Positions 1 to 64,000 of a stretch of DNA of 64,000 bases are shown one piece after another. The notes beneath the pieces are model-generated. The model did no database searches. It saw nothing but the letters and a program-made list of their open reading frames with translations, and was not told the origin of the DNA. The stretch lies in the NCBI GenBank assembly GCA_937901455.1, contig CALDIA010000144.1, forward strand, positions 10,504-74,503. The letters are read 5' to 3'. The stretch comes from an uncultured Bacteroidales bacterium (GTDB lineage: Bacteria > Bacteroidota > Bacteroidia > Bacteroidales > WCHB1-69). Position 1 is the stretch's first letter. Each line of letters begins with the position of its first letter. Both the position numbers and the translations under genes were made by a program.

Positions 1-365
1 GGGTTGACTTTACCGCCAGAGACTTGCAGCGTAAGTGCATCCAAGAAGGCGAACCCTGGGAGATTGCCAAAGCCTTCGATGGTTCTGCTGTGGTAGGCTC
101 ATTCTTTCCTAAAGAAGAATTGCCCGATGCCCAGGACCTTCATTTCCACCTCCTCCTGAATGGCCAAAAAGTTCAATGCGGACATACCCGCGACATGCTC
201 TTCTCCATCGATAAGATTATAGCCTATGTGTCTCGCTTCGTGATGCTCAAGATGGGCGACATCATCTTTACAGGAACCCCTGTCGGGGTTGGAGCTGTTC
301 ACATCAACGACCATCTTCAAGGCTTTCTTGAAGAGAGAAAAGCATTCGATTTTAAAGTGAAATAG
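1..365 (+). CDS. Fumarylacetoacetate hydrolase (FAH) family protein, C-terminal part; the 5' end is upstream of the window
   Basis: The frame is open from nt 3 (VDFTARDLQ...) into track ORF 24..365. The GDIIFTGTPVGVG motif is typical of the FAH family. Confidence 0.8.
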   Translation, partial: VDFTARDLQRKCIQEGEPWEIAKAFDGSAVVGSFFPKEELPDAQDLHFHLLLNGQKVQCGHTRDMLFSIDKIIAYVSRFVMLKMGDIIFTGTPVGVGAVHINDHLQGFLEERKAFDFKVK

Positions 366-392
366 CAATTTATTTAATTAAATACAAAAACA

Positions 393-1673
393 ATGAATCT
401 GAAAATCAGACTGATTATCATGAATTTCCTCCAGTTTGCCATCTGGGGAGCCTACCTTACATGCATGGGTACCTACCTGCATCTGCATGGGTTGGGACAT
501 CAAATAGGTATTTTTTATTCTATACAAGGCATCGTCTCTATTTTTATGCCCGCCATCATCGGTATTATTGCAGACCGCTGGATACAAGCTCAGAAAATGT
601 TAGGTATCAGTCATCTGATTTCCGGTGTGGCCATGATTTGTGCAGGTCTGTACGGATTAAGTACCGGTGACTCAGTGCAATTTGGTCCCCTCTTTGCTCT
701 ATATACCGTCGGAGTGGCGTTTTATATGCCCACACTGGCATTGTCCAATTCGGTGGCGTATAACGCTTTGGAACTTGCTAACCTCGACCGTGTCAAACAT
801 TTTCCACCTATCCGCGTGTTTGGTACCATCGGTTTCATTGTTGCCATGTGGTGTGTTGACTTGCTCGGATTCCAACCTACTGCCAATCAGTTTGTCTTGA
901 GCGGTGGCATTGGGTTAGCCCTCGGTCTTTATGCCTTTACATTGCCAAAATGCAATAGTAATAATGATGGGAAAGTCACTTCTGTCGTTGATATGTTTGG
1001 TTTGCGCGCCTTCACGCTCTTCAAACAGAAAAAAATGGCTATTTTCTTTATTTTCTCCATGTTCCTGGGCGTATCTTTACAAATTACAAACGGGTTTGCG
1101 AACCCATATCTGCATAGTTTTGGCAATATACCCGAGTATGCGGACACTTTTGGCGTGAAACATGCCAATATGCTTATCTCTTTGTCACAAATCTCCGAAA
1201 CATTGTGCATTCTACTGATACCGTTTTTCTTGAAGAAATTTGGCATCAAAAAAGTGATGTTGATAGCCATGTTCGCTTGGGTGTTCCGTTTTGGCTTCTT
1301 TGGACTGGGTAATCCGGGGCCAGGAGTTTGGTTGTTCATTCTTTCCTGCATTGTCTATGGCGTCGCCTTCGACTTCTTTAATATCAGTGGTTCCTTGTTT
1401 GTGGACCAGCAGACCGACCCCTCAATACGGGCTTCAGCCCAAGGGTTGTTCATGTTGATGACTAATGGGATTGGTGCTACCATAGGAACGTTCGGAGCCC
1501 AGGCTGTGTTGAACCATTTTGTCTTCAACCCACTCAAACAACATGCTGCCCCCAATGTTATTATGCAAGGATGGTCTAATGCATGGTATATTTTCGCAGG
1601 CTATGCACTTACAATAGCCATCGTCTTCATATTCGTGTTCAAAGAAGAATATTCCGAAGAAAAAGCCCTTTAG
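393..1673 (+). CDS. nupG: Nucleoside:H+ symporter, NupG/XapB-type MFS permease
   Basis: N-terminus MNLKIRLIIMNFLQFAIWGAYLTCMGTYL parallels the E. coli NupG N-terminus. The protein is polytopic and hydrophobic throughout. Confidence 0.8.
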   Translation: MNLKIRLIIMNFLQFAIWGAYLTCMGTYLHLHGLGHQIGIFYSIQGIVSIFMPAIIGIIADRWIQAQKMLGISHLISGVAMICAGLYGLSTGDSVQFGPLFALYTVGVAFYMPTLALSNSVAYNALELANLDRVKHFPPIRVFGTIGFIVAMWCVDLLGFQPTANQFVLSGGIGLALGLYAFTLPKCNSNNDGKVTSVVDMFGLRAFTLFKQKKMAIFFIFSMFLGVSLQITNGFANPYLHSFGNIPEYADTFGVKHANMLISLSQISETLCILLIPFFLKKFGIKKVMLIAMFAWVFRFGFFGLGNPGPGVWLFILSCIVYGVAFDFFNISGSLFVDQQTDPSIRASAQGLFMLMTNGIGATIGTFGAQAVLNHFVFNPLKQHAAPNVIMQGWSNAWYIFAGYALTIAIVFIFVFKEEYSEEKAL

Positions 1674-1675
1674 CA

Positions 1676-2449
1676 CTATTTGCTGACAGAGAAGACTGTT
1701 TGCCCATTAGCAACCAATTTCTCCATGGATGCCTGATTCTGCATCGTGGTAGTTCCGTCTTGTACAAAATCGTAGATTTCTGGATTTTGAAACCATTCCG
1801 CCACATCCATGTTCAAATGGATAACGTTCATCACTTCGTCTGACAGAATCTGGTCTGACAAGGGAAGACTGATTGCAAAGGTATTGTCCACAAATCCAAC
1901 AATTTGTTGGTCTTGATAGATTTGACCGGTTCCGAGATGCATGGCAAAGGGGATGGGGTTTTGCGAAAGCTCCGGGCACATACATTTTCCATTCATTTTC
2001 AGATGATGATAACCACCGCCCAGGACTTCTGGCCAGCTCATGGAGTTTTCTGGCGGATTTGGGAAATAAAGAGTGGTATTATAGGCGGGGGCAAGTCCGA
2101 AAACAAACGTTACCTTTGTGTATTTTCCTGCCGGGAGATGGTCGGATTGGAGTGTCCAGTTAAGAGTGGCTGGCATGTCGGCATCCACATAGTGGATGCC
2201 ATCATCTGTTTGGATTGTATATAGGTTCCCGTCCTCTTTTTCCAGTACGAGCCCAGAAATGAAATATTGTACGTCTGTCACCGAGAAAAGATTTCCGGCG
2301 GCATTATGATAGCAGAGAGTGTCTTGAAGGAGTGTGTCCTGACCTACGGAAAAAGAAAACCGAAAGGCAACGTTAGCCTCCGGTTTATGGCATGAAGAAA
2401 AACCCAGCCCCAATACAAGTGCGAGGACAACAGGCAGCCTACCACTCAT
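1676..2449 (-). CDS. Lipoprotein of unknown function
   Basis: Signal peptide plus lipobox (LVLGLGFSSC). It overlaps the upstream DUF4468-like gene by 11 nt. I have only a weak recollection of MbnP-like lipoproteins, so no family is assigned. Confidence 0.6.
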   Translation of the reverse strand: MSGRLPVVLALVLGLGFSSCHKPEANVAFRFSFSVGQDTLLQDTLCYHNAAGNLFSVTDVQYFISGLVLEKEDGNLYTIQTDDGIHYVDADMPATLNWTLQSDHLPAGKYTKVTFVFGLAPAYNTTLYFPNPPENSMSWPEVLGGGYHHLKMNGKCMCPELSQNPIPFAMHLGTGQIYQDQQIVGFVDNTFAISLPLSDQILSDEVMNVIHLNMDVAEWFQNPEIYDFVQDGTTTMQNQASMEKLVANGQTVFSVSK

Positions 2450-2993
2450 CCTCCCAGACCTCCTCTGGATACATCCCGTCCTCCAATGAGTTGATTAACG
2501 CTTTTATCTGCTCGTCAATCTGATTTAAGAACTCATATTGGGAAGGGGACCAATACGGACTGTCGGTCTTAAACCAGTTCTCAATGGGGGCAGCAGATGC
2601 GGCTTTCTCATTAAAATTGGTGATAGTGTAACGATAACGGTTGTCGCGACACTCCAATTTGAAATTATAATACACCACATTCTTAGGCAGCATGGTGCCG
2701 TCTTTTTGCTTGGAAAAAATCCGGACACTGGAGCGCATCTCAATGGTGTGGTGCTCCTCGTCTGCTTTCTTGACAACTTCAGCGGTGTTCTTATAGTAGT
2801 TTTTCACCCATTTCATGGCCCTTTCGTAGAGAACAGCAGGAGTGCCCTCTTGCTTGACTACATCCTGATAGGTGACCAAATTTGTTCGCTCGTCAATGGG
2901 TAGGTCTGGCACGGGCAGGTCCTTGGCCGGCTTCTGGGCGGAAACGGCTGAAACGGATATTAATAAAGCAAAGACAAAGGCTATTCTTTTCAT
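2439..2993 (-). CDS. Exported DUF4468-like protein
   Basis: Start trimmed to ATG 2993, giving a signal peptide (MKRIAFVFALLISVSAVSAQ). This is 1 nt after the folA stop. The sequence pattern recalls Bacteroidota DUF4468 proteins. Confidence 0.65.
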   Translation of the reverse strand: MKRIAFVFALLISVSAVSAQKPAKDLPVPDLPIDERTNLVTYQDVVKQEGTPAVLYERAMKWVKNYYKNTAEVVKKADEEHHTIEMRSSVRIFSKQKDGTMLPKNVVYYNFKLECRDNRYRYTITNFNEKAASAAPIENWFKTDSPYWSPSQYEFLNQIDEQIKALINSLEDGMYPEEVWEDEW

Positions 2994-2994
2994 G

Positions 2995-3489
2995 TTAACG
3001 GTTTTTTCGTATAAAGGTTTGAAAATAAAGGTCATATTCGTTCTTTTCGTCTCTGGGACGATAAACGGTGCGGTCGCAAAACCATTCGTCATCGCTCAAA
3101 ACAGGGAAATAGACATCTGCCGTGAAGGAAGATTTAATGCGGGTGAGATAAATTTTTTCAGCATATGGGAGAAACAAGCGATACATGGTGGCACCACCCA
3201 TAACAAAGGCTTCGGGATCCTCTTTTACTAACTCCATGGCTGCCTCTATGCTATGCACTGTCTCACAGTCAGGGAAGGTGACGGCCTCCAAAGTAACCAC
3301 AATGTTGCGACGGCTGGGCAGGGGTTTTTTTGGCAAGGATATCCATGTGTTGTCGCCCATTATTACGGGAGCTCCGGAAGTTACTTGTTTGAAATATTTT
3401 AAATCAGCAGGCAGGTGGCAAAGCAGTTGGTTCTTGTACCCCAACTCCCAGTTGTCGCCAACAGCAGCTATCATACTAAGGTTATACAT
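2995..3489 (-). CDS. folA: Dihydrofolate reductase
   Basis: MIAAVGDNWELGYKNQLLCHLPADLKYFKQVTSGAPVIMGDNTWISLP is a DHFR signature. Start set at ATG 3489, with a -7 box 26 nt upstream. Confidence 0.9.
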   Translation of the reverse strand: MYNLSMIAAVGDNWELGYKNQLLCHLPADLKYFKQVTSGAPVIMGDNTWISLPKKPLPSRRNIVVTLEAVTFPDCETVHSIEAAMELVKEDPEAFVMGGATMYRLFLPYAEKIYLTRIKSSFTADVYFPVLSDDEWFCDRTVYRPRDEKNEYDLYFQTFIRKNR

Positions 3490-3514
3490 AGGTGTTTGGT
3501 TTTGTATTGAACGG

Positions 3515-3522
3515 CAAACGTA
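3515..3522 (-). promoter_or_regulatory. Bacteroidota -7 promoter box TAnnTTTG (TACGTTTG) for the folA operon
   Basis: Motif match on the coding strand, 26 nt upstream of ATG 3489. Confidence 0.5.
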
Positions 3523-3572
3523 CAATTTTTTGTGCAATTATCCATAAAAAAGAAAGTGTCTCCACCTTTCTT

Positions 3573-4985
3573 TTAGAATGATGCGCCATAGCTGGATCCG
3601 TCGAAGCAGTGGGTGCAGATGCGCTCTTTGGGTAATCCTATGGATCTGGCTATCACGTCCAGCGTGTTGAACCTGAGCGTGTCAACACCAATATGCCGGC
3701 GGATGATTTCCACCATTTTGGCATATTCCTTGGTGCTGCTGTCCATATAGCGGTCAAGATGTTTCTTGCAGTCGCCTTCCAACTCTTCAATCACTCTGCG
3801 GGTTATCAGCTCCAATTCTGTCTTGGAGGCCGAGAAGTTCAGAAAGTTGCACCCAAAAATCAAAGGCGGACAGCTAATGCGGATGTGCACCTCCTTGGCA
3901 CCGCCGGCATATAGCTTGCGCACATTGTCACGCAATTGGGTGCCCCGGACAATGGAGTCATCGCAAAAAACTATCTTCTTGTCTTTCAACAAGGTGGTGT
4001 TGGGGATGAGTTTCATCTTGGCAACGTGCTCCCGCATCTCTTGGTGTACCGGCATGAAACTGCGTGACCAAGTCGGCGTGTATTTGACAATGCCTCGTCG
4101 ATAGGGAATCTGCTTGCCGTTGGAGTAGCCTAAAGCCATGCCAATGCCCGAATCGGGAATGGCGGACACATAGTCAGCTGCTACATCATCCACCTTGCCC
4201 ATCTCGTAACCCAGCATGTATCGCGTATTCTCCACATTGATAGCTTCATACTCGGATGTTGGATAGCCATAATATATCCATAAGAAAGAACAAATCTGCA
4301 TCTTTTCATTCGGCGCCAACAGCTGACGATACCCGTTGGCATCCATCTGGATAATTTCCCCAGGTCCCACAAAACGATCAATGGCATAATCTAAATTCGA
4401 GAAACTGTGCGTATCAAATGTCAAAGCATAACTGTCAGGGCGCTTGCCAATGACAATCGGTGTGCGCCCATAATAGTCGCGCGCCGCAATGATGCCGTCA
4501 TTCGTCAAAATCAACATCGAACACGAACCCTTGACCTTCTTGAAGACATTCTGTATCCCCGAGACAAAGTCATCACCTTGAGAAATCATCAACGCAATCA
4601 ACTCGGTCGGATTCGTCTTTCCAGAACTCAACTCCGTGAATTGCTGGTGCTTGTCCAGACATTCCTGTTCCAATTCGGTAAGGTTGTTGATCTTGGCAAC
4701 CGTAACAATGGCAAAACGGCCTAAATGCGAGTTGACCACGATGGGCTGCGCATCAGTGTCACTGATAACTCCAATGCCCATATTACCCTTGAACTTGCCT
4801 AAACTCTCCCCAAACTTGGTCCTGAAATAAGAGTTCTCAATGTTGTGGATGGATCTGAAAAAGATGTTGTTGTCTACGGTTACAATACCCCCTCTCTTAG
4901 TGCCGAGGTGAGAATGATAGTCTATACCATAAAATAAATCAGTAATGCAGCATTGTTTCGATGCTACGCCAAAAAAGCCTCCCAT
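3573..4985 (-). CDS. Amidophosphoribosyltransferase-like protein (PurF family) lacking the N-terminal Cys nucleophile
   Basis: Ntn-amidotransferase-like N-domain plus a PRTase domain with PRPP loop KIVFCDDSIVRGTQL. The N-terminus reads MGGFFGV rather than MCG. Confidence 0.8.
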   Translation of the reverse strand: MGGFFGVASKQCCITDLFYGIDYHSHLGTKRGGIVTVDNNIFFRSIHNIENSYFRTKFGESLGKFKGNMGIGVISDTDAQPIVVNSHLGRFAIVTVAKINNLTELEQECLDKHQQFTELSSGKTNPTELIALMISQGDDFVSGIQNVFKKVKGSCSMLILTNDGIIAARDYYGRTPIVIGKRPDSYALTFDTHSFSNLDYAIDRFVGPGEIIQMDANGYRQLLAPNEKMQICSFLWIYYGYPTSEYEAINVENTRYMLGYEMGKVDDVAADYVSAIPDSGIGMALGYSNGKQIPYRRGIVKYTPTWSRSFMPVHQEMREHVAKMKLIPNTTLLKDKKIVFCDDSIVRGTQLRDNVRKLYAGGAKEVHIRISCPPLIFGCNFLNFSASKTELELITRRVIEELEGDCKKHLDRYMDSSTKEYAKMVEIIRRHIGVDTLRFNTLDVIARSIGLPKERICTHCFDGSSYGASF

Positions 4986-5028
4986 AAATGCACGATGTTT
5001 AGGTTAATGTTAAAAGATAAAAGCGCGG

Positions 5029-5036
5029 CAAAAATA
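5029..5036 (-). promoter_or_regulatory. -7 box TATTTTTG for the PurF-like gene
   Basis: Plus strand reads ggCAAAAATAca, 44 nt upstream of ATG 4985. Confidence 0.5.
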
Positions 5037-5176
5037 CATTTTTTCATCTTGTGTTTTTAAGCCCGCATTTTTTTTTGCAACATTGGATGACCCCTGCCTC
5101 AAACAATTCTCTGTAGTGTTATTACATTGCATCCATCAAATTTATCATTTTTTCCTTTAAATATGGATAAATTGTA

Positions 5177-5184
5177 TAACTTTG
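5177..5184 (+). promoter_or_regulatory. -7 box TAACTTTG for the Omp85/PD40 gene
   Basis: Motif lies 23 nt upstream of TTG 5207. Confidence 0.45.
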
Positions 5185-5206
5185 CGCCGCTTTTGAAAAA
5201 TTAGAC

Positions 5207-8200
5207 TTGTTGAGCCCTAAATATATATATAGAGCATTGGTATCCAATATGTTATTATTGGTCTTGCTGATTTTTCCGCCAGCCAAAGGTTGGGGGCAGT
5301 TCTATAATGGCTCTCAAGTTAGCTTTGGAAAAAATCGTGTGCAACACCAAAACTTCAACTGGCAATATCTCCGGGCCGAGCAATATGACGTTTATTATTA
5401 TCCCACAGGAAGGGAACTTGCCCAATATGTGTACTATAAAGTTCCCGAAGTGATGGATGAAATTGAACATCTGCTCAACTACACCACTGCTAAGAAACTC
5501 CAACTGATTGTATATAACACACAAGCCGATTTTCGCGAGTCCAATTTTGCCTATGACGATGAGGATTTCTACAATCAGGGTGGTGTGACCAATATTTCCG
5601 GCACCAAAATCTATATCTATTTCGATGGGAACCGAGGCCACCTCGACAGGATGATCCGTAGTGGCGTCATGAATGTGTATGCGCGTTGGCTCGCAGAAGG
5701 TTCCTCTATGGGCGCCAATATTTCTTCCGATTATCTCATCAGCGTGCCTTCCTGGTTTTATAGCGGCTTGTCCTCCTATTTTGGCGAAACCTGGAATAGC
5801 GATGTGGATGCCCACGTGATGGATGGAATCCTTACCCAACGCTATGCCGATATCGAGTACTTGTCGCCTGTTGATGCCACTTACGCGGGTCATGCCCTCT
5901 GGAAATTTCTCGTGGACACCTATGGCGAGAAAATTATCAGTCGCATTCTCCATAATACCCGCGCCACAAAATCAGTAGAACGCAGTGTAAACTATTCTAC
6001 AGGCATACCCTACCGAACACTGCTCCTCAATTGGTATAAATACTATTATGTGGCCTATTACCAAAACCTCGACAAGGCTAAACCCGCCGGAGACGGTGAA
6101 CTGAAAAAACCGAAGACTTCTCGCCATTACCAGAACGTCTGCTTCCAACCTGATGGCGATGCTTACGCGTATGTCACCAACGAGGCGGGACAAGTGCGCG
6201 TGTGGCTGAAGACGGAAACCTCTAAGCATCCAAAATGTATCCTTAAAAAATACCATCGAACTGAAGACGCCCCCGACTTGTCGTTTCCCCTTATCCAATG
6301 GCACCCCTCTGGCGAACAATTGGGCCTGACTTTCGAATCTAAGGGACACTGCTATTTCATGCCCTACGACCTTACTACCCGCAAATGGGGCAAAAAGAAC
6401 CTCGTTGATGTTGAAAAAATCACATCATGGTCCTACTCTGACGATGGCACGCTGATGCTCTTTTCCGGGTTCCGACACGGACAATCCGATATTTTCATCT
6501 ACAGCTTCCTGTCCCACTCCTTTCAGAACCTTACCAATGATTTTTACGATGACTTTGCCCCGGTGTTCATGAACCACCAGAGGCAAATCGTCTTCTCCTC
6601 TAATCGCCCCAAGGACTCTATTCTGCTGAAAGATGACTTCATGGAGGCTACTCCGCAAAATAAATACGATATTTTTGTATATGATTATGCCAACAAGGAC
6701 CCGAAAATACTGCGCGCTACCAATACCCCAGCGGGTAATGAATATGCCATAGCCGCTGTCGGCCCCCAGCAAATACTCTATCTGAGCGACAAGGACGGGT
6801 TGACCAATCGGTACACTGCCGTTTTTGACAGCACAATCAGCCGCATTGATACAGCCATCCACTATGCATACTATGCCAAAAATGATGCCTTGACCAACTC
6901 CGCCTATAATATTCTTTCGCATGCGTATCAGCCTACTACCCACTCGGTGGCCGATGTGATCCTGAAAGACAAAGCGGAGAGAATATTCATTAAACCTTTG
7001 AATTTGCTCTATACCCCTAAGGTGGAGATCTCACCATTTCACCAGACAAACCTTCAGCAAATGGCGCTGGCCGATAGTTTGAAAAATGCCCGAAGTGAGA
7101 CAGTGGCCCCAGCAAAAGGTTCCCCAAAACATGGTTTCTTTCAAGTGTACGAAGGAGACCCGGATCCGGCATCGCCAAAGGATGAGGAGTTGGAAGAAAT
7201 GGAGACCCCACCTGCGAAAGCTAAGATGGAAATTCCTGTAGGAACAGGTTATAGAGTGCAGTATTCTATCAATAAGCTGATCACCCAAGCAGATTTCTCT
7301 TTTCTGAATACCTCCTATCAGCAATTTGAAGGTGGTACATCCCCAATCTATCTGAATACCGGTTTCAACGCGCTTTTTATGCTGGGTATCAACGACCTTT
7401 TTGAGGATTATCGCATCACCGCTGGTTTCCGCCTCTCGTTCAATCTGCAGAACAATGAGTTTATGTTCAGCTTTGAGAATCTATCCAAACGACTTGATCG
7501 ACAGATTGTGCTCTATAGGCAGGCCTTGAGCACCGATGCTACCGACTATGCTTTGAAACAAACCTCCAATAGCTTGTTCTATGTCCTGAAGTTCCCTTTC
7601 GATAAGAGCAATAGTGCCAGACTGACCCTCAAGGGGCGTTACGAGACCAATGTGGTTGGCGCCATGAGCGACAATTCATTGGTTGAACCTACATCCCATA
7701 ATCTTTGGGGCGGCGCAAAGTTGGAGTATGTGTTCGACTCCTCCAAGGAACTCTTTACAAATCTTTGGAAAGGAACAAAATTGAAGATCTTTGCCGAATA
7801 CGACCAATTGGTTAATAGAAACACCCAAAATCTGCTTGTTGTGGGCTTGGATGCACGAAAATCTTTCCAATTATACAAGAATATGACATTGGCTTTTCGT
7901 GCCGCAGCCTCCACTAATGTCGGCTCCGCACGCCTGGTTTATTTTATGGGGGGTGTGGATAATTGGGTTAATGCTAAATTCAATAGCGAGATTTGGGTGG
8001 ATCAGACCAAAAATTATGTGTACCAAACCTTGGCTACCAACATGCGGGGATTTAAGCAAAATATTCGCAATGGTACCTCCTTTGTTTTGTTATCGGGCGA
8101 ATTGCGTATCCCATTCGTGCAACTAATCGCTGGGCACCAGGTAGGCATGGAACTCTTCAACTCTATGCAACTGAATCTCTTTGGCGATATTGGTACTGCA

Positions 8201-8440
8201 TGGACAGGCTTGACCCCCTATTCCGAAGAAAATTGCCTCTATACGCGATATATCAACAATGGCCCAATCTCTGTGATGGTTAAGCGACAAGTTGACCCAT
8301 TCGTGGGCGGCTTCGGACTCGGACTCCGTTTCTCGGTAGTGGGCTATTTTCTTCGCCTCGATTATGCATGGGGCGTGGAGGACTTTTCCATCGTTAATAA
8401 AAAAGGTATGTTCCTTTTCTCGATAGGCACTGATTTCTAA
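5207..8440 (+). CDS. Omp85/D15-family outer-membrane barrel with an N-terminal region and PD40 (TolB-like) beta-propeller repeats in place of recognisable POTRA domains
   Basis: The C-terminal ~300 aa show NMRGF, GELRIPF, FGDIGTAW, GFGLGLRF and a terminal aromatic (GTDF). PD40-like repeats are present (FQPDGDAYAYV, WHPSGEQL, YSDDGTLMLF, VFSSNRP). TTG 5207 gives a better signal peptide than ATG 5249. Confidence 0.75.
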   Translation: MLSPKYIYRALVSNMLLLVLLIFPPAKGWGQFYNGSQVSFGKNRVQHQNFNWQYLRAEQYDVYYYPTGRELAQYVYYKVPEVMDEIEHLLNYTTAKKLQLIVYNTQADFRESNFAYDDEDFYNQGGVTNISGTKIYIYFDGNRGHLDRMIRSGVMNVYARWLAEGSSMGANISSDYLISVPSWFYSGLSSYFGETWNSDVDAHVMDGILTQRYADIEYLSPVDATYAGHALWKFLVDTYGEKIISRILHNTRATKSVERSVNYSTGIPYRTLLLNWYKYYYVAYYQNLDKAKPAGDGELKKPKTSRHYQNVCFQPDGDAYAYVTNEAGQVRVWLKTETSKHPKCILKKYHRTEDAPDLSFPLIQWHPSGEQLGLTFESKGHCYFMPYDLTTRKWGKKNLVDVEKITSWSYSDDGTLMLFSGFRHGQSDIFIYSFLSHSFQNLTNDFYDDFAPVFMNHQRQIVFSSNRPKDSILLKDDFMEATPQNKYDIFVYDYANKDPKILRATNTPAGNEYAIAAVGPQQILYLSDKDGLTNRYTAVFDSTISRIDTAIHYAYYAKNDALTNSAYNILSHAYQPTTHSVADVILKDKAERIFIKPLNLLYTPKVEISPFHQTNLQQMALADSLKNARSETVAPAKGSPKHGFFQVYEGDPDPASPKDEELEEMETPPAKAKMEIPVGTGYRVQYSINKLITQADFSFLNTSYQQFEGGTSPIYLNTGFNALFMLGINDLFEDYRITAGFRLSFNLQNNEFMFSFENLSKRLDRQIVLYRQALSTDATDYALKQTSNSLFYVLKFPFDKSNSARLTLKGRYETNVVGAMSDNSLVEPTSHNLWGGAKLEYVFDSSKELFTNLWKGTKLKIFAEYDQLVNRNTQNLLVVGLDARKSFQLYKNMTLAFRAAASTNVGSARLVYFMGGVDNWVNAKFNSEIWVDQTKNYVYQTLATNMRGFKQNIRNGTSFVLLSGELRIPFVQLIAGHQVGMELFNSMQLNLFGDIGTAWTGLTPYSEENCLYTRYINNGPISVMVKRQVDPFVGGFGLGLRFSVVGYFLRLDYAWGVEDFSIVNKKGMFLFSIGTDF

Positions 8441-8456
8441 TATCATTATTCGGAAT

Positions 8457-9701
8457 ATGAAAGAATTGTACGAACTGTATCTGCAACATTTGACAATTTG
8501 CACGGATAGCCGGCAAACAATCCCTGGATGCCTGTTTTTCTGCCTGAAGGGAGAACACTTTGATGGCAACCAATTCGCCGAACAAGCCTTGCAGGCGGGT
8601 GCTGCCGTTGTAATCACAGAGCGGAAGGACTTGTCCGACCCCCGATATGTGGTGGTGGACGATTCTCTGGCATCATTACAACAATTGGCCTCCTACCACC
8701 GTAAACAACTGAACATTCCCGTAATTGGCATTACCGGCACAAATGGCAAAACCACTACGAAAGAATTGACCGCCGCGGTGCTTTCCGAGAAGTTCAAAAC
8801 GGCCTTTACCCAAGGAAATCTTAATAACCATATCGGCGTCCCATTGACGATTCTGTCCATTCGACACGAACATGAGATTGCCATTGTGGAGATGGGTGCT
8901 AACCACCCTGGCGAAATTGAATTCCTCTGCCAGATTGCACAACCTGATTTTGGCCTTATCACTAACATCGGCAAAGCCCACCTCGAAGGCTTTGGAACTG
9001 TGGAAGAGATTGCTCATACAAAAAAGGCTTTGTATCGCTCAGTGATGAATGCTCATGGAACCCTTTTTGTGAATGCCTCCAGCGCGGTGCTTTGCGAGGG
9101 CCTTCAATATGATAAAATCCAATATTATGCAGAATCCGGCGAGAAAGCTATTTTGACCATGTCCCCCTATCTCGAAATCATGGTTGGCAATATCCCAGTG
9201 AAGACTCGTCTTACAGGTAGCTATAATGTATATAACTGCTTGGCTGCCGCCGCAGTAGGCCGTTTCTTCGGTGTCGCCGACGAGCAGATAGCGAATGCTC
9301 TTAACCAGTATGCACCTTCCAACCACCGGTCACAAATCAGTATAATAGGGACTAATACTGTCATTGCCGACTATTATAATGCCAACCCTACTAGTATGGA
9401 GGCGGCACTGCATAACCTTGACCTGCTGAAAGCCCCTCGCAAAGTGGCTATTTTGGGCGATATGCTCGAATTGGGGGAGGTTAGCGCACAAGAGCATACC
9501 CATATTGTGGAGTTCTGCAAAAAACGTTCTATCAGTGCCTACTTTGTAGGAGAAAATTTCCATAAATTGCATCCTCAATCTTCATTCAAGGATGTTGATG
9601 CCCTTAATGCTTTTTTGCTTGAACATCCTATAACCGAAAGTTTAGTACTGGTAAAGGGATCCCGCGGCATCCATCTTGAAAAACTATCACTTCTCGCATG
9701 A
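8457..9701 (+). CDS. murF: UDP-N-acetylmuramoyl-tripeptide--D-alanyl-D-alanine ligase (stand-alone MurF)
   Basis: CTDSRQ...FFCLKGEHFDGNQF N-domain and P-loop GITGTNGKTTTKE. Mur-ligase C-domain DMLELG. Confidence 0.85.
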   Translation: MKELYELYLQHLTICTDSRQTIPGCLFFCLKGEHFDGNQFAEQALQAGAAVVITERKDLSDPRYVVVDDSLASLQQLASYHRKQLNIPVIGITGTNGKTTTKELTAAVLSEKFKTAFTQGNLNNHIGVPLTILSIRHEHEIAIVEMGANHPGEIEFLCQIAQPDFGLITNIGKAHLEGFGTVEEIAHTKKALYRSVMNAHGTLFVNASSAVLCEGLQYDKIQYYAESGEKAILTMSPYLEIMVGNIPVKTRLTGSYNVYNCLAAAAVGRFFGVADEQIANALNQYAPSNHRSQISIIGTNTVIADYYNANPTSMEAALHNLDLLKAPRKVAILGDMLELGEVSAQEHTHIVEFCKKRSISAYFVGENFHKLHPQSSFKDVDALNAFLLEHPITESLVLVKGSRGIHLEKLSLLA

Positions 9702-10765
9702 TGAATACCAAAGTCTATGATGGAGTGGGGGTTATGTCAGGCACTTCACTTGACGGACTCGATTTGGCTTGGTGCTCGTTCCAAGAAGGGAAAAACGGAC
9801 AATGGCAATACGAAATCCTAAAGGCTGACACCATACCATATACATCTGCATGGCGCCAGAAATTACGGGATGCCATGAACATGAATGCTTACGATTATGC
9901 ATTGTTAGACGTGCGATTCGGAACATTTATCGGAGAAACCATCCGGAAATGGCTTGGTGATGACGCCAAACCACAGTTCATTGCCTCTCATGGACACACC
10001 GTCTTTCATAGACCCGAGTTGCACTTGACAGCTCAAATTGGCAGTGGCGCAGCCATCACCGCTGTCTCAGGAATACAAACCATTTGCGATTTCCGCACTA
10101 CAGACGTCGCACTTGGAGGACAAGGGGCCCCACTGGTGCCTATTGGCGATGAACTGCTCTTCGGTAAATATGATGCATGCCTTAATTTAGGCGGAATTGC
10201 CAACATTTCTTTCCGTTATGATGACAAACGAATCTCTTTTGATATCTGTCCCTGCAATATACCCCTCAATGCCATTGCTATGCTGTTAGGTCTGCCCTTT
10301 GACAAAAACGGACAACACGCAAGGAAGGGTTCCCTGATACATTCCCTGTTCGATAAGCTTGAAACACTTCCTTACTACCAAAACCCTCCGCCTAAGTCCT
10401 TGGGCCGTGAGTGGGTGGAATCTTCCTTCAACCCACAAATAGCCCCCTTTGTCGATAGCTATGCCCCTGATCATATTTTGCATACAATTACTCAACATAT
10501 TGCCACGCGTATCTCTGATGCTATCCCCGAACATGCCAAAACAGTACTCATAACCGGCGGCGGAGCGCTGAATAATTTTCTGATTGAACGCCTCCAAGCA
10601 CTCACTGCTTCTCAAGTAATTGTTCCTGAAGTTCATGTAGTACAATATAAAGAAGCCCTTGTCTTTGCCTTTCTTGGACTTCTAAGAATCTTAAATAGAG
10701 ATAATTGCCTCAAAAGTGTGACTGGCGCCTCAAGAGATAATTGCGGGGGAGCCATCTATTTATGA
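9698..10765 (+). CDS. anmK: Anhydro-N-acetylmuramic acid kinase
   Basis: GVMSGTSLDGLD N-terminal motif and ALGGQGAPLVP. It overlaps murF by 4 nt (ATGA). Confidence 0.85.
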   Translation: MMNTKVYDGVGVMSGTSLDGLDLAWCSFQEGKNGQWQYEILKADTIPYTSAWRQKLRDAMNMNAYDYALLDVRFGTFIGETIRKWLGDDAKPQFIASHGHTVFHRPELHLTAQIGSGAAITAVSGIQTICDFRTTDVALGGQGAPLVPIGDELLFGKYDACLNLGGIANISFRYDDKRISFDICPCNIPLNAIAMLLGLPFDKNGQHARKGSLIHSLFDKLETLPYYQNPPPKSLGREWVESSFNPQIAPFVDSYAPDHILHTITQHIATRISDAIPEHAKTVLITGGGALNNFLIERLQALTASQVIVPEVHVVQYKEALVFAFLGLLRILNRDNCLKSVTGASRDNCGGAIYL

Positions 10766-10811
10766 ACAGAAAAAAAAATTTAAACATATTTTTTTGTTAG
10801 AAATAAAATAT

Positions 10812-10819
10812 TATTTTTG
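10812..10819 (+). promoter_or_regulatory. -7 box TATTTTTG for the tonB-like gene
   Basis: Motif lies 48 nt upstream of ATG 10867. Confidence 0.45.
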
Positions 10820-10866
10820 CAGTTCCGTTTACATTAATGAAAGTAACCTTATAAAATACTGCTGCT

Positions 10867-11556
10867 ATGATAGCAAAAAAGACAGACAAAGGAAATTTGG
10901 AGAATAAGAGAACTCTCTTTATTCTCATTGGCTTGGTGGCTGTTTTGTGTTTAGTTTATGCTGGCTTCGAGTTATTCGCCAGCGAACCTAAAGCCGCCAG
11001 TTTTGTTGCCCCAGAAGATGACTTTATCGAAGTTACCGATGATGATGTCATTGCAACAGACCAAACACCTCCTCCTCCTCCTCCTGCCCCCCAAACCCAG
11101 ACAGAGGTGATTATTAATATTGTGGATAACGCTACTGACGTGGATATGGACTTTGACTTTAGCGTTGAAATGGATGAAAACGAAGTCATCGATGAGCTTC
11201 CCGACTTGGAAGTTGAGGTTCTCCAAGATGAACCAGAAGAGGTTGCCCCTGTCCGTTTCACCGAAGAAATGCCTGAGTACCCCGGTGGTATGGATGCCTT
11301 GAATCTTTTCCTTAAGAATGAGATTCAATATCCTCAAATGGCTCGTGACAACAATATCCAAGGTATTGTGCTCATTGAGTTCGTGGTTGAGAAGGATGGA
11401 CGTGTTACCAATGCCAAGGTTATCAACTCCCTCTTCCCAGATTGTGACAAGGAAGCTATCCGTGGCGTCCTCGCCATGCCTAAGTGGAAACCGGGCAAGA
11501 ACAATGGTAAAGCTGTACGTTGCTACTATCGTTTGCCTGTGCGTTTCACAATGTAA
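10867..11556 (+). CDS. TonB-family energy transducer
   Basis: N-terminal membrane anchor, PPPPPPAPQ linker and an acidic stretch. The C-terminal TonB domain reads YPQMARDNNIQGIVLIEFVVEKDGRV. Confidence 0.85.
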   Translation: MIAKKTDKGNLENKRTLFILIGLVAVLCLVYAGFELFASEPKAASFVAPEDDFIEVTDDDVIATDQTPPPPPPAPQTQTEVIINIVDNATDVDMDFDFSVEMDENEVIDELPDLEVEVLQDEPEEVAPVRFTEEMPEYPGGMDALNLFLKNEIQYPQMARDNNIQGIVLIEFVVEKDGRVTNAKVINSLFPDCDKEAIRGVLAMPKWKPGKNNGKAVRCYYRLPVRFTM

Positions 11557-11584
11557 GCATCTTTCTTAGGATGTAGAACTATTA

Positions 11585-11616
11585 AGAGGGCTACTTTTTG
11601 TAGCCCTCTTTTTTAT
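11585..11616 (+). terminator. Rho-independent terminator after the tonB-like gene
   Basis: 10-bp perfect stem AGAGGGCTAC/GTAGCCCTCT, a 5-nt loop, then T6. It overlaps the last codons of the convergent gene 11591..12127. Confidence 0.75.
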
Positions 11617-12127
11617 TCCGCTGTTCTAAGTAATTCTGTATTGTGGAGATGAACTTGCACTGCGCTTTATGACCATCCCCAAAGGATTGGCAATGTTTAT
11701 AGAGTTCGTGCAACATGGCTGGAGAGATAAGCGCCAGCTGTTTCCATACCCATACAGGCTTTGGCAGGCCTTGAGTGTAAGAATCGTCAGCTTCATAAAG
11801 ATATGCTTCAATTTCAAACGGATTAATGAAATAGGCTGCCCTGTGCCCATAGTGCCAAGGTCGCCCCCTTAGATAATACCAAAAGTATCTTGCATAATAA
11901 CATAGCCAAGAATTGTGTGTGGCAACGGCTTGGCAAAGATGAATCCTTTCATGCTGGTATAGGATTTTGTACGCTACGGAGTCTTTGTGTAGCTGCCATT
12001 GCGTATAGTGGGGTTCCCTCATCAAGATGTTCCCCCAAAGGGTGATGGCAGCATATCCTTTTGGAGGCAGCCACCTGCTGGAACGCACGGGCATAGATGC
12101 ATACTTGTTCGGTCTCCGAATCATCAT
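11591..12127 (-). CDS. Hypothetical protein with an HExxH motif (possible small metallopeptidase-like protein)
   Basis: Track ORF with HERIH at YQHERIHLCQ. No family recognised. Confidence 0.5.
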   Translation of the reverse strand: MMIRRPNKYASMPVRSSRWLPPKGYAAITLWGNILMREPHYTQWQLHKDSVAYKILYQHERIHLCQAVATHNSWLCYYARYFWYYLRGRPWHYGHRAAYFINPFEIEAYLYEADDSYTQGLPKPVWVWKQLALISPAMLHELYKHCQSFGDGHKAQCKFISTIQNYLEQRNKKEGYKK

Positions 12128-12139
12128 TTTGACTACTTA

Positions 12140-12892
12140 TTACAACAGATTTTTTCCAACTATTTCAGCAAAGCGATCAAAATCATCAGGATAAGTGATT
12201 TTGATATTGCGAGGATCTCCAGATGCGATGAAGATGGGTACTTCGGGCATATAACTCAATACTATACCGCAGTCGTCACTAGCCACGATGGAACCACTTG
12301 CTATGGCACGGCGGTATGCTTCCCGTATAATGGGCAACTGAAAACCTTGTGGTGTCTGTGCAGCCATCAGAAGGCTGCGATCCGGGATGCACGCTATGTG
12401 TCGGCCATCTTGCGTTTTCTGCAGAATAGTGTCCGTGGCAGGCACAGCCACTGTGACGGCCTGATGCTCTTGTAGCGCCATGATTACGTTGGTGATGACA
12501 GTCTCAGACACGAGAGGCCTTGCCGCATCGTGAAACAATAGATTACAAGATGGTGCGTCCATTCCTGTTTCAAAAATTTGAAGGGCGGCCAACGAGGAAA
12601 GGTATCGCTCTTTGCCACCCGTGACAATATGCCGCACTTTTTGCCTCCCGAGTTGGGCGCATCGCTTTTTAACCCCATCTTCATAACCTGCGGCCACAAC
12701 AAGAACTATCTCATCAATGTGCTCGTGTCGTTCGAAAGCATCGATAGTGTAGTCTAAAACACTTTTGTGCCCAATTTTGATATGTTGCTTCGGGATGTCA
12801 CTTCCGAACCGTACTCCGGCCCCTCCAGCCAATATCACAGCTATGTTTTTGGCAACTTTTCGGGATGCTTGCTCCTTTGGATTATTAATCAT
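12140..12892 (-). CDS. ispD: 2-C-methyl-D-erythritol 4-phosphate cytidylyltransferase family protein
   Basis: Motifs AVILAGGAGVRFG..PKQ, HDAARPL and QTPQGF. Start trimmed to ATG 12892 because a -7 box lies at 12915..12922, inside the extended track ORF. Confidence 0.8.
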   Translation of the reverse strand: MINNPKEQASRKVAKNIAVILAGGAGVRFGSDIPKQHIKIGHKSVLDYTIDAFERHEHIDEIVLVVAAGYEDGVKKRCAQLGRQKVRHIVTGGKERYLSSLAALQIFETGMDAPSCNLLFHDAARPLVSETVITNVIMALQEHQAVTVAVPATDTILQKTQDGRHIACIPDRSLLMAAQTPQGFQLPIIREAYRRAIASGSIVASDDCGIVLSYMPEVPIFIASGDPRNIKITYPDDFDRFAEIVGKNLL

Positions 12893-12914
12893 CGGATATG
12901 CTTTTTTGAAAGTG

Positions 12915-12922
12915 CAAATGTA
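12915..12922 (-). promoter_or_regulatory. -7 box TACATTTG for ispD
   Basis: Motif lies 23 nt upstream of ATG 12892. Confidence 0.45.
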
Positions 12923-13005
12923 CAACAAAAATGCCATTGTTGCCATCCTTCTTTGGAAAACGCATTTTGAGAAGACTGAAAAACACAAATGAAAGAAGAA
13001 AATTG

Positions 13006-13013
13006 TATTTTTG
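13006..13013 (+). promoter_or_regulatory. -7 box TATTTTTG for smpB
   Basis: Motif lies 16 nt upstream of ATG 13029 and overlaps the track's TTG start at 13011. Confidence 0.5.
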
Positions 13014-13028
13014 CATCACTTTTTTATT

Positions 13029-13490
13029 ATGGCAAAAAACACGTCCAATACTCAAATAGCTATTAAGAACCGCAAAGCGGAGTACCAATATTTTTTGATG
13101 ACTTCGTTTACGGCTGGCATCGTGCTCACTGGCACGGAAATAAAATCCATCAGAGCAGGGAAAGCTAATATTACCGACTCCTATTGCTCGTTCATCAATA
13201 ATGAATTATGGGTGCACAATATGCACGTTAGCGAGTATTCTCATGGCAGTTATAATAATCATCAGCCTAAACGTGATCGAAAACTTTTGCTGAATAAAAA
13301 GGAACTTGGAAAATTGATGAGCAAACTCAATGAACGAGGCTACACTATTATTCCTACCTTATTGTGGATTAATGAAAACGGTTATGCTAAACTCGACATC
13401 TCACTGGCCAAGGGTAAGAAACTATACGATAAGCGCGAAAGTATAAAGGAAAAAGATGAACGGCGCCGCAAACAACACGAAGATGAATAA
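13029..13490 (+). CDS. smpB: SsrA-binding protein SmpB
   Basis: [11 protein letters not shown]...[13 protein letters not shown]...[19 protein letters not shown] is canonical SmpB. Start set at MAKNTS. Confidence 0.9.
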
Positions 13491-13866
13491 TTCCATCGAA
13501 GATATTGACCAACAGATACCGCTTCCCGATTCATATTATGATGAAGACAGGCTTTTTTATAGTATCGGAGAAACGGCCAAGATATTTCATGTGCCTGTTT
13601 CAACTATCCGTTTTTGGTCCAATGAGTTTTCTAAATTTGTGAAACCCAGAACCAATAAAAAAGGGAATCGATATTTTTCCAAGAACGACATTTCAATTCT
13701 GCAGACAATCTACTACTTAACCAAAGTGAAGGGCTATACCCTACAAGGCGCGAAGGATGCCATGCAGCATAATTTCATTCAAGAAGCTGACAATGCTGCC
13801 ATCGTTGCCACTTTGACAGAAATCAAAGAGACGTTGCTGTCGTTTTTGAAAGAACTGGATCGGTAA
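13483..13866 (+). CDS. MerR-family transcriptional regulator
   Basis: [30 protein letters not shown] 13483 overlaps the smpB stop by 8 nt. The start is uncertain (13456 or 13483). Confidence 0.7.
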
Positions 13867-13871
13867 AACTC

Positions 13872-14453
13872 CTATTTGGTGTGGTTTTCCAAAAAGGCCA
13901 CTAATTTCTGCATAGCCCGTCCTCGGTGACTGATGCTGTTCTTCAAGGACGCATCCATCTCGGCAAAGGTTTCCTCAAAACCATCAGGCTTGAATATCGG
14001 ATCATACCCGAATCCTTCATAGCCTTGCGGTTCTGTAAGAATTTCGCCATCCACACGTCCTTCAAATAAATACTCCTCGCCATCTAATATCAAGGCTACG
14101 ACGGTTTTAAAGCAAGCCTTCCGGTTCTGTAGCCCCGCCATCTCCCGCAAAACCTTTTGCACATTGTCGGAGTACGAGCAACCCTCTCCTGCATAGCGAG
14201 CAGAGTAAACGCCTGGTTTGCCACCTAAAGCCTCTATCTCAAGCCCAGTGTCATCGGCAAAGCAATTGGCATGAAAGCGCTCCTTTACAAAGCGAGCTTT
14301 CTGTAGGGCATTGCCTGTTAATGTGTCTGATGTTTCTGGGATTTCCCCGACAAAACCGATGTCCGACAAGCCTTGAAGTTCCCATTTCGGGCCGAGGATG
14401 TCGGCAGCCTCGCTTTTTTTATGCTTGTTGTGTGTGGCAAAAATGATCTTCAT
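13872..14453 (-). CDS. rdgB: Non-canonical purine NTP pyrophosphatase (RdgB/HAM1 family)
   Basis: KIIFATHNKHKKSE, DDTGLEIEALGGKPGVYSARY, FGYDPIF and SHRGRA motifs. Confidence 0.9.
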   Translation of the reverse strand: MKIIFATHNKHKKSEAADILGPKWELQGLSDIGFVGEIPETSDTLTGNALQKARFVKERFHANCFADDTGLEIEALGGKPGVYSARYAGEGCSYSDNVQKVLREMAGLQNRKACFKTVVALILDGEEYLFEGRVDGEILTEPQGYEGFGYDPIFKPDGFEETFAEMDASLKNSISHRGRAMQKLVAFLENHTK

Positions 14454-14467
14454 ATACTAAAAAACAG

Positions 14468-14495
14468 AAAAAGATGACATAAGGGTTATGTCATC
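14468..14495 (-). terminator. Rho-independent terminator after rpmF
   Basis: 10-bp perfect stem GATGACATAA/TTATGTCATC, a 3-nt loop, then T5 on the minus strand. Confidence 0.75.
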
Positions 14496-14525
14496 AGTCT
14501 TTCTTTAAAAAATGTTAATAAGAGT

Positions 14526-14714
14526 TTATTGGGCTGCGCCGCTAACCTCTATGGCTTGTTTTCCTCTGTAATAGCCGCATTCTGGGCATATACGGTGAGT
14601 TAGAATAGGTGCGCCACAATGGCTGCAAGTGGTCAACTGAGGAGCAGTGATAAAATCATGAGCTCTTCTCTTATCTCTTCTCATTGCTGAGTGTCTTCTT
14701 TTTGGATTAGGCAT
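14526..14714 (-). CDS. rpmF: 50S ribosomal protein L32
   Basis: MPNPKRRHSAMRRDKRRAH plus CxxC...CxxC. Confidence 0.95.
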   Translation of the reverse strand: MPNPKRRHSAMRRDKRRAHDFITAPQLTTCSHCGAPILTHRICPECGYYRGKQAIEVSGAAQ

Positions 14715-14736
14715 AATTATTAATTTTTATAGTTTT

Positions 14737-15294
14737 TTAATCTTCTAATTTCAAATTTTTTAAAGCTTCCCATCGAGGGTCAACAGGCTTCTCTTCTTTG
14801 GCAACGGCCATGTTGTCCAATATGGCCATCACCGATGGGTCACACGTGGGATTCCCATCTTGGTCGTCCTCATGAACCACACGGTGCGGCAATGCCAATA
14901 CGATTGTCTCATATACATAGTGGAACAAGTCCAACTCGTAGGTGTTCTCGTCCATCACCCACATGTCATCGTCATTCTCGTTCTCACCATCCTCAACTAT
15001 GGGAACTAACTTGACAATCAAATGGGATTTGAACGCCATTGGAATGTTGACGGGTAACAGACAACGGTCGCAAGTCATAACCACATCGCCAGAAAAATCA
15101 AACGAAAGGTCAACTAATTTCTCGTGTCTGACCATCTCAATCCGCAAATTCAACAATCCGTCTTGTATCTCGGATAACTCGGCCAATTCAAAGAACTCTT
15201 TGTTGCAATTAACTGAAAAACAATATTTTCCATCCTCAATTCCAGACAAGCGAAGCTTGAATTCTTCCCGTATTTGTCTTTCTGTCATTGCCAT
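14737..15294 (-). CDS. YceD/DUF177 family protein
   Basis: Acidic ~185-aa protein with CDRCL, immediately upstream of rpmF, as is conserved in bacteria. Confidence 0.8.
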   Translation of the reverse strand: MAMTERQIREEFKLRLSGIEDGKYCFSVNCNKEFFELAELSEIQDGLLNLRIEMVRHEKLVDLSFDFSGDVVMTCDRCLLPVNIPMAFKSHLIVKLVPIVEDGENENDDDMWVMDENTYELDLFHYVYETIVLALPHRVVHEDDQDGNPTCDPSVMAILDNMAVAKEEKPVDPRWEALKNLKLED

Positions 15295-15307
15295 AATTTT
15301 TGGGGTG

Positions 15308-15315
15308 CAAATATA
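15308..15315 (-). promoter_or_regulatory. -7 box TATATTTG for the yceD-rpmF operon
   Basis: Motif lies 13 nt upstream of ATG 15294, which implies a very short leader. Confidence 0.4.
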
Positions 15316-15410
15316 ATTTTTTTTTGGTTTAAAATCACATACTTAACAAATATTATTTTCAACAACTTTTAGTATGTTCAATAGCCTATTGCTTCTTGTA
15401 TTCTTTTTTG

Positions 15411-15418
15411 TATTTTTG
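15411..15418 (+). promoter_or_regulatory. -7 box TATTTTTG for the GtrA-like gene
   Basis: Motif lies 15 nt upstream of ATG 15433. Confidence 0.45.
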
Positions 15419-15432
15419 CCGACCTATATATT

Positions 15433-15933
15433 ATGTTAGATATCCGAGCCCATATTAAACGTTTTTTTGAGCCTCAATTTATTCGCTTTCTCTTTACAGC
15501 GGCGTTGAATACAGCGGTTGGTTGGTGTGTTTTTGCAATCCTGCGTTATCTGTTCGGACTGATTCCCAATGTGGACGCTCTCTTTTGGGCAAATTTCTTC
15601 GGTACAATCTTCAGCGTGCTGTTCAACTTCCGGACCTATGGGGCTTTGGTTTTCCGTAATCGTAACTTTAACCTGATCTTCAGATTTATTCTGGTCTATT
15701 CGGTGACATTCTTCTGCAACTATTTTCTGATTCGGTTGTTCAAGGATAGATGGGCTGTTAACAACTATATCGCGGCTGCGATAGTGGCAGTGCCTATCGG
15801 TTTTCTGAACTATTTTCTGAACAGATTCTTTACCTATATAAAAGAAAAGAAAGCATGGCACTATATTTTTTTGGGTGTCATACTTTTAGCTGAAATAGCA
15901 TTGTTCATAGCGTTAAAATACTACCGGGGGTAG
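15433..15933 (+). CDS. GtrA-family membrane protein
   Basis: Small protein with about four TM segments in a GtrA-like pattern (FIRFLFTAALNTAVGW...). Confidence 0.7.
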   Translation: MLDIRAHIKRFFEPQFIRFLFTAALNTAVGWCVFAILRYLFGLIPNVDALFWANFFGTIFSVLFNFRTYGALVFRNRNFNLIFRFILVYSVTFFCNYFLIRLFKDRWAVNNYIAAAIVAVPIGFLNYFLNRFFTYIKEKKAWHYIFLGVILLAEIALFIALKYYRG

Positions 15934-15938
15934 TTGCT

Positions 15939-16460
15939 TTACGCAAGGTAAATGTCAATCAACCCTTCAGGTGTATCGATAAAAAGCGTTTTCTGAGGCT
16001 TGTCCACCATCGTGACAAATTGTTGCGAAGCAGGAATAAGAACTTCTTGCCCGTCATGGTCGATCTGCATAACGGGGTTGTTGGCCAACTCAAGGAAGCC
16101 TGTGCAGGTGCCGATCTTTCCATATTGTTTGTCAACGACCTGAAAGCCAACGACCTCGTGAAAATAGAATCGGTTACCTTCCAAAGGCGGGAGTTCGCTT
16201 AAAGGGAGATATAGTTCCGCTTGTATAAGATCCTTTGCGGCCTCAGCGTCTATATCTTGGAACTGGATGATGAACTGGTTGCGTCCGCGATATTGTATTT
16301 TCTCAATTTGGTAGGGTATCAGTTCCCCTCCCAGATCAATGAAGACCGCAGTCAGATTCTCGTACTTCTCGGGATTGTCGGTATCAAAAAAGGCACACAA
16401 ACCACCTTTTAATCCGAAAGGTTTGGTCAGTGTGCCTAGATAGAAGTAATCGCTGTTCAT
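15939..16460 (-). CDS. rimM: 16S rRNA processing protein RimM
   Basis: YLGTLTKPFGLKGGL and the PRC-barrel C-terminus. It overlaps rpsP by 1 nt (TAATG). Confidence 0.9.
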   Translation of the reverse strand: MNSDYFYLGTLTKPFGLKGGLCAFFDTDNPEKYENLTAVFIDLGGELIPYQIEKIQYRGRNQFIIQFQDIDAEAAKDLIQAELYLPLSELPPLEGNRFYFHEVVGFQVVDKQYGKIGTCTGFLELANNPVMQIDHDGQEVLIPASQQFVTMVDKPQKTLFIDTPEGLIDIYLA

Positions 16461-17041
16461 TATGCTTCAGGAGTAGCTTCTTCAGGAGTCTCCTCCACGG
16501 GTGCTTCGGCTTCTGCCACCACTTCTTCAGCGGCTGCAGCTGCGGCTTCTTCCTCAGCTTTCTTAGCGGCTTCTGCGGCAATCTCTGCGTTGCGGGCAGC
16601 AATCTTGGCCGACATGGCTTCTTTCACTTTCGTTTCAGCAGCCAAACGCTCTTTGCGAAGATTACGGGCAGCCTCAGCGTCTTGACGAACGATATTGTTC
16701 AACTTGCTGGCCTTCTCCTCTTTCCACTGGTTGAATTTTGATTCAGCCTGAGCCTCAGAGATGGCACCCTTGGCGATACCGCCACGAAGGTGTTTCATCA
16801 AATAGACACCCTCTCTCTTAAGAATCGCACGGGCAGTGTCTGAAGGGGTGGCGCCAGTCTCTAACCAATACAGCGCACGGTCAAAATTAATGTTGATGGT
16901 TGCAGGATTGGTCAGTGGGTTGTAGGTGCCCAGATCTTCAATAAAACGTCCGTCACGTGGTGCACGACCATCCGCAATTACAAGGTGATAAAAAGGTTGG
17001 TTCTTTTTACCTCTTCTCTGTAATCTGATTCTTGTTGCCAT
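16460..17041 (-). CDS. rpsP: 30S ribosomal protein S16 with an Ala/Glu-rich C-terminal extension
   Basis: [35 protein letters not shown]. The tail [19 protein letters not shown] resembles the Bacteroidota long form. Confidence 0.95.
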
Positions 17042-17076
17042 AATTTATTGATATTTGTGTTATAAAATTTGGACGG

Positions 17077-17084
17077 CAAAAATA
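17077..17084 (-). promoter_or_regulatory. -7 box TATTTTTG for rpsP-rimM
   Basis: Motif lies 36 nt upstream of ATG 17041. It is part of a 22-nt element identical to the one upstream of rpmE2. Confidence 0.55.
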
Positions 17085-17163
17085 ATATTTTTTTACGTTC
17101 TGCCAACAGCAAAACGTATTTTTATTTTACAAATATAAAAACCAACAAAGTATTTGTGAAAAT

Positions 17164-18111
17164 CTATTCCTCAGATGGTAGCGCTTTAAATCCCTCGCCC
17201 ATAATCTCTGCGCTGTCAATCAGATTGACAAATGCTGTGGGGTCAATTCGGTGGAGGTCGTCCTTTAATTTGATAAAATCGGATCGGTTTAAGGATACAT
17301 AAATCATGTTTCGCTCAGCACCGGCATACAACCCCTTGCCTACAAACAAGGTGCCTCCGCGTTTGAGATCCTGTATGATGTAGTTGCGCATTTTATCCAC
17401 TTCGTTGGTTACAATGAATGCTGTCTTGTATGTCTTGAATCCCTCTACGATCAGGTCGATGATTTTGCCTTCGATATAGATGAGCAAAATGGAGTAGATG
17501 GGCAGACGTATCTGTTTGAAGGCAATCAGTGTGGTCAAAGTGATTATGGAATCCACGACCATCACTAAAGTGCCCAAAGATATTTTCGTGTACTTGTGTA
17601 TAATCATGGAAATGATGTCGCTTCCCCCCGATGTCGCTCCGGAACGGAATATCAACCCGATGGCAATGCCGTAGATAATACCGGCAACGACCGTGTTAAG
17701 AAAATAGTCTGGCATGAAGAACAACTCACTGTGAGGAATCTGGACCATGTTCGGGAGTTGTTCCGCGGCAGGCACAATGCCTTCGTGAATGACCGGGTTA
17801 TAGCCCCAGAAGGTTTCTATCAGCCATGTGAATGCGAAAATCAGAATTGTTGACAGAATTGTCTTGAATCCGAATTTTGGCCCCAGGATCCAAGTCCCAA
17901 TCAGCAACAGCGGGATGTCCATGCAAATGGCATAGTAGCTGATTTTCCAGGGCCATACGGTGTTCAATACGTTCGACAGACCGTAGGTGCCACCAGGTGC
18001 CAAAAGGTACGGATTTACAAACATCACGTCGCCAACAGCAAAGAGAAAACTGCCAGCTACGAGCATTAAGTAGGCTATGATCACTTCCTTAGTTGAGTTT
18101 TTCTGTTTCAT
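17164..18111 (-). CDS. YitT-family membrane protein (with a DUF2179-type C-terminal domain)
   Basis: Polytopic N-terminal part plus a soluble C-terminal domain (GGTLFVGKGLYAGAERNMIYV). Confidence 0.75.
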   Translation of the reverse strand: MKQKNSTKEVIIAYLMLVAGSFLFAVGDVMFVNPYLLAPGGTYGLSNVLNTVWPWKISYYAICMDIPLLLIGTWILGPKFGFKTILSTILIFAFTWLIETFWGYNPVIHEGIVPAAEQLPNMVQIPHSELFFMPDYFLNTVVAGIIYGIAIGLIFRSGATSGGSDIISMIIHKYTKISLGTLVMVVDSIITLTTLIAFKQIRLPIYSILLIYIEGKIIDLIVEGFKTYKTAFIVTNEVDKMRNYIIQDLKRGGTLFVGKGLYAGAERNMIYVSLNRSDFIKLKDDLHRIDPTAFVNLIDSAEIMGEGFKALPSEE

Positions 18112-18136
18112 TTTATCATTAGCGAGTTTGAGGATG

Positions 18137-18144
18137 CAAAAGTA
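18137..18144 (-). promoter_or_regulatory. -7 box TACTTTTG for the YitT-family gene
   Basis: Motif lies 26 nt upstream of ATG 18111. Confidence 0.45.
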
Positions 18145-18241
18145 CGAAATTTCTTTGTTAGAAACTCCTGTGGGTTACGAGTGCCTATGTATTACATTGG
18201 CTCTGGGAATCCTCATGCATACAAACAGGTGGAGAGAAAGA

Positions 18242-19663
18242 TTACCGATTTATATTATCCCTATACAGTCCAAAACCATTCAATATCGGGCAAGCCATTG
18301 ACTTGTTAATTCTAATGCGTATCTGGTCGGTAGTGATATCTTTTGTGCAGAGAATTCTTTTGTAGCCTATTGTGGTGCCGTGGGCAATATTTTGCCACAC
18401 CCCATTATTGTCTTTTATGTCCACTTCAAAACTGCAAATCCTTTGCCCAAGTGGGATGTATTCTTGCAGGACGATTCGATTGAAGCATTGTTTGTTTTGT
18501 AGCTTTACGGTGATTATGGCCGTGGTGTCTTGATCTCTGGGAGCCCAGTATGAGTGGTAGTTTTTTTGTAGCATATTCTTGGCCGAGTACTTCTTGCCAA
18601 ATCCGCGCGTGTGGTCTGCCTGTATGGTGCCACCGAGAGCGAGGTTGTGTGCAAATATGCTGTCAAGGGCACTTCGAAATTCCATAAGACGTAGCGAATC
18701 CTTAGTCGCAATGCGACCGCGTGTGTCCGGTGGTACGTTCAATAGTAGTAAAGAGTTCCGCCCTACACTGTTGTAATAGATGTCGAGGAGTTGTCCTAAG
18801 CTTTTGGGATCCTCACTTTCACGGTAAAACCAACCATCGTGCAAAGATATATCAGTTTCGGCCGGAACCCAGCTATGCCCATCTGGTTCTCCAGTGTTGA
18901 GAGTCTCAATCTCAGGTGAATGTGACGGGGAGTACCCGTCTATGGTCATCATTGACCAGCAAGTCTCTCCAGCATGTCCCTCTTCATTGCCTACCCATCG
19001 GCAGCCTGGTCCGATGTTGCTAAACATGATTGCCTCAGGTTGCAGCGACAAGACTTTTTCGAAAAAGGATGGCCAGTTATATTCCTGCTTTTTTCCGTTG
19101 GGCCCTTCACCGCAGGCACCATCGAACCATTGTTCAAACACGGGTCCATAGTCAGACAGAGCGCTGTGCAGTGTTTGCAGGAATTTGTCGTTGTATTCTG
19201 GAGTGCCGTAGTGAGGGTCGTTTCTGTCCCAAGGGGATATGTAAATGCCGAATTTGATTTCTCCTTCAGCGCAAGCCTTAGACAATTCGCGGAGAATGTC
19301 GCCTTTGCCATTGCGCCAGCTACATTCCCTGACGGTGTGCTTACTTGCAGGATTGGGCCAAAGGCAGAATCCATCGTGATGTTTGGCAGTAAGGATGATC
19401 CCTTGGAATCCGGCTTTCTTTGCCGTTGCTACCCATTGTGAACAGTCCAGATCCGTGGGATTAAAGATGCCCTCGGGCTCTTGTCCCGTTCCCCATTCCA
19501 TTCCCGTGAAGGTGTTGGGCCCGAAATGTACGAACATATTCATTTCCATCTGCTGCCATTGAACCTGTTGGGGGGAAGGCGTGGGTCCGTATGGCTCGGG
19601 TGTGTGCATCTGGCATGAAGCGAGCAAAATGGATAGAAAAGCCAAGATGGTCACATGTTTCAT
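18242..19663 (-). CDS. Alpha-L-fucosidase (GH29) with a C-terminal beta-sandwich domain
   Basis: Signal peptide, FVHFGPNTF, AKHHDGFCLWP and FEQWFDGACGEG motifs. Confidence 0.85.
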   Translation of the reverse strand: MKHVTILAFLSILLASCQMHTPEPYGPTPSPQQVQWQQMEMNMFVHFGPNTFTGMEWGTGQEPEGIFNPTDLDCSQWVATAKKAGFQGIILTAKHHDGFCLWPNPASKHTVRECSWRNGKGDILRELSKACAEGEIKFGIYISPWDRNDPHYGTPEYNDKFLQTLHSALSDYGPVFEQWFDGACGEGPNGKKQEYNWPSFFEKVLSLQPEAIMFSNIGPGCRWVGNEEGHAGETCWSMMTIDGYSPSHSPEIETLNTGEPDGHSWVPAETDISLHDGWFYRESEDPKSLGQLLDIYYNSVGRNSLLLLNVPPDTRGRIATKDSLRLMEFRSALDSIFAHNLALGGTIQADHTRGFGKKYSAKNMLQKNYHSYWAPRDQDTTAIITVKLQNKQCFNRIVLQEYIPLGQRICSFEVDIKDNNGVWQNIAHGTTIGYKRILCTKDITTDQIRIRINKSMACPILNGFGLYRDNINR

Positions 19664-19690
19664 ATCGTTTGATTTAAAGGTGCATATAAT

Positions 19691-19719
19691 AAAAGATGAC
19701 GCATTTTGCGTGCGTCATC
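19691..19719 (-). terminator. Terminator hairpin downstream of tRNA-Gln
   Basis: 9-bp stem GATGACGCA/TGCGTCATC with a 7-nt loop. It is flanked by A4 and T5, so it could act in either direction. Confidence 0.65.
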
Positions 19720-19733
19720 TTTTTGATTACCAG

Positions 19734-19804
19734 TTGCCCCGATAGGATTCGAACCCATACAAACAGAACCAGAATCTGCGGTGCTACCATTACACAACAG
19801 GGCA
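19734..19804 (-). tRNA. tRNA-Gln (anticodon CUG)
   Basis: The cloverleaf was folded by hand. Acceptor TGCCCTG/CGGGGCA (one G-U), D-stem GTGT/GCAC, anticodon stem GCAGA/TCTGT with loop TTCTGGT, T-arm ATGGG-TTCGAAT-CCTAT, discriminator A. No CCA is encoded. Confidence 0.85.
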
Positions 19805-19871
19805 AGCATGAAAAAGTGCGCAAAAATACACTTTTTTTGTATTCCTGCGCACTTTTTGTGATTTTTTTTTC

Positions 19872-20921
19872 TTATGCGACGAAGACCACTTCGTACCAGA
19901 TGTATCCACTTACGATAATTTCCTTGTAGTAAACGTTATCCACTTTGAAGTAGAGGTTGCCGTCCAGTATAATTTCTTCGTAGGTGCTGGGGAGTTCTGC
20001 CACGCGGGCTCCGATGGGAGGTGCTACAACTTCATAGTCGATTTTGTTAGCGTGACGTCTGTAGAAGGTTCCATCGTCGTAGTAGTAGCTAATGTTATTA
20101 TGGACTATGATGATTGGGTTCCAGGTATTGAAGATGCTGTAGGCAATCACGGATCCGAAAGGCGGGCGGCAGATGACATAGTGCCCATTGATGTAGCGGC
20201 AGAAGATGCTGTTATAGAAGTAGTAGGGAACTCCGTGATAGTATACAGGGCGAATGCGAGGAGGAACAGTCATGAAGTGACCAAAGTTGTGATAATTGGG
20301 GTGCATATAGGGTTGAGGTCTGGGAGCATTGGGCTGGTTGTTGTGAGGAGGAGCTGGTTGAGGTTTGGGCTGACCTTGGTCGTTATAGCCTCTTTGAGGT
20401 TCAGGATTATTGGCGCTGGAACCGCCACGAGGGTTGCTGGTGTGAGCGGTAGAGTTACTCTCTCTGGCAGGCGTGGATGTGGTAGTAGATACACCCTTGG
20501 TCGCTTTGCCACTTGTTGTAGAAGGAGAGGTTTCCGTAACAGCCGGATTTTTGGAGACAGTCGTGGAAGTGGAAACAGGCTTTGTGGAAGTTGCCGGTTT
20601 CGTGGTGCTGGAACTGGTGACTGGCTTCGTGGCCGTAGAGGAGGTTCTGCTTGTTGAACTACTGTTGGTAGTAGCAGGTCTCGTATTGGTGGTAGTTGTC
20701 CTCGAAATGGTCTGAGCTCTTTGGTAACTGCTGTTGGCTTTGTTTAACTGAGCATCGCCTTTTTTTACCTGACGAGTTGCCTGGCTGGAAGCGTTGGTTG
20801 TGGTTTGTGCCCGACTACTTGAGGAAGTAGTTTGCCGTGCGGCGGGACTTTGTCCCATAACTTCTGTTGTGGCCAAACCTACCATGCAGAGAACGCACAA
20901 CATTGCAATTAACTTTTTCAT
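19872..20921 (-). CDS. Secreted protein with a Ser/Thr-rich low-complexity centre and a Tyr-rich C-terminal domain, function unknown
   Basis: Signal peptide MKKLIAMLCVLCMVGLATTEVMGQ, then ~180 aa of T/S/R/P-rich sequence. The C-terminus reads YYHGVPYYFYNS...YYYDDGTFYRR...YFKVDNVYYKE. Confidence 0.7.
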   Translation of the reverse strand: MKKLIAMLCVLCMVGLATTEVMGQSPAARQTTSSSSRAQTTTNASSQATRQVKKGDAQLNKANSSYQRAQTISRTTTTNTRPATTNSSSTSRTSSTATKPVTSSSTTKPATSTKPVSTSTTVSKNPAVTETSPSTTSGKATKGVSTTTSTPARESNSTAHTSNPRGGSSANNPEPQRGYNDQGQPKPQPAPPHNNQPNAPRPQPYMHPNYHNFGHFMTVPPRIRPVYYHGVPYYFYNSIFCRYINGHYVICRPPFGSVIAYSIFNTWNPIIIVHNNISYYYDDGTFYRRHANKIDYEVVAPPIGARVAELPSTYEEIILDGNLYFKVDNVYYKEIIVSGYIWYEVVFVA

Positions 20922-20982
20922 AGCGATATTATTTTATAAATGAAACAATACGAAAGGTAAGACTAAAATGTAGGTCGATTGT

Positions 20983-23076
20983 TTAATGGGTTACTACTAA
21001 TTTTTTTGTTGTTGAACTATTGGAATCCATGATACGTACCATGTAGATACCATTTTTAAGATCACCAACATTCATCACAGTCGAGGTTGAATTGGATGTG
21101 GAGGCTTTTATTACTTTGCCAGAGAGGTCGATAATTTGAATGGATGTGTTATCTTTTGCATGATAGATAGTGACAAAATTATTGGCAGGGTTGGGTGTCA
21201 GGGTGAGGTTGTTGTCACGGGTGTGTTCCTCTATTGCATTGGGAGAGTCGGCTTCCCAATGGATGAGGAACCCATCACCATGGAGATAGTTGTCGCTGAT
21301 GAAAGAGACGCGAATCTTATTGGTATAGAAAGTGACGGGGTCGGGGAGATTATGTCCAGAGAAGGAGGCAGCCAGTTGGTTATGCTGTGACAAGTCATAG
21401 ACGTTTAGATGGTCTTCTGGACTGAGGTCGAATTCATCGAAGGTGAGGGTGATGGTTTGCGCATTAGATATGCGGATTGTCCAGTTACAGTTAGCGTTGG
21501 CGCGATATTGCGAATCGCCGCTACCATCAGCAATGGTGCCAGCGGCATCATGAAAGGTACCAGTAGTGCAGTTGGGCAGATCTCTAAATACAATATATGA
21601 AAGGTGCCAACCCGCATCGGTGATGGAATCATCAGTTCGGAAGGTGATGTAGAGACTATCGGTGTAAAAATTATAGGAGGGTTGGTTGGTCAGGTTTCCC
21701 GATATGGTGTTCAGCAGGTGTCCCTGGCTGGGGTGCCCATCCCAGAAGCTGAGGGAGTCATGGTCTGCTTGGGTATTAAAGCGATTGACTTGAACGGAGA
21801 ATTGATAGGCATTGTCGTCTGTAATTACGTACATGCATTCTTGATTGTTTTGATAGTTGAGGTCACTACTGCCGTCTTCCAATGTTCCCGAGCTGCAAAC
21901 TATCTGCTTGTTATTGCAGAAATAGGGATAGTCGCTGGCAGGGTAGATGTTTCTGATGCAGCTTTGACTTCTGCTAAATCCGCCTACAGCATCAGAGTAG
22001 GTGTCGGAATTGGAGAGGGCATAGAAGGCGTTGCTGGTACCGCCCCAGCCAAAGTTGAAATGGAAATAGTTGTCGCTGTTATAACCGTCACAAACAAAGG
22101 CGTGTCCGCCATCGTCGGAGAAGCCGGAGTAATAAACGGGCCGGTTTAAGTTGAGATCCCCCTTGAGATAGTTGCGCCATTGATTGTTGTTGGTGCCCCA
22201 CTTGTTGGCATAGGTGGCATTTGTCGAATAGCCGAAATAGGTGGAGATGGCCCCCGGTACATTCTCTGAGTATGCCCCCGAACCGTCAGGGGCGTATGAC
22301 ATGTCCACAGAAGTTGCGCAGTCAAAAATAAGCTTGGCCACTTCGGTATTGTAGCCGGAGAGGGCATCTTGCATGGCTTCATAGTTGAAAGTCTCATTGT
22401 CGAAGTTGACGGTGAAGTTGCCATAGTTGGTATGGTTGGTATGTTGGCCAGAGCCTTGGGTGGGGTAACGGTAATAGTACATGATTTGGGCCATGGCGAC
22501 GGCTACACAACCATTAGGGACTCGTCCATCGTAGCCGCTTGGAGAGTCTGCGTCTTCTGGTGAAAATTGGTTGTAGAACTTTGTCTGGTTCCATGTGGAA
22601 GATAACAATGGAGCCACAATGGTTTCAAGCACGCCTTTGGTGCTTGGTTTTTTAAGTTCCGTCCAAGCGGCTGCCACATCTGGTGCTGTGGGAAGCTGCA
22701 AATTACGAATAGCAGTAATCTCCTTTTGGTATTGTTCGAGAAACATTTTGGCTCCGGGAGCGGCATTCTCAAGAGTGAACTCCCCCTCGAAAGCGTATGC
22801 CAGTACCGGGATTGAGGCATCGTCAGCTGCCATGATGATGAAACCTTGATTGAAGTTCAACACGGCCATATAGGTGTTGTCGTTGTCTTCAATGAAAAAG
22901 TAGGATTTAACCTCCTGATAAACAGGCTGTTCCTGAATTGCGTATAGTTTTTGACGGAATGCTTCTTGACCCAAGGCCACCAATTGGTCTTTTGGGATAG
23001 GATTTGCGAATATTGTGGTGGGCAACAAGAGTGCTAACAATGCCTTGAAAATGGATGTGAAGCGGTTATTTGCCAT
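20983..23076 (-). CDS. C10-family cysteine peptidase (streptopain-like) with an inhibitor-like prodomain, two CUB-like domains and a T9SS type-A C-terminal sorting domain
   Basis: Catalytic Cys context PNGCVAVAMAQIMYYYRYP and His context GGHAFVCDGY. The prodomain reads GFIIMAADDASIPVLAYA. Two CUB-like modules are present (C...GT..DGSG...Y..N..C). The tail reads LTLTPNPANNFVTIY...GDLKNGIYMVRI. Confidence 0.85.
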   Translation of the reverse strand: MANNRFTSIFKALLALLLPTTIFANPIPKDQLVALGQEAFRQKLYAIQEQPVYQEVKSYFFIEDNDNTYMAVLNFNQGFIIMAADDASIPVLAYAFEGEFTLENAAPGAKMFLEQYQKEITAIRNLQLPTAPDVAAAWTELKKPSTKGVLETIVAPLLSSTWNQTKFYNQFSPEDADSPSGYDGRVPNGCVAVAMAQIMYYYRYPTQGSGQHTNHTNYGNFTVNFDNETFNYEAMQDALSGYNTEVAKLIFDCATSVDMSYAPDGSGAYSENVPGAISTYFGYSTNATYANKWGTNNNQWRNYLKGDLNLNRPVYYSGFSDDGGHAFVCDGYNSDNYFHFNFGWGGTSNAFYALSNSDTYSDAVGGFSRSQSCIRNIYPASDYPYFCNNKQIVCSSGTLEDGSSDLNYQNNQECMYVITDDNAYQFSVQVNRFNTQADHDSLSFWDGHPSQGHLLNTISGNLTNQPSYNFYTDSLYITFRTDDSITDAGWHLSYIVFRDLPNCTTGTFHDAAGTIADGSGDSQYRANANCNWTIRISNAQTITLTFDEFDLSPEDHLNVYDLSQHNQLAASFSGHNLPDPVTFYTNKIRVSFISDNYLHGDGFLIHWEADSPNAIEEHTRDNNLTLTPNPANNFVTIYHAKDNTSIQIIDLSGKVIKASTSNSTSTVMNVGDLKNGIYMVRIMDSNSSTTKKLVVTH

Positions 23077-23104
23077 AGCTGTATGGGATGATTTTTAAAA
23101 GCGG

Positions 23105-23112
23105 CAAATATA
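23105..23112 (-). promoter_or_regulatory. -7 box TATATTTG for the C10 peptidase gene
   Basis: Motif lies 29 nt upstream of ATG 23076. Confidence 0.45.
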
Positions 23113-23188
23113 TGATTTTTTAAGCAAATTCTTGACTTTCCGCTAATTTTATTTTTTGCGAACATATTCCCCTCAGACGGGCGGGTAA

Positions 23189-23533
23189 TTATGACAAGAA
23201 GGGGAGGTAAGTAAGGGATAGTTCCACCAAGATAGCCACGAGTACAGCGACGATGGCTACGCGCACAAGTCCATGATCGCGCCAAGCCATTAGCAGTGCC
23301 ACAATAGTGGCCAATACGGCGGAAAGGGAAATATGCGGTTCAGTGCCTGTGGCGGAGGTGGAATAAAGAACATATGGGAATGTCATGGCGGCCAACACGC
23401 AATAAGGGATGTAAAATAGGAAGTCTTGGACCCATTCGTTTTCGAGTTTTTTGCGCACAAATCCAATGGGGATGACACGGATCAGGTAGGTCGTAAGAAA
23501 CATCAGGAACATACAAATATATGTGTACTTCAT
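23189..23533 (-). CDS. azlD: AzlD-family branched-chain amino acid transport protein
   Basis: Small hydrophobic protein that overlaps the upstream azlC by 4 nt. Confidence 0.75.
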   Translation of the reverse strand: MKYTYICMFLMFLTTYLIRVIPIGFVRKKLENEWVQDFLFYIPYCVLAAMTFPYVLYSTSATGTEPHISLSAVLATIVALLMAWRDHGLVRVAIVAVLVAILVELSLTYLPFLS

Positions 23534-24267
23534 GAGGCCCTCCCTTCTGCAGTCCTAAGCTTTTTCGCACGTTTAAACTCCTTGATGGAAGCGCAGATGG
23601 CTGCTCCCAAGACAGCGGAGATGATGATGGCCCAGCCTCCACCGCCTTTGGTTGCCAATATGTTGATACCCGGCACATACTTGAACATACATGACAGCAG
23701 GGTGGAGACGATAATGGCAAGGGTGACCTTGCGGCTTTTTCGTGCTGGTGGAATGATGATGGCAATAAACATGCAGTACAAGGCAATGCCCATGCATCCT
23801 TGCATCATGGGGGAGAGTAAACTGGATGCTACTGCGCCCAAAAGGGCTCCGGTTGTCCAGCCCAAGATTGGGGTGGTCATCAAGCCTCCAAAAAATGGGA
23901 ATGAGATCTCGTCGGGTTCCATGACAGAGAGTGCGAACACCTCGTCGGTGATGCAATAGGCCATGATTGCACGTTTGTAAAAAGGCAAGGCAGGGGACAC
24001 TTTTTGCGATAGGGAAAGCGACATGAGAAAATAGCGCAGGTTGATGACCAGAGTGGTGATGACCAGTTCAATATAGGGAGCACCACCCTCAATCAGGCGA
24101 ATGCCTGCAAACTGTCCTGCAGAGGCCATGTTTGTGAATGAGATGATGGTGGCCTCCAACGGTGAAAACCCCATCTTCACCGCTATCAATCCGAAAGTAA
24201 AGGCTACGGGAATGTAGCCCAAACAAATCGGGAACCCCTTCTTTATACCTCTAATATACTCATTCAT
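23530..24267 (-). CDS. azlC: AzlC-family branched-chain amino acid transporter subunit
   Basis: IRGIKKGFPICLGYIPVAFTFG N-terminus. Start trimmed to ATG 24267 because a -7 box lies at 24299..24306. Confidence 0.8.
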   Translation of the reverse strand: MNEYIRGIKKGFPICLGYIPVAFTFGLIAVKMGFSPLEATIISFTNMASAGQFAGIRLIEGGAPYIELVITTLVINLRYFLMSLSLSQKVSPALPFYKRAIMAYCITDEVFALSVMEPDEISFPFFGGLMTTPILGWTTGALLGAVASSLLSPMMQGCMGIALYCMFIAIIIPPARKSRKVTLAIIVSTLLSCMFKYVPGINILATKGGGGWAIIISAVLGAAICASIKEFKRAKKLRTAEGRAS

Positions 24268-24298
24268 AGTATGTTGATGACAATATCTTTTAGCGGTG

Positions 24299-24306
24299 CA
24301 AAAATA
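24299..24306 (-). promoter_or_regulatory. -7 box TATTTTTG for azlCD
   Basis: Motif lies 32 nt upstream of ATG 24267. Confidence 0.45.
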
Positions 24307-24348
24307 GATTTTTTTTCGTTGCAAAGCGTCTTATGGTATTTTTGTGTT

Positions 24349-25926
24349 TCAGGAGGGTTTTAGAGCCACAATGGCACTTTTGAGTCCGTCGATGGCGGCG
24401 CTCATGATGCCTCCAGCATAGCCTGCCCCTTCGCCTATGGGGTACAGGCATTTTATGTCGGACATTCTGTCGGCATTTCTCAGAATGCGCACGGGGGATG
24501 ATGAGCGGCTTTCTATGCCTGTGAGCACGGCATCGGGATGGGTGAAGCCATTCATTTTGCGGTTGAAGAGCGGGAGAGATTCACGCAAGGAGCTGACAAC
24601 GTAGTCAGGCAGGCAGCGGCTGAAGTCGCTATAGACCAGACCATGGGGATAGGATGGGGTGATGGAGCGATGTCCTTTGGCAATGTCTTGACGGAGAAAT
24701 TCCTTCATGAGGTTGCCAGGTGCGCGATAGTCGCCAGCGATACGGAAAGCCTCTTTTTCGTAATACTCTTGGTAGCTGATGCCATCAAGAGGGCTATGCA
24801 GCAGGAAATCTTCAGGGCGGACGTTGACGAGAATGGCGCTGTTGGCATTGACTTTATTGCGGTTGCGTTCGCTCATGCCATTTGTGACAATAGTTTCAGG
24901 GTCGCTAGTGGAGGCCATTACAGTGCCTCCTGGGCACATGCAGAAGGTATAGACGCTACGTTCTGGGAGGTGCACAGCGCCTTTATAGGTGGCAGGAGGC
25001 AGCAGATGAGTTGCGTTTCCGTACTGTATCTTGTTGATTAATGCTTGTGGATGCTCAATGCGCACGCCCATAGAAAAGCCTTTAGCCTCCATGGGTACTC
25101 CTTGCTGGTAGAGTGAACGGATTGTATCGCGGGCGGAGTGGCCGATGCCAAGGAAGAGGTGCTGGGTGTGGATGTCCAACGAGGGTTCACACTGCACATT
25201 TAGTTTGTTATTGTCCTTCTTGAAACCCAGAAAACGGGTGTTGAAATGGAACTCACCGCCCAAGGATTCTATTTCCAAGCGGATGTTGCGGACTACTTTT
25301 TCCAGATAGTCGGTGCCCACATGGGGATTCTGGAGGTAGGTGACATCCTCGTTAGCACCATGCAGGTAGAATTCCTTCAGTACAAAGGTATTATGTTCAC
25401 TATGGACATTGGTGTTGAGTTTGCCATCGGAGAATGTTCCGGCTCCGCCCTCGCCGAACTGGACATTGGAGTCTGGTTGGAGAGTTTTGGAAGACAAGAA
25501 ATTGGCAACGGTCTGCTTGCGTTGCTCGATTTTCTCTCCGCGTTCAATGATGATGGGGCGGGCTTGGCAGCGTGCCAAATACAGGGCAGCGAACATGCCT
25601 GCGGGTCCGAAGCCGACGATCACGGGGCGATGCGGATGGTTCCAGTGGGGGTATTGCATGGGAGATGCTTCCTTCTGGAGCGTTACGTTCGAGTTGTTCA
25701 ATAGGTAGCTATAGTGTTCGGATACTGTCAGACTTACTTGATAGTCGTAACAGATATTGCTTTTTCGCCGGGCGTCTATGGCTTGCCGAAGAATCTTGAA
25801 ATCCGAAATGGAAGAAGGGTCAATATGGAACTGCTCGCACACCTTTGCCTGTAGGTTGATGTGGTGGCTGACGGGTATCCGTATGTTGGAGATTCGAAGT
25901 TGCAAAAGGCTCTGGACGGTTGGCAT
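24349..25926 (-). CDS. FAD-dependent oxidoreductase of unknown substrate (COG2509-like)
   Basis: Dinucleotide fold VIVGFGPAGMFAALYLA and C-terminal GEGAGYAGGIMSAAIDG. Start trimmed to ATG 25926 (MPTVQSLLQLRISNIRIP), 4 nt after the upstream gene's stop. Confidence 0.75.
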   Translation of the reverse strand: MPTVQSLLQLRISNIRIPVSHHINLQAKVCEQFHIDPSSISDFKILRQAIDARRKSNICYDYQVSLTVSEHYSYLLNNSNVTLQKEASPMQYPHWNHPHRPVIVGFGPAGMFAALYLARCQARPIIIERGEKIEQRKQTVANFLSSKTLQPDSNVQFGEGGAGTFSDGKLNTNVHSEHNTFVLKEFYLHGANEDVTYLQNPHVGTDYLEKVVRNIRLEIESLGGEFHFNTRFLGFKKDNNKLNVQCEPSLDIHTQHLFLGIGHSARDTIRSLYQQGVPMEAKGFSMGVRIEHPQALINKIQYGNATHLLPPATYKGAVHLPERSVYTFCMCPGGTVMASTSDPETIVTNGMSERNRNKVNANSAILVNVRPEDFLLHSPLDGISYQEYYEKEAFRIAGDYRAPGNLMKEFLRQDIAKGHRSITPSYPHGLVYSDFSRCLPDYVVSSLRESLPLFNRKMNGFTHPDAVLTGIESRSSSPVRILRNADRMSDIKCLYPIGEGAGYAGGIMSAAIDGLKSAIVALKPS

Positions 25927-25930
25927 GGGG

Positions 25931-26737
25931 TTAATAGATGAATGGGAAGATCCGTTTAAGGTGCTTGGCGTCCATCTCATCCTTGAATTCCATTTGATAG
26001 CGCTTGTAGATATTGTGGGCGCGCGGTACCAGGTTGGCGAAGGTCCACCAGAAGAAGACAAGACCGGATAACGACCAAGTGAGGATGGCGAATCCCAGCC
26101 ACTCCATTAGTTCGCCTAAGTAGTTGGCACTGGTGACATATTCGAACAGAAAGCCGCTCGGAAGATAATGCTTGGTGTCGTTCTCGTCTTTCCTTAAATG
26201 CCGAATGATGTAATCGGACCGGAGGTTGACGTAGAACCCAGATAGGAAGATGCAGACACCTATGATGAATTGGGGTGATCGTAACCACTCGATGTCTGAG
26301 TAGGACAATCCGAACACTTGATAGTTGGCATTATAGGACTCGAAGAAAATCCAGTAGCCTTGCATCATGGCGTTGAGGATGTTGAAGGCAATGCCCATGA
26401 ACATGACGGCCAACGACATCTGGCTATTGCCTTTCATAATCCAAGGGAAGATGATGGATCGCTGGAAATAGTGTATTTCGAAAATGAGCAGAAAGATCAT
26501 TGGGACAATATCGAACCGGTGTGGGGAGGCCAGCCAGATAATAATCATAGCCAAGAAAATGGGGAATTCCATTAGGAACCAGGCTAGTTTGTTATTGATA
26601 GTTTTTCCCCATTTGTTGTTGAGGAACATGCCATAGCCGGCATTGACGAAGTAGAGGGCTACAAAGACGACAACCCCCAGGCAGATCATTACCCAAAGGT
26701 ATATGTTGAAGGCTGATGTTAAAAATTCAGGGCTCAT
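25931..26737 (-). CDS. 3-oxo-5-alpha-steroid 4-dehydrogenase (steroid 5-alpha-reductase / polyprenol reductase) family membrane protein
   Basis: Polytopic protein. The C-terminal motif HYLPSGFLFEYVTSANYLGELMEWLGFAI matches the SRD5A-family signature. Start trimmed to ATG 26737. Confidence 0.75.
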   Translation of the reverse strand: MSPEFLTSAFNIYLWVMICLGVVVFVALYFVNAGYGMFLNNKWGKTINNKLAWFLMEFPIFLAMIIIWLASPHRFDIVPMIFLLIFEIHYFQRSIIFPWIMKGNSQMSLAVMFMGIAFNILNAMMQGYWIFFESYNANYQVFGLSYSDIEWLRSPQFIIGVCIFLSGFYVNLRSDYIIRHLRKDENDTKHYLPSGFLFEYVTSANYLGELMEWLGFAILTWSLSGLVFFWWTFANLVPRAHNIYKRYQMEFKDEMDAKHLKRIFPFIY

Positions 26738-26753
26738 AACAATAGTTTTTTGA

Positions 26754-28550
26754 TTATTGAATAGAAATTTCCATTGGCAGGCGGGCTTGCACACCTTCCA
26801 TATTCAGTATTTGTTCGACACCTTGGTAGGTGAAATAGAGTTTGCCGAGTTTGGCAGCCATTTTGGATTCGGTGTTGTTCATGTTATCGAAGATCATTTC
26901 ATACCAAGATTTCTGTTTGGGGTAGTATTCTACGGAGTAGTTTTGGATATTGGCGAGTTGAGCGGCTTTGTTGATGGCGTCATTTAGGGAGCCGAGTTGG
27001 TCCACGAGGCCTATCTTGATGGCGTCGGCACCAGCCCACACACGGCCTTGACCGATGCTATCCACTTGGGCGGTTGTCATCTTGCGACCAGTCGCCACAC
27101 GCGTCAGGAAGGTGCTGTAGGTGTTTTCCACAGACTGCTGCATCACGTCCAGTTCATTCTGGTCGAGGGCACGGAGACCAGTGGCGTAGTCAGCGTGCTG
27201 ATGGGTTTTAGCCACATCTACAGTGATGCCCAGATTGGATTTCAGGGTGTTTTGGAAAGAAGGTATTATGCCGAACACACCGATTGAGCCGGTGAGCGTG
27301 TTGGGTTGTGCATAGATGTAGTCGGAATTGCAGGAGATGTAATAACCACCGGAAGCGGCATAGTCGCCCATGGAGGTAACGATAATCTTGCCGGCTTTCT
27401 TGGCGGCCTCGATTTCATGCCAGATGTTTTCGGAAGCCATGGCGCTGCCTCCTGGGGAGTTGACACGTAAGACGATGGCCTTGACCTTGTCGGATGTATA
27501 AGCCTTTCGGAACGATTTAATGAAGGTTTCGGAGTAGATGCCAGTGTTGTTATCGCCTTTTCCGTCGGAGATATTGCCCACGGCATAGACAACGGCGATG
27601 CGGTCGTTGAGGGCTTTGGGTGTCGGGATGGAGGATTTATACTTGTTTACGGTCACAAACTGGATGTTTTCTTTGTCGGAGATATTCAATTTGGCGCGAA
27701 GCAGGTCTTCGGCATCGGAGGCGTAGGCCAGTTGGTCCACGAGGTGGTGCGCGAGGGCGTCGTTGGCGAGGGTGGCGGAGAGGTTGTCGGCAAAGTAGTT
27801 AAGTGAGTCAACGGAAATCTTACGAGAAGTGGCCATGTCGGTTACAATGCAGTCCCACAGAGCTTTGCCCAGTGCGTCCATCTGTTTGCGATTGGCTTCG
27901 CTCATCTTGTCCAGCATGTAAGGCTCCACAGCGCTTTTGAACTGCCCGTGTCGGATAATCTGCATGTCCACATCCAATTTATCTAACAGTCCCTTGTAGA
28001 ACATGATTTGGAAGGCATAGCCTCTCAAGTCAATGGATCCAGTGGGGTTGAGCAGCACTTTGTCAGCGGTGGAGGCGATGTAGTAGCCGTTTTGGCCGTA
28101 GTGGTCGCTGTAGGCATAAATGAACTTGCCGGACTTTTTAAATTCCAGGAGGGCATCGCGTATCTCCTTGGTGCTGGCGGGTGATGCGCCCACGTTGGAT
28201 GAGTTGATATAGATACCTTTGATCTTTGGGTCTCCGGCGGCATAATTGATGGCATCCAGGATGTTGTTCAAACCCAGTTGCGAATAGCCGTAGTTGCTAA
28301 GGTCAAAGGGCATGTCAACAGCCCGCTCGGAGATCTGTTGGCTTAAGTCTAGTTTCAAGACGCTGTTGTTGGCGACAGCGGTTTTGTCTGATGAGGACAC
28401 GGAGGAGAGAATGCCAATCATAAAGAGCGTGTAGAAGACGCTGATGATGATTATAGCCAATATGAAGCCGACCATGGAGCCTAACACAATGCGCCAAAAT
28501 TTTCGCGCTCGTGATTCTGTCTTTTCCTGTTGTTTGTTTTCGTTACTCAT
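26754..28550 (-). CDS. sppA: Signal peptide peptidase SppA, 67K type
   Basis: N-terminal TM segment and two S49 domains (GIYINSSNVGASPA; VLRVNSPGGSAMASE; GDYAASGGYYIS). Confidence 0.9.
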   Translation of the reverse strand: MSNENKQQEKTESRARKFWRIVLGSMVGFILAIIIISVFYTLFMIGILSSVSSSDKTAVANNSVLKLDLSQQISERAVDMPFDLSNYGYSQLGLNNILDAINYAAGDPKIKGIYINSSNVGASPASTKEIRDALLEFKKSGKFIYAYSDHYGQNGYYIASTADKVLLNPTGSIDLRGYAFQIMFYKGLLDKLDVDMQIIRHGQFKSAVEPYMLDKMSEANRKQMDALGKALWDCIVTDMATSRKISVDSLNYFADNLSATLANDALAHHLVDQLAYASDAEDLLRAKLNISDKENIQFVTVNKYKSSIPTPKALNDRIAVVYAVGNISDGKGDNNTGIYSETFIKSFRKAYTSDKVKAIVLRVNSPGGSAMASENIWHEIEAAKKAGKIIVTSMGDYAASGGYYISCNSDYIYAQPNTLTGSIGVFGIIPSFQNTLKSNLGITVDVAKTHQHADYATGLRALDQNELDVMQQSVENTYSTFLTRVATGRKMTTAQVDSIGQGRVWAGADAIKIGLVDQLGSLNDAINKAAQLANIQNYSVEYYPKQKSWYEMIFDNMNNTESKMAAKLGKLYFTYQGVEQILNMEGVQARLPMEISIQ

Positions 28551-28571
28551 AATATGTTCATAATTAATATT

Positions 28572-29849
28572 TTACTTAAAAAAATGACGTTGTTGGCTAT
28601 GGCATCCGCCTTTGAAGAAGGAGACATACTCCAAAAAGATGTCGGAGGGCGTTTCCAGTGCGGGTAGGCCTAATCGTTGTCCGAGTATGTTGAATTGGGC
28701 TATATTATCATGCGGTATAGGGCTGGGAGTGTCAGCAACGCTTTGGTGTGGTATGCGCGCCGAGTCGGTAAAGGTACCCGTTATCTCTTCGGGAAGTGCT
28801 GCCGGCAAGAGGAGGTCGAATTCGACATCTTCACCATTCCAGTAGGCAGTATGCATCATACTGAAAGAACAATTTTTGGCCAAATTGGTCACCCCGCTTG
28901 GCAGTGTTTGGTATGTGCTATTGAAAACCAGACAATGGGAGAAACTGTTCTCAGTGATGCGGTTGAGCACATTGATATTGTCGTGACATACGGGCAGACT
29001 GTAGTGTTGGGCCATCAACTGTGCCATGGCTTCATCGAGGGGCACACCGCCAATGCCCATGGATGGGAAACAGCCCATGTCGAAAAGGCCTTGGCTATTC
29101 AGCGATGGTTTGATGCAGATGAAGCCTGCGTTGGGTTTTGATTGGATGTCCAGCAACATGCAAAGGTTTTCCAACTCTGCCACTGCCCGTTCGTCCATCA
29201 AGGGTTCCCATACCACAAAGACCTCTTCCATGTTGCGGTACAGAAGGGTTACAAAGTCCAATATATGTTTATTGCTCAATTTGTTGAGCTTAAGTAGCAT
29301 GACGTAGTCTTCGGATAGCAGTTGTGATTTGTAGGTTTCGAAGTTTTTACCCAAGCCATCCACGTAGATGCCCTTTGCGATATTGTTTTGTATAAGATAA
29401 TGATTAATTGCTCTGAAAAAGGCAGCATAGTTGGAAATGTGGAGATTGCCTTCCGTGTTGAAGCGGTATTGGGGGATGTCGTCAAGCGAGGTCAGAAGTT
29501 TGAGTGTGGCTTGAGCGGAGGGGGTCTGCGCCTGATTGTCCCAGATGAGGAAGATTTGGCTGGTTCCGGTGATTTCGGCAAAGGGGACAATATCGTTTTT
29601 GTCGAAGAGGAAGGAGGGACCTTTCAGCAAATATTCGAAAGGGTAGATGGCGTTGGTGTGCAGACCTGTGCGGGTGAGGCGCTGGATGAGGTATAGTTCT
29701 TCGTTGCAGTAATCGCCTGAGACAAGAACAGCCGTTTGGTTATCCTTTGCGGAGGAGGTCTGTTGGGCTAATAGATGGAATGCCTCATCAAACGAGATAG
29801 GGGAGTATGCGTTTCCGTTCTTGCGCTGTGGTTGTGTCAAGCGGATCAT
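28572..29849 (-). CDS. Hypothetical protein with a degenerate molybdopterin-oxidoreductase-like fold (no Fe-S Cys cluster seen)
   Basis: PISFDEAFHLLAQQT...AVLVSGDYCNEELYLIQRLTRTGLHTNAI mimics the conserved segment of MopB-family enzymes. No N-terminal CxxCxxxC motif is present. Confidence 0.5.
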   Translation of the reverse strand: MIRLTQPQRKNGNAYSPISFDEAFHLLAQQTSSAKDNQTAVLVSGDYCNEELYLIQRLTRTGLHTNAIYPFEYLLKGPSFLFDKNDIVPFAEITGTSQIFLIWDNQAQTPSAQATLKLLTSLDDIPQYRFNTEGNLHISNYAAFFRAINHYLIQNNIAKGIYVDGLGKNFETYKSQLLSEDYVMLLKLNKLSNKHILDFVTLLYRNMEEVFVVWEPLMDERAVAELENLCMLLDIQSKPNAGFICIKPSLNSQGLFDMGCFPSMGIGGVPLDEAMAQLMAQHYSLPVCHDNINVLNRITENSFSHCLVFNSTYQTLPSGVTNLAKNCSFSMMHTAYWNGEDVEFDLLLPAALPEEITGTFTDSARIPHQSVADTPSPIPHDNIAQFNILGQRLGLPALETPSDIFLEYVSFFKGGCHSQQRHFFK

Positions 29850-29857
29850 CGTTTGGC

Positions 29858-30598
29858 TTATTTGGTCAATACTTGGAAAAGTTCCTCCATGGCGGCGGCA
29901 TCCATGCGGTCGGCGTTTTTGATGCCCTTTGACTTGGCCAGTTCGGGCAGGTTCTTGACCTGTTCATCGGCCACGAGCACGCCTTTGTTGATGATGACCA
30001 CATGGTCGCACATGGCGTTCACCTCCTGCATGATGTGGGTGGATAGCAGCACGGTTTTGTTCTTGCCGTATGTCTTGATAAGAGATCGTATCTCTACCAG
30101 CTGGTTGGGGTCCAGTCCAGTGGTTGGCTCGTCCAAAATCAACACCTCGGGGTCATGGATGAGTGCCTGGGCGATACCAACGCGTTGCTTGTAGCCACGC
30201 GACAACGCGCCAATCTTTTTGTGCTGCTCTGGGGTTAGGCCGGTCTTTTCTATCATGTCGGCCACGCGGTCTTTAAGGTTTTTGATATGGTATATTCCTC
30301 CAGTGAATTCCAAAAATTCTTTTACGTACATGTCGTAGTACAAGGGGTTGGCTTCGGAGAGGTATCCAATTTTCTTGCGCAGTTCCAAGGAGTCGTTCCA
30401 GATGTCAAGGCCGCAGACTGACACTTCACCGGAGGTAGGTGGAATGAGGCAGGTGATGATTTTCATCATAGTGGTCTTGCCTGCACCGTTAGGGCCTAAG
30501 AAGCCCACGATTTCTCCCTTCTTGGCCTCAAAACTGACATTGTTCAAGGCATATTGCTGACCAAAGACCTTGGTGACATTTTTTACTATTATGGACAT
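29858..30598 (-). CDS. ABC transporter ATP-binding protein (GldA-like)
   Basis: Walker A GPNGAGKTT, signature LSRGYKQR and Walker B VLILDEPTTGLD. No permease gene is adjacent. Confidence 0.85.
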   Translation of the reverse strand: MSIIVKNVTKVFGQQYALNNVSFEAKKGEIVGFLGPNGAGKTTMMKIITCLIPPTSGEVSVCGLDIWNDSLELRKKIGYLSEANPLYYDMYVKEFLEFTGGIYHIKNLKDRVADMIEKTGLTPEQHKKIGALSRGYKQRVGIAQALIHDPEVLILDEPTTGLDPNQLVEIRSLIKTYGKNKTVLLSTHIMQEVNAMCDHVVIINKGVLVADEQVKNLPELAKSKGIKNADRMDAAAMEELFQVLTK

Positions 30599-30622
30599 GT
30601 AATATATTTTTCAAACAAACTG

Positions 30623-30630
30623 CAAAAATA
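30623..30630 (-). promoter_or_regulatory. -7 box TATTTTTG for the five-gene operon headed by the ABC ATPase
   Basis: Motif lies 25 nt upstream of ATG 30598. Confidence 0.5.
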
Positions 30631-30647
30631 CAAAAAAATGTAAGCGG

Positions 30648-31760
30648 ATGAACAATTTGTGTATCTTTGCCGCCTATATGAGTGACCTTGATAGATTGAG
30701 CGGTCTGCGCCCATCTGCCGATTGGGTGAAACGGATTCTCCAACTCTTCTTGTTTGTGGGTGTGGGTATCTTTTTCATTTGGCTTTCATTGCGCCATTTG
30801 AGTCGTGAGGACTTCCGCACGGTAGTGGAGGTGGCTGCTTCGGTGAACACTTGGCGAGGATGGCTGATATTGGGGATTGCGGCTTTCTTTGCTCTTTTGG
30901 CAGATTTCTGCCGGGCGGTACGCGGGAAGCTGCTCCTGCAACCATTGCAATATGAGGTGCGTCTTTCCATGATGTTCTATTCGGTGATGGTCTGCTTTAT
31001 GGCCAATTTGGCCCTCCCTCGCTTGGGTGAGGTGCTGCGTTGCACTTTTTTGCAACGCTATGAGAAGGTGCCCTTTCAGGAGTCGCTGGGAACCGTCATC
31101 ACCGAGCGGGCCGTGGATATGATCTGCTGGTTGATGATGTTCGCCATTGCGGTGGCCATCAACACAGCCCTGCTGAACAATTTGATGGTAGATCCCCAGG
31201 CGGGTCTGACCATGCGTGAATGGCTGGAAACGAAAGGCCTGTCGTTGTTGGGAAATCATCTGCTGCTTAGCCTGCTCCTGTTGGTGGCAGTCTTGTGTCT
31301 GCTCATCTTCCTGACCCGCAAATGGTGGCGCAAACATCCCTTCTTCGCCAAAATTGGTCACTTCGTTGCAGGTATGTGGCAAGGTTTCATCTCCATCAAG
31401 GATTTGAAAAGTCCGTGGCGCTATTGGCTGTGGACACTTATCATGTGGGTGGCTTATTTTCTGGGCACCTATTCGTTTTTTTATGCCTTGCCCTGTCTGT
31501 GGGGCGTTCCCTTGGCGGCCGGCTACTCAACGCTCGTCTTCGGCACAGTGGCTTTTATGATTGCCCAAGGAGGTATAGGCGCTTACCCAATCATTGTGGC
31601 TGGCGTGCTGATGCTCTATGGTCTGCCCTATATCGATGGGTTGGCAGCTGGCTGGGTGGGGTGGATCCTTCAGACCGTGGTGGCACTTGTTGGCGGCTTC
31701 ATTTCGCTGGTGCTTGCCTCCTTGTCCAAGAAACATGACGCTCGTTTATTAGTAGAATAA
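30648..31760 (+). CDS. Flippase-like / lysylphosphatidylglycerol-synthase-TM-region (UPF0104) family membrane protein
   Basis: Polytopic protein. The start is uncertain: a TATCTTTG box at 30662..30669 would favour ATG 30678. Confidence 0.65.
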   Translation: MNNLCIFAAYMSDLDRLSGLRPSADWVKRILQLFLFVGVGIFFIWLSLRHLSREDFRTVVEVAASVNTWRGWLILGIAAFFALLADFCRAVRGKLLLQPLQYEVRLSMMFYSVMVCFMANLALPRLGEVLRCTFLQRYEKVPFQESLGTVITERAVDMICWLMMFAIAVAINTALLNNLMVDPQAGLTMREWLETKGLSLLGNHLLLSLLLLVAVLCLLIFLTRKWWRKHPFFAKIGHFVAGMWQGFISIKDLKSPWRYWLWTLIMWVAYFLGTYSFFYALPCLWGVPLAAGYSTLVFGTVAFMIAQGGIGAYPIIVAGVLMLYGLPYIDGLAAGWVGWILQTVVALVGGFISLVLASLSKKHDARLLVE

Positions 31761-31769
31761 TCAATATAT

Positions 31770-32240
31770 ATGATGGACAATATTCTGAATAAGATAGTAT
31801 CACAAGATTTCTTTGCCCAACACAGGGCGAGACTCAACCATCATAAGGTGGTTTTCACGAATGGATGCTTTGATGTCCTCCATTATGGGCATGTGCACTA
31901 CTTGGCTCAGGCCCGCCAGCTCGGCGACCTGCTGGTGGTGGGCTTGAACAGCGACGCCTCGGTGCGAAGGCTGAAAGGAGAAGGACGCCCGGTTAACCAC
32001 GAACAAGCCCGCGCTTTTGTGCTCGCCGCTTTGGAAATGGTGAACTATGTATGCCTTTTTGAAGAGGATACCCCCTATCAGCTAATCTCTAAAGTTCAAC
32101 CCGATGTGCTGGTGAAAGGCGGCGATTACGCTATAGACAATATTGTGGGGGCTGATGTCGTTATGCGAAAGGGCGGCGAAGTTAAGGTGCTCCCCTTCGT
32201 GGAGGGTTTCTCCTCTTCCTCTATCTTAGAAAAAATTTAA
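31770..32240 (+). CDS. D-glycero-beta-D-manno-heptose 1-phosphate adenylyltransferase-like cytidylyltransferase (RfaE domain II type)
   Basis: [18 protein letters not shown] (HxGH motif) and [15 protein letters not shown]. Confidence 0.8.
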
Positions 32241-32249
32241 TAACCTGCG

Positions 32250-33317
32250 ATGAAAAGATACCTATACTTTATAATCTCCCTGTTGTTGGCCACTCCTGCT
32301 TTGGCACAGAATGTGGATGTGACCGAGTTCTCACAGAATGTGGCATTGTCGGATTCTTTGTTCCAACCACTCACGGAAGATCACTTGCGAGTCAATGCTT
32401 ACCCTACTATCTCAGAGGTGTATCAGATACCATGTTACGACCTATACAACCGATATTGGGATGTGCACCATCTCAGAAGCCAAATGCTGGAGATTCCTTT
32501 TGCTGACGACCGATTGATGCTGATTCTTGTACAGTCCGAGAACGAGCCTTTTGTGTTTCCATGCGTGTATGATGAGTTGGTGTTGCACTATGGCCTGACA
32601 AAAAAAGGGGTTTTTCATCCTGGTATAGACCTGAAAGTGTCACCCCAGTCGTTGGTGAAGAGTTGCTTTGATGGCGTGGTGCGCATGGCGGCCGACTATG
32701 GCGACTATGGATTGATGGTGGTGGTGCGGCACTACAATGGATTGGAGACGGTGTACGCCCATTTAGATAAGGTGTGTGTGAAGCCTGGACAAATGGTGAA
32801 GGCTGGCAATGTGATTGGTCAAACGGGCCGAAGCGGTCATGTCAGCGACGACATCCTGCATTTTGAAATCCGTTTCATGAATGAATACTTGGATCCCGAG
32901 CAGGTGATGGATGTGGAGTATGAGACGTTGATCAAGAACACACTGGTGCTGCAATCGGCCAATTTTCATATTATTCCTATAGACCAGTACAATGCCTCCA
33001 ATGCACCTGTTAACAAACCGGCCAAGTTGGTGGCGCCCAAGCTGGAACCTATTCCAACACCGAGGCCCGTTAAACCAGTGGAGGTGCCTGCTTCGGTGGA
33101 ACAGCCGGCGCAAAAGGATGTGAATGAGGAGTCTGCTGTTTTAGTCCCACGCCAAGAGGCGCAAGATTCTGAGGTGGAGTATTATGTCGTGAAGAAAGGA
33201 GAGGGTCTGTATAGGATTGCTATCAACCATAAGACCACGGTTGACAAGTTGATGAAGCTCAACAATATTGGCAATCCTGATCAGATTCAGGAGGGGCAGC
33301 GCCTGCGTGTGCGGTAA
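32250..33317 (+). CDS. M23-family peptidase with a C-terminal LysM domain
   Basis: Signal peptide, HPGIDL, GQTGRSGHVSDDILHFEI, and LysM YYVVKKGEGLYRIAINHKTTVDKLMKLNNI. Confidence 0.85.
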   Translation: MKRYLYFIISLLLATPALAQNVDVTEFSQNVALSDSLFQPLTEDHLRVNAYPTISEVYQIPCYDLYNRYWDVHHLRSQMLEIPFADDRLMLILVQSENEPFVFPCVYDELVLHYGLTKKGVFHPGIDLKVSPQSLVKSCFDGVVRMAADYGDYGLMVVVRHYNGLETVYAHLDKVCVKPGQMVKAGNVIGQTGRSGHVSDDILHFEIRFMNEYLDPEQVMDVEYETLIKNTLVLQSANFHIIPIDQYNASNAPVNKPAKLVAPKLEPIPTPRPVKPVEVPASVEQPAQKDVNEESAVLVPRQEAQDSEVEYYVVKKGEGLYRIAINHKTTVDKLMKLNNIGNPDQIQEGQRLRVR

Positions 33318-33322
33318 ACCGA

Positions 33323-34288
33323 TTACCAACCAAATGGATGTTCTGTCAATGGCAGTTTTGCCATGGGGTGATAGTCGCCCTTGAGTCCGACAGCTGTTGC
33401 ATTGCGGATGTCATAGACTGTCTGAATGCAGGAGCGCACCTCATCGATACCAAAGCCTTGGCCAGCCATGATTTTGCGATAGCTTTCGGTGTGGAGGTCG
33501 GTGAAACCTTGGCTGAATTCCAATTGTCTGTCGCCGATAGTGATGGAGCGGTAGGTGCGTTGACCTTGTTGGGCTAATTCCAGGGGCAGGGTGTTCCCGT
33601 TGATGCTGAGGAAGTAGCGCACGCGAGCGCGTTGGAGTCGCAGAAAGCCGGCCACACGGTCGTGGGTGGCCACGTGCACGATGCTTTCCTGCACCTCCCC
33701 AAAGATGTAACTGAGCATATCGTAGAAATGGATGCCGATATTGGTGGCGATGCCGCCGCTTTTGCGAACATCACCTTTCCAAGAAGCATAATACCAATGA
33801 CCACGGGAGGTGATGTAGGTCAGGTCCACGTCATATACTTTCTGTGGGTCGCCATTTTCTATCTCTTTTTTCAATGCGACAACGGTGGGGTGGAGGCGTA
33901 GCTGCAAGATGTTGTAGATGCGATGCCCAGTCTCTTTTTCCACTTTGGCCAGCCCATCGATGTTCCAAGGGTTTAGCACGAGGGGCTTTTCGCAGATGAC
34001 ATCCGTGCCTAATCGCAAGGCGTAGCGCGTATGCGAGTCGTGCAGGAAGTTGGGGGTGCACACAGACACCATGTCCAGTTGCTGGTCAGTGTTCTTCAAC
34101 TTGGAGCAGTGCCGGTCGAAAAGTTCCATCTCGGTGAAGAATGAAGCATCGGTGAAGTAACTGTCGATGATGCCTACGCTGTCCGACTTGTCGTAAGCGG
34201 CCACCATGCGATTGCCAGTCTCCTTGATGGCTTTCATATGTCTGGGGGCTACGAAACCGCCCACTCCTATAATGGCGAAATTTTTCAT
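33323..34288 (-). CDS. Gfo/Idh/MocA-family oxidoreductase (WbpB-like sugar-nucleotide dehydrogenase)
   Basis: MKNFAIIGVGGFVAPRHMKAI Rossmann N-terminus and VICEKPL. Confidence 0.8.
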   Translation of the reverse strand: MKNFAIIGVGGFVAPRHMKAIKETGNRMVAAYDKSDSVGIIDSYFTDASFFTEMELFDRHCSKLKNTDQQLDMVSVCTPNFLHDSHTRYALRLGTDVICEKPLVLNPWNIDGLAKVEKETGHRIYNILQLRLHPTVVALKKEIENGDPQKVYDVDLTYITSRGHWYYASWKGDVRKSGGIATNIGIHFYDMLSYIFGEVQESIVHVATHDRVAGFLRLQRARVRYFLSINGNTLPLELAQQGQRTYRSITIGDRQLEFSQGFTDLHTESYRKIMAGQGFGIDEVRSCIQTVYDIRNATAVGLKGDYHPMAKLPLTEHPFGW

Positions 34289-34411
34289 TATATGTTGTAT
34301 TTGTTTACTGTTTGAATGAATATATTGCCGGGTCTCAATATATATTTATCTGTATTATGGACTAAATGAATGACTGTTCATGCCGTAATCGTGCAACTAT
34401 CAAGTGTTGTT

Positions 34412-36868
34412 TTACTCTCTCACGTATATTCTCGGTACTCTGTTGGAGATGGCGGTCATCATCTCATAGCTGATGCGACCGATGCGGTTGGCGGAATCTT
34501 GCACGGTGTTGCCCTCCCCATAGACGATGACATCGTCGCCTTCGTGCACAGATAATCCTGAGACGTCCAGCATGCACATGTCCATGCATATTTTGCCAAT
34601 CACGGGCACCAATTTTCCTTGCACCATTACCATGCCTTTGCCGTTGCTGAGTTCGCGGGGGTATCCGTCGGCATAACCAATGGGGATAATGGCCACCTGC
34701 ATGTCGCGTGCCACTTTGTAGCTTCGACCGTAGCCGATGGTCTCACCCGCCTTTACGGTTTTTACCTGTGTGATTAGAGTTTTGAGAGTGATTACGTTAT
34801 GCAGATTGGCCTGCACCTCTGGCAGGTCGGAGAAGCCATAGAGCCCGATGCCTAAGCGCACCATGTCGCATTGTGCTTCCGGAAACCGAGTGATGCCCGC
34901 AGTGTTGAGGATATGGCGCAGGATAGGGTAGCTGAAATGGCCGCATAACTCATTGGCCATTTGTGTGAAGCTTGCAATCTGTTGACGGGTGAAGTCGTCC
35001 TCCGCAGGATCGTCGGCAGCAGCCAGGTGTGAGAAGACGGATGCAATGCGCAACGTGGGATGCGTGTTGATGGTCTCTGCCAGCTTCGGCAGGTCTTCCA
35101 AGTCAAAGCCCAAACGGTGCATGCCTGTGTCAAACTTGATGTGAATGGGGAATGAGGTGATCTCAGGGTAGTCTTCCAGAATGTGGATCAGCTCTTGCAG
35201 ATAGTAAAAGTTGAATATCTCAGGTTCTAAGCGGTTCTGCACCATGGCCTCAAAGCTGTGTGCTTCAGCGCCCAGTACGATAATGGGTGTCTCGATATGG
35301 CGCTTGCGCAGACGGACACCCTCGTCGGTGTATGCCACTGCCAAGTAGTCGATGTGTTGATGTGTTAACTCATTGATGATTTCCGCATCACCCAAGCCGT
35401 ACGACAAAGCCTTTACCATCGCAACCATCTTGGTTTCTTTCTTTAGGAATGATTTGAAATATTGCAGATTATGAACGATGGCAGGCAGGCTGACGTGAAG
35501 GGTCGTGAGATGGGTCTTGTGCAGCAATTGGTTCACCACCTCCTCGAAGTGGAAGCTTCGAGCTCCCTTGATTAGGATGGCCTCATAGACGAAGGAGTGT
35601 GCAGGCAGATGCGCCAGCAAGGCTCCTGTGTCTGGATAGAAATACTGCTGCTCTATATGGAAAAGATCCTGATGCTGCGAAAAGGCGTGCCCCACGGCAA
35701 TCAACTTGCGGATATGGTGTTGTCGCATTAGGGCATCCAATTGCTGGTAGTCGTCAGGCTGCAGCTTGCCAGCCTGTTCAAAGTCGGAAATGATGAGCGT
35801 TTTGTCTGCCAACTGGGTTTGTGTGTCCAGATAGTTGAGGGCCACCGACAGAGAGGTGCGGTCCAGGCTGTAGGTGTCATCAATGATGAGCGAGTGTTGC
35901 TTGCCCTCTTGGATAGCCATGCGCATGTGCACGGGAGTAAGCCGTGACAGGCGTTCGCAGATAGTCACTGGCGCATAACCCAGCACCAGCATCGTGACAA
36001 TGACATGGCAAGCATTCTCAATGGAGGCGGCATCCACAAAAGGTATGAGGTAGGTGTGATTTTGTATGCTGACAAAGGTACTGTTGTTCAGGTGCCCCTC
36101 ATTTGAGATGATAAAGTCGGCCTCGCCGTGCCCCCACGACACGCTTTTCATATGAGCGTACGCCGGTTCTGACAAAACCCGTTGGATGAGCGGGTCATCG
36201 TTGTGGAAGATGATAGTCTGGGCATGCTGGAAGAGCAACAGTTTTTCGCGAAGTTTTTGTTCCATGCTCTCGAAGAACTGAGCATGAGCCATGCCGATAT
36301 TGGTGAGCACGCCGAGGGTGGGGGCGATGATGTCAGCAATGCGGGCCATTTCCCCAGGGCGCGAGATGCCAGCTTCAAAGATGCCGATTGAATGCTCCGG
36401 GCGCATTTGCCACACGGAAAGCGGCACGCCCACTTGGGAGTTGTAACTGTCAGGACTCTTCACCACATGATGCTCCGGAGCCAGCAGGGTGCCCAACCAC
36501 TCCTTGACAACCGTTTTGCCGTTGCTACCCGTGATGCCGATGACAGGAATGCGGAATTGCTCGCGATGGAGACGGGCAACCTGCTGAAGCGCTGCAATGG
36601 TGTCACCCACCTGCAAGAAATTGCACTTCGACAATGAAGAAAATGCGTAAATAGGCTCCGTGATGACGAAATTGCACACCCCCTTTTCTGCCAATTCTTG
36701 TATGTATCTATGTCCATCCCCATGCTTTGTGCGGATTGCAAAGAAGATGGACCCGGATGGGTTGACTACCTTCCTGCTGTCGATACAAAGGTTTTGTATG
36801 GCCGCTTCAGGAGCGGGAATGGCTTTGTCAAGACAGGCAAGCTGTGATGATAGATTCGCAATAGTCAT
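34412..36868 (-). CDS. Bifunctional MurF-like ligase / alanine racemase fusion
   Basis: The N-terminal half is Mur-ligase (DSRKV..., GITGSNGKTVVKE). The C-terminal half is Alr (VAMVKALSYGLG PLP-Lys context, SHLAAAD). Start trimmed to ATG 36868, with a -7 box at 36890..36897. Confidence 0.85.
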   Translation of the reverse strand: MTIANLSSQLACLDKAIPAPEAAIQNLCIDSRKVVNPSGSIFFAIRTKHGDGHRYIQELAEKGVCNFVITEPIYAFSSLSKCNFLQVGDTIAALQQVARLHREQFRIPVIGITGSNGKTVVKEWLGTLLAPEHHVVKSPDSYNSQVGVPLSVWQMRPEHSIGIFEAGISRPGEMARIADIIAPTLGVLTNIGMAHAQFFESMEQKLREKLLLFQHAQTIIFHNDDPLIQRVLSEPAYAHMKSVSWGHGEADFIISNEGHLNNSTFVSIQNHTYLIPFVDAASIENACHVIVTMLVLGYAPVTICERLSRLTPVHMRMAIQEGKQHSLIIDDTYSLDRTSLSVALNYLDTQTQLADKTLIISDFEQAGKLQPDDYQQLDALMRQHHIRKLIAVGHAFSQHQDLFHIEQQYFYPDTGALLAHLPAHSFVYEAILIKGARSFHFEEVVNQLLHKTHLTTLHVSLPAIVHNLQYFKSFLKKETKMVAMVKALSYGLGDAEIINELTHQHIDYLAVAYTDEGVRLRKRHIETPIIVLGAEAHSFEAMVQNRLEPEIFNFYYLQELIHILEDYPEITSFPIHIKFDTGMHRLGFDLEDLPKLAETINTHPTLRIASVFSHLAAADDPAEDDFTRQQIASFTQMANELCGHFSYPILRHILNTAGITRFPEAQCDMVRLGIGLYGFSDLPEVQANLHNVITLKTLITQVKTVKAGETIGYGRSYKVARDMQVAIIPIGYADGYPRELSNGKGMVMVQGKLVPVIGKICMDMCMLDVSGLSVHEGDDVIVYGEGNTVQDSANRIGRISYEMMTAISNRVPRIYVRE

Positions 36869-36889
36869 AGCATAAATAAATAACGGCTG

Positions 36890-36897
36890 CAAAGGTA
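36890..36897 (-). promoter_or_regulatory. -7 box TACCTTTG for murF-alr
   Basis: Motif lies 22 nt upstream of ATG 36868. Confidence 0.45.
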
Positions 36898-36942
36898 TAA
36901 AATATTTTTTTGAGAGAGTGTGATTTTATTCAGAAAAAAGTG

Positions 36943-36950
36943 TATTTTTG
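36943..36950 (+). promoter_or_regulatory. -7 box TATTTTTG for rpmE2
   Basis: Motif lies 39 nt upstream of ATG 36989. It is the first 8 nt of the 22-nt element shared with rpsP. Confidence 0.55.
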
Positions 36951-36988
36951 CCGTCCAAATTTTAGAGCAAATAATAACACATAAGAAG

Positions 36989-37252
36989 ATGAAAAAAGAT
37001 ATCCATCCTAAAGAGTATAGAACAGTGGTTTTCAAAGACATGTCAAATGATTACGCTTTCTTGACCAAGTCCACTGTCAACACGAAAGATACCATTCAAT
37101 GGGAAGACGGAAATGAATATCCGTTAGTGAAATTAGAGATTTCCAACACGTCACACCCGTTTTTCACCGGCAAGATGAAACTGGTTGACACGGCTGGTCG
37201 TGTGGATAAGTTCCGCAACAAATACGCTCGTCATTTTGATAGCAAAAAGTAA
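36989..37252 (+). CDS. rpmE2: 50S ribosomal protein L31, type B (no zinc-ribbon Cys pairs)
   Basis: [17 protein letters not shown]...SHPFFTGK. Start trimmed from the track's 36920. Confidence 0.9.
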
Positions 37253-37281
37253 GGAATAAACAATATTTTTTTATATTTTTG

Positions 37282-37323
37282 CTGACCTTTTTTCTGTGTA
37301 GGAGAGAAGGTCAGTTTTTTTTT
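37282..37323 (+). terminator. Hairpin plus T9 between rpmE2 and lon
   Basis: 8-bp stem CTGACCTT/AAGGTCAG with a 17-nt loop, followed by nine T. Confidence 0.6.
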
Positions 37324-37338
37324 GTTAAGTTTTTGGAA

Positions 37339-39768
37339 ATGAAAGAAATATTATTGTTGGATGAGATTATGAATAGTGAAGCGAATTTTATACCATTGTT
37401 CTCGTTGGAAGATGAAAGGAAGATCAGAGACGAGCAGGTGCCTGATGATGTGGCCCTGTTGCCTTTGAGAAATACCTTGCTGTTTCCAGGGATGGTGATA
37501 CCCATCAATGTAGGGCGTACCAAGTCGATACGGCTAGCTCAGGAATATGCCCACAAAAACGAGCCGATTGGTGTGATAGCCCAACGCACGAATGATGTCG
37601 AAGAGCCTACCATTGAAGATCTTTATAAGGTTGGTACATTGGCTCATATCCTTAAGTATATATCCATGCCCGATGGTGGTGTTACCATCATCGTGCAGGG
37701 GGTCAAACGTTTCAATGTGGAAGAACTTACACAGGTGGAACCTTATTTCAGATGCAGGGTTACCCCATTCCAAACCAATGACTTTGACTCCGATGTGCTG
37801 CAAGGTGAGACATTCCAGGCCACCCTCTCTTCTATCAAAGATGTGGCCAATCGCATGCTGCATGTCAGCAATAATATGCCCCGCGAGGCTGCATTTGCCT
37901 TGAAGAATATCGAAAGTCACGTCTTCCTGCTGAATTTTCTGGCTACGAACCTCTCTATTTCTGTGGAAGAGAAACAGAAGTTGTTGGAAGTGCCCGACAT
38001 CCAGCTCCGCGCCAATATGATTCTGTCGCATCTGCACCGCGACTTGCAAATGTTAGAGTTGAAAAGCCAGATTCAGGATAAGTCGCGTCGTGAGATGGAC
38101 AAGCAGCAGCGCGAGTATTTCCTGAACCAACAGATTAAGACTATACAGGAGGAGCTTGGCGGTTCCCCTATGGAAAAGGATTACCAGTCGTTGGTGGAGC
38201 GTGCTGAGAAGAAGAAATGGGATGAAGAGACAGCTAATCGTTTTTATAAGGAGTTGGAGAAGTTGCAGCGCACCAATGTGATGGCCCCCGATTATGCCAT
38301 CCAACTCAACTATCTGGATCTGTATGTGGAATTGCCTTGGAATGAATATAGCAAGGACAACTTCGATTTGGTCAAGGCACGAAAGATTCTGGATAAGGAT
38401 CATTATGGGCTATACAAAGTCAAGGACCGCATTTTGGAGCATCTGGCGGTTTTGTCTATGCGCAAGGACATGCGTGCGCCGATACTCTGTCTGGTTGGCC
38501 CTCCTGGAGTGGGTAAGACATCCTTGGGCCGCTCTATTGCCAACGCCATAGGTCGCAAGTATGTACGCATCTCTTTGGGTGGCTTGCGCGACGAGTCTGA
38601 GATTCGCGGTCATCGCAAGACCTACATTGGAGCCATGCCCGGTCGTATTGTACAGAATCTGCGCAAGGCTGGCTATGCCAACCCGGTGTTCGTGTTGGAC
38701 GAGATCGACAAGGTGATAGGCGCAAATGTGCAGGGAGACCCGTCCGCCGCCTTGCTTGAGGTAATGGATCCTGAACAGAACAGCACCTTCTACGATAACT
38801 ATTTAGAGACCTCCTTTGATCTCTCCAAGGTGCTCTTTATCGCCACGGCAAACTCGTTGTCGAGCATTCATCCGGCGCTGTTGGACAGAATGGAGATTAT
38901 TGAGCTGTCTGGCTATGTGGCTGAAGAAAAGGTGCAGATTGCCATGCATCATTTGATTCCCAAACAGCTTAAAGAACATGGGTTGAAAAAGCGCCAGCTT
39001 GAGTTTCCGGAGGATACGGTCAAGGAGATCATCCAATCGTACACGCGGGAGGCGGGGGTTCGTAACTTGGAACGCAATATCGCCAAGGTGATTCGGAAGC
39101 ATACGGTGGAGATTGTAAAGCACACTCCGCATCTGAAGAAGACTATTGACGTGTCCGACTTACAAGATCTGTTAGGTACACCTCCATACCTGTCCGACAA
39201 GCGGGTTGACCATACGGTACCTGGTGTTGCCACTGGTTTGGCATGGACTGCTGTAGGCGGCGAGATCCTATTCGTGGAGGCAGTTACCAGTCCTGGCAAG
39301 GAGGGCCTGACCATGACCGGACAGTTGGGCGAAGTGATGAAGGAGTCGGCTACTATTGCATACGAGTTCTTGAAAGCTCATGCCTCCGAGTATGGTATTG
39401 AGCCATCTGCCTTTGAGCAAAACAAGGTCCACGTACACGTTCCCGAAGGCGCCACTCCCAAGGATGGCCCTTCGGCAGGCATTACCATACTTACAGCGTT
39501 AGTCTCAGCGTTCACGAAAATTCCAGTTCGCGATGATATTGCTATGACGGGAGAGATTACCTTGCGTGGACAGATTCTGCCTGTAGGAGGCATCAAGGAC
39601 AAGATATTGGCCGCCAAACGTCAGCATATTGACCAGATTATATTGCCCGCTGAGAACAAAAAGGATATTGATGAGATAGAGGATGTCTATATCAAAGGCA
39701 TGCAATTCCACTATTTCTCTTCTATGCAGAAGGCCGTTTCGTTTAATTTTAAAGGACAATTTGAATAA
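37339..39768 (+). CDS. lon: ATP-dependent Lon protease
   Basis: LON N-domain [21 protein letters not shown], Walker [10 protein letters not shown] and catalytic [10 protein letters not shown]. The start is ATG 37339 or 37369; the track's TTG 37279 overlaps a -7 box. Confidence 0.9.
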
Positions 39769-40844
39769 TGGAGCGTTTTTTTCAATCAGCCTTGACGGAG
39801 CGAGAGGGGGTGGAACAGCCCGTGTCGGTGAACCCGAATCTGATTCGCAAAAAGCGTAAGGATTTGTCGGTGGATGACTATGTGGCAGGTATTCTTGGTG
39901 GAGATTGGATGGTGTTGAGCAGGGCAATTACCATGATAGAGAGTGCCAATGTGGCACACTTGCAGATGGCCCAGGATGTTATTGAGCGTTGTCTGCCCTA
40001 TGCGGGAAACTCTTTCCGTGTTGGCATCACAGGGGTCCCTGGCGTGGGGAAGAGCACGTTCATAGAGACTTTCGGCAATATGTTGACCGAGATGGGGCAC
40101 AAGGTGGCAGTGTTGGCAATCGATCCAAGTAGCGAGCGCTCCAAGGGTAGCATTTTGGGAGACAAGACGCGAATGGAGACACTCTCCGTCAATCCGAAAG
40201 CCTTTATACGCCCGTCACCGTCTGGGAGTACCCTGGGCGGGGTTGCACGCAAAACTCGCGAATCCATCATTCTTTGCGAAGCCTCCGGCTATGACATCAT
40301 CATTGTGGAAACCGTGGGCGTTGGACAGTCTGAAACAGCTGTCAAGTCAATGGTGGACTTTTTTCTCCTATTGATGCTTGCTGGCGCGGGCGATGAACTG
40401 CAAGGCATTAAACGCGGTATCATGGAGATGGCTGATGCACTGGTCATTAATAAGGCTGATGGTGACAACAAACGTAAGGCAATTCAGGCCCAATCACAAT
40501 ATAAAGCAGCCCTGAAATTATTTCCCCAGCCAGAAAGCCAATGGACAGTGCCTGTGGAGGTGTGCTCTGCCCTCGAAAATGTGGCTGTGGACAAAGTATG
40601 GGAGATTATGACCCGTTATGAGACCCATACCAAAGGCAATGGCTTTTTTGAACGGAACAGAACCAACCAATTGGTCAATATCTTCTACAATTGGATACAG
40701 TTCACTCTCCAGAACAATTTCTATAACCGAACCTTTACCCAACAGGAGATAGAACGCCTATTGCCCTTGATACGTCTCCGCAAAATCTCTCCCTACAAAG
40801 CCGCTACTCTGTTGATAGACGAAGTCGCCAAGACTACTGACTGA
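39768..40844 (+). CDS. meaB: MeaB/ArgK-family G3E GTPase (methylmalonyl-CoA mutase chaperone type)
   Basis: GITGVPGVGKST, ETVGVGQSE and INKADG motifs. It overlaps lon by 1 nt (TAATG). Confidence 0.85.
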   Translation: MERFFQSALTEREGVEQPVSVNPNLIRKKRKDLSVDDYVAGILGGDWMVLSRAITMIESANVAHLQMAQDVIERCLPYAGNSFRVGITGVPGVGKSTFIETFGNMLTEMGHKVAVLAIDPSSERSKGSILGDKTRMETLSVNPKAFIRPSPSGSTLGGVARKTRESIILCEASGYDIIIVETVGVGQSETAVKSMVDFFLLLMLAGAGDELQGIKRGIMEMADALVINKADGDNKRKAIQAQSQYKAALKLFPQPESQWTVPVEVCSALENVAVDKVWEIMTRYETHTKGNGFFERNRTNQLVNIFYNWIQFTLQNNFYNRTFTQQEIERLLPLIRLRKISPYKAATLLIDEVAKTTD

Positions 40845-43635
40845 AAATGTCAGCCGAATTTGCCGGCGCAGAGGTGTTTCCTGCTTCGTCCAAACACCTG
40901 ACATAGATTTTGCAAGAAATACTTCCTATAGGAATGGACGAGTTGCGGGGTATAGATGTGTCGCTGATTTTGTGCCACTCATCCTTTAGACAGTATCTCC
41001 TTGAAGTCAATAGCAGTTTATATTCATAATGGGAGACTCCAGATTCGTTGTCTATGCTTGACAACCAACTGCAAGTAATGGGAATGTTAGCTTCTCGATT
41101 TGTTTGCTGTCCATAAATGGTTGCAATGACTTCTGAGGGAGCGGATGGCGGTGTGTAGTCAATCCGCATCGGTTTCTCAATTATGGCTGAAAACAGGTTT
41201 GCTTGGTCAACTACAACCGATTTTACTTTGCATTGTGCCATACCATGCAGGGCTTGAGTTCGTATCATGCAGGTGTCAGCGGGTCCAACGGTAATATGCA
41301 TGCTATCGGACCTGCCTGCATATACGCGCATGTTGTCAATGCTTATGCCCGCCTGCCCCATAAAGGCTATGAGGCTGCTATGGTGGCATAAGAAGGTATC
41401 CGTAATTCCTCCTAAAAGCTGCTGGCCATGTCGGAAGAGAAATACTTTGTGGTTGTCCTTGTCCCAAATGACCCGATATAGATAGGCGGTGTTTTGGCTG
41501 ATATAGATGTTTTGCGATTTTGCCAATAGCGAAAGTACACCATTGCTAATCTGATACAATGCTATTGTATTGCTGCTTCTGACAAAACGTATTTCAAAGC
41601 CGCTTCCAGTCAATAGGTCTGCATTGTCAGGCAAATGGAAGAAAAAGGAACAACTGTCGGTTTGACCCATGTTCAAATAAAAGTCGTATAGATACGCATT
41701 AGAAGTGCTGTCATGATGGCGGGCGAAGATACGGTGATAAGTGGTAGGGTCGTCGTCTGCGCAGGTCAGTCGCTGTGTCACAATATCCCAACTCCCATCA
41801 CTTATCCAAGTGGAAGAGTCCAAAATATTGTCAAAGTTGTCACAAAGGAACCCCCACTTCGGGGTTGCATGCCATCCCAGAGGTCCCTTTTCCATGATTT
41901 GCCAAAATCTGTACGCCACGCCATGGTCGTCACTATCTTGAAATAGGAGGTCAAAGTCGCGCGTAATCCAAAGTGAATCATCCAATAGTATTTCCGTTTG
42001 AGGTGCCGTAGTGTCGATTATGGGATTTTGACTTTGCTGTTGGAAAGCGTTCCAATGGGCAGCCCAGCCCGCCTTGTTTGTGGCGCAGTCTGATCGAAAT
42101 TCCACCAGTAGTGAAGGTCCCGAGGAGACAATGCGCCCCGGAGGGGTGCTACTCCACCGTCCTATTAAGGATTCGGATGGCGAATTTCCATCAAATACCC
42201 AAAGAAAATCGTAGTCCGCTTCCACATCCCAAAGGTCGAACATCAACTCAATGCTGTCGGCATCCGCACAGTTGATGAGAATATATTGATGCTCATCAGC
42301 CCCATAATCACCATTGGGTCCTCCAGAGTCGTAAAATGTCCCCGAAGAGCTCGTTTCAGTGGAGGTCGGAGTCTCTACATTGATTAACCGATAGTAGAGG
42401 TTCCAGTTCCAATATGGGCCAGGATCGGTGTGCGATTGGTTTGGGTAATGCTGGTGCCCACGTATCTGTGTGCAAGCTCCCGCACCACCCAAGTTGTGTA
42501 CACCTGCATTGAGCACCGTGCCGTCAGCTAACGTGTCGCGGTAAAAGACACGCTTTGGAGAAATGTTGGGGCGTCTGGAACAGATGTCCCGGATCAATAG
42601 GGCCGAAGACTTGTACATGGTGTCGGTAAAAAAGCTTGCAATGTTGCCGTAAGCTTCGTGTTCAATGCCAATCGTGTACCCATTTGCGCTGCCCACATGC
42701 CATGCTTTGTCCGATTCTCGTACCATTTGCGTGACTTGGCCATCAGAAGAGCGAATGATATAGTGCGCCGACACCATTGCACTGCAGTTCTGAAACCATG
42801 CCAATGTCCCTGCGTAAGTGCCCTGTGTGTAGTGAATCGTGATGTTGCTGATGGCAGCGTTGCCTCTCCCCACTGTATAGTTGCAGCTGCTGGCCGCGAG
42901 CCATGTTGCTGATGAATAGTCTGTGATGCCCTGAATCTCTTTCGAACGCTCAGATAAAGAGACCTGCCCGGCCCTCAACATTGGTAACATATCGCCAAAC
43001 AGCGCCTCAAAGTTCACTGAATAGATACATTGCACATATGGTGTCATGGAAGTATCTGAAAGAAAACGATAAATCTCATATAAAAAGCAGTTTAATGGGT
43101 AGTTGTCTTGCCAGGAAGTGGGCACCTGCGTGTATGGCAGCTCCGACAGAGCTATAAAGATGGGTTTATAGGCCTCAATTTCTTTTGCATAACATTGATA
43201 TCGCTCTTGCAAAGTGGAAAAAGCCTCCGCGTAGGCGAGTATCGCTGCACGCGGACTGGCCAGCATTTCCGATGCTGTGAAGGATGATAAGGAGTCAATC
43301 AGTTTCAAGTTCTCCCTAAATACACCTTTCCCGTCAATGGTTAGCCCCATAACCGTGTGATTGCGAGGAATGGTGTGATCGCAATCGTCATAATCGGGCT
43401 CAACCGTTGAAAAACGACGGTACTGATACGAAATGGCCTCTAAACATCCCCGTGGTAAAGATGGGTGCAAAGCGTAAGCCTCTTCAAAGAAATGTTGTAC
43501 TTTCAGGTAGTCATCCCTCAGGAGCGTTGGTTCGCTGAAACGCGGAGAAGGAACAGATTGTGCAGATAACACAAATGTTAGCAGGCAAAAGGCCATTAGA
43601 TGGATGAGTTTAATGTTAGATGGTTGAGTGTACAT
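40834..43635 (-). CDS. Large secreted N-acetylmuramoyl-L-alanine amidase (Amidase_2/PGRP-type) protein with a CUB-like domain and a long C-terminal region of unknown function
   Basis: VSAHYIIRSSDGQVTQMVRESDKAWHVGSANGYTIGIEHE. CUB-like module GTFYDSGGPNGDY...DFLWVFDG. Start trimmed to ATG 43635 because a -7 box at 43666..43673 covers the track's TTG start. Confidence 0.75.
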   Translation of the reverse strand: MYTQPSNIKLIHLMAFCLLTFVLSAQSVPSPRFSEPTLLRDDYLKVQHFFEEAYALHPSLPRGCLEAISYQYRRFSTVEPDYDDCDHTIPRNHTVMGLTIDGKGVFRENLKLIDSLSSFTASEMLASPRAAILAYAEAFSTLQERYQCYAKEIEAYKPIFIALSELPYTQVPTSWQDNYPLNCFLYEIYRFLSDTSMTPYVQCIYSVNFEALFGDMLPMLRAGQVSLSERSKEIQGITDYSSATWLAASSCNYTVGRGNAAISNITIHYTQGTYAGTLAWFQNCSAMVSAHYIIRSSDGQVTQMVRESDKAWHVGSANGYTIGIEHEAYGNIASFFTDTMYKSSALLIRDICSRRPNISPKRVFYRDTLADGTVLNAGVHNLGGAGACTQIRGHQHYPNQSHTDPGPYWNWNLYYRLINVETPTSTETSSSGTFYDSGGPNGDYGADEHQYILINCADADSIELMFDLWDVEADYDFLWVFDGNSPSESLIGRWSSTPPGRIVSSGPSLLVEFRSDCATNKAGWAAHWNAFQQQSQNPIIDTTAPQTEILLDDSLWITRDFDLLFQDSDDHGVAYRFWQIMEKGPLGWHATPKWGFLCDNFDNILDSSTWISDGSWDIVTQRLTCADDDPTTYHRIFARHHDSTSNAYLYDFYLNMGQTDSCSFFFHLPDNADLLTGSGFEIRFVRSSNTIALYQISNGVLSLLAKSQNIYISQNTAYLYRVIWDKDNHKVFLFRHGQQLLGGITDTFLCHHSSLIAFMGQAGISIDNMRVYAGRSDSMHITVGPADTCMIRTQALHGMAQCKVKSVVVDQANLFSAIIEKPMRIDYTPPSAPSEVIATIYGQQTNREANIPITCSWLSSIDNESGVSHYEYKLLLTSRRYCLKDEWHKISDTSIPRNSSIPIGSISCKIYVRCLDEAGNTSAPANSADIFSQ

Positions 43636-43665
43636 GGGTGTTGTTTTTGTCTTGTTAGTTGGGCG

Positions 43666-43673
43666 CAAAAATA
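43666..43673 (-). promoter_or_regulatory. -7 box TATTTTTG for the amidase gene
   Basis: Motif lies 31 nt upstream of ATG 43635. Confidence 0.45.
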
Positions 43674-43797
43674 CATAATTTTAGCACGATTGTCAATAGG
43701 TTAATTATAATTTTATGAATAATTAACAAACAGCAAATATTCTGGTGTGGTGCTACTCGGAATGGTATAATATGATATATATGTAGTTTTTTTTGTT

Positions 43798-43805
43798 TAT
43801 TTTTG
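43798..43805 (+). promoter_or_regulatory. -7 box TATTTTTG for udk
   Basis: Motif lies 42 nt upstream of ATG 43847. Confidence 0.45.
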
Positions 43806-43846
43806 CCACAACAAATTTGAAGATTGCAATCTAAAATCTTGGAAGT

Positions 43847-44467
43847 ATGTTAGTAGTCGGAATTGCTGGAGGTTCTGGTTCTGGGAAAACCTCCATTGTC
43901 AATAAAATTATTGAAAAGTTCCCTCAGGAGCATGTGAGTGTTTTGTCGCAGGATGCCTATTATAAAGATAATGGACATCTTACGCAAGAGGAAAAAGAGA
44001 ATTTCAACTTTGATCATCCATCGGCGATTGAGTTTGCCCTGTTGAACAATCATATACAGGCGCTCAAGTCTGGACATACGATTCAGATGCCCACCTATTC
44101 ATACGTCACGTGCGCTCGTGGGGAGGAGACGATTCCAGTGAAACCGAGCGACGTTCTGATTGTAGAGGGTATATTGATATTCACGAACCAGGCGTTATGT
44201 GAATTGCTGGATTTGAAGGTGTTTGTGGATACAGATGCAGATGAGCGATTGATACGCATTATCCAACGCGATGTTCAACAACGCGGCCGAGGCCTCGACA
44301 AATCTATTCGGCATTACAAGAACTTTGTAAAGCCGATGCACGAACTGTTCATTGAGCCTACCAAACGTCAGGCAGACATTATTATTCCTGTAGGTGGGGA
44401 AAATGAAAGAGGAATTGACATACTGACCACTAAGATTCAACATGTAATTGAGCGGGGTGGTCACTAA
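43847..44467 (+). CDS. udk: Uridine kinase
   Basis: VGIAGGSGSGKTS P-loop, NFDHPSA and ERLIRIIQRD. Confidence 0.9.
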   Translation: MLVVGIAGGSGSGKTSIVNKIIEKFPQEHVSVLSQDAYYKDNGHLTQEEKENFNFDHPSAIEFALLNNHIQALKSGHTIQMPTYSYVTCARGEETIPVKPSDVLIVEGILIFTNQALCELLDLKVFVDTDADERLIRIIQRDVQQRGRGLDKSIRHYKNFVKPMHELFIEPTKRQADIIIPVGGENERGIDILTTKIQHVIERGGH

Positions 44468-45745
44468 TTAGGTTTTCTGTTCCTGTTTTTTTGCAGCGGG
44501 GAATAGCACATTGTTCAAGATGAGTCGATAACCTGCCGAGTTTGGGAATAGGTCCAAGTTGGTGGCGGGGTCATTGATAAGGTGCTGATAGTCTTCAGGA
44601 TCGTGTCCAGAGTAGAATGTCCAGGTGCCTTGTCCAAACTCTCCGTGAATGTAGCGTGCCTCGTTGAACAATTGGGTCTCGCCCATGATGGTGACGGTGG
44701 GCTTGATGAGATCCTTACGGAAAGCAGTGGTTTGGCCCATAAAGCCGGGAATGACGCTCATGTGGTTTTGACAAAGCATGGTGGGTACGGGATCCCACTT
44801 GGCGGAAAATTCAAAGAGGGTGAAGAAGTCATTCGACTTATTGGTCAGGTGCGTGGTGGGGTCCACATCAATGTCGGATACTTCATACACATAAGGGTTT
44901 GTCTCGATTTTGAAGTCGGTGAAGGCGAAGCAATTGTCATAGTTGAGTTTGCTTTGGGCCTGAGGGTCCATGGGGTCTCCATCGAACATGACATCGCAGA
45001 TGTCCACACCGTCGGCGGCCAACGCGATGTCGAAGCTATCGGGTCCCGAGCACATGGCGAAGAGATATCCTCCGCCTGCCACGAAGTTGCGGATGCCCTT
45101 GGCAACTGCCAGCTTCATGTCAGAAACCTTGGCAAATCCCAATTGCGCGGCGCGACTCTCATTCTCTTGCACATCCAGCACGTACCATTGCGCACTCCTA
45201 TAGTGTGCCCAAAACTTGCCATATTGTCCCGTGAAGTCTTCGTGATGAAGGTGCAGCCAGTCGTACTTGGGCAGTTCACCATGTATGACCTCTTCATCAT
45301 AGATCACCGTATAGGGAATCTCCGCATAGGTAAGCACCAACGTGACAGCATCATCCCAAGGCAACTTGTTCTTCGGTGAATAGACGGCAATTTTCGGCTC
45401 CTTGGTCAGACGGATCTCATTCATGTTGTTCTCCACAGCGGCAATCTCATTCAGGATTTGTTGGGCAGCCAAATCAGCAATCACTTGGTAGGAGACGCCA
45501 CGCACCACGCATTCATTCTCTACATCACTGTTGTAGGCACACATAAAGCTGCCTCCCCGGTAGTTAAGCAACCAACTCATGTCTATCTGATGGGCCACCG
45601 CATAGTAGGCAATTCCGTACGCCTTTAAATGGTTGCTCTGGTCCATGTCCATGGGGATAAACAGATAAGAGGCCTGTGCACTGAAAATACCCTGTAATGT
45701 GAGCAGGATTATGATTAATAGCTTTTTAATGTTTGTAATGTTCAT
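44468..45745 (-). CDS. Exported protein with a class-I glutamine-amidotransferase-like (DJ-1/ThuA-like) core, function unknown
   Basis: Signal peptide MNITNIKKLLIIILLTLQGIFSAQA. It carries KIAVYSP...DWLHLHHEDFTGQ...GGGYLFAMCSGP (nucleophile-elbow-like). Its start overlaps the upstream gene by 4 nt (ATGA). Confidence 0.6.
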   Translation of the reverse strand: MNITNIKKLLIIILLTLQGIFSAQASYLFIPMDMDQSNHLKAYGIAYYAVAHQIDMSWLLNYRGGSFMCAYNSDVENECVVRGVSYQVIADLAAQQILNEIAAVENNMNEIRLTKEPKIAVYSPKNKLPWDDAVTLVLTYAEIPYTVIYDEEVIHGELPKYDWLHLHHEDFTGQYGKFWAHYRSAQWYVLDVQENESRAAQLGFAKVSDMKLAVAKGIRNFVAGGGYLFAMCSGPDSFDIALAADGVDICDVMFDGDPMDPQAQSKLNYDNCFAFTDFKIETNPYVYEVSDIDVDPTTHLTNKSNDFFTLFEFSAKWDPVPTMLCQNHMSVIPGFMGQTTAFRKDLIKPTVTIMGETQLFNEARYIHGEFGQGTWTFYSGHDPEDYQHLINDPATNLDLFPNSAGYRLILNNVLFPAAKKQEQKT

Positions 45746-46530
45746 CTTCTGATTGAGAGTTTTGTTATGCTTCCATCGAAACGCATGATATACCAATTGC
45801 TTAGAACTTTAGAGAATGACTGTATATGATCAACTCCAAACACTGGTTGTGGCGACCACATGGCTGTCATGTTGTTGGCAAAAATCTGCCGTTGTTTAAG
45901 AAAATAGAGGGTGTTGTTTTGCAGGAGCATGTCTTCGATACCCATCACAGGAATCACTTTGACGAAAGATGCGAAGCGGTCAAAAACGTAGATGCCGCTC
46001 AAGGAGTCGCAAAGATAGAGGTACTCAAAACTGGGATCGGCAACCATGAGTTGCGGCTGTATGGCGTTGGAAAAATTGCAGTTGGTGGTACTTTTTTGCT
46101 TCAGGTCCAAATCGATAAGGTGAATCTGTTGGCTCGTCTCATCGTAACAAGCTATCCGATTAGCCCCAAAAACAGTTACCAAAGAAGGCGTTTGAATACT
46201 CTCATCGTACAAGTTGATGGAACCGATAGGACTTAGTTTGTTGTTTAACAACACAATGGAGTTGTCCTCTTTGTAGAATACCACAATCTTGGTGGGCATG
46301 GAGGCGTCCACACGCTCAATGTTGCCCAATGTTGGGTCATTAAAATGAAAACGCAGTTTGCCTGACGCATCATACATGTCAATGCCATCGTTTTTCCAAC
46401 AATACAGGTTTTCTTGGATGTCGGTGGTGAAGGCGTCGTAGGTTTTAGACAATATTAAAGGTCTCCCTTGCGCTAAGGCGTTAAGGGAGACTATGATGAG
46501 TATATATGTGCTGATCAGATGATGCCGCAT
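45742..46530 (-). CDS. Exported hypothetical protein (repetitive beta-strand-rich, possibly propeller-like)
   Basis: Signal peptide MRHHLISTYILIIVSLNALAQG. It lies 5 nt downstream of the barrel gene. Confidence 0.6.
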   Translation of the reverse strand: MRHHLISTYILIIVSLNALAQGRPLILSKTYDAFTTDIQENLYCWKNDGIDMYDASGKLRFHFNDPTLGNIERVDASMPTKIVVFYKEDNSIVLLNNKLSPIGSINLYDESIQTPSLVTVFGANRIACYDETSQQIHLIDLDLKQKSTTNCNFSNAIQPQLMVADPSFEYLYLCDSLSGIYVFDRFASFVKVIPVMGIEDMLLQNNTLYFLKQRQIFANNMTAMWSPQPVFGVDHIQSFSKVLSNWYIMRFDGSITKLSIRR

Positions 46531-46535
46531 CTTGG

Positions 46536-47981
46536 TTAGAATTTGAATCCCAAGGTGGCGATTACTCTGTGGTATGTGTGGTTAATGTGTGCGGGATCCA
46601 CATAGTTGTTACCATTTCTGTATAACCAATAGTCGTCCTTGGAGAATCCAAACACATAGGCCATGTCAAAGAAGACACGTTTTGAACGAATGCCAAAGCC
46701 GGCGGAAGCGTAGTGGGCACTGGCCAACTTTTTGCTGTCTTCCAACTTGTATGGAGAGGTTATGAAGTTATAGCCTGCGCGCAGATAGAGCAATTGTGTC
46801 AGGGCGACCTCACCGCCCAAGCGGAAGGAGTGGCTGAGACCATATTTGTTGACAATGTCCTCATTCTCCGTGTTGAAACTGTAGTCGTCGGCAGATAGTT
46901 TTGCCAAGGAGTAATCGGTGAGCTCATACTCTGCCGATACAAAAGCTCTTTTCTTGATGATGAAAGCAGCGCTGAGGTTAGCTTTCAAAGGCGTGGTGAG
47001 CGCAAAACGATAGTTGTTTTCGTATTCTGAGAACTCATCAGTGTTATCTGTCCAGTTGGAAGTAAAGGAGCGATAATAGTAGTCTTTGATATTCCAGAAG
47101 AAGGTGGGGGTTTGGAACCCTAAGCCAAATCTGAAGAAGGAAACCGGTTGGTAAATCAAGCCCATCTTGAAGTTGATGCCCGAACCAGTGTTGTGTTGTT
47201 TGGTCATCACAGTATAATCAGTAATGCCGGATAAAGGCTGACCATCGGCGGCACTTTCGTTGAAGGTGGTCCGTTGGGTAATGTCCAGAATCGGAAACCC
47301 GAGGCCTGCACCGATAAAGAGTTGGTCGTTATAGTTGCCGCCAAAGTTGATGGTGATCTCATCTATTGCGCCTGAAGTAGTCACCGTGGCTTTTTGATAG
47401 AGATCCTTATTGTGAAATGGACTCCAATACATGGAACTGTTGCCAGGGATGGTGTCCAACACCCATGTGTCGAAAGCTAACTGTGCATCAAGACCTAAAG
47501 AGGCAGAGTTGTTGGCAGATGCTAACAATGGGTCTGTGAATGAGGAGTTGGTTACGCCTTCAATACCTACGGAATTGTTGTAGTCTTTCAGGCGATTATA
47601 GCCAAAGCCAAAGTGCCAATAGCGCCAGCGTGACTCCTCTTTTAAAATCTGGGAGCTGATGACAAGACCCACTTGAGGAACTGCATATTTCATCTTTTTG
47701 CTGATGCGTTCACCGCCATTATAGTTGGTTTCGTTTTCATGGATGGACAGAGACATAGGGGTGAACGATAATTCTGATTTTTTGAAGAGTCCGATGGCGG
47801 CAGGGTTGCTGATCAGGGAGGAAAAATCACCACCCACAGCACCAAAGGCACGTCCGGCACCCATATATCTGGCGGTTCCTACGTAGTCTGTCTGGGAAAA
47901 AAGGAATGCTTCATAATCATTTTGGCCTATCAATGCATAGGATATGCACAAACTGATGGCGATAAAAAGGATTTTTTTCAT
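46536..47981 (-). CDS. Outer-membrane beta-barrel protein, FadL/PorV-like
   Basis: Signal peptide, N-terminal plug-like motif YMGAGRAFGAVGGDFSSLISNPAAIG, alternating amphipathic strands and a terminal F (ATLGFKF). Confidence 0.7.
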   Translation of the reverse strand: MKKILFIAISLCISYALIGQNDYEAFLFSQTDYVGTARYMGAGRAFGAVGGDFSSLISNPAAIGLFKKSELSFTPMSLSIHENETNYNGGERISKKMKYAVPQVGLVISSQILKEESRWRYWHFGFGYNRLKDYNNSVGIEGVTNSSFTDPLLASANNSASLGLDAQLAFDTWVLDTIPGNSSMYWSPFHNKDLYQKATVTTSGAIDEITINFGGNYNDQLFIGAGLGFPILDITQRTTFNESAADGQPLSGITDYTVMTKQHNTGSGINFKMGLIYQPVSFFRFGLGFQTPTFFWNIKDYYYRSFTSNWTDNTDEFSEYENNYRFALTTPLKANLSAAFIIKKRAFVSAEYELTDYSLAKLSADDYSFNTENEDIVNKYGLSHSFRLGGEVALTQLLYLRAGYNFITSPYKLEDSKKLASAHYASAGFGIRSKRVFFDMAYVFGFSKDDYWLYRNGNNYVDPAHINHTYHRVIATLGFKF

Positions 47982-48031
47982 TTCTTTATAACTTTTTTGT
48001 TGGAAATTCAGTTTTATGATGTGAATATTGT

Positions 48032-49657
48032 TTATCTGTGACCTCCGCTGCTGTGAGAGGAACTACTGCCATGGGAAGAGGTGCTGCTGCTGTGTGAAGA
48101 GCCACTATAGCTGCTTCTAGAAGAGGAACTTCCACTGTTGTAGCTGCTTCTGGAGGAAGAACTTCCACTGTTATAGCTACTTCTAGAGGAGCTGCCGCTA
48201 TTGTAGCTGCTTCTGGAGGAAGAACTGCTACTCGGTGTATAGCTGCTGCGAGAAGAAGAACTTCCACTGTTATAGCTGCTTCTAGAAGAGGAACTTCCAC
48301 TATTGTAGCTGCTTCTGGAGGAAGAACTGCTACTCGGTGTATAACTGCTGCGAGAAGAAGAACTTCCACTGTTAGAATTACTTCTGGAAGAGGAACTGTT
48401 GCCAGGAGTGTAATTGCTTCTGGAAGAACTGTTGTAGGAGGAGGGAGTAGGTCTCGTGGTGGTTGTGCGCGTGCTGCCGTCATTGGATCTGATAATCGTA
48501 GTGGTGGCAGGTCTTGTTGTTGTGTTAGTGCTCGTTCTCGCCGGGGTTGTTGTGTTAGTTGTAGTCGTTCTACTCTGGGTAGAAGGCGTTGTTGTTGTGC
48601 GACTTGGTGTGGCGGGAGTGGTAGTCGTTCTACTTGTACTCGTACTATTGATAGTGTTGGTTCTGGCAGGCGCAGATGCGTTGTCGTTTACCGTGCGGGT
48701 ACTGACAGTACTGTTGCCAGCAGACGTGTTAGTCATGGTGCGGCTGGCCGATGTGGAAGTGTTGTCCGAAGTACTATAGCTGGTCGCTAAGGTCTGATAC
48801 TGCTGGTTGAAAGAAGAAGGTGAACTGACAGTGGAATAACGGTTGTTGTTGTCGTTGTTTGTGTATGTGGCACCGCCAAAAGCATTGTAGTCCATATCTC
48901 TATTGCCGTTGCGTCCATTGCCTACAGAAGGCCCCACATTTTCACGATGTCCATAGTGGTAAGTGTTGTTGTGGTCATGGTTGTTGTGGTAGAAATCGCT
49001 TGCCCAATGGTGCCCCGGATGGTTCCAGTAGTCGAAAGGACCATGGTGTCCTGGATGATTGTTCCAATGGTGGAAGTGATGATAGTGGAAAGGATCATAG
49101 TAGCCCCACCCCCATCCATAGTTGAAGCCATAATAGTCGTAGCCATAGTAGTAGGGGCGTACATAGTAGCTTGGCCACCACCAGTTATAGCCCAGATAGA
49201 TGCTATAACCCCAGCTGTAGGGATTGTAATCGTACCAATATGTGTTCGTGAACCAAGGATCGTAGTAGCCCCAGCCGCAGTGTACGTTGGTATGGAATCT
49301 CCGTAGTCGTGATGTGTAATAGTAGTCATAATAGTCATCATCAGAGTAGGTGCTGGTATAATTGTTGACAGCCTGTTCGGAGATATAGTTGGTGATGACG
49401 GGCTCACTTTGCCCCGGATAAAATGTCTGAGTGCGCAGGAGATTTCCATCCTCATCGTACTCATAAACGATGCTGTCAGGCTGCACTTCAGCAGGTTGGG
49501 TTGTGCTCTGAGCCATCTTTGTCTGGCTATTTGCTGCCCTGTATTGGCAGTCAGTAGATGACGAGTAGATGTCATCATAAACCGTATATGTTTCTGTCAT
49601 ACAAGAAGTAAGAAGAAAAGCAACGGCTGCTGTAGCGATTAGAAATAGTTTTTTCAT
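48032..49657 (-). CDS. Lipoprotein with a Tyr/Trp/His-rich segment and a long Ser/Thr/Arg-rich repetitive C-terminus
   Basis: Lipobox FLLTSC. Aromatic segment YYDPWFTNTYWYDYNPYSWGY...HYHHFHHWNNHPGHHGP. The C-terminus is (SSSSRSSYNSG)n. Confidence 0.75.
   Translation of the reverse strand: MKKLFLIATAAVAFLLTSCMTETYTVYDDIYSSSTDCQYRAANSQTKMAQSTTQPAEVQPDSIVYEYDEDGNLLRTQTFYPGQSEPVITNYISEQAVNNYTSTYSDDDYYDYYYTSRLRRFHTNVHCGWGYYDPWFTNTYWYDYNPYSWGYSIYLGYNWWWPSYYVRPYYYGYDYYGFNYGWGWGYYDPFHYHHFHHWNNHPGHHGPFDYWNHPGHHWASDFYHNNHDHNNTYHYGHRENVGPSVGNGRNGNRDMDYNAFGGATYTNNDNNNRYSTVSSPSSFNQQYQTLATSYSTSDNTSTSASRTMTNTSAGNSTVSTRTVNDNASAPARTNTINSTSTSRTTTTPATPSRTTTTPSTQSRTTTTNTTTPARTSTNTTTRPATTTIIRSNDGSTRTTTTRPTPSSYNSSSRSNYTPGNSSSSRSNSNSGSSSSRSSYTPSSSSSSRSSYNSGSSSSRSSYNSGSSSSRSSYTPSSSSSSRSSYNSGSSSRSSYNSGSSSSRSSYNSGSSSSRSSYSGSSHSSSTSSHGSSSSHSSGGHR
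48060..48430 (-). repeat. Coding tandem repeat: 33-36-nt units nested in a near-perfect 102-nt duplication
   Basis: The block starting tattgtagctgcttctggaggaagaactgctactcggtgtat at 48199 recurs at 48301 with one mismatch seen. The units encode SSRSSY[NT][SP]-type repeats. Confidence 0.8.
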
Positions 49658-49685
49658 AAAAACCTCCGTGTATTTTTAAATTTAG

Positions 49686-49693
49686 TATTTTTG
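49686..49693 (+). promoter_or_regulatory. Candidate -7 box TATTTTTG for proS (long leader)
   Basis: Motif lies 105 nt upstream of ATG 49798. Confidence 0.3.
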
Positions 49694-49714
49694 CAAACAA
49701 TGTCAAATAGACGG

Positions 49715-49722
49715 CAAAGATA
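49715..49722 (-). promoter_or_regulatory. -7 box TATCTTTG for the four-gene exported-protein operon
   Basis: Motif lies 58 nt upstream of ATG 49657. Confidence 0.45.
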
Positions 49723-49797
49723 CTAAAAAGTTAATTCTTGCCTCAGAAAAAAAGCATAATAAAATTTAAAATCTTAATAAACGAAAACGTTAGAGAT

Positions 49798-51273
49798 ATG
49801 GCAAAAAATTCAACTACTCGTGAAGAAAACTACTCACAATGGTATAATGATATTGTAAAAAACGCTGATCTTGCGGAGAATTCAGCCGTAAGAGGATGTA
49901 TGGTGATCAAGCCCTACGGCTATGCTATATGGGAAAAGGTTCAGTCCACCTTGGATAAAATGTTCAAAGAAACGGGGCACCAGAACGCATATTTCCCGCT
50001 TTTCATTCCCAAATCTTTTTTCAGTCGTGAGGCCAGTCATGTGGAAGGTTTTGCCAAAGAGTGTGCTGTGGTTACCCACTATCGCTTAAAAAATGCCGAA
50101 GACGGCAGTGGGGTCGTGGTCGATCCGGATGCCAAGCTTGAAGAGGAACTCATTGTGCGCCCAACCTCCGAGACCATTATTTGGAACACCTATAAGAATT
50201 GGATACAATCGTACCGCGACCTGCCGATTTTGTGCAATCAGTGGGCCAATGTTGTCCGTTGGGAGATGCGTACTCGTCTTTTCTTGCGCACAGCAGAGTT
50301 TTTGTGGCAGGAGGGACATACCGCACATGCCACTCGCGAGGAGGCTGTGGCTGAGACAGAAAAGATGCTGCATGTGTATGCCGATTTTGTCGAGAACTTT
50401 ATGGCTATTCCAGTCATTAAAGGTGTGAAGTCACCGAATGAGCGTTTCGCCGGTGCTATCGATACTTATTGCATCGAAGCACTGATGCAGGATGGCAAAG
50501 CCCTGCAGGCCGGTACTTCCCACTTCTTAGGTCAGAATTTTGCTAAGGCCTTCGATGTCAAGTTCCTCAATAAGGAGAATCAACTGGAATACGTGTGGGC
50601 TACCTCTTGGGGTGTATCCACCCGTTTGATTGGCGCCCTTATCATGACCCATTCCGATGACAATGGTCTGGTGCTTCCCCCGAATCTGGCCCCCATACAG
50701 GTGGTGATTGTGCCTATCTATAAATCTGAAGACCAGTTAAATGCCATTACACAAAAGGTTCTTCCACTTATTGAACAACTCAAGTCTTTGAATATTACTG
50801 TCAAGTACGATGATGACGACTCCAAGCGCTCGGGCTGGAAGTTCAACGAATATGAGCAGAAGGGTGTGCCTGTGCGTGTGGCCATCGGTCCCCGCGACCT
50901 CGAAAACAACGAAGCAGAAGTTGCTCGCCGCGACACCCTGACCAAGGAGAACGTTTCCTGCGAAGGGCTTGCTGAATATATTCAGAAATTATTGGCCGAT
51001 ATACAAAATAATCTCTTCCAAAAAGCGTTAAGCTTCCGTGACACACACACATACAAGGCCGATACTTGGGACGAGTTCGTGGATCTGTTGGATAATAAGC
51101 CTGGCTTTGTGTATGCCCATTGGGATGGCACGCCCGAGACCGAGGAGAGGATTAAAGAACTCTCCAAAGCCACTATCCGTTGCATCCCCTTTAACAACCC
51201 GAAAGAGGACGGCAAGTGCATACTCACGGGGAAACCTTCAACCCAAAGAGTGCTCTTTGCCCGATCTTATTAA
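49798..51273 (+). CDS. proS: Proline--tRNA ligase (archaeal/eukaryote-like type without the INS editing domain)
   Basis: [44 protein letters not shown] and a C-terminal zinc-less domain. Start trimmed to [11 protein letters not shown]. Confidence 0.9.
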
Positions 51274-51285
51274 AGATAACAAACA

Positions 51286-52059
51286 ATGGATGAAAGACTT
51301 GAAGCGTTTCAGCAATTGCTGAACATCATGGACGACCTGCGCGCCAAGTGTCCGTGGGATCGCGAACAGACCTTTGACTCGTTACGTTGCCTGACCATTG
51401 AGGAGACTTATGAATTGTCGGACGCTATTGTTGGGAAGAATTATGATGATATGTGCAAGGAGTTGGGCGACCTGCTCCTGCACATCGTCTTTTATGCTAA
51501 GATTGCCGAGGAACATCAATTGTTTGACATCGCAAAGGTCATTCGGCAATTAAACGACAAGTTGGTTCGCCGACATCCTCATATTTATGGAGATGCTGAG
51601 TCGAATACCGCTTCCGAAGTTCGTCAAAGTTGGGAAAAGATTAAGTTGCAGAAAGAGGGTAACCGTTCCGTGCTGGGCGGTGTGCCACAATCGTTGCCAG
51701 CCCTGATTAAGGCATTCCGAATTCAAGAAAAGGTTAGTGGGGTAGGGTTCGACTGGGACAATACCAGTCAAGTGTGGGAAAAGGTTCAAGAGGAACTCCA
51801 GGAACTGCAAACAGAAGTGGCTGCTCATTCCGACAAGATGGAAGATGAGTTTGGAGATGTGCTTTTTGCCCTCATCAATTATGCCCGATTTCTCCATATT
51901 ACCCCCGAAGATGCTCTTGAAAAAACAAATCGTAAGTTTATCAAGAGATTCCAATATATTGAGAAACAGGCAAATATATCTAATCGAAAGATTACAGACC
52001 TCTCCTTGGAAGAGATGGAGGCCTATTGGCAAGAGGCTAAATTGTCAGAAACATTATAA
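51286..52059 (+). CDS. mazG: Nucleoside triphosphate pyrophosphohydrolase MazG
   Basis: CPWDREQTFDSLRCLTIEETYELSDAI plus a second EEL..E motif. Confidence 0.9.
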   Translation: MDERLEAFQQLLNIMDDLRAKCPWDREQTFDSLRCLTIEETYELSDAIVGKNYDDMCKELGDLLLHIVFYAKIAEEHQLFDIAKVIRQLNDKLVRRHPHIYGDAESNTASEVRQSWEKIKLQKEGNRSVLGGVPQSLPALIKAFRIQEKVSGVGFDWDNTSQVWEKVQEELQELQTEVAAHSDKMEDEFGDVLFALINYARFLHITPEDALEKTNRKFIKRFQYIEKQANISNRKITDLSLEEMEAYWQEAKLSETL

Positions 52060-52069
52060 TAAATCTATT

Positions 52070-53908
52070 ATGTATAATAAAATAATAGTATATATAATAT
52101 TATTGTTGACTATCACTCCGCAGATTGGCTTGTCGCAGAAGCGTTCCAAGGCCGTGGAGTATTGCGAGAAGGCAGAAAAGGCGCTCAACCAACGCAACTT
52201 TGACAAAGCGTTGCAATATCTTCATCAGGCGGCGCAGAAGGATCCCAACTATCCTGATACCTATATTCTCATGGGTGATGCGTACAATTTTTCCTTGCGT
52301 TCCGATTCGGCGGCCTTATGCTATGACCACGCCATTGAGTTGATTGGCGATCCAGATCCATTATTGTACTACATTGCGGCATCTGAGTGCTTAAAGTGTG
52401 GTAAGTATGAGCTGGCCTTGAAGCATTATGAAACCTTTTTGGTGAAGGGAGTGCAATATACGGATGTGTTGACTGATGCCCAGAAGGGTGTGGCTAATTG
52501 CCGTTTTGCTATTGAGGCGATGCGTAATCCTGTGGCTTATGAGCTTCAGAACTTAGGCGCCCATATTAATTCTGAGTGGGATGAATCATTGGCGACGCTC
52601 ACTGCAGATGACGAGACCATCATTTTCACGGTTAAGCGGCCTAAGGATGAACATACGGTCTGTGCGTTTTGCGTAAATGAAGAAGATTTGTATAGTGCTC
52701 ACCGCAAGGATGGTGCTTGGCAACCGCGTCAGGTGCTCGGCGCACCCGTCACTACTGGCTACAACGAGGGTGCTCAGAGTTTGTCACCTAATGGCGACTA
52801 TCTGCTGTACACTATCTGCAATGCCGACTATGGTATTGGCAGCTGTGATCTGTATTGGGCCAAAAAAATCGGCGATCGCTGGTCGCGACCACGCAATTTC
52901 GGTGCTCCCGTCAACTCAAGCGCGTGGGAGAGTCTCCCTACCATAGCGGCTGATGGCGTCACTATATACTTCTCCTCTTCCAGGCCAGGAGGTTTCGGAG
53001 GTAAGGATATCTGGAAGACGACCATGACCAGTGAAGGCGCCTTCACTCCGCCTGTCAACTTGGGTGCTACTATCAACACGCCAGAGGATGATGCCGCCCC
53101 GTTTATCCATAGTGACGGACATACCCTCTACTTTGCTTCTAATGGACGAGTGGGAATGGGGGGCTACGACCTCTACTACAGCACTCTCCAACCCGATGGC
53201 AGCTGGAGCGAGCCTCAAAACCTGGGATATCCTATCAATACGTATAATGATGAAATCAATATCTTCATCAATGCACAAGGTACTACTGCCTATATTGCCT
53301 CCGACAAAGCGGGCGGCTTCGGAGGGCTTGACTTGTACAGCTTCGACCTGGACGATGACCTGCGTCCGAGTCCCGTGACCTACATCAAAGGGCGTGTCTT
53401 TGATGCTGAAACAAAGGTGCCCCTCGCCGCGGAGGTCCAGATGATAGACCTGGAGACTAACCAACTGCTTACCGGAACTATGTCTGACGAGGAGACTGGT
53501 GAATATCTGGCTTGCGTGCACACCGGAAAAAATGTGCTTCTCAATGTATCGCATCCCGACTACCCTTTCTATTCCGAAAACTTCCAGTTGGCGCAGTCAT
53601 ACAACCAGCTGCAACCCTACCGGAAAGACATCTCCCTGCAACGGGCAGAAGTGGGCACCGTTGTCGTGCTGAAGAACATCTTCTTTGACTTTGACAAAAG
53701 CGAGCTCAAGGCGGAGTCTTATCTGGAACTCGACAAGTTGGTGGACTACTTGAAGCATAACCGCATTCGGATTGAGATTGGCGGCCATACCGACAACACC
53801 GGTTCCAGTGAATACAACGAACAGCTCTCCAAGGCCAGGGCAAAATCGGTTTACGACTATCTTTTAGCTCATGGAATCTCCGAAAATCGTCTCTCCTATA
53901 GGGGCTAA
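52070..53908 (+). CDS. TPR / PD40-propeller / OmpA-domain outer-membrane-associated protein, ending at an in-frame TAA inside the OmpA domain
   Basis: Start trimmed to MYNKIIVYIILLLTITPQIGLSQ. It has TPR-like helices and PD40 repeats (YFSSSRPGGFGGKDIW, YFASNGRVGMGGYDLY). The OmpA-like region reads FFDFDKSEL...GGHTDNTGSSEYNEQLSKARA. The same frame continues after the TAA with GMQKPIDSNDTEEGRANNRRTEFTIIP to 53992. Confidence 0.8.
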   Translation: MYNKIIVYIILLLTITPQIGLSQKRSKAVEYCEKAEKALNQRNFDKALQYLHQAAQKDPNYPDTYILMGDAYNFSLRSDSAALCYDHAIELIGDPDPLLYYIAASECLKCGKYELALKHYETFLVKGVQYTDVLTDAQKGVANCRFAIEAMRNPVAYELQNLGAHINSEWDESLATLTADDETIIFTVKRPKDEHTVCAFCVNEEDLYSAHRKDGAWQPRQVLGAPVTTGYNEGAQSLSPNGDYLLYTICNADYGIGSCDLYWAKKIGDRWSRPRNFGAPVNSSAWESLPTIAADGVTIYFSSSRPGGFGGKDIWKTTMTSEGAFTPPVNLGATINTPEDDAAPFIHSDGHTLYFASNGRVGMGGYDLYYSTLQPDGSWSEPQNLGYPINTYNDEINIFINAQGTTAYIASDKAGGFGGLDLYSFDLDDDLRPSPVTYIKGRVFDAETKVPLAAEVQMIDLETNQLLTGTMSDEETGEYLACVHTGKNVLLNVSHPDYPFYSENFQLAQSYNQLQPYRKDISLQRAEVGTVVVLKNIFFDFDKSELKAESYLELDKLVDYLKHNRIRIEIGGHTDNTGSSEYNEQLSKARAKSVYDYLLAHGISENRLSYRG

Positions 53909-54062
53909 GGGATGCAAAAACCCATTGATAGCAACGATACGGAGGAGGGTAGAGCCAATAATCGTAGAACCGAATTCACAATTATCCCTTGACTATGGTT
54001 GATAACTAAAGGCTGTCCCGATTCTCAAAAAGCAATATAATATACAGAATGACAATGTTTTA

Positions 54063-54092
54063 AGGGCTCTATGTAACTATAGGGCCCTTTTG
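54063..54092 (+). terminator. Rho-independent terminator downstream of the OmpA-domain gene
   Basis: 9-10-bp stem (AGGGCTCTAT/ATAGGGCCCT with one G-U), a 6-nt loop, then TTTT. Confidence 0.6.
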
Positions 54093-54172
54093 TCAGTATA
54101 ATAGGGTATGAACTTTTTTTCAGAATTGTTGAAAAAAAAAAAGGATAAGAGTGTAAGAATAAAAAAAAAATG

Positions 54173-54180
54173 TATTTTTG
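54173..54180 (+). promoter_or_regulatory. -7 box TATTTTTG for the giant surface-protein gene, immediately preceded by an A10 tract
   Basis: aaaaaaaaaatgTATTTTTGcaag. It lies 116 nt upstream of ATG 54296, and the leader is very A-rich. Confidence 0.45.
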
Positions 54181-54295
54181 CAAGTTGAATTTTTAGTGTA
54201 AACTATAGTAATGTAGTATGCTATATAAGAAGACGATAACACAAAAAAAGAGAAGAAATAATAATAATTAATAATAACAAACAATAAAAAACAGT

Positions 54296-57200
54296 ATGAA
54301 AAAATTATTATCAATTTGCTTTCTAAGCATTCTGCTGGCGCTTCTGAACGTCCCCGTTCAAGCGCAGACAACACAGTCATGCTGCTTTTGGTTGGAGAAT
54401 CTCCAGCCACAAACGTTGCATGATATTGCCAACGTTCCTGGTGGTGGCGCTGCCCACCTGCCTGGCACTGGTGGCGATGTTGTGTTGAACAACACCATGA
54501 ATCCGGTGTTGCATGGTATTGATCCGGCTACTGGTCAATGCCAACAGACGGACTACTACAAGATCCGCTTTGCGAATACTTGTAATCTTCCAGCCACCAC
54601 GAAAGTGTCTATTGAATGGAAGTTGTATCGCGATGGACAACTTGTCAACGGTAATCTTTCTGATTATGCAGATTTCCGTATCTATACCAGATATGGTAGA
54701 TTGCATAACAGCATGAACCCGATGTCTGCCGGTCAGACCTATTGTGACACGATGGGTTGGATCGGTGGTCGTGTTAGCGGCCTTGGTACCTGTTTGTACA
54801 ACACAAGCACGGATCTTTACCCGAATTACCCGAACTACGATGATGTGTATTGTGCAGGCGGTTATCCTGGCGCCACGGAAGTTGAACCTCTGCCCTTGGA
54901 TTTTGCTAATGAATCTGCTGAAGCTTGGGGTTACACCTATTTTGCAAACGAGATGGGCTTGGACTATTTCAACCTGCCTTTCTTCGAAGCTACGGACCAT
55001 GTGATTGTTATATGCTGGAAGCAAGTTGGTAACTACTCTTTAGTGGTTGGTCTCCGCGAGCGTACCGGTGGTACCGATTGGGGAACCCTCTATTGGGACG
55101 AGAACCAACAACACGCTATCGGTGGTCACCAGAGCTGCTGTGGCGCCCTGCTGGCCCAAGACTCTATCCACTATCTTGTACAGACTAATAAGCAAAAGGC
55201 TGTTTGCGATGGCGAGACCTGGGACTTCGGTAGCCCTGTCGCCACTTTCTCCGTTGAGAACCATTACCATGTAATCTTCGGTGACTCCGTTTGTGGTCAC
55301 TTCAGAGTAGATAGCTTGGTTCAACTTGACTTCTATACCCGTATCAATCCTGACATCATTGCTGACGACTTCGAGATTTGCGTGGGTCTTCCTTTGACCG
55401 CTGATCAGGTGGCTGCTCACACACCCGCTGTGAACACAGATGCTCCTGGTATTATCGACTACGCTATCTGGTGGTCACAAGATGGTGAAACCTGGACCAC
55501 GACCACGCCGAGCTATGATGCCGTACAGCTGGGTGGCTATACATGGTATGTGAAACAAATCAACCATTACGATGCCGTTACTCCGGACGATTTCTATTGC
55601 GAGGGCAAGATCGACACACTCACCATTACGGTGCTTCCGCTCTATCCTCCTGTAATCGATCCTGCTCAATACGAGTTCTGCTATAGCCAAATGCCGACCA
55701 CATTCCCGATCCCTGCCTCTTACGATGATCGCGAAGAATGTGCTACCGGTATTGTATGGCAATATGGTACTACCAACCTTGATACTGTTGCCGATGGCGC
55801 TTCTTATCCTGTTGCTATGACGGACTACTTCACCAGCAACGTGAACAAGACCATCACCTTCAATGTGTTCACCACTAACGGCTATGCAAACTCTGAGCCT
55901 ACCGTGGTAACCATCGTGATGAACGCCTCCCCTGTATTGGTTGGCGACAACTCCTTGGTTGACGATACCCTTTGTCCGAGAGGTGAGGAACTGTTGAAGA
56001 CCCAATTCTCCGACAGCAATATTGGACAAACCAACAGCACCATCTCCTATTCTTGGACTTTGAACGGAACTGCCATCAACATCAATACTGCTTCCATCAC
56101 TGGCACTGCACCCGATGCTTGTTCCGGTACTAATGTATATGTAGTGACTGCTATCGCTACCAGCGAGGCTGGCTGTATGGACACCCTCGTCCGTACCTTT
56201 AAGTTGACCGCTCAGGACACCAACGCTATTGTGGTTACTCCTAAGCCGACAACCATCACTAACATTACTGTTTCTGGTTGCGACACTACTGCCCAAGCTT
56301 TCGTGGCTGGCCGTCGTACGGTGGATGATCTTCAAATACTCTTGAATATTATCGACCATTGTGAGAACATTACCGAGGTGCTCTATAGCGCTACGGTCAC
56401 CACCGCTGAATGCGAGGTTTATGTGGACAGAACCTATATTCTCAAGGATGAATGCGGCAACGTTTCTAATCCTTATGTTGAGCACTGGACCATCAAGAAT
56501 GACTTTGCTCCTGTTATCAATGGTGAATTGACTACCATTGCTCCTGTTCCTGTTCAAAACTGTCAGTTCCAAGTTCCTGCTTACAATGTATTGTTGAATG
56601 CATTCAATGAAGCTTATGAAGTGAACTTCGAATGTGCTGGCAACCATGTTGATCATGTTGAATTCTACTTGGATGCCGCTCATACTACTTTGGCTCCTAT
56701 GCACTTGATCTTTGAGGAAAGCGACACCGCTTACGTATATGCTATCGCTACCGACAAGTGTGGTAACGAATCTGTTAATACTATGGTATTCATGCTGCAA
56801 CGTCCTCCTCGTATGGTTATCGACGGTGGTATCTTGGCAGTTCCTGCTGACATCTGTTTGCATGACACCGTTTTCTTGTCTTTCGACACGAGTTTCGTAC
56901 ATAACGCTACTCCGTTGATCGATGGCAATGGCGAGTCCTACTACAACCTTGAGTGGACTGCCAACCCGAACGATGGTAGTATTATCTATCATACCAGTCC
57001 TACCGCTTATGGTGTTCCTGCAACCGCCAACACCGATTACACGTACACCATTCACGTAACTGACTATTATGGTTGTGTGGATTCTATCGCTGCTGATCCT
57101 GTACATGTACACGGTCTTCCTACTGTTGAGATCGAAGAGATCATCCTCAATGGTTCCACCTTCCCGTTGTGTCCTAACTATGGCAACCTTACCATCCACT

Positions 57201-60200
57201 CCATTACTGAGCCTGGTAATGGTGGCGAAATCGTTCGTCATATTTGGAGCGGTGAGAGTGTTAACTTGCCTCTTGAACCGAACATGGACACCACGTTCGT
57301 AACCATCCTCCCGGATAGTTGTAACAAGACTTACACTGCCTACTTGACCGTTTTGAATAATGACGGTTGTAAAGCTTCTACCTCTTATTCCTTCGATGTT
57401 GTGGATAGCATCGCTCCTGTTGTGGGCAATGTAATTACTGAGCTTATTCTCGATCCCGGTGATAGCTGCTTGATGACAGTGCCTAACTTGTTGCCTTACT
57501 TCAATAATAATAATGTAAGCGACAACTGCTACGGCTTTGGTTATATCACCATCACCCAAAGCGTTGCGGCTGGCAGCAAGATTGCTGTTGAGACTCCGGT
57601 CGTCATGACCCTCACTGACCGCTGCGGCAACGCCACGACCCATACCATCACCCTGAAGAGCAGCGCTCCTCTCGCCGTCACCATCACCGCTGACGAACCT
57701 GAGATCTGCCAAGGTGAAACTGTTCATTTGACTACTACCGTTGAAAATGCTGTTGTTCCCGTAATTTATACTTGGACCAACAACACACATAACCCTGACC
57801 TCACCGTTAATCCTACGGAGGCAAACCACGTTTATACCGTTACCGTTACCGACAACATTGGTTGTCAGGCTGCCGGTTCTATTGACATTCTTGTTCACCA
57901 CACCCCTGTTGCTGCTGACGTTATTCTGACCCAAACAGCTAACACTTATTGTGAGAATGAGGATGGCATTTATGATGGTACTATTTCCGCCGCTGCTAAC
58001 CACGCCGACCTCGTTGCTTGGAGAATGTCCGGCGAGAATGTATGGCATGATTTCTCTTACGTATATACCGGTCTCCAAGAGGGTACCTACTACTTCGACC
58101 TTCTGACTGAGTTCGATTGTGAGTCAGACCATATCGCCAGCATCGTGGTAGGACGTGACACTAACGTGATCGTTCCTATTACTACCACGACTCCTAACGC
58201 ATGGTGCGTAGCTCCGTTTGACGGCTCTATCACCATTACTAATCCTCAAATGGGTTACACCTATGAGATTATCAACCTGCCGAATTCCGCCGTTACTTAT
58301 GAAGGTGGCGACATGATCTATGACAACTTGATCTATGGTCACTACTCCATCCATGTAACGACTGACAAATATTGTACCTATGTTAAGGAAGACGTTATCG
58401 TTGACAGCACCAGAATTTATCCTGTTGTGGCTACGGTTATTACTCCTAAGACCCGTTGTGACGAGCCCGATGGTACAATCACCATTACCAACGCTATGCC
58501 TGGTTATACCTACACAATCAATGATATGACCATCGTTGGTACTCCTGCCCAGTTCACCGGCCTTAACAATGGTTCCTATACCTTGACCGCCGTTTCTGAT
58601 TATGGTTGCGCTAAGAACTTCCTGATCACTGTGAACTCTACAACCGTGGATCCTGTTCACCCAGCTATCACTGTTGTTCCTAACTCTGTATGTGATCCTA
58701 CTATCACAGCTAATGGTTCTATAACCATCAGCCAACCTATCGCCGGTTACACCTATACTTTGAATGGCGTGACTGTTGTTTCGGATGGTTCCGCTATCCA
58801 ATTTAACGAACTCGGTACTACAGGTGAGAATGAGACCTACTACACCCTGACTATCACCGATGAACTTGGTTGTACTTCTGTCTTTACCGACGCTGTACCT
58901 TCCTCACCTTTCAAACCTGTATTCAACAATGAGATTACTGTTAATCCTAACGTGAACTGCGAAGGTACAACACCTAACGGTTCTATTGTAATCAATGAGG
59001 AAGCTGGTTATACCTATTATACTTATACTTTGATGAACCAAACCCCGATGTTGTTGGCTGCTACGGTTAACTTGCCTGCCGGTCAATACAGAATCGTAAA
59101 GGTTCATGACGCTACTGGTTGCGAAGTTAGCACCAATGTGAATATTGTTAACCAAATCGCTCCTTACAACTGGGCTGTCAGCTTGACTCCTGACCAGAAC
59201 TGTGACCTTGAGGCTGGTAATGGTACAATTACAGTGACCAGCGCTACTGATAACTTCATCTTCTTGTTGGCTGATGAAGATATGGAATTAGTTGGTCAAA
59301 ATACCAATGGTGTTTTTGTCGCTTTGAACAGTGGTGATTATTATCTTGCTGCCACCAACACCAATACCACTTGTGTTTATGACACTGTGATTACTATTGG
59401 TACAGATTTCGTTTATCCTCAACCCGACGCAGTTGCTTTCGCTAATTACAATTGTAAAGAAGAGAAGAACGGTACTATCGTAGTTACCAATTCTGGTGAC
59501 GCTGTTCTTCCTCTCACTTACACTTTAATCGGTTATGCTTCCCAAGTTATTGCTACAAACAATACTGGTATTTTCAATGGCCTTAATGAGGGTAATTATG
59601 CAGTTTATACTAGCAGTGCAATGAATTGCGGTTGGTACACTTATGTTCAAGTTGTTGACAGCGCTTTCTTGCCTCCATTGGTACACCACCAGACTCCTAA
59701 CACCATGTGTGCTCCTACCTTTGAGAAACCGGGTAACGGTACTATCATCGTGACTGCACCTATGGACACCAACTTTATCTATTACTTCGAGAACTCCAAT
59801 GAGCCTAACGTATTGGATACCGTTGGTTACTTTACTCCTGATTCTTACGTGATGTACTGGTTAACTGACGACCTCTACACCATTCACGTATATGATCCTC
59901 TTACTGGTTGTTCTTTGGAGGATACCGCTTATGTTCCTCATGCTGATGTTGAAGTTACTTTCGATCCTGAAGTTATCGCCAACGTTAACTGCGAGGCTCC
60001 TTACACCGGCATTATCATCATGAACGCTACCAGCCAGAATCCTGATGCCGACCTCGTTTACTCTATCGACAATGAGAACTTCTACAGCAATAACATGTTC
60101 CAGAACCTTGCTCCTGGTGTTTATACCATATATGTAAAGGATCTTGACTTGGATTGCTCTTATGCTTCTGAAGAGATTGTTGTGGAGAACAATAACGAGT

Positions 60201-63200
60201 TCGCTCCTGATGTGACTGTTGACGGTCCTACCGTAATCTGTCTGAACGCTGAGGCTCAGCTCGTTGCTTCTGCTACCAGCGCTTTGGATGGCGACACTGT
60301 ATTCACCTACTCCTGGTACTCTGTATGTAACGGTACGGTTGAAGGTCCTATCCAACCTATCTACACTGGTCACACTGGCATCTGCACCTATGAACTCACT
60401 GTTACCAGCGAGCTCACTGGCTGTACCACTGTTATCACCATCGACGTAGAGGTTGAACCCAACCCGGCCATCACCTTCCTCGTAAATCAAGAGGTTTATA
60501 CTGAGGATGAAGTGAACATATGTCACAACGACTTCCCGATTAACCTCGGTGTTGATCCTACTAACTTAGTATCTTATTTATGGTCTAACCAAGTGACTGA
60601 GTCCAACTTCGACGTTACATTACCGAGCGGCAACTACTGCTTCTTCATGGTAACTGTAACCGATCAATGGGGCTGCCAAAACGTTGACTCTATAGGTGTA
60701 TTCTCTATGCCTACCTATAATTTGGATGTTATGGATTCCATCTGTACAGATGCTCAGACATTTGCTTCTCTCGATTCTACGTACGCTGACACTCTCACCG
60801 TTCAACCTGAGATTCATCCTGCTATGTTCTACACCTGGGTTGATAGCTTGCAGTCTGTCTATGGTTGCGACAGTGTTGTATATCATAATGTAACTGTAAT
60901 GTCAGCTCCTACTATTGAATACGATTCCACCCTTGTTACTGTATACTGTGCCGGTCAGACCTTCGTTGCTCCTGGTTACACCATCGTGGAGAACAACAGC
61001 CCTGTAACAGAGTCTGGTTGGTTAATGTACGACATTGACAACCAAGATTGGCTTGTTTTCGACACAGAGACTCCGCTTACTCGCGCACAAGATGCTACCA
61101 TGTTGATGCCTTACGCTATCAATGCTTGTGGTGAGTCTTATTCTGAACCTATCAACTTGGTTGTCAACGATGTTCCTACTATCGACTCACTCACACTGAA
61201 TTGCGAAGCTGAGCCTTGTGCAGCCGAGTTCTGTGCTGGCGACGAAATCACTGATAAGTTCGCTACTCCTGAATATGATTGCAGACATTGGAATGTAAAT
61301 TGTGAGACTGCTTGGGTATATGCCGCTTCTGCTGAAGGTCCTTGGACTGTATTCGACAGTACTGTTACTTCTGCTATGAACGGCCTTTATGTAGCTTACC
61401 AAGTATCCAATGAGTGCGGTTCTACCGTTTCTAATGCTATCCAGATTACTGTTGATTCCGTTCCTCAAGCTACCATTACGCCTGTTACCGTATGTGCTGC
61501 TGATGGTCTGACTGTTGAGGATCTCAACCTCACCTATACCGCTGGCAACACTGCTACCGCGCCTGCAACTTCTGTTATTATGCCGGAGATGCCTGATGGT
61601 CTTGTAGCCGGTACTTATGAGATGTGGGTTGAAATGACCAACAAGTGTGGTACTGACACCACCAACCACGTCACTGTTACCGTCAACGATGTTCCCAACA
61701 TTGCTGAGATTTCTCAAGACGGTACTTGCGTTGACAACTTCTCCCTTGTATTGCCTAACATCGTATGGAATGGCAATGAGGGTGACTCCACACTCGTTAT
61801 GCTGAATGAGGACAACGAATGGGAGCCTGTTACTGTTGTTGAGTTGGCTAACGTGGAAATGAACGGTGTTAATGTTCGTTACGTTGCTACCAATGAATGC
61901 GGTTCCGATTCTTCCAACATTATTGAAATCTCCATTATTGACGTTCCTGAAGTTACCTTAGTTGTTGAACCCGACACTGTTTGTCAGAACGGTGATGTTG
62001 AACTTACAGCTACGGCCAATTGGAACAATGGCGATGGCGACATCGTTTACGAAATGAGTGAAGATGGCGAAACCTTCAGCGAGGTTGACAATGTGAATAC
62101 AATGACTGAGGCCGGTACCTTCTATTTCAGAGCTACTGCTTCTAACAAGTGTGCTCCTGATGGCGTTGTTTCCAACGTTGTTACCGTTGTGGTTGAAGAA
62201 GCTCCTGTCTTGAATCCTGAAGATACTGCCGTTACCGTATGTAACAATGCTACTGATACCATCACAGTCACCACCAATAAAGAAATTGTGTTGACTGGTG
62301 CTCCTGAGTGGATCACTCTCGAAGGTAATGACATCGTTATTGTTCCTACCACCGATGTTGAGGCTGGTGACTACACCTTCACCCTCTCCACTGTTGAGAC
62401 CAAGTGCGATGCTATCGCTACCACCATCACCGTTCACATGAATGCTGTTCCTGTTATCGAAACCTTTGCCGTTGCTGAAACGCTGTATTGCTTCAACGAT
62501 ACTATTAGTACTATTTACAACATCACTTGGAATGCTGAAGAACATGCCGATGCGTTGATCCAGGTTGTACATGGTGAAGACACCACTGCTTTTGTTGCTC
62601 CTTATACCATCTCTATGGCCGACACCAACCTGGTATTGTTACTCTCTGCAACCAATGATTGTGGTACTACCACCCAAGCCATCAATGTAAATGTTTCTCT
62701 GCCTGTTGAACTCGTTATCACGGGTGTTGACACTTGTGCTGGTCTTACTGTTGACAACTTCGTTCCTGTTCCTGATTACACGCTCTATGGTGCAACTCAG
62801 GTTGTGGCTGAAGGTTGGACTGTTGATGGTGAGAATGTTGACGCTGACTATGAGATGGAAGCTGGTATGCATACTGTATCTTACTACGTAACTACTCAAT
62901 GTCAGACTTACGAATCCAATGTGGTTGAACTTAAAGCCTTCGACGAGCCTTTCATCGTGGATCGTGAATCTGTTACCTTTGAGATTTGTGAAGGCCAAAC
63001 ACTCACCGATCCTGAGTTGACCTATGAACTCGATGGCGCTACCTTAGTTTCTGAGACTTGGACCATCAATGGTGAAGAACTTGATTGGACAATTCCTTAT
63101 GATACCACCTACAACAATGCCTCTATTAAGTATATTGTAGAGACTGCTTGTGGTGCTGATACCGCTACTTGGACGCTCACAGTACACGCTCTGCCTGTAC

Positions 63201-64000
63201 CTGAGATCTTAGGCGATACGATTATTTGCCACGATGGTTCTACCGAGTTACGTGTATCTGATGAGTATGAGACTTATCAATGGTACATGAATGGTGAAGA
63301 AATTGATGGTGCTACTCAGTCCACCTACACTGTAAGTGCCGAGGATTTGGATGAAGAAGACGCTTCTTACACCTTCACCGTTGTGGTAACCGATGAATTT
63401 GGTTGTCAATCCACCACTTCTACCAATGGTTCCTACCAAGCTATCGATGCTAACGAGGTAACTGTTCAAGTAACCAACTCTCCTCGTTTCATCTTCAAGT
63501 ATGCTGGCAATGAGACCCATTATATTGATGGTATCGAGACCCTTGATCCTAATGATCCTTCTGCTTTGAACAATAACTTGGTTTACACTTGGGAAGTATT
63601 TAATCCTTGTTTCAATGATGATACCTTGGTATATGTTACCTTCGATATCTATCACAATGATACTTTGATTGATAACGCCACTATTGGTGACTACTTGTCC
63701 AACGCTCAACTTTCTGGTAACTACAATGAGTTCTGGAATACTTCTATCGAATTCTCCTTTGAATATGGTAGTGCTATTACCCATAATACGCAGAGTCCTA
63801 TTACCCGTTATAATAAGGCTCAGGCTGGTGCTACTACCACTTATGATAACCACTTCCCGTATTCTACGATCTTCGCCAGTAGTAACACCTATGATGATTT
63901 TTACTTGCACTTCTTGGCTGACAATGTTTATACACAAACTATTCGTCCGTTCAGAATCCCTGGTGAATATAAGATCATCTACAAACTCTATGCTACCAGC
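54296..64000 (+). CDS. Giant secreted cell-surface protein (SprB-like/HYR-like multi-repeat adhesin candidate), 5' partial: 3,235 codons with no stop before the window end
   Basis: This gene is not in the ORF track. I translated frame +2 manually from ATG 54296 to 64000 and met no stop codon. The frame was checked at 58199, 59999, 62039 and 63962. Signal peptide MKKLLSICFLSILLALLNVPVQAQ. There are dozens of Cys-bracketed ~80-95-aa modules. Every other + strand ORF the track lists here is in a single different frame. Confidence 0.9.
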   Translation, partial: MKKLLSICFLSILLALLNVPVQAQTTQSCCFWLENLQPQTLHDIANVPGGGAAHLPGTGGDVVLNNTMNPVLHGIDPATGQCQQTDYYKIRFANTCNLPATTKVSIEWKLYRDGQLVNGNLSDYADFRIYTRYGRLHNSMNPMSAGQTYCDTMGWIGGRVSGLGTCLYNTSTDLYPNYPNYDDVYCAGGYPGATEVEPLPLDFANESAEAWGYTYFANEMGLDYFNLPFFEATDHVIVICWKQVGNYSLVVGLRERTGGTDWGTLYWDENQQHAIGGHQSCCGALLAQDSIHYLVQTNKQKAVCDGETWDFGSPVATFSVENHYHVIFGDSVCGHFRVDSLVQLDFYTRINPDIIADDFEICVGLPLTADQVAAHTPAVNTDAPGIIDYAIWWSQDGETWTTTTPSYDAVQLGGYTWYVKQINHYDAVTPDDFYCEGKIDTLTITVLPLYPPVIDPAQYEFCYSQMPTTFPIPASYDDREECATGIVWQYGTTNLDTVADGASYPVAMTDYFTSNVNKTITFNVFTTNGYANSEPTVVTIVMNASPVLVGDNSLVDDTLCPRGEELLKTQFSDSNIGQTNSTISYSWTLNGTAININTASITGTAPDACSGTNVYVVTAIATSEAGCMDTLVRTFKLTAQDTNAIVVTPKPTTITNITVSGCDTTAQAFVAGRRTVDDLQILLNIIDHCENITEVLYSATVTTAECEVYVDRTYILKDECGNVSNPYVEHWTIKNDFAPVINGELTTIAPVPVQNCQFQVPAYNVLLNAFNEAYEVNFECAGNHVDHVEFYLDAAHTTLAPMHLIFEESDTAYVYAIATDKCGNESVNTMVFMLQRPPRMVIDGGILAVPADICLHDTVFLSFDTSFVHNATPLIDGNGESYYNLEWTANPNDGSIIYHTSPTAYGVPATANTDYTYTIHVTDYYGCVDSIAADPVHVHGLPTVEIEEIILNGSTFPLCPNYGNLTIHSITEPGNGGEIVRHIWSGESVNLPLEPNMDTTFVTILPDSCNKTYTAYLTVLNNDGCKASTSYSFDVVDSIAPVVGNVITELILDPGDSCLMTVPNLLPYFNNNNVSDNCYGFGYITITQSVAAGSKIAVETPVVMTLTDRCGNATTHTITLKSSAPLAVTITADEPEICQGETVHLTTTVENAVVPVIYTWTNNTHNPDLTVNPTEANHVYTVTVTDNIGCQAAGSIDILVHHTPVAADVILTQTANTYCENEDGIYDGTISAAANHADLVAWRMSGENVWHDFSYVYTGLQEGTYYFDLLTEFDCESDHIASIVVGRDTNVIVPITTTTPNAWCVAPFDGSITITNPQMGYTYEIINLPNSAVTYEGGDMIYDNLIYGHYSIHVTTDKYCTYVKEDVIVDSTRIYPVVATVITPKTRCDEPDGTITITNAMPGYTYTINDMTIVGTPAQFTGLNNGSYTLTAVSDYGCAKNFLITVNSTTVDPVHPAITVVPNSVCDPTITANGSITISQPIAGYTYTLNGVTVVSDGSAIQFNELGTTGENETYYTLTITDELGCTSVFTDAVPSSPFKPVFNNEITVNPNVNCEGTTPNGSIVINEEAGYTYYTYTLMNQTPMLLAATVNLPAGQYRIVKVHDATGCEVSTNVNIVNQIAPYNWAVSLTPDQNCDLEAGNGTITVTSATDNFIFLLADEDMELVGQNTNGVFVALNSGDYYLAATNTNTTCVYDTVITIGTDFVYPQPDAVAFANYNCKEEKNGTIVVTNSGDAVLPLTYTLIGYASQVIATNNTGIFNGLNEGNYAVYTSSAMNCGWYTYVQVVDSAFLPPLVHHQTPNTMCAPTFEKPGNGTIIVTAPMDTNFIYYFENSNEPNVLDTVGYFTPDSYVMYWLTDDLYTIHVYDPLTGCSLEDTAYVPHADVEVTFDPEVIANVNCEAPYTGIIIMNATSQNPDADLVYSIDNENFYSNNMFQNLAPGVYTIYVKDLDLDCSYASEEIVVENNNEFAPDVTVDGPTVICLNAEAQLVASATSALDGDTVFTYSWYSVCNGTVEGPIQPIYTGHTGICTYELTVTSELTGCTTVITIDVEVEPNPAITFLVNQEVYTEDEVNICHNDFPINLGVDPTNLVSYLWSNQVTESNFDVTLPSGNYCFFMVTVTDQWGCQNVDSIGVFSMPTYNLDVMDSICTDAQTFASLDSTYADTLTVQPEIHPAMFYTWVDSLQSVYGCDSVVYHNVTVMSAPTIEYDSTLVTVYCAGQTFVAPGYTIVENNSPVTESGWLMYDIDNQDWLVFDTETPLTRAQDATMLMPYAINACGESYSEPINLVVNDVPTIDSLTLNCEAEPCAAEFCAGDEITDKFATPEYDCRHWNVNCETAWVYAASAEGPWTVFDSTVTSAMNGLYVAYQVSNECGSTVSNAIQITVDSVPQATITPVTVCAADGLTVEDLNLTYTAGNTATAPATSVIMPEMPDGLVAGTYEMWVEMTNKCGTDTTNHVTVTVNDVPNIAEISQDGTCVDNFSLVLPNIVWNGNEGDSTLVMLNEDNEWEPVTVVELANVEMNGVNVRYVATNECGSDSSNIIEISIIDVPEVTLVVEPDTVCQNGDVELTATANWNNGDGDIVYEMSEDGETFSEVDNVNTMTEAGTFYFRATASNKCAPDGVVSNVVTVVVEEAPVLNPEDTAVTVCNNATDTITVTTNKEIVLTGAPEWITLEGNDIVIVPTTDVEAGDYTFTLSTVETKCDAIATTITVHMNAVPVIETFAVAETLYCFNDTISTIYNITWNAEEHADALIQVVHGEDTTAFVAPYTISMADTNLVLLLSATNDCGTTTQAINVNVSLPVELVITGVDTCAGLTVDNFVPVPDYTLYGATQVVAEGWTVDGENVDADYEMEAGMHTVSYYVTTQCQTYESNVVELKAFDEPFIVDRESVTFEICEGQTLTDPELTYELDGATLVSETWTINGEELDWTIPYDTTYNNASIKYIVETACGADTATWTLTVHALPVPEILGDTIICHDGSTELRVSDEYETYQWYMNGEEIDGATQSTYTVSAEDLDEEDASYTFTVVVTDEFGCQSTTSTNGSYQAIDANEVTVQVTNSPRFIFKYAGNETHYIDGIETLDPNDPSALNNNLVYTWEVFNPCFNDDTLVYVTFDIYHNDTLIDNATIGDYLSNAQLSGNYNEFWNTSIEFSFEYGSAITHNTQSPITRYNKAQAGATTTYDNHFPYSTIFASSNTYDDFYLHFLADNVYTQTIRPFRIPGEYKIIYKLYATS
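57900..60200 (+). repeat. Nine tandem ~85-aa SprB-like protein repeats inside the giant gene (divergent at DNA level)
   Basis: Recurring pattern [T/V]PNxxC-x(3-8)-[ND]G[ST]I[TIV][IV]-x(5-9)-Y[TI]Y...GxY...C. Examples are TPNAWCVAPFDGSITITNPQMGYTYEI, TPKTRCDEPDGTITITNAMPGYTYTI, VPNSVCDPTITANGSITISQPIAGYTYTL and NPNVNCEGTTPNGSIVINEEAGYTYYTYTL. Confidence 0.75.
60900..63210 (+). repeat. Nine tandem ~80-95-aa repeats of a second, unnamed Cys-bracketed module inside the giant gene
   Basis: Each unit starts after [VA]P, has a Cys 8-13 aa in, and ends N[EKD]CG-x3-[ST]N-x-[IV]-x-[IV]-x-V-x(2)-[VA]P. Examples are VSNECGSTVSNAIQITVDSVP, ATNECGSDSSNIIEISIIDVP, MTNKCGTDTTNHVTVTVNDVP and ATNDCGTTTQAINVNVSLP. 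Confidence 0.7.

Follow-up and report, generated by a model that had tools for sequence, protein, structure and literature searches.

Flavobacterium johnsoniae SprB (6,497 aa) is a giant T9SS-secreted surface filament protein; as a type B substrate, it requires SprF. The canonical SprB-type repeat of Bacteroidota recurs with a period of ~77 aa and carries two Cys residues at alignment columns 10 and 64 (~54 residues apart). GhpA, the protein of the Aureispira grappling hook, is likewise a giant T9SS substrate; Ig-like domains are strung together in its stem, a hollow heptamer of parallel strands, and a hook lies at the N terminus. The Salmonella adhesin SiiE, a rod of tandem BIg domains, is a type 1 secretion substrate. 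Disulfides occur between nearby Ig-like domains in GhpA (bioRxiv 10.1101/2024.01.29.577165), and PMC12635249 reports periplasmic disulfides in P. gingivalis, an anaerobe. Here, we compare these systems with an array of nine two-cysteine repeats from an uncultured Bacteroidales bacterium. Taken as a whole, the array is best explained as an SprB-type Ig-like segment in the middle of the stalk of a T9SS surface protein, with modules that are probably stapled together by disulfides; we put the probability of this reading at roughly 70%.

The giant gene and its product

In the window (the entire 64,000-nucleotide stretch of DNA that was analyzed), one plus-strand frame is open from position 54278 to the window end, with an ATG start at 54296. 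The giant gene (54296 to 64000, plus strand) is cut by the window end and has 3,234 of its 3,393 codons inside the window. The full product (P0001; 3,393 aa) is 100% identical to the window translation over 3,234 aa. It begins with MKKLLSICFLSILLALLNVPVQAQ (54296 to 54367, plus strand), a predicted Sec signal peptide whose n-h-c layout, judged by eye, is typical of such peptides. The C terminus of P0001 (aa 3315 to 3392, past the window end) matches the T9SS type A sorting domain, with 37.6 bits against TIGR04183 (cutoff, 23) and 37 bits against PF18962 (cutoff, 27). A type B T9SS domain (TIGR04131 or CHU_C PF13585) had no match in full-length P0001. The NCBIfam search of the part of the protein inside the window was also blank, as the C-terminal domain (CTD) lies past the window end. 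Related proteins carry the NCBI name [quoted passage not shown] From these features we infer a secreted cell-surface protein of a Bacteroidales bacterium, with surface anchoring expected from T9SS biology. Bacteroidota O-glycosylation sequons are enriched in the whole protein but not in the array (5 versus 4.0 expected). Antisense open reading frames (e.g., 55475 to 58078, 867 aa) were rejected as genes: they had no family match and lie inside the conserved giant gene.

The giant gene follows a PorE-like gene (51845 to 53908, plus strand; TPR, PD40 beta-propeller, and OmpA domains) in conserved synteny. In the orthologous loci, as read from orthologues P0005 and P0016, the upstream neighbors are proS, mazG, and the PorE-like gene, and the downstream neighbors are an ABC transporter and trmB. 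Candidates for T9SS machinery within the window are the PorE-like gene (294.6 bits, below the cutoff of 600) and a weak PorQ/PorV-like outer membrane protein.

Nine two-cysteine units in tandem

The initial annotation had described nine consecutive ~85-aa units with two Cys each at positions 57900 to 60200. This was confirmed, with nine units of 78 to 94 aa delimited at 57923 to 60217 on the plus strand (aa 1210 to 1975 of 3,393), a probable mid-stalk segment. When each unit was scored with an HMM of the other eight, it received 27.4 to 52.0 bits, far above shuffled-unit controls (means, 0.7 to 1.6 bits; maxima, 6.4 to 13.5 bits), which is more than chance would give. All on the plus strand, unit 1 spans 57923 to 58177 (Cys codons at 57950 and 58118), unit 2 spans 58178 to 58429 (58205 and 58373), unit 3 spans 58430 to 58663 (58457 and 58607), unit 4 spans 58664 to 58930 (58691 and 58871), unit 5 spans 58931 to 59173 (58958 and 59120), unit 6 spans 59174 to 59425 (59201 and 59372), unit 7 spans 59426 to 59680 (59453 and 59627), unit 8 spans 59681 to 59962 (59708 and 59909), and unit 9 spans 59963 to 60217 (59990 and 60155).

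Every unit has exactly two Cys residues, here called Cys1 and Cys2, and the nine-unit stretch has zero others. The Cys spacing is 50 to 67 aa within units and 27 to 29 aa between them. Five alignment columns are invariant across the nine units (C, G, I, Y, and C). The motifs quoted at the outset can be recognized, though less strictly than first given: [TV]PN is seen in four of the nine units, eight have an Asn two or three positions ahead of Cys1, and [ND]G[ST]I is found in eight.

Relation to the SprB repeat

The units had been likened to the SprB repeat (PF13573), and the homology holds while the Pfam threshold is missed. The PF13573 model, which covers only the first 37 residues of the unit, has a gathering threshold of 28 bits; the array scored 13.9 bits (E = 0.044). 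Singly, four of the nine units matched, all at E values of at least 0.0044, with unit 7 giving the best match. Among the orthologues, no precomputed PF13573 matches were found. When the nine-unit alignment was used in a word-indexed search for homologues, none of the 574 candidates was significant. An exhaustive search of representatives with the nine-unit profile, on the other hand, retrieved 35,685 protein clusters at E values of ≤1e-3, including PF13573-rich canonical proteins at E values down to 0. The five top matches tested contain 15 to 21 PF13573 stretches each (429 to 717 bits), and the window profile found about as many units in them as Pfam found stretches (window-profile units/Pfam stretches, 21/21, 20/18, 18/18, 21/15, and 23/21). 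An hhalign comparison of the profiles of window units and canonical units covered 68 columns, gave a probability of 98% and an E value of 2.5e-13, and placed both Cys in register; although the HMM built from the window units had set the limits of the canonical units, Pfam verified their identity independently.

Window and canonical units are both ~80-aa, all-beta, tandem modules. In both, Cys1 is followed by [ND]G[ST]I-x-V and an aromatic-x-aromatic strand, then by F-x-x-L-x-x-G-x-Y-x-[IV]-x-V and by D-x-x-G-C ahead of the last strand. The tandem period and the Cys1-Cys2 distance (50 to 67 aa, against ~54 residues) also agree. They differ in that the window units have longer, variable loops (78 to 94 aa, against ~77 aa). 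The first half of the core motif, C-x(3-6)-[ND]-G-[ST]-I-x-V, is found in eight of the nine units; of the second half, GG-x-x-P-Y-x-[YF] (GG-T-x-P-Y in the canonical repeat), the window units have the aromatic-x-aromatic strand alone and lack GG-x-x-P-Y. These comparisons support the assignment of the nine units, by sequence homology, to divergent SprB-type repeats outside formal Pfam membership. The array adds a divergent SprB-type subfamily that the Pfam model misses and is otherwise a routine Bacteroidota building block. A caution for annotation follows: PF13573 spans only half of the structural unit and underdetects divergent members.

An old array that is conserved by motif

Tandem Repeats Finder detected no array in the array DNA, and the longest direct DNA repeats there (14 to 28 nt, 63 to 93% identity) are centered on the codons of NG(S/T)I(T)V. 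The lack of long identical DNA between units that had been noted from the sequence is thus borne out. Between units, codon-aligned DNA is 36 to 52% identical and protein is 16 to 40% identical (mean, 25%). Given such low identity, the units are "conserved at protein level," in the wording of the initial annotation, at the level of motifs only. Orthologues down to 33% identity have nine units in the same position, and the best orthologue match of each window unit is the unit of equal rank. The array is therefore old, which supports the earlier view of an old array under selection; a recent expansion at the DNA level is ruled out by the missing DNA repeats together with the same-rank orthology. 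The number of units is nine in the closest ~16 relatives, and in relatives further off, the corresponding position has 12, 15, or 16 units.

Fold and role of the units

An AF2 model of units 2 to 4 is an all-beta string of Ig-like domains (pLDDT, 93.5; pTM, 0.69), and its best Foldseek matches in the PDB are stem fragments of GhpA and SiiE. Both results support the extended stalk that had been proposed. Sequence searches of the PDB with the unit profile and the canonical consensus returned only marginal matches (pilin 6ixy, a gingipain Ig-like domain, phage decoration/PKD-like domains, and GhpA) and no solved structure of an SprB-type repeat. The model suggests that the nine units are Ig-like beta-sandwich modules in the middle of the stalk of a giant surface protein, where they would serve as a stalk or spacer.

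The array could instead be mainly adhesive, each module recognizing a partner and the Cys staples being secondary. The constancy of unit identity and rank in the orthologues and the fixed number of nine in the closest relatives favor such a role, as does the fact that SprB, whose repeats are related, acts as an adhesin (PMC9870892). The 12, 15, or 16 units of further relatives fit a length-variable spacer, the conserved residues cluster at core and structural positions (C, G, I, Y, L, and P), and family searches found no carbohydrate-binding or other binding family; we consider a mainly adhesive array rather unlikely. Another reading, that the giant gene is an orthologue of the SprB gliding adhesin gene and that the array acts as in gliding motility, draws on the related repeat type and on the host protein being a giant T9SS substrate. 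It is very improbable. The sorting domain is type A (TIGR04183) and not type B/CHU_C, and the protein is therefore not an SprB orthologue; moreover, only nine SprB-type units occur in 3,393 aa, PF13573 is carried by no orthologue, and the neighbors are the PorE-like gene and the ABC transporter, with no PorP/SprF-like or sprC/sprD-like gene among them.

An adhesive reading is compatible with the staple model. Since all nine units are strictly retained, each with its own identity, they might have individual binding functions and not form a passive rod.

Disulfide connectivity

The regular spacing of the two Cys had been taken to suggest one disulfide per module. To infer connectivity, we examined 4,593 adjacent unit pairs of the wider repeat family, drawn from the best 150 of the 35,685 profile matches. 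Cys1 of unit n was missing in 26 of these pairs, and in 25 of the 26, Cys2 of unit n+1 was also missing (P = 9e-60 by Fisher's test). The co-lost residues sit 132 to 136 residues apart. The 25 events come from 11 proteins (16 clusters at 60% identity), with ten of them in one protein with duplicated super-repeats. Among 80 single losses, there were zero cases in which Cys1 and Cys2 of the same unit were lost together. Furthermore, Cys2 was missing eight times more often in units without a detected upstream SprB-type neighbor (36 of 631) than in the adjacent pairs (31 of 4,593), while Cys1 showed no such increase in units without a detected downstream neighbor (4 of 631). The window's own family has three single Cys losses in 976 units. 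As all co-loss events come from canonical SprB-type proteins, the connectivity in the window protein is transferred by homology.

Mean-field DCA on concatenated unit pairs (match columns only) points the same way. The coupling between Cys1(n) and Cys2(n+1) is the third strongest (4.55; background, 0.15 SD), and columns 8 to 12 of unit n couple with columns 60 to 64 of unit n+1. Intraunit couplings (6-18, 9-14/16, 8-72, 11-74, 57-67, and 59-65) put Cys2 at the start of strand G and Cys1 by the end of that strand (its C-terminal end). DSSP of the AF2 model agrees with these couplings, showing isolated bridges at residue 7 and immediately past strand G. On the basis of the co-loss and coupling analyses, the disulfides probably link Cys1(n) to Cys2(n+1), i.e., they are probably staples between neighboring modules.

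One disulfide within each unit, with modules joined only by the peptide linker, would be the default expectation for Ig-like domains with two Cys. Exactly two invariant Cys per unit and a weak intraunit coupling between columns 10 and 64 (0.7 to 0.8) agree with that expectation. Such a bond is nonetheless improbable: the two Cys of one unit are never lost together, unlike the pair across the junction, and units without a detected upstream neighbor preferentially lack Cys2. In addition, Cys1 lies near columns 72 to 75 and Cys2 is column 64, which leaves ~9 to 10 strand residues, an inferred distance of roughly 30 Å, between them. The conserved Cys might also not be disulfide bonded in vivo but be buried core residues, metal ligands, or other modification sites, given that the source is a metagenome-assembled genome of a probably anaerobic Bacteroidales organism. 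We regard this as more improbable still. Pairwise co-loss of Cys at a separation of 132 to 136 residues is the pattern that a bonded pair leaves, and there is direct evidence of disulfides both from the periplasm of P. gingivalis, which is anaerobic, and from cryo-EM structures of GhpA.

The predicted staples between modules seem to continue past the array. The preceding Ig-like module (57701 to 57904, plus strand; EICQGETVHL...DNIGCQAAGSIDILV) is of another type, with 7.4 bits to the unit HMM; its first Cys, 137 aa ahead of Cys2 of unit 1, is a predicted staple partner. On the other side, the predicted partner is the last Cys of the following Ig-like module, also of another type (60218 to 60457, plus strand; VICLNAEAQLVA...SELTGCTTVITIDV), which lies 144 aa past Cys1 of unit 9. 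Farther on, about eight two-Cys Ig-like modules with a different type of sequence form a second run (61415 to 63406, plus strand), which shares the Cys rhythm of the array (25 to 30 and 51 to 59 aa).

Proposed mechanism and implications

The protein would be exported by Sec and then, in line with established T9SS biology, be recognized by the T9SS via the type A CTD and attached to the cell surface. Attachment through this CTD would place the C terminus next to the cell and keep the ~1,100 aa at the N terminus at a distance from it. In the proposed rod, modules would stack head to tail, with Cys1 at the tip of the A-B hairpin (the C-terminal end of the module) and Cys2 in the F-G turn (the N-terminal end). 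Because the two Cys would then be at opposite ends of a module, the disulfide would most likely run from Cys1 of one module to Cys2 of the next. Neighboring modules would be covalently stapled into a stiff chain that may resist force and proteases, and this chain appears to run on into the different Ig-like modules on both flanks.

We think it fairly probable that SprB-type repeats in general (>35,000 protein clusters, gliding adhesins included) form a covalently concatenated chain through Cys1(n)-Cys2(n+1) bonds and that most of the stalk described here is one continuous stapled rod. If so, SprB-like filaments, adhesins, and related T9SS cargo would be rods with covalent stiffening, and stapling would set the mechanics of the filament, i.e., its stiffness and the transmission of force in gliding or adhesion. 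It would also constrain T9SS export, since stapled rods cannot be threaded unfolded, and would bear on whether the T9SS translocon must pass such cargo fully folded and oxidized. For the whole repeat family, this amounts to a testable structural rule: the two conserved Cys appear to join neighbors and not to close single modules.

Comparison with known systems

The giant protein resembles F. johnsoniae SprB in that both are giant T9SS-secreted surface filament proteins in which most of the chain consists of Ig-like repeats from one superfamily. It is half as big, however, with its nine units set among other Ig-like types; its CTD is type A; and its gene neighborhood differs from that of SprB.

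GhpA accounts for 7 of the 14 top Foldseek matches (9flp, 9fls, 9flu, 9flw, 9flx, 9fly, and 9g8b), with E values of 2e-6 to 4e-5 and TM scores to the query of 0.35 to 0.43 for the three-unit model. In sequence, GhpA is only marginally similar to the unit profile (E = 0.61), and its likeness to the window units concerns the fold of the monomer. An attempt to map Cys2988-Cys3140 of GhpA onto the unit frame was without success.

SiiE (2yn3 and 2yn5) was matched with Foldseek E values of 4e-6 to 1e-4, and its sequence is unrelated to that of the window units. The two share the architecture of a rod of tandem Ig-like domains; SiiE is stiffened by Ca2+ at the domain junctions, not by disulfides.

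Architecture of the giant gene and its array

The initial annotation had described nine SprB-like repeats at ~57900-60200, each with two cysteines. We scored each unit against an HMM of the other eight, using 200 shuffles of the same unit as a control. Leave-one-out scores reached 27 to 52 bits, while shuffles averaged 0.7 to 1.6 bits (maximum, 13.5), and Tandem Repeats Finder detected no repeat in the array DNA; the array, nine consecutive units of 78 to 94 aa at nucleotides (nt) 57923 to 60217 (+), is therefore confirmed. The stretch contains no Cys other than two per unit (Cys1 and Cys2), with spacings of 50 to 67 aa inside a unit alternating with 27 to 29 aa between units. An earlier description of the units as conserved in protein and divergent in DNA holds for the DNA, as codon-aligned identity between units is 36 to 52% and direct repeats are limited to patches of 14 to 28 nt (63 to 93% identity) that fall on the codons for NG(S/T)I(T)V. 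Protein conservation is at the motif level only (identity of 16 to 40%; mean, 25%), with five invariant columns (C, G, I, Y, and C).

The array lies in a plus-strand frame that is open from nt 54278 to the window end, with an ATG at 54296 and an N-terminus (MKKLLSICFLSILLALLNVPVQAQ) that by inspection has the layout of a typical signal peptide. The full-length product, P0001 (3,393 aa), is 100% identical across the 3,234 aa encoded in the window, and the gene is predicted to end ~477 nt beyond it. An NCBIfam scan of the window-encoded part gave no match. The C-terminus of P0001 carries a T9SS type A sorting domain (aa 3315 to 3392; TIGR04183, 37.6 bits against a cutoff of 23; PF18962, 37 bits against a cutoff of 27), and named relatives, which come from MAGs, bear the title [quoted passage not shown] Across the whole of P0001, we counted 43 copies of the Bacteroidota O-glycosylation sequon D[ST][AILVMT] (18.7 ± 4.1 in shuffles); inside the array, it is not enriched (5 versus 4.0 expected). 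Minus-strand open reading frames (ORFs) inside the gene encode 867 aa (55475-58078; no Pfam family match), 225 aa (58124-58801), and 221 aa (59861-60526). We rejected those over 57900-60200 as genes and regard them as shadows of the giant frame, which pose a risk of misannotation by automatic gene callers.

Relationship to SprB-type repeats

The Pfam SprB repeat model (PF13573) matched the array below threshold (13.9 bits; E = 0.044; cutoff, 28) and only four of nine units individually, each at an E value of at least 0.0044; a precomputed PF13573 match was absent from all 120 best relatives of P0001. Other marginal Pfam matches (PKD_3, Y_Y_Y, PEGA, SpaA, and CarboxypepD_reg) were small beta-sandwiches. 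An exhaustive search of 1.84 billion representatives with a nine-unit profile yielded 35,685 proteins at an E value of ≤1e-3 and 4,835 at ≤1e-30, many of them giant proteins with 20 to 78 matched stretches. The five top matches were all rich in PF13573 (15 to 21 stretches each; 429 to 717 bits), at counts similar to those of the unit profile, and one of the five had a CHU_C type B domain.

Canonical PF13573-type units of such proteins are ~77 aa long with two Cys residues (...C-x-G-x(2,3)-[ND]GSITV-x(3)-GG-x(2)-PY-x-Y...F-x-x-L-x-x-G-x-Y-x-[IV]-x-V-x-D-x-x-GC...). In hhalign, 97 of these aligned with the nine window units at 98% probability (E = 2.5e-13) over 68 columns, with both Cys residues in register. 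The GG-x-x-PY motif is missing from the window units, whose loops are longer, and the PF13573 model stops after residue 37 of the structural unit, describing just the part that is less well retained here. Together, the profile search, the Pfam content of its top matches, and the hhalign result show that the window units are homologues of SprB-type repeats on a divergent branch; the SprB-like assignment thus stands as homology, with the formal PF13573 threshold not reached. SprB-type module arrays are common in giant Bacteroidota surface proteins (>35,000 clusters), and the window array is therefore a new divergent member among known ones.

Structural model and cysteine connectivity

An AF2 model of units 2 to 4, from 22 orthologous segments, was all-beta (mean pLDDT, 93.5; pTM, 0.69), with approximately seven strands per unit. 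PDB sequence searches found no solved structure related to the units, and Foldseek matches of the model to the PDB were strings of Ig-like domains. Among them were the BIg adhesin SiiE, eukaryotic Ig-superfamily ectodomains, and the stem of the Aureispira grappling-hook protein GhpA, represented by seven fragments (E = 2e-6 to 2e-4). The model and these matches thus support the proposed extended stalk, built of Ig-like modules.

The two Cys residues had been suggested to form one disulfide per module. To infer connectivity from evolution, we used 5,506 SprB-type units from 269 proteins, forming 4,593 adjacent pairs (units n and n+1). Within one unit, Cys1 and Cys2 were absent together 0 times among 80 single losses. 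Cys1(n) was absent in 26 pairs, and Cys2(n+1) was also absent in 25 of them (P = 9e-60 by Fisher's test); Cys2(n) and Cys1(n+1) were absent together only twice. The 25 co-losses came from 11 proteins (16 clusters at 60% identity), 10 of them from a single protein with duplicated super-repeats. Cys2 was absent in 36 of 631 units without a detected upstream SprB-type neighbor versus 31 of 4,593 internal units (8-fold; P = 1e-16). An exception to co-loss occurs in the related protein P0143 (aa 3632 to 3778), where Cys2 is missing from unit n+1 and the Cys1 site of unit n is occupied by a doubled Cys (CFSC); there, a vicinal Cys pair formed locally may take the place of the inter-module bond.

Mean-field DCA of 3,355 concatenated unit pairs (Meff, 2,734) ranked Cys1(n)-Cys2(n+1) third among all couplings (4.55; inter-unit background, -0.06 ± 0.15), with columns 8 to 12 of unit n coupled to columns 60 to 64 of unit n+1. 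Within units, couplings 6-18 and 9-14/16 correspond to an A-B hairpin tipped by Cys1 (column 10), 57-67 and 59-65 to an F-G hairpin with Cys2 (column 64) at the turn, 8-72 and 11-74 to an A' segment adjacent to strand G in its C-terminal half, and 25-27 with 60-62 to a B-C loop adjoining the F-G turn. DSSP of the AF2 model is consistent with this topology, showing one isolated bridge at residue 7 and another directly following strand G. The topology would place Cys1 and Cys2 of one module at opposite ends, ~nine strand residues or roughly 30 Å apart, with Cys1 of module n facing the F-G turn of module n+1.

The two Cys residues per unit therefore most likely form staples between modules, Cys1(n) to Cys2(n+1), and the one-per-module connectivity is not borne out. 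In the window protein's own family, Cys residues are almost never lost (three single losses in 976 units), and that family therefore offers no natural experiment; for the window array, the stapled connectivity is transferred by homology from the wider repeat family. Periplasmic disulfides are reported to operate in the anaerobe P. gingivalis (PMC12635249). We found no paper stating inter-module connectivity for SprB-type repeats in the literature searched; of the results on the array, this connectivity alone might surprise a specialist.

Numbering residues p from the open frame (nt = 54278 + 3(p-1); P0001 residue = p minus 6), the predicted pairs (Cys1 of module n first, then Cys2 of module n+1) are C1225-C1366, C1310-C1444, C1394-C1532, C1472-C1615, C1561-C1699, C1642-C1784, C1726-C1878, and C1811-C1960. 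In the flanks, the predicted partner of C1281 is C1144, 137 aa away in the preceding Ig-like module, and that of C1905 is C2049, at a distance of 144 aa in the following module. The 27- to 29-aa rhythm extends into both flanks (C1196-C1225 and C1960-C1988), and a second run of approximately eight Ig-like modules, distinct in sequence type (~61415-63406, +; weak Ig_7 and K319L-PKD matches only), has a rhythm like that of the array, alternating between 25 to 30 and 51 to 59 aa. The staple arrangement may extend along most of the stalk.

Age and genomic context

Approximately 16 relatives, with identities down to 33%, carry nine units where the window array lies; those more distantly related carry 12, 15, or 16. 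The best match of every window unit is the same-rank unit in the related proteins P0006 (46% identity), P0009 (35%), and P0016 (33%). This retention of rank and position argues that the array is older than the split of these lineages, with no concerted evolution, in line with its first reading as old and under selection. Synteny is kept in orthologous loci at 52% and 33% identity (proS, mazG, a TPR/PD40/OmpA gene, the giant gene, an ABC transporter, trmB, and then secE-nusG-rplK).

The PorE-like gene directly upstream (51845-53908, +) encodes TPR, PD40 beta-propeller, and OmpA domains and matches models of the T9SS component PorE (NF052230, 294.6 bits; cutoff, 600) and CHU_0125 over nearly full length, at ~295 bits against cutoffs of 600 to 620. 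It precedes the giant T9SS cargo gene in both orthologous loci (L001 and L002) as well, and its domain order is that described for P. gingivalis PorE (PMC12773672).

Elsewhere in the window, a FadL/Toluene_X-like outer membrane protein gene (46539-47981, -; weak similarity to BamG, PorQ, and PorV models) and a neighboring gene whose 541-aa product matched no family (48035-49657, -) are kept as a pair beside proS in orthologous loci. A 944-aa protein (40837-43668, -) has both an N-acetylmuramoyl-L-alanine amidase domain and a CUB domain, the latter being unusual in bacteria. GC skew is clearly positive (maximum, +0.28) between ~20 and 50 kb and falls slightly below zero to either side, and most long ORFs at 20000-50000 are on the minus strand.

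Proposed function and comparison with known systems

By established T9SS biology, P0001 would be exported by Sec, transported by the T9SS, and attached to the cell surface after removal of its C-terminal domain. With its C-terminus proximal to the cell, the array (aa 1210 to 1975) would form part of the middle of the stalk and keep the N-terminal ~1,100 aa at a distance from the cell, and the staples suggested by Cys co-loss and DCA would make the stalk a covalently reinforced rod. The nine individually conserved units may also bind something, which is compatible with a stapled stalk.

We rejected the giant protein as an SprB orthologue: its C-terminal domain is type A rather than type B, it lacks sprC/D/F-like neighbors, and it is half the size of SprB, with only nine SprB-type units. 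A precedent for inter-module disulfide connectivity is GhpA, a 5,898-aa T9SS substrate of Aureispira, for whose Ig-like domains glycosylation has been reported.
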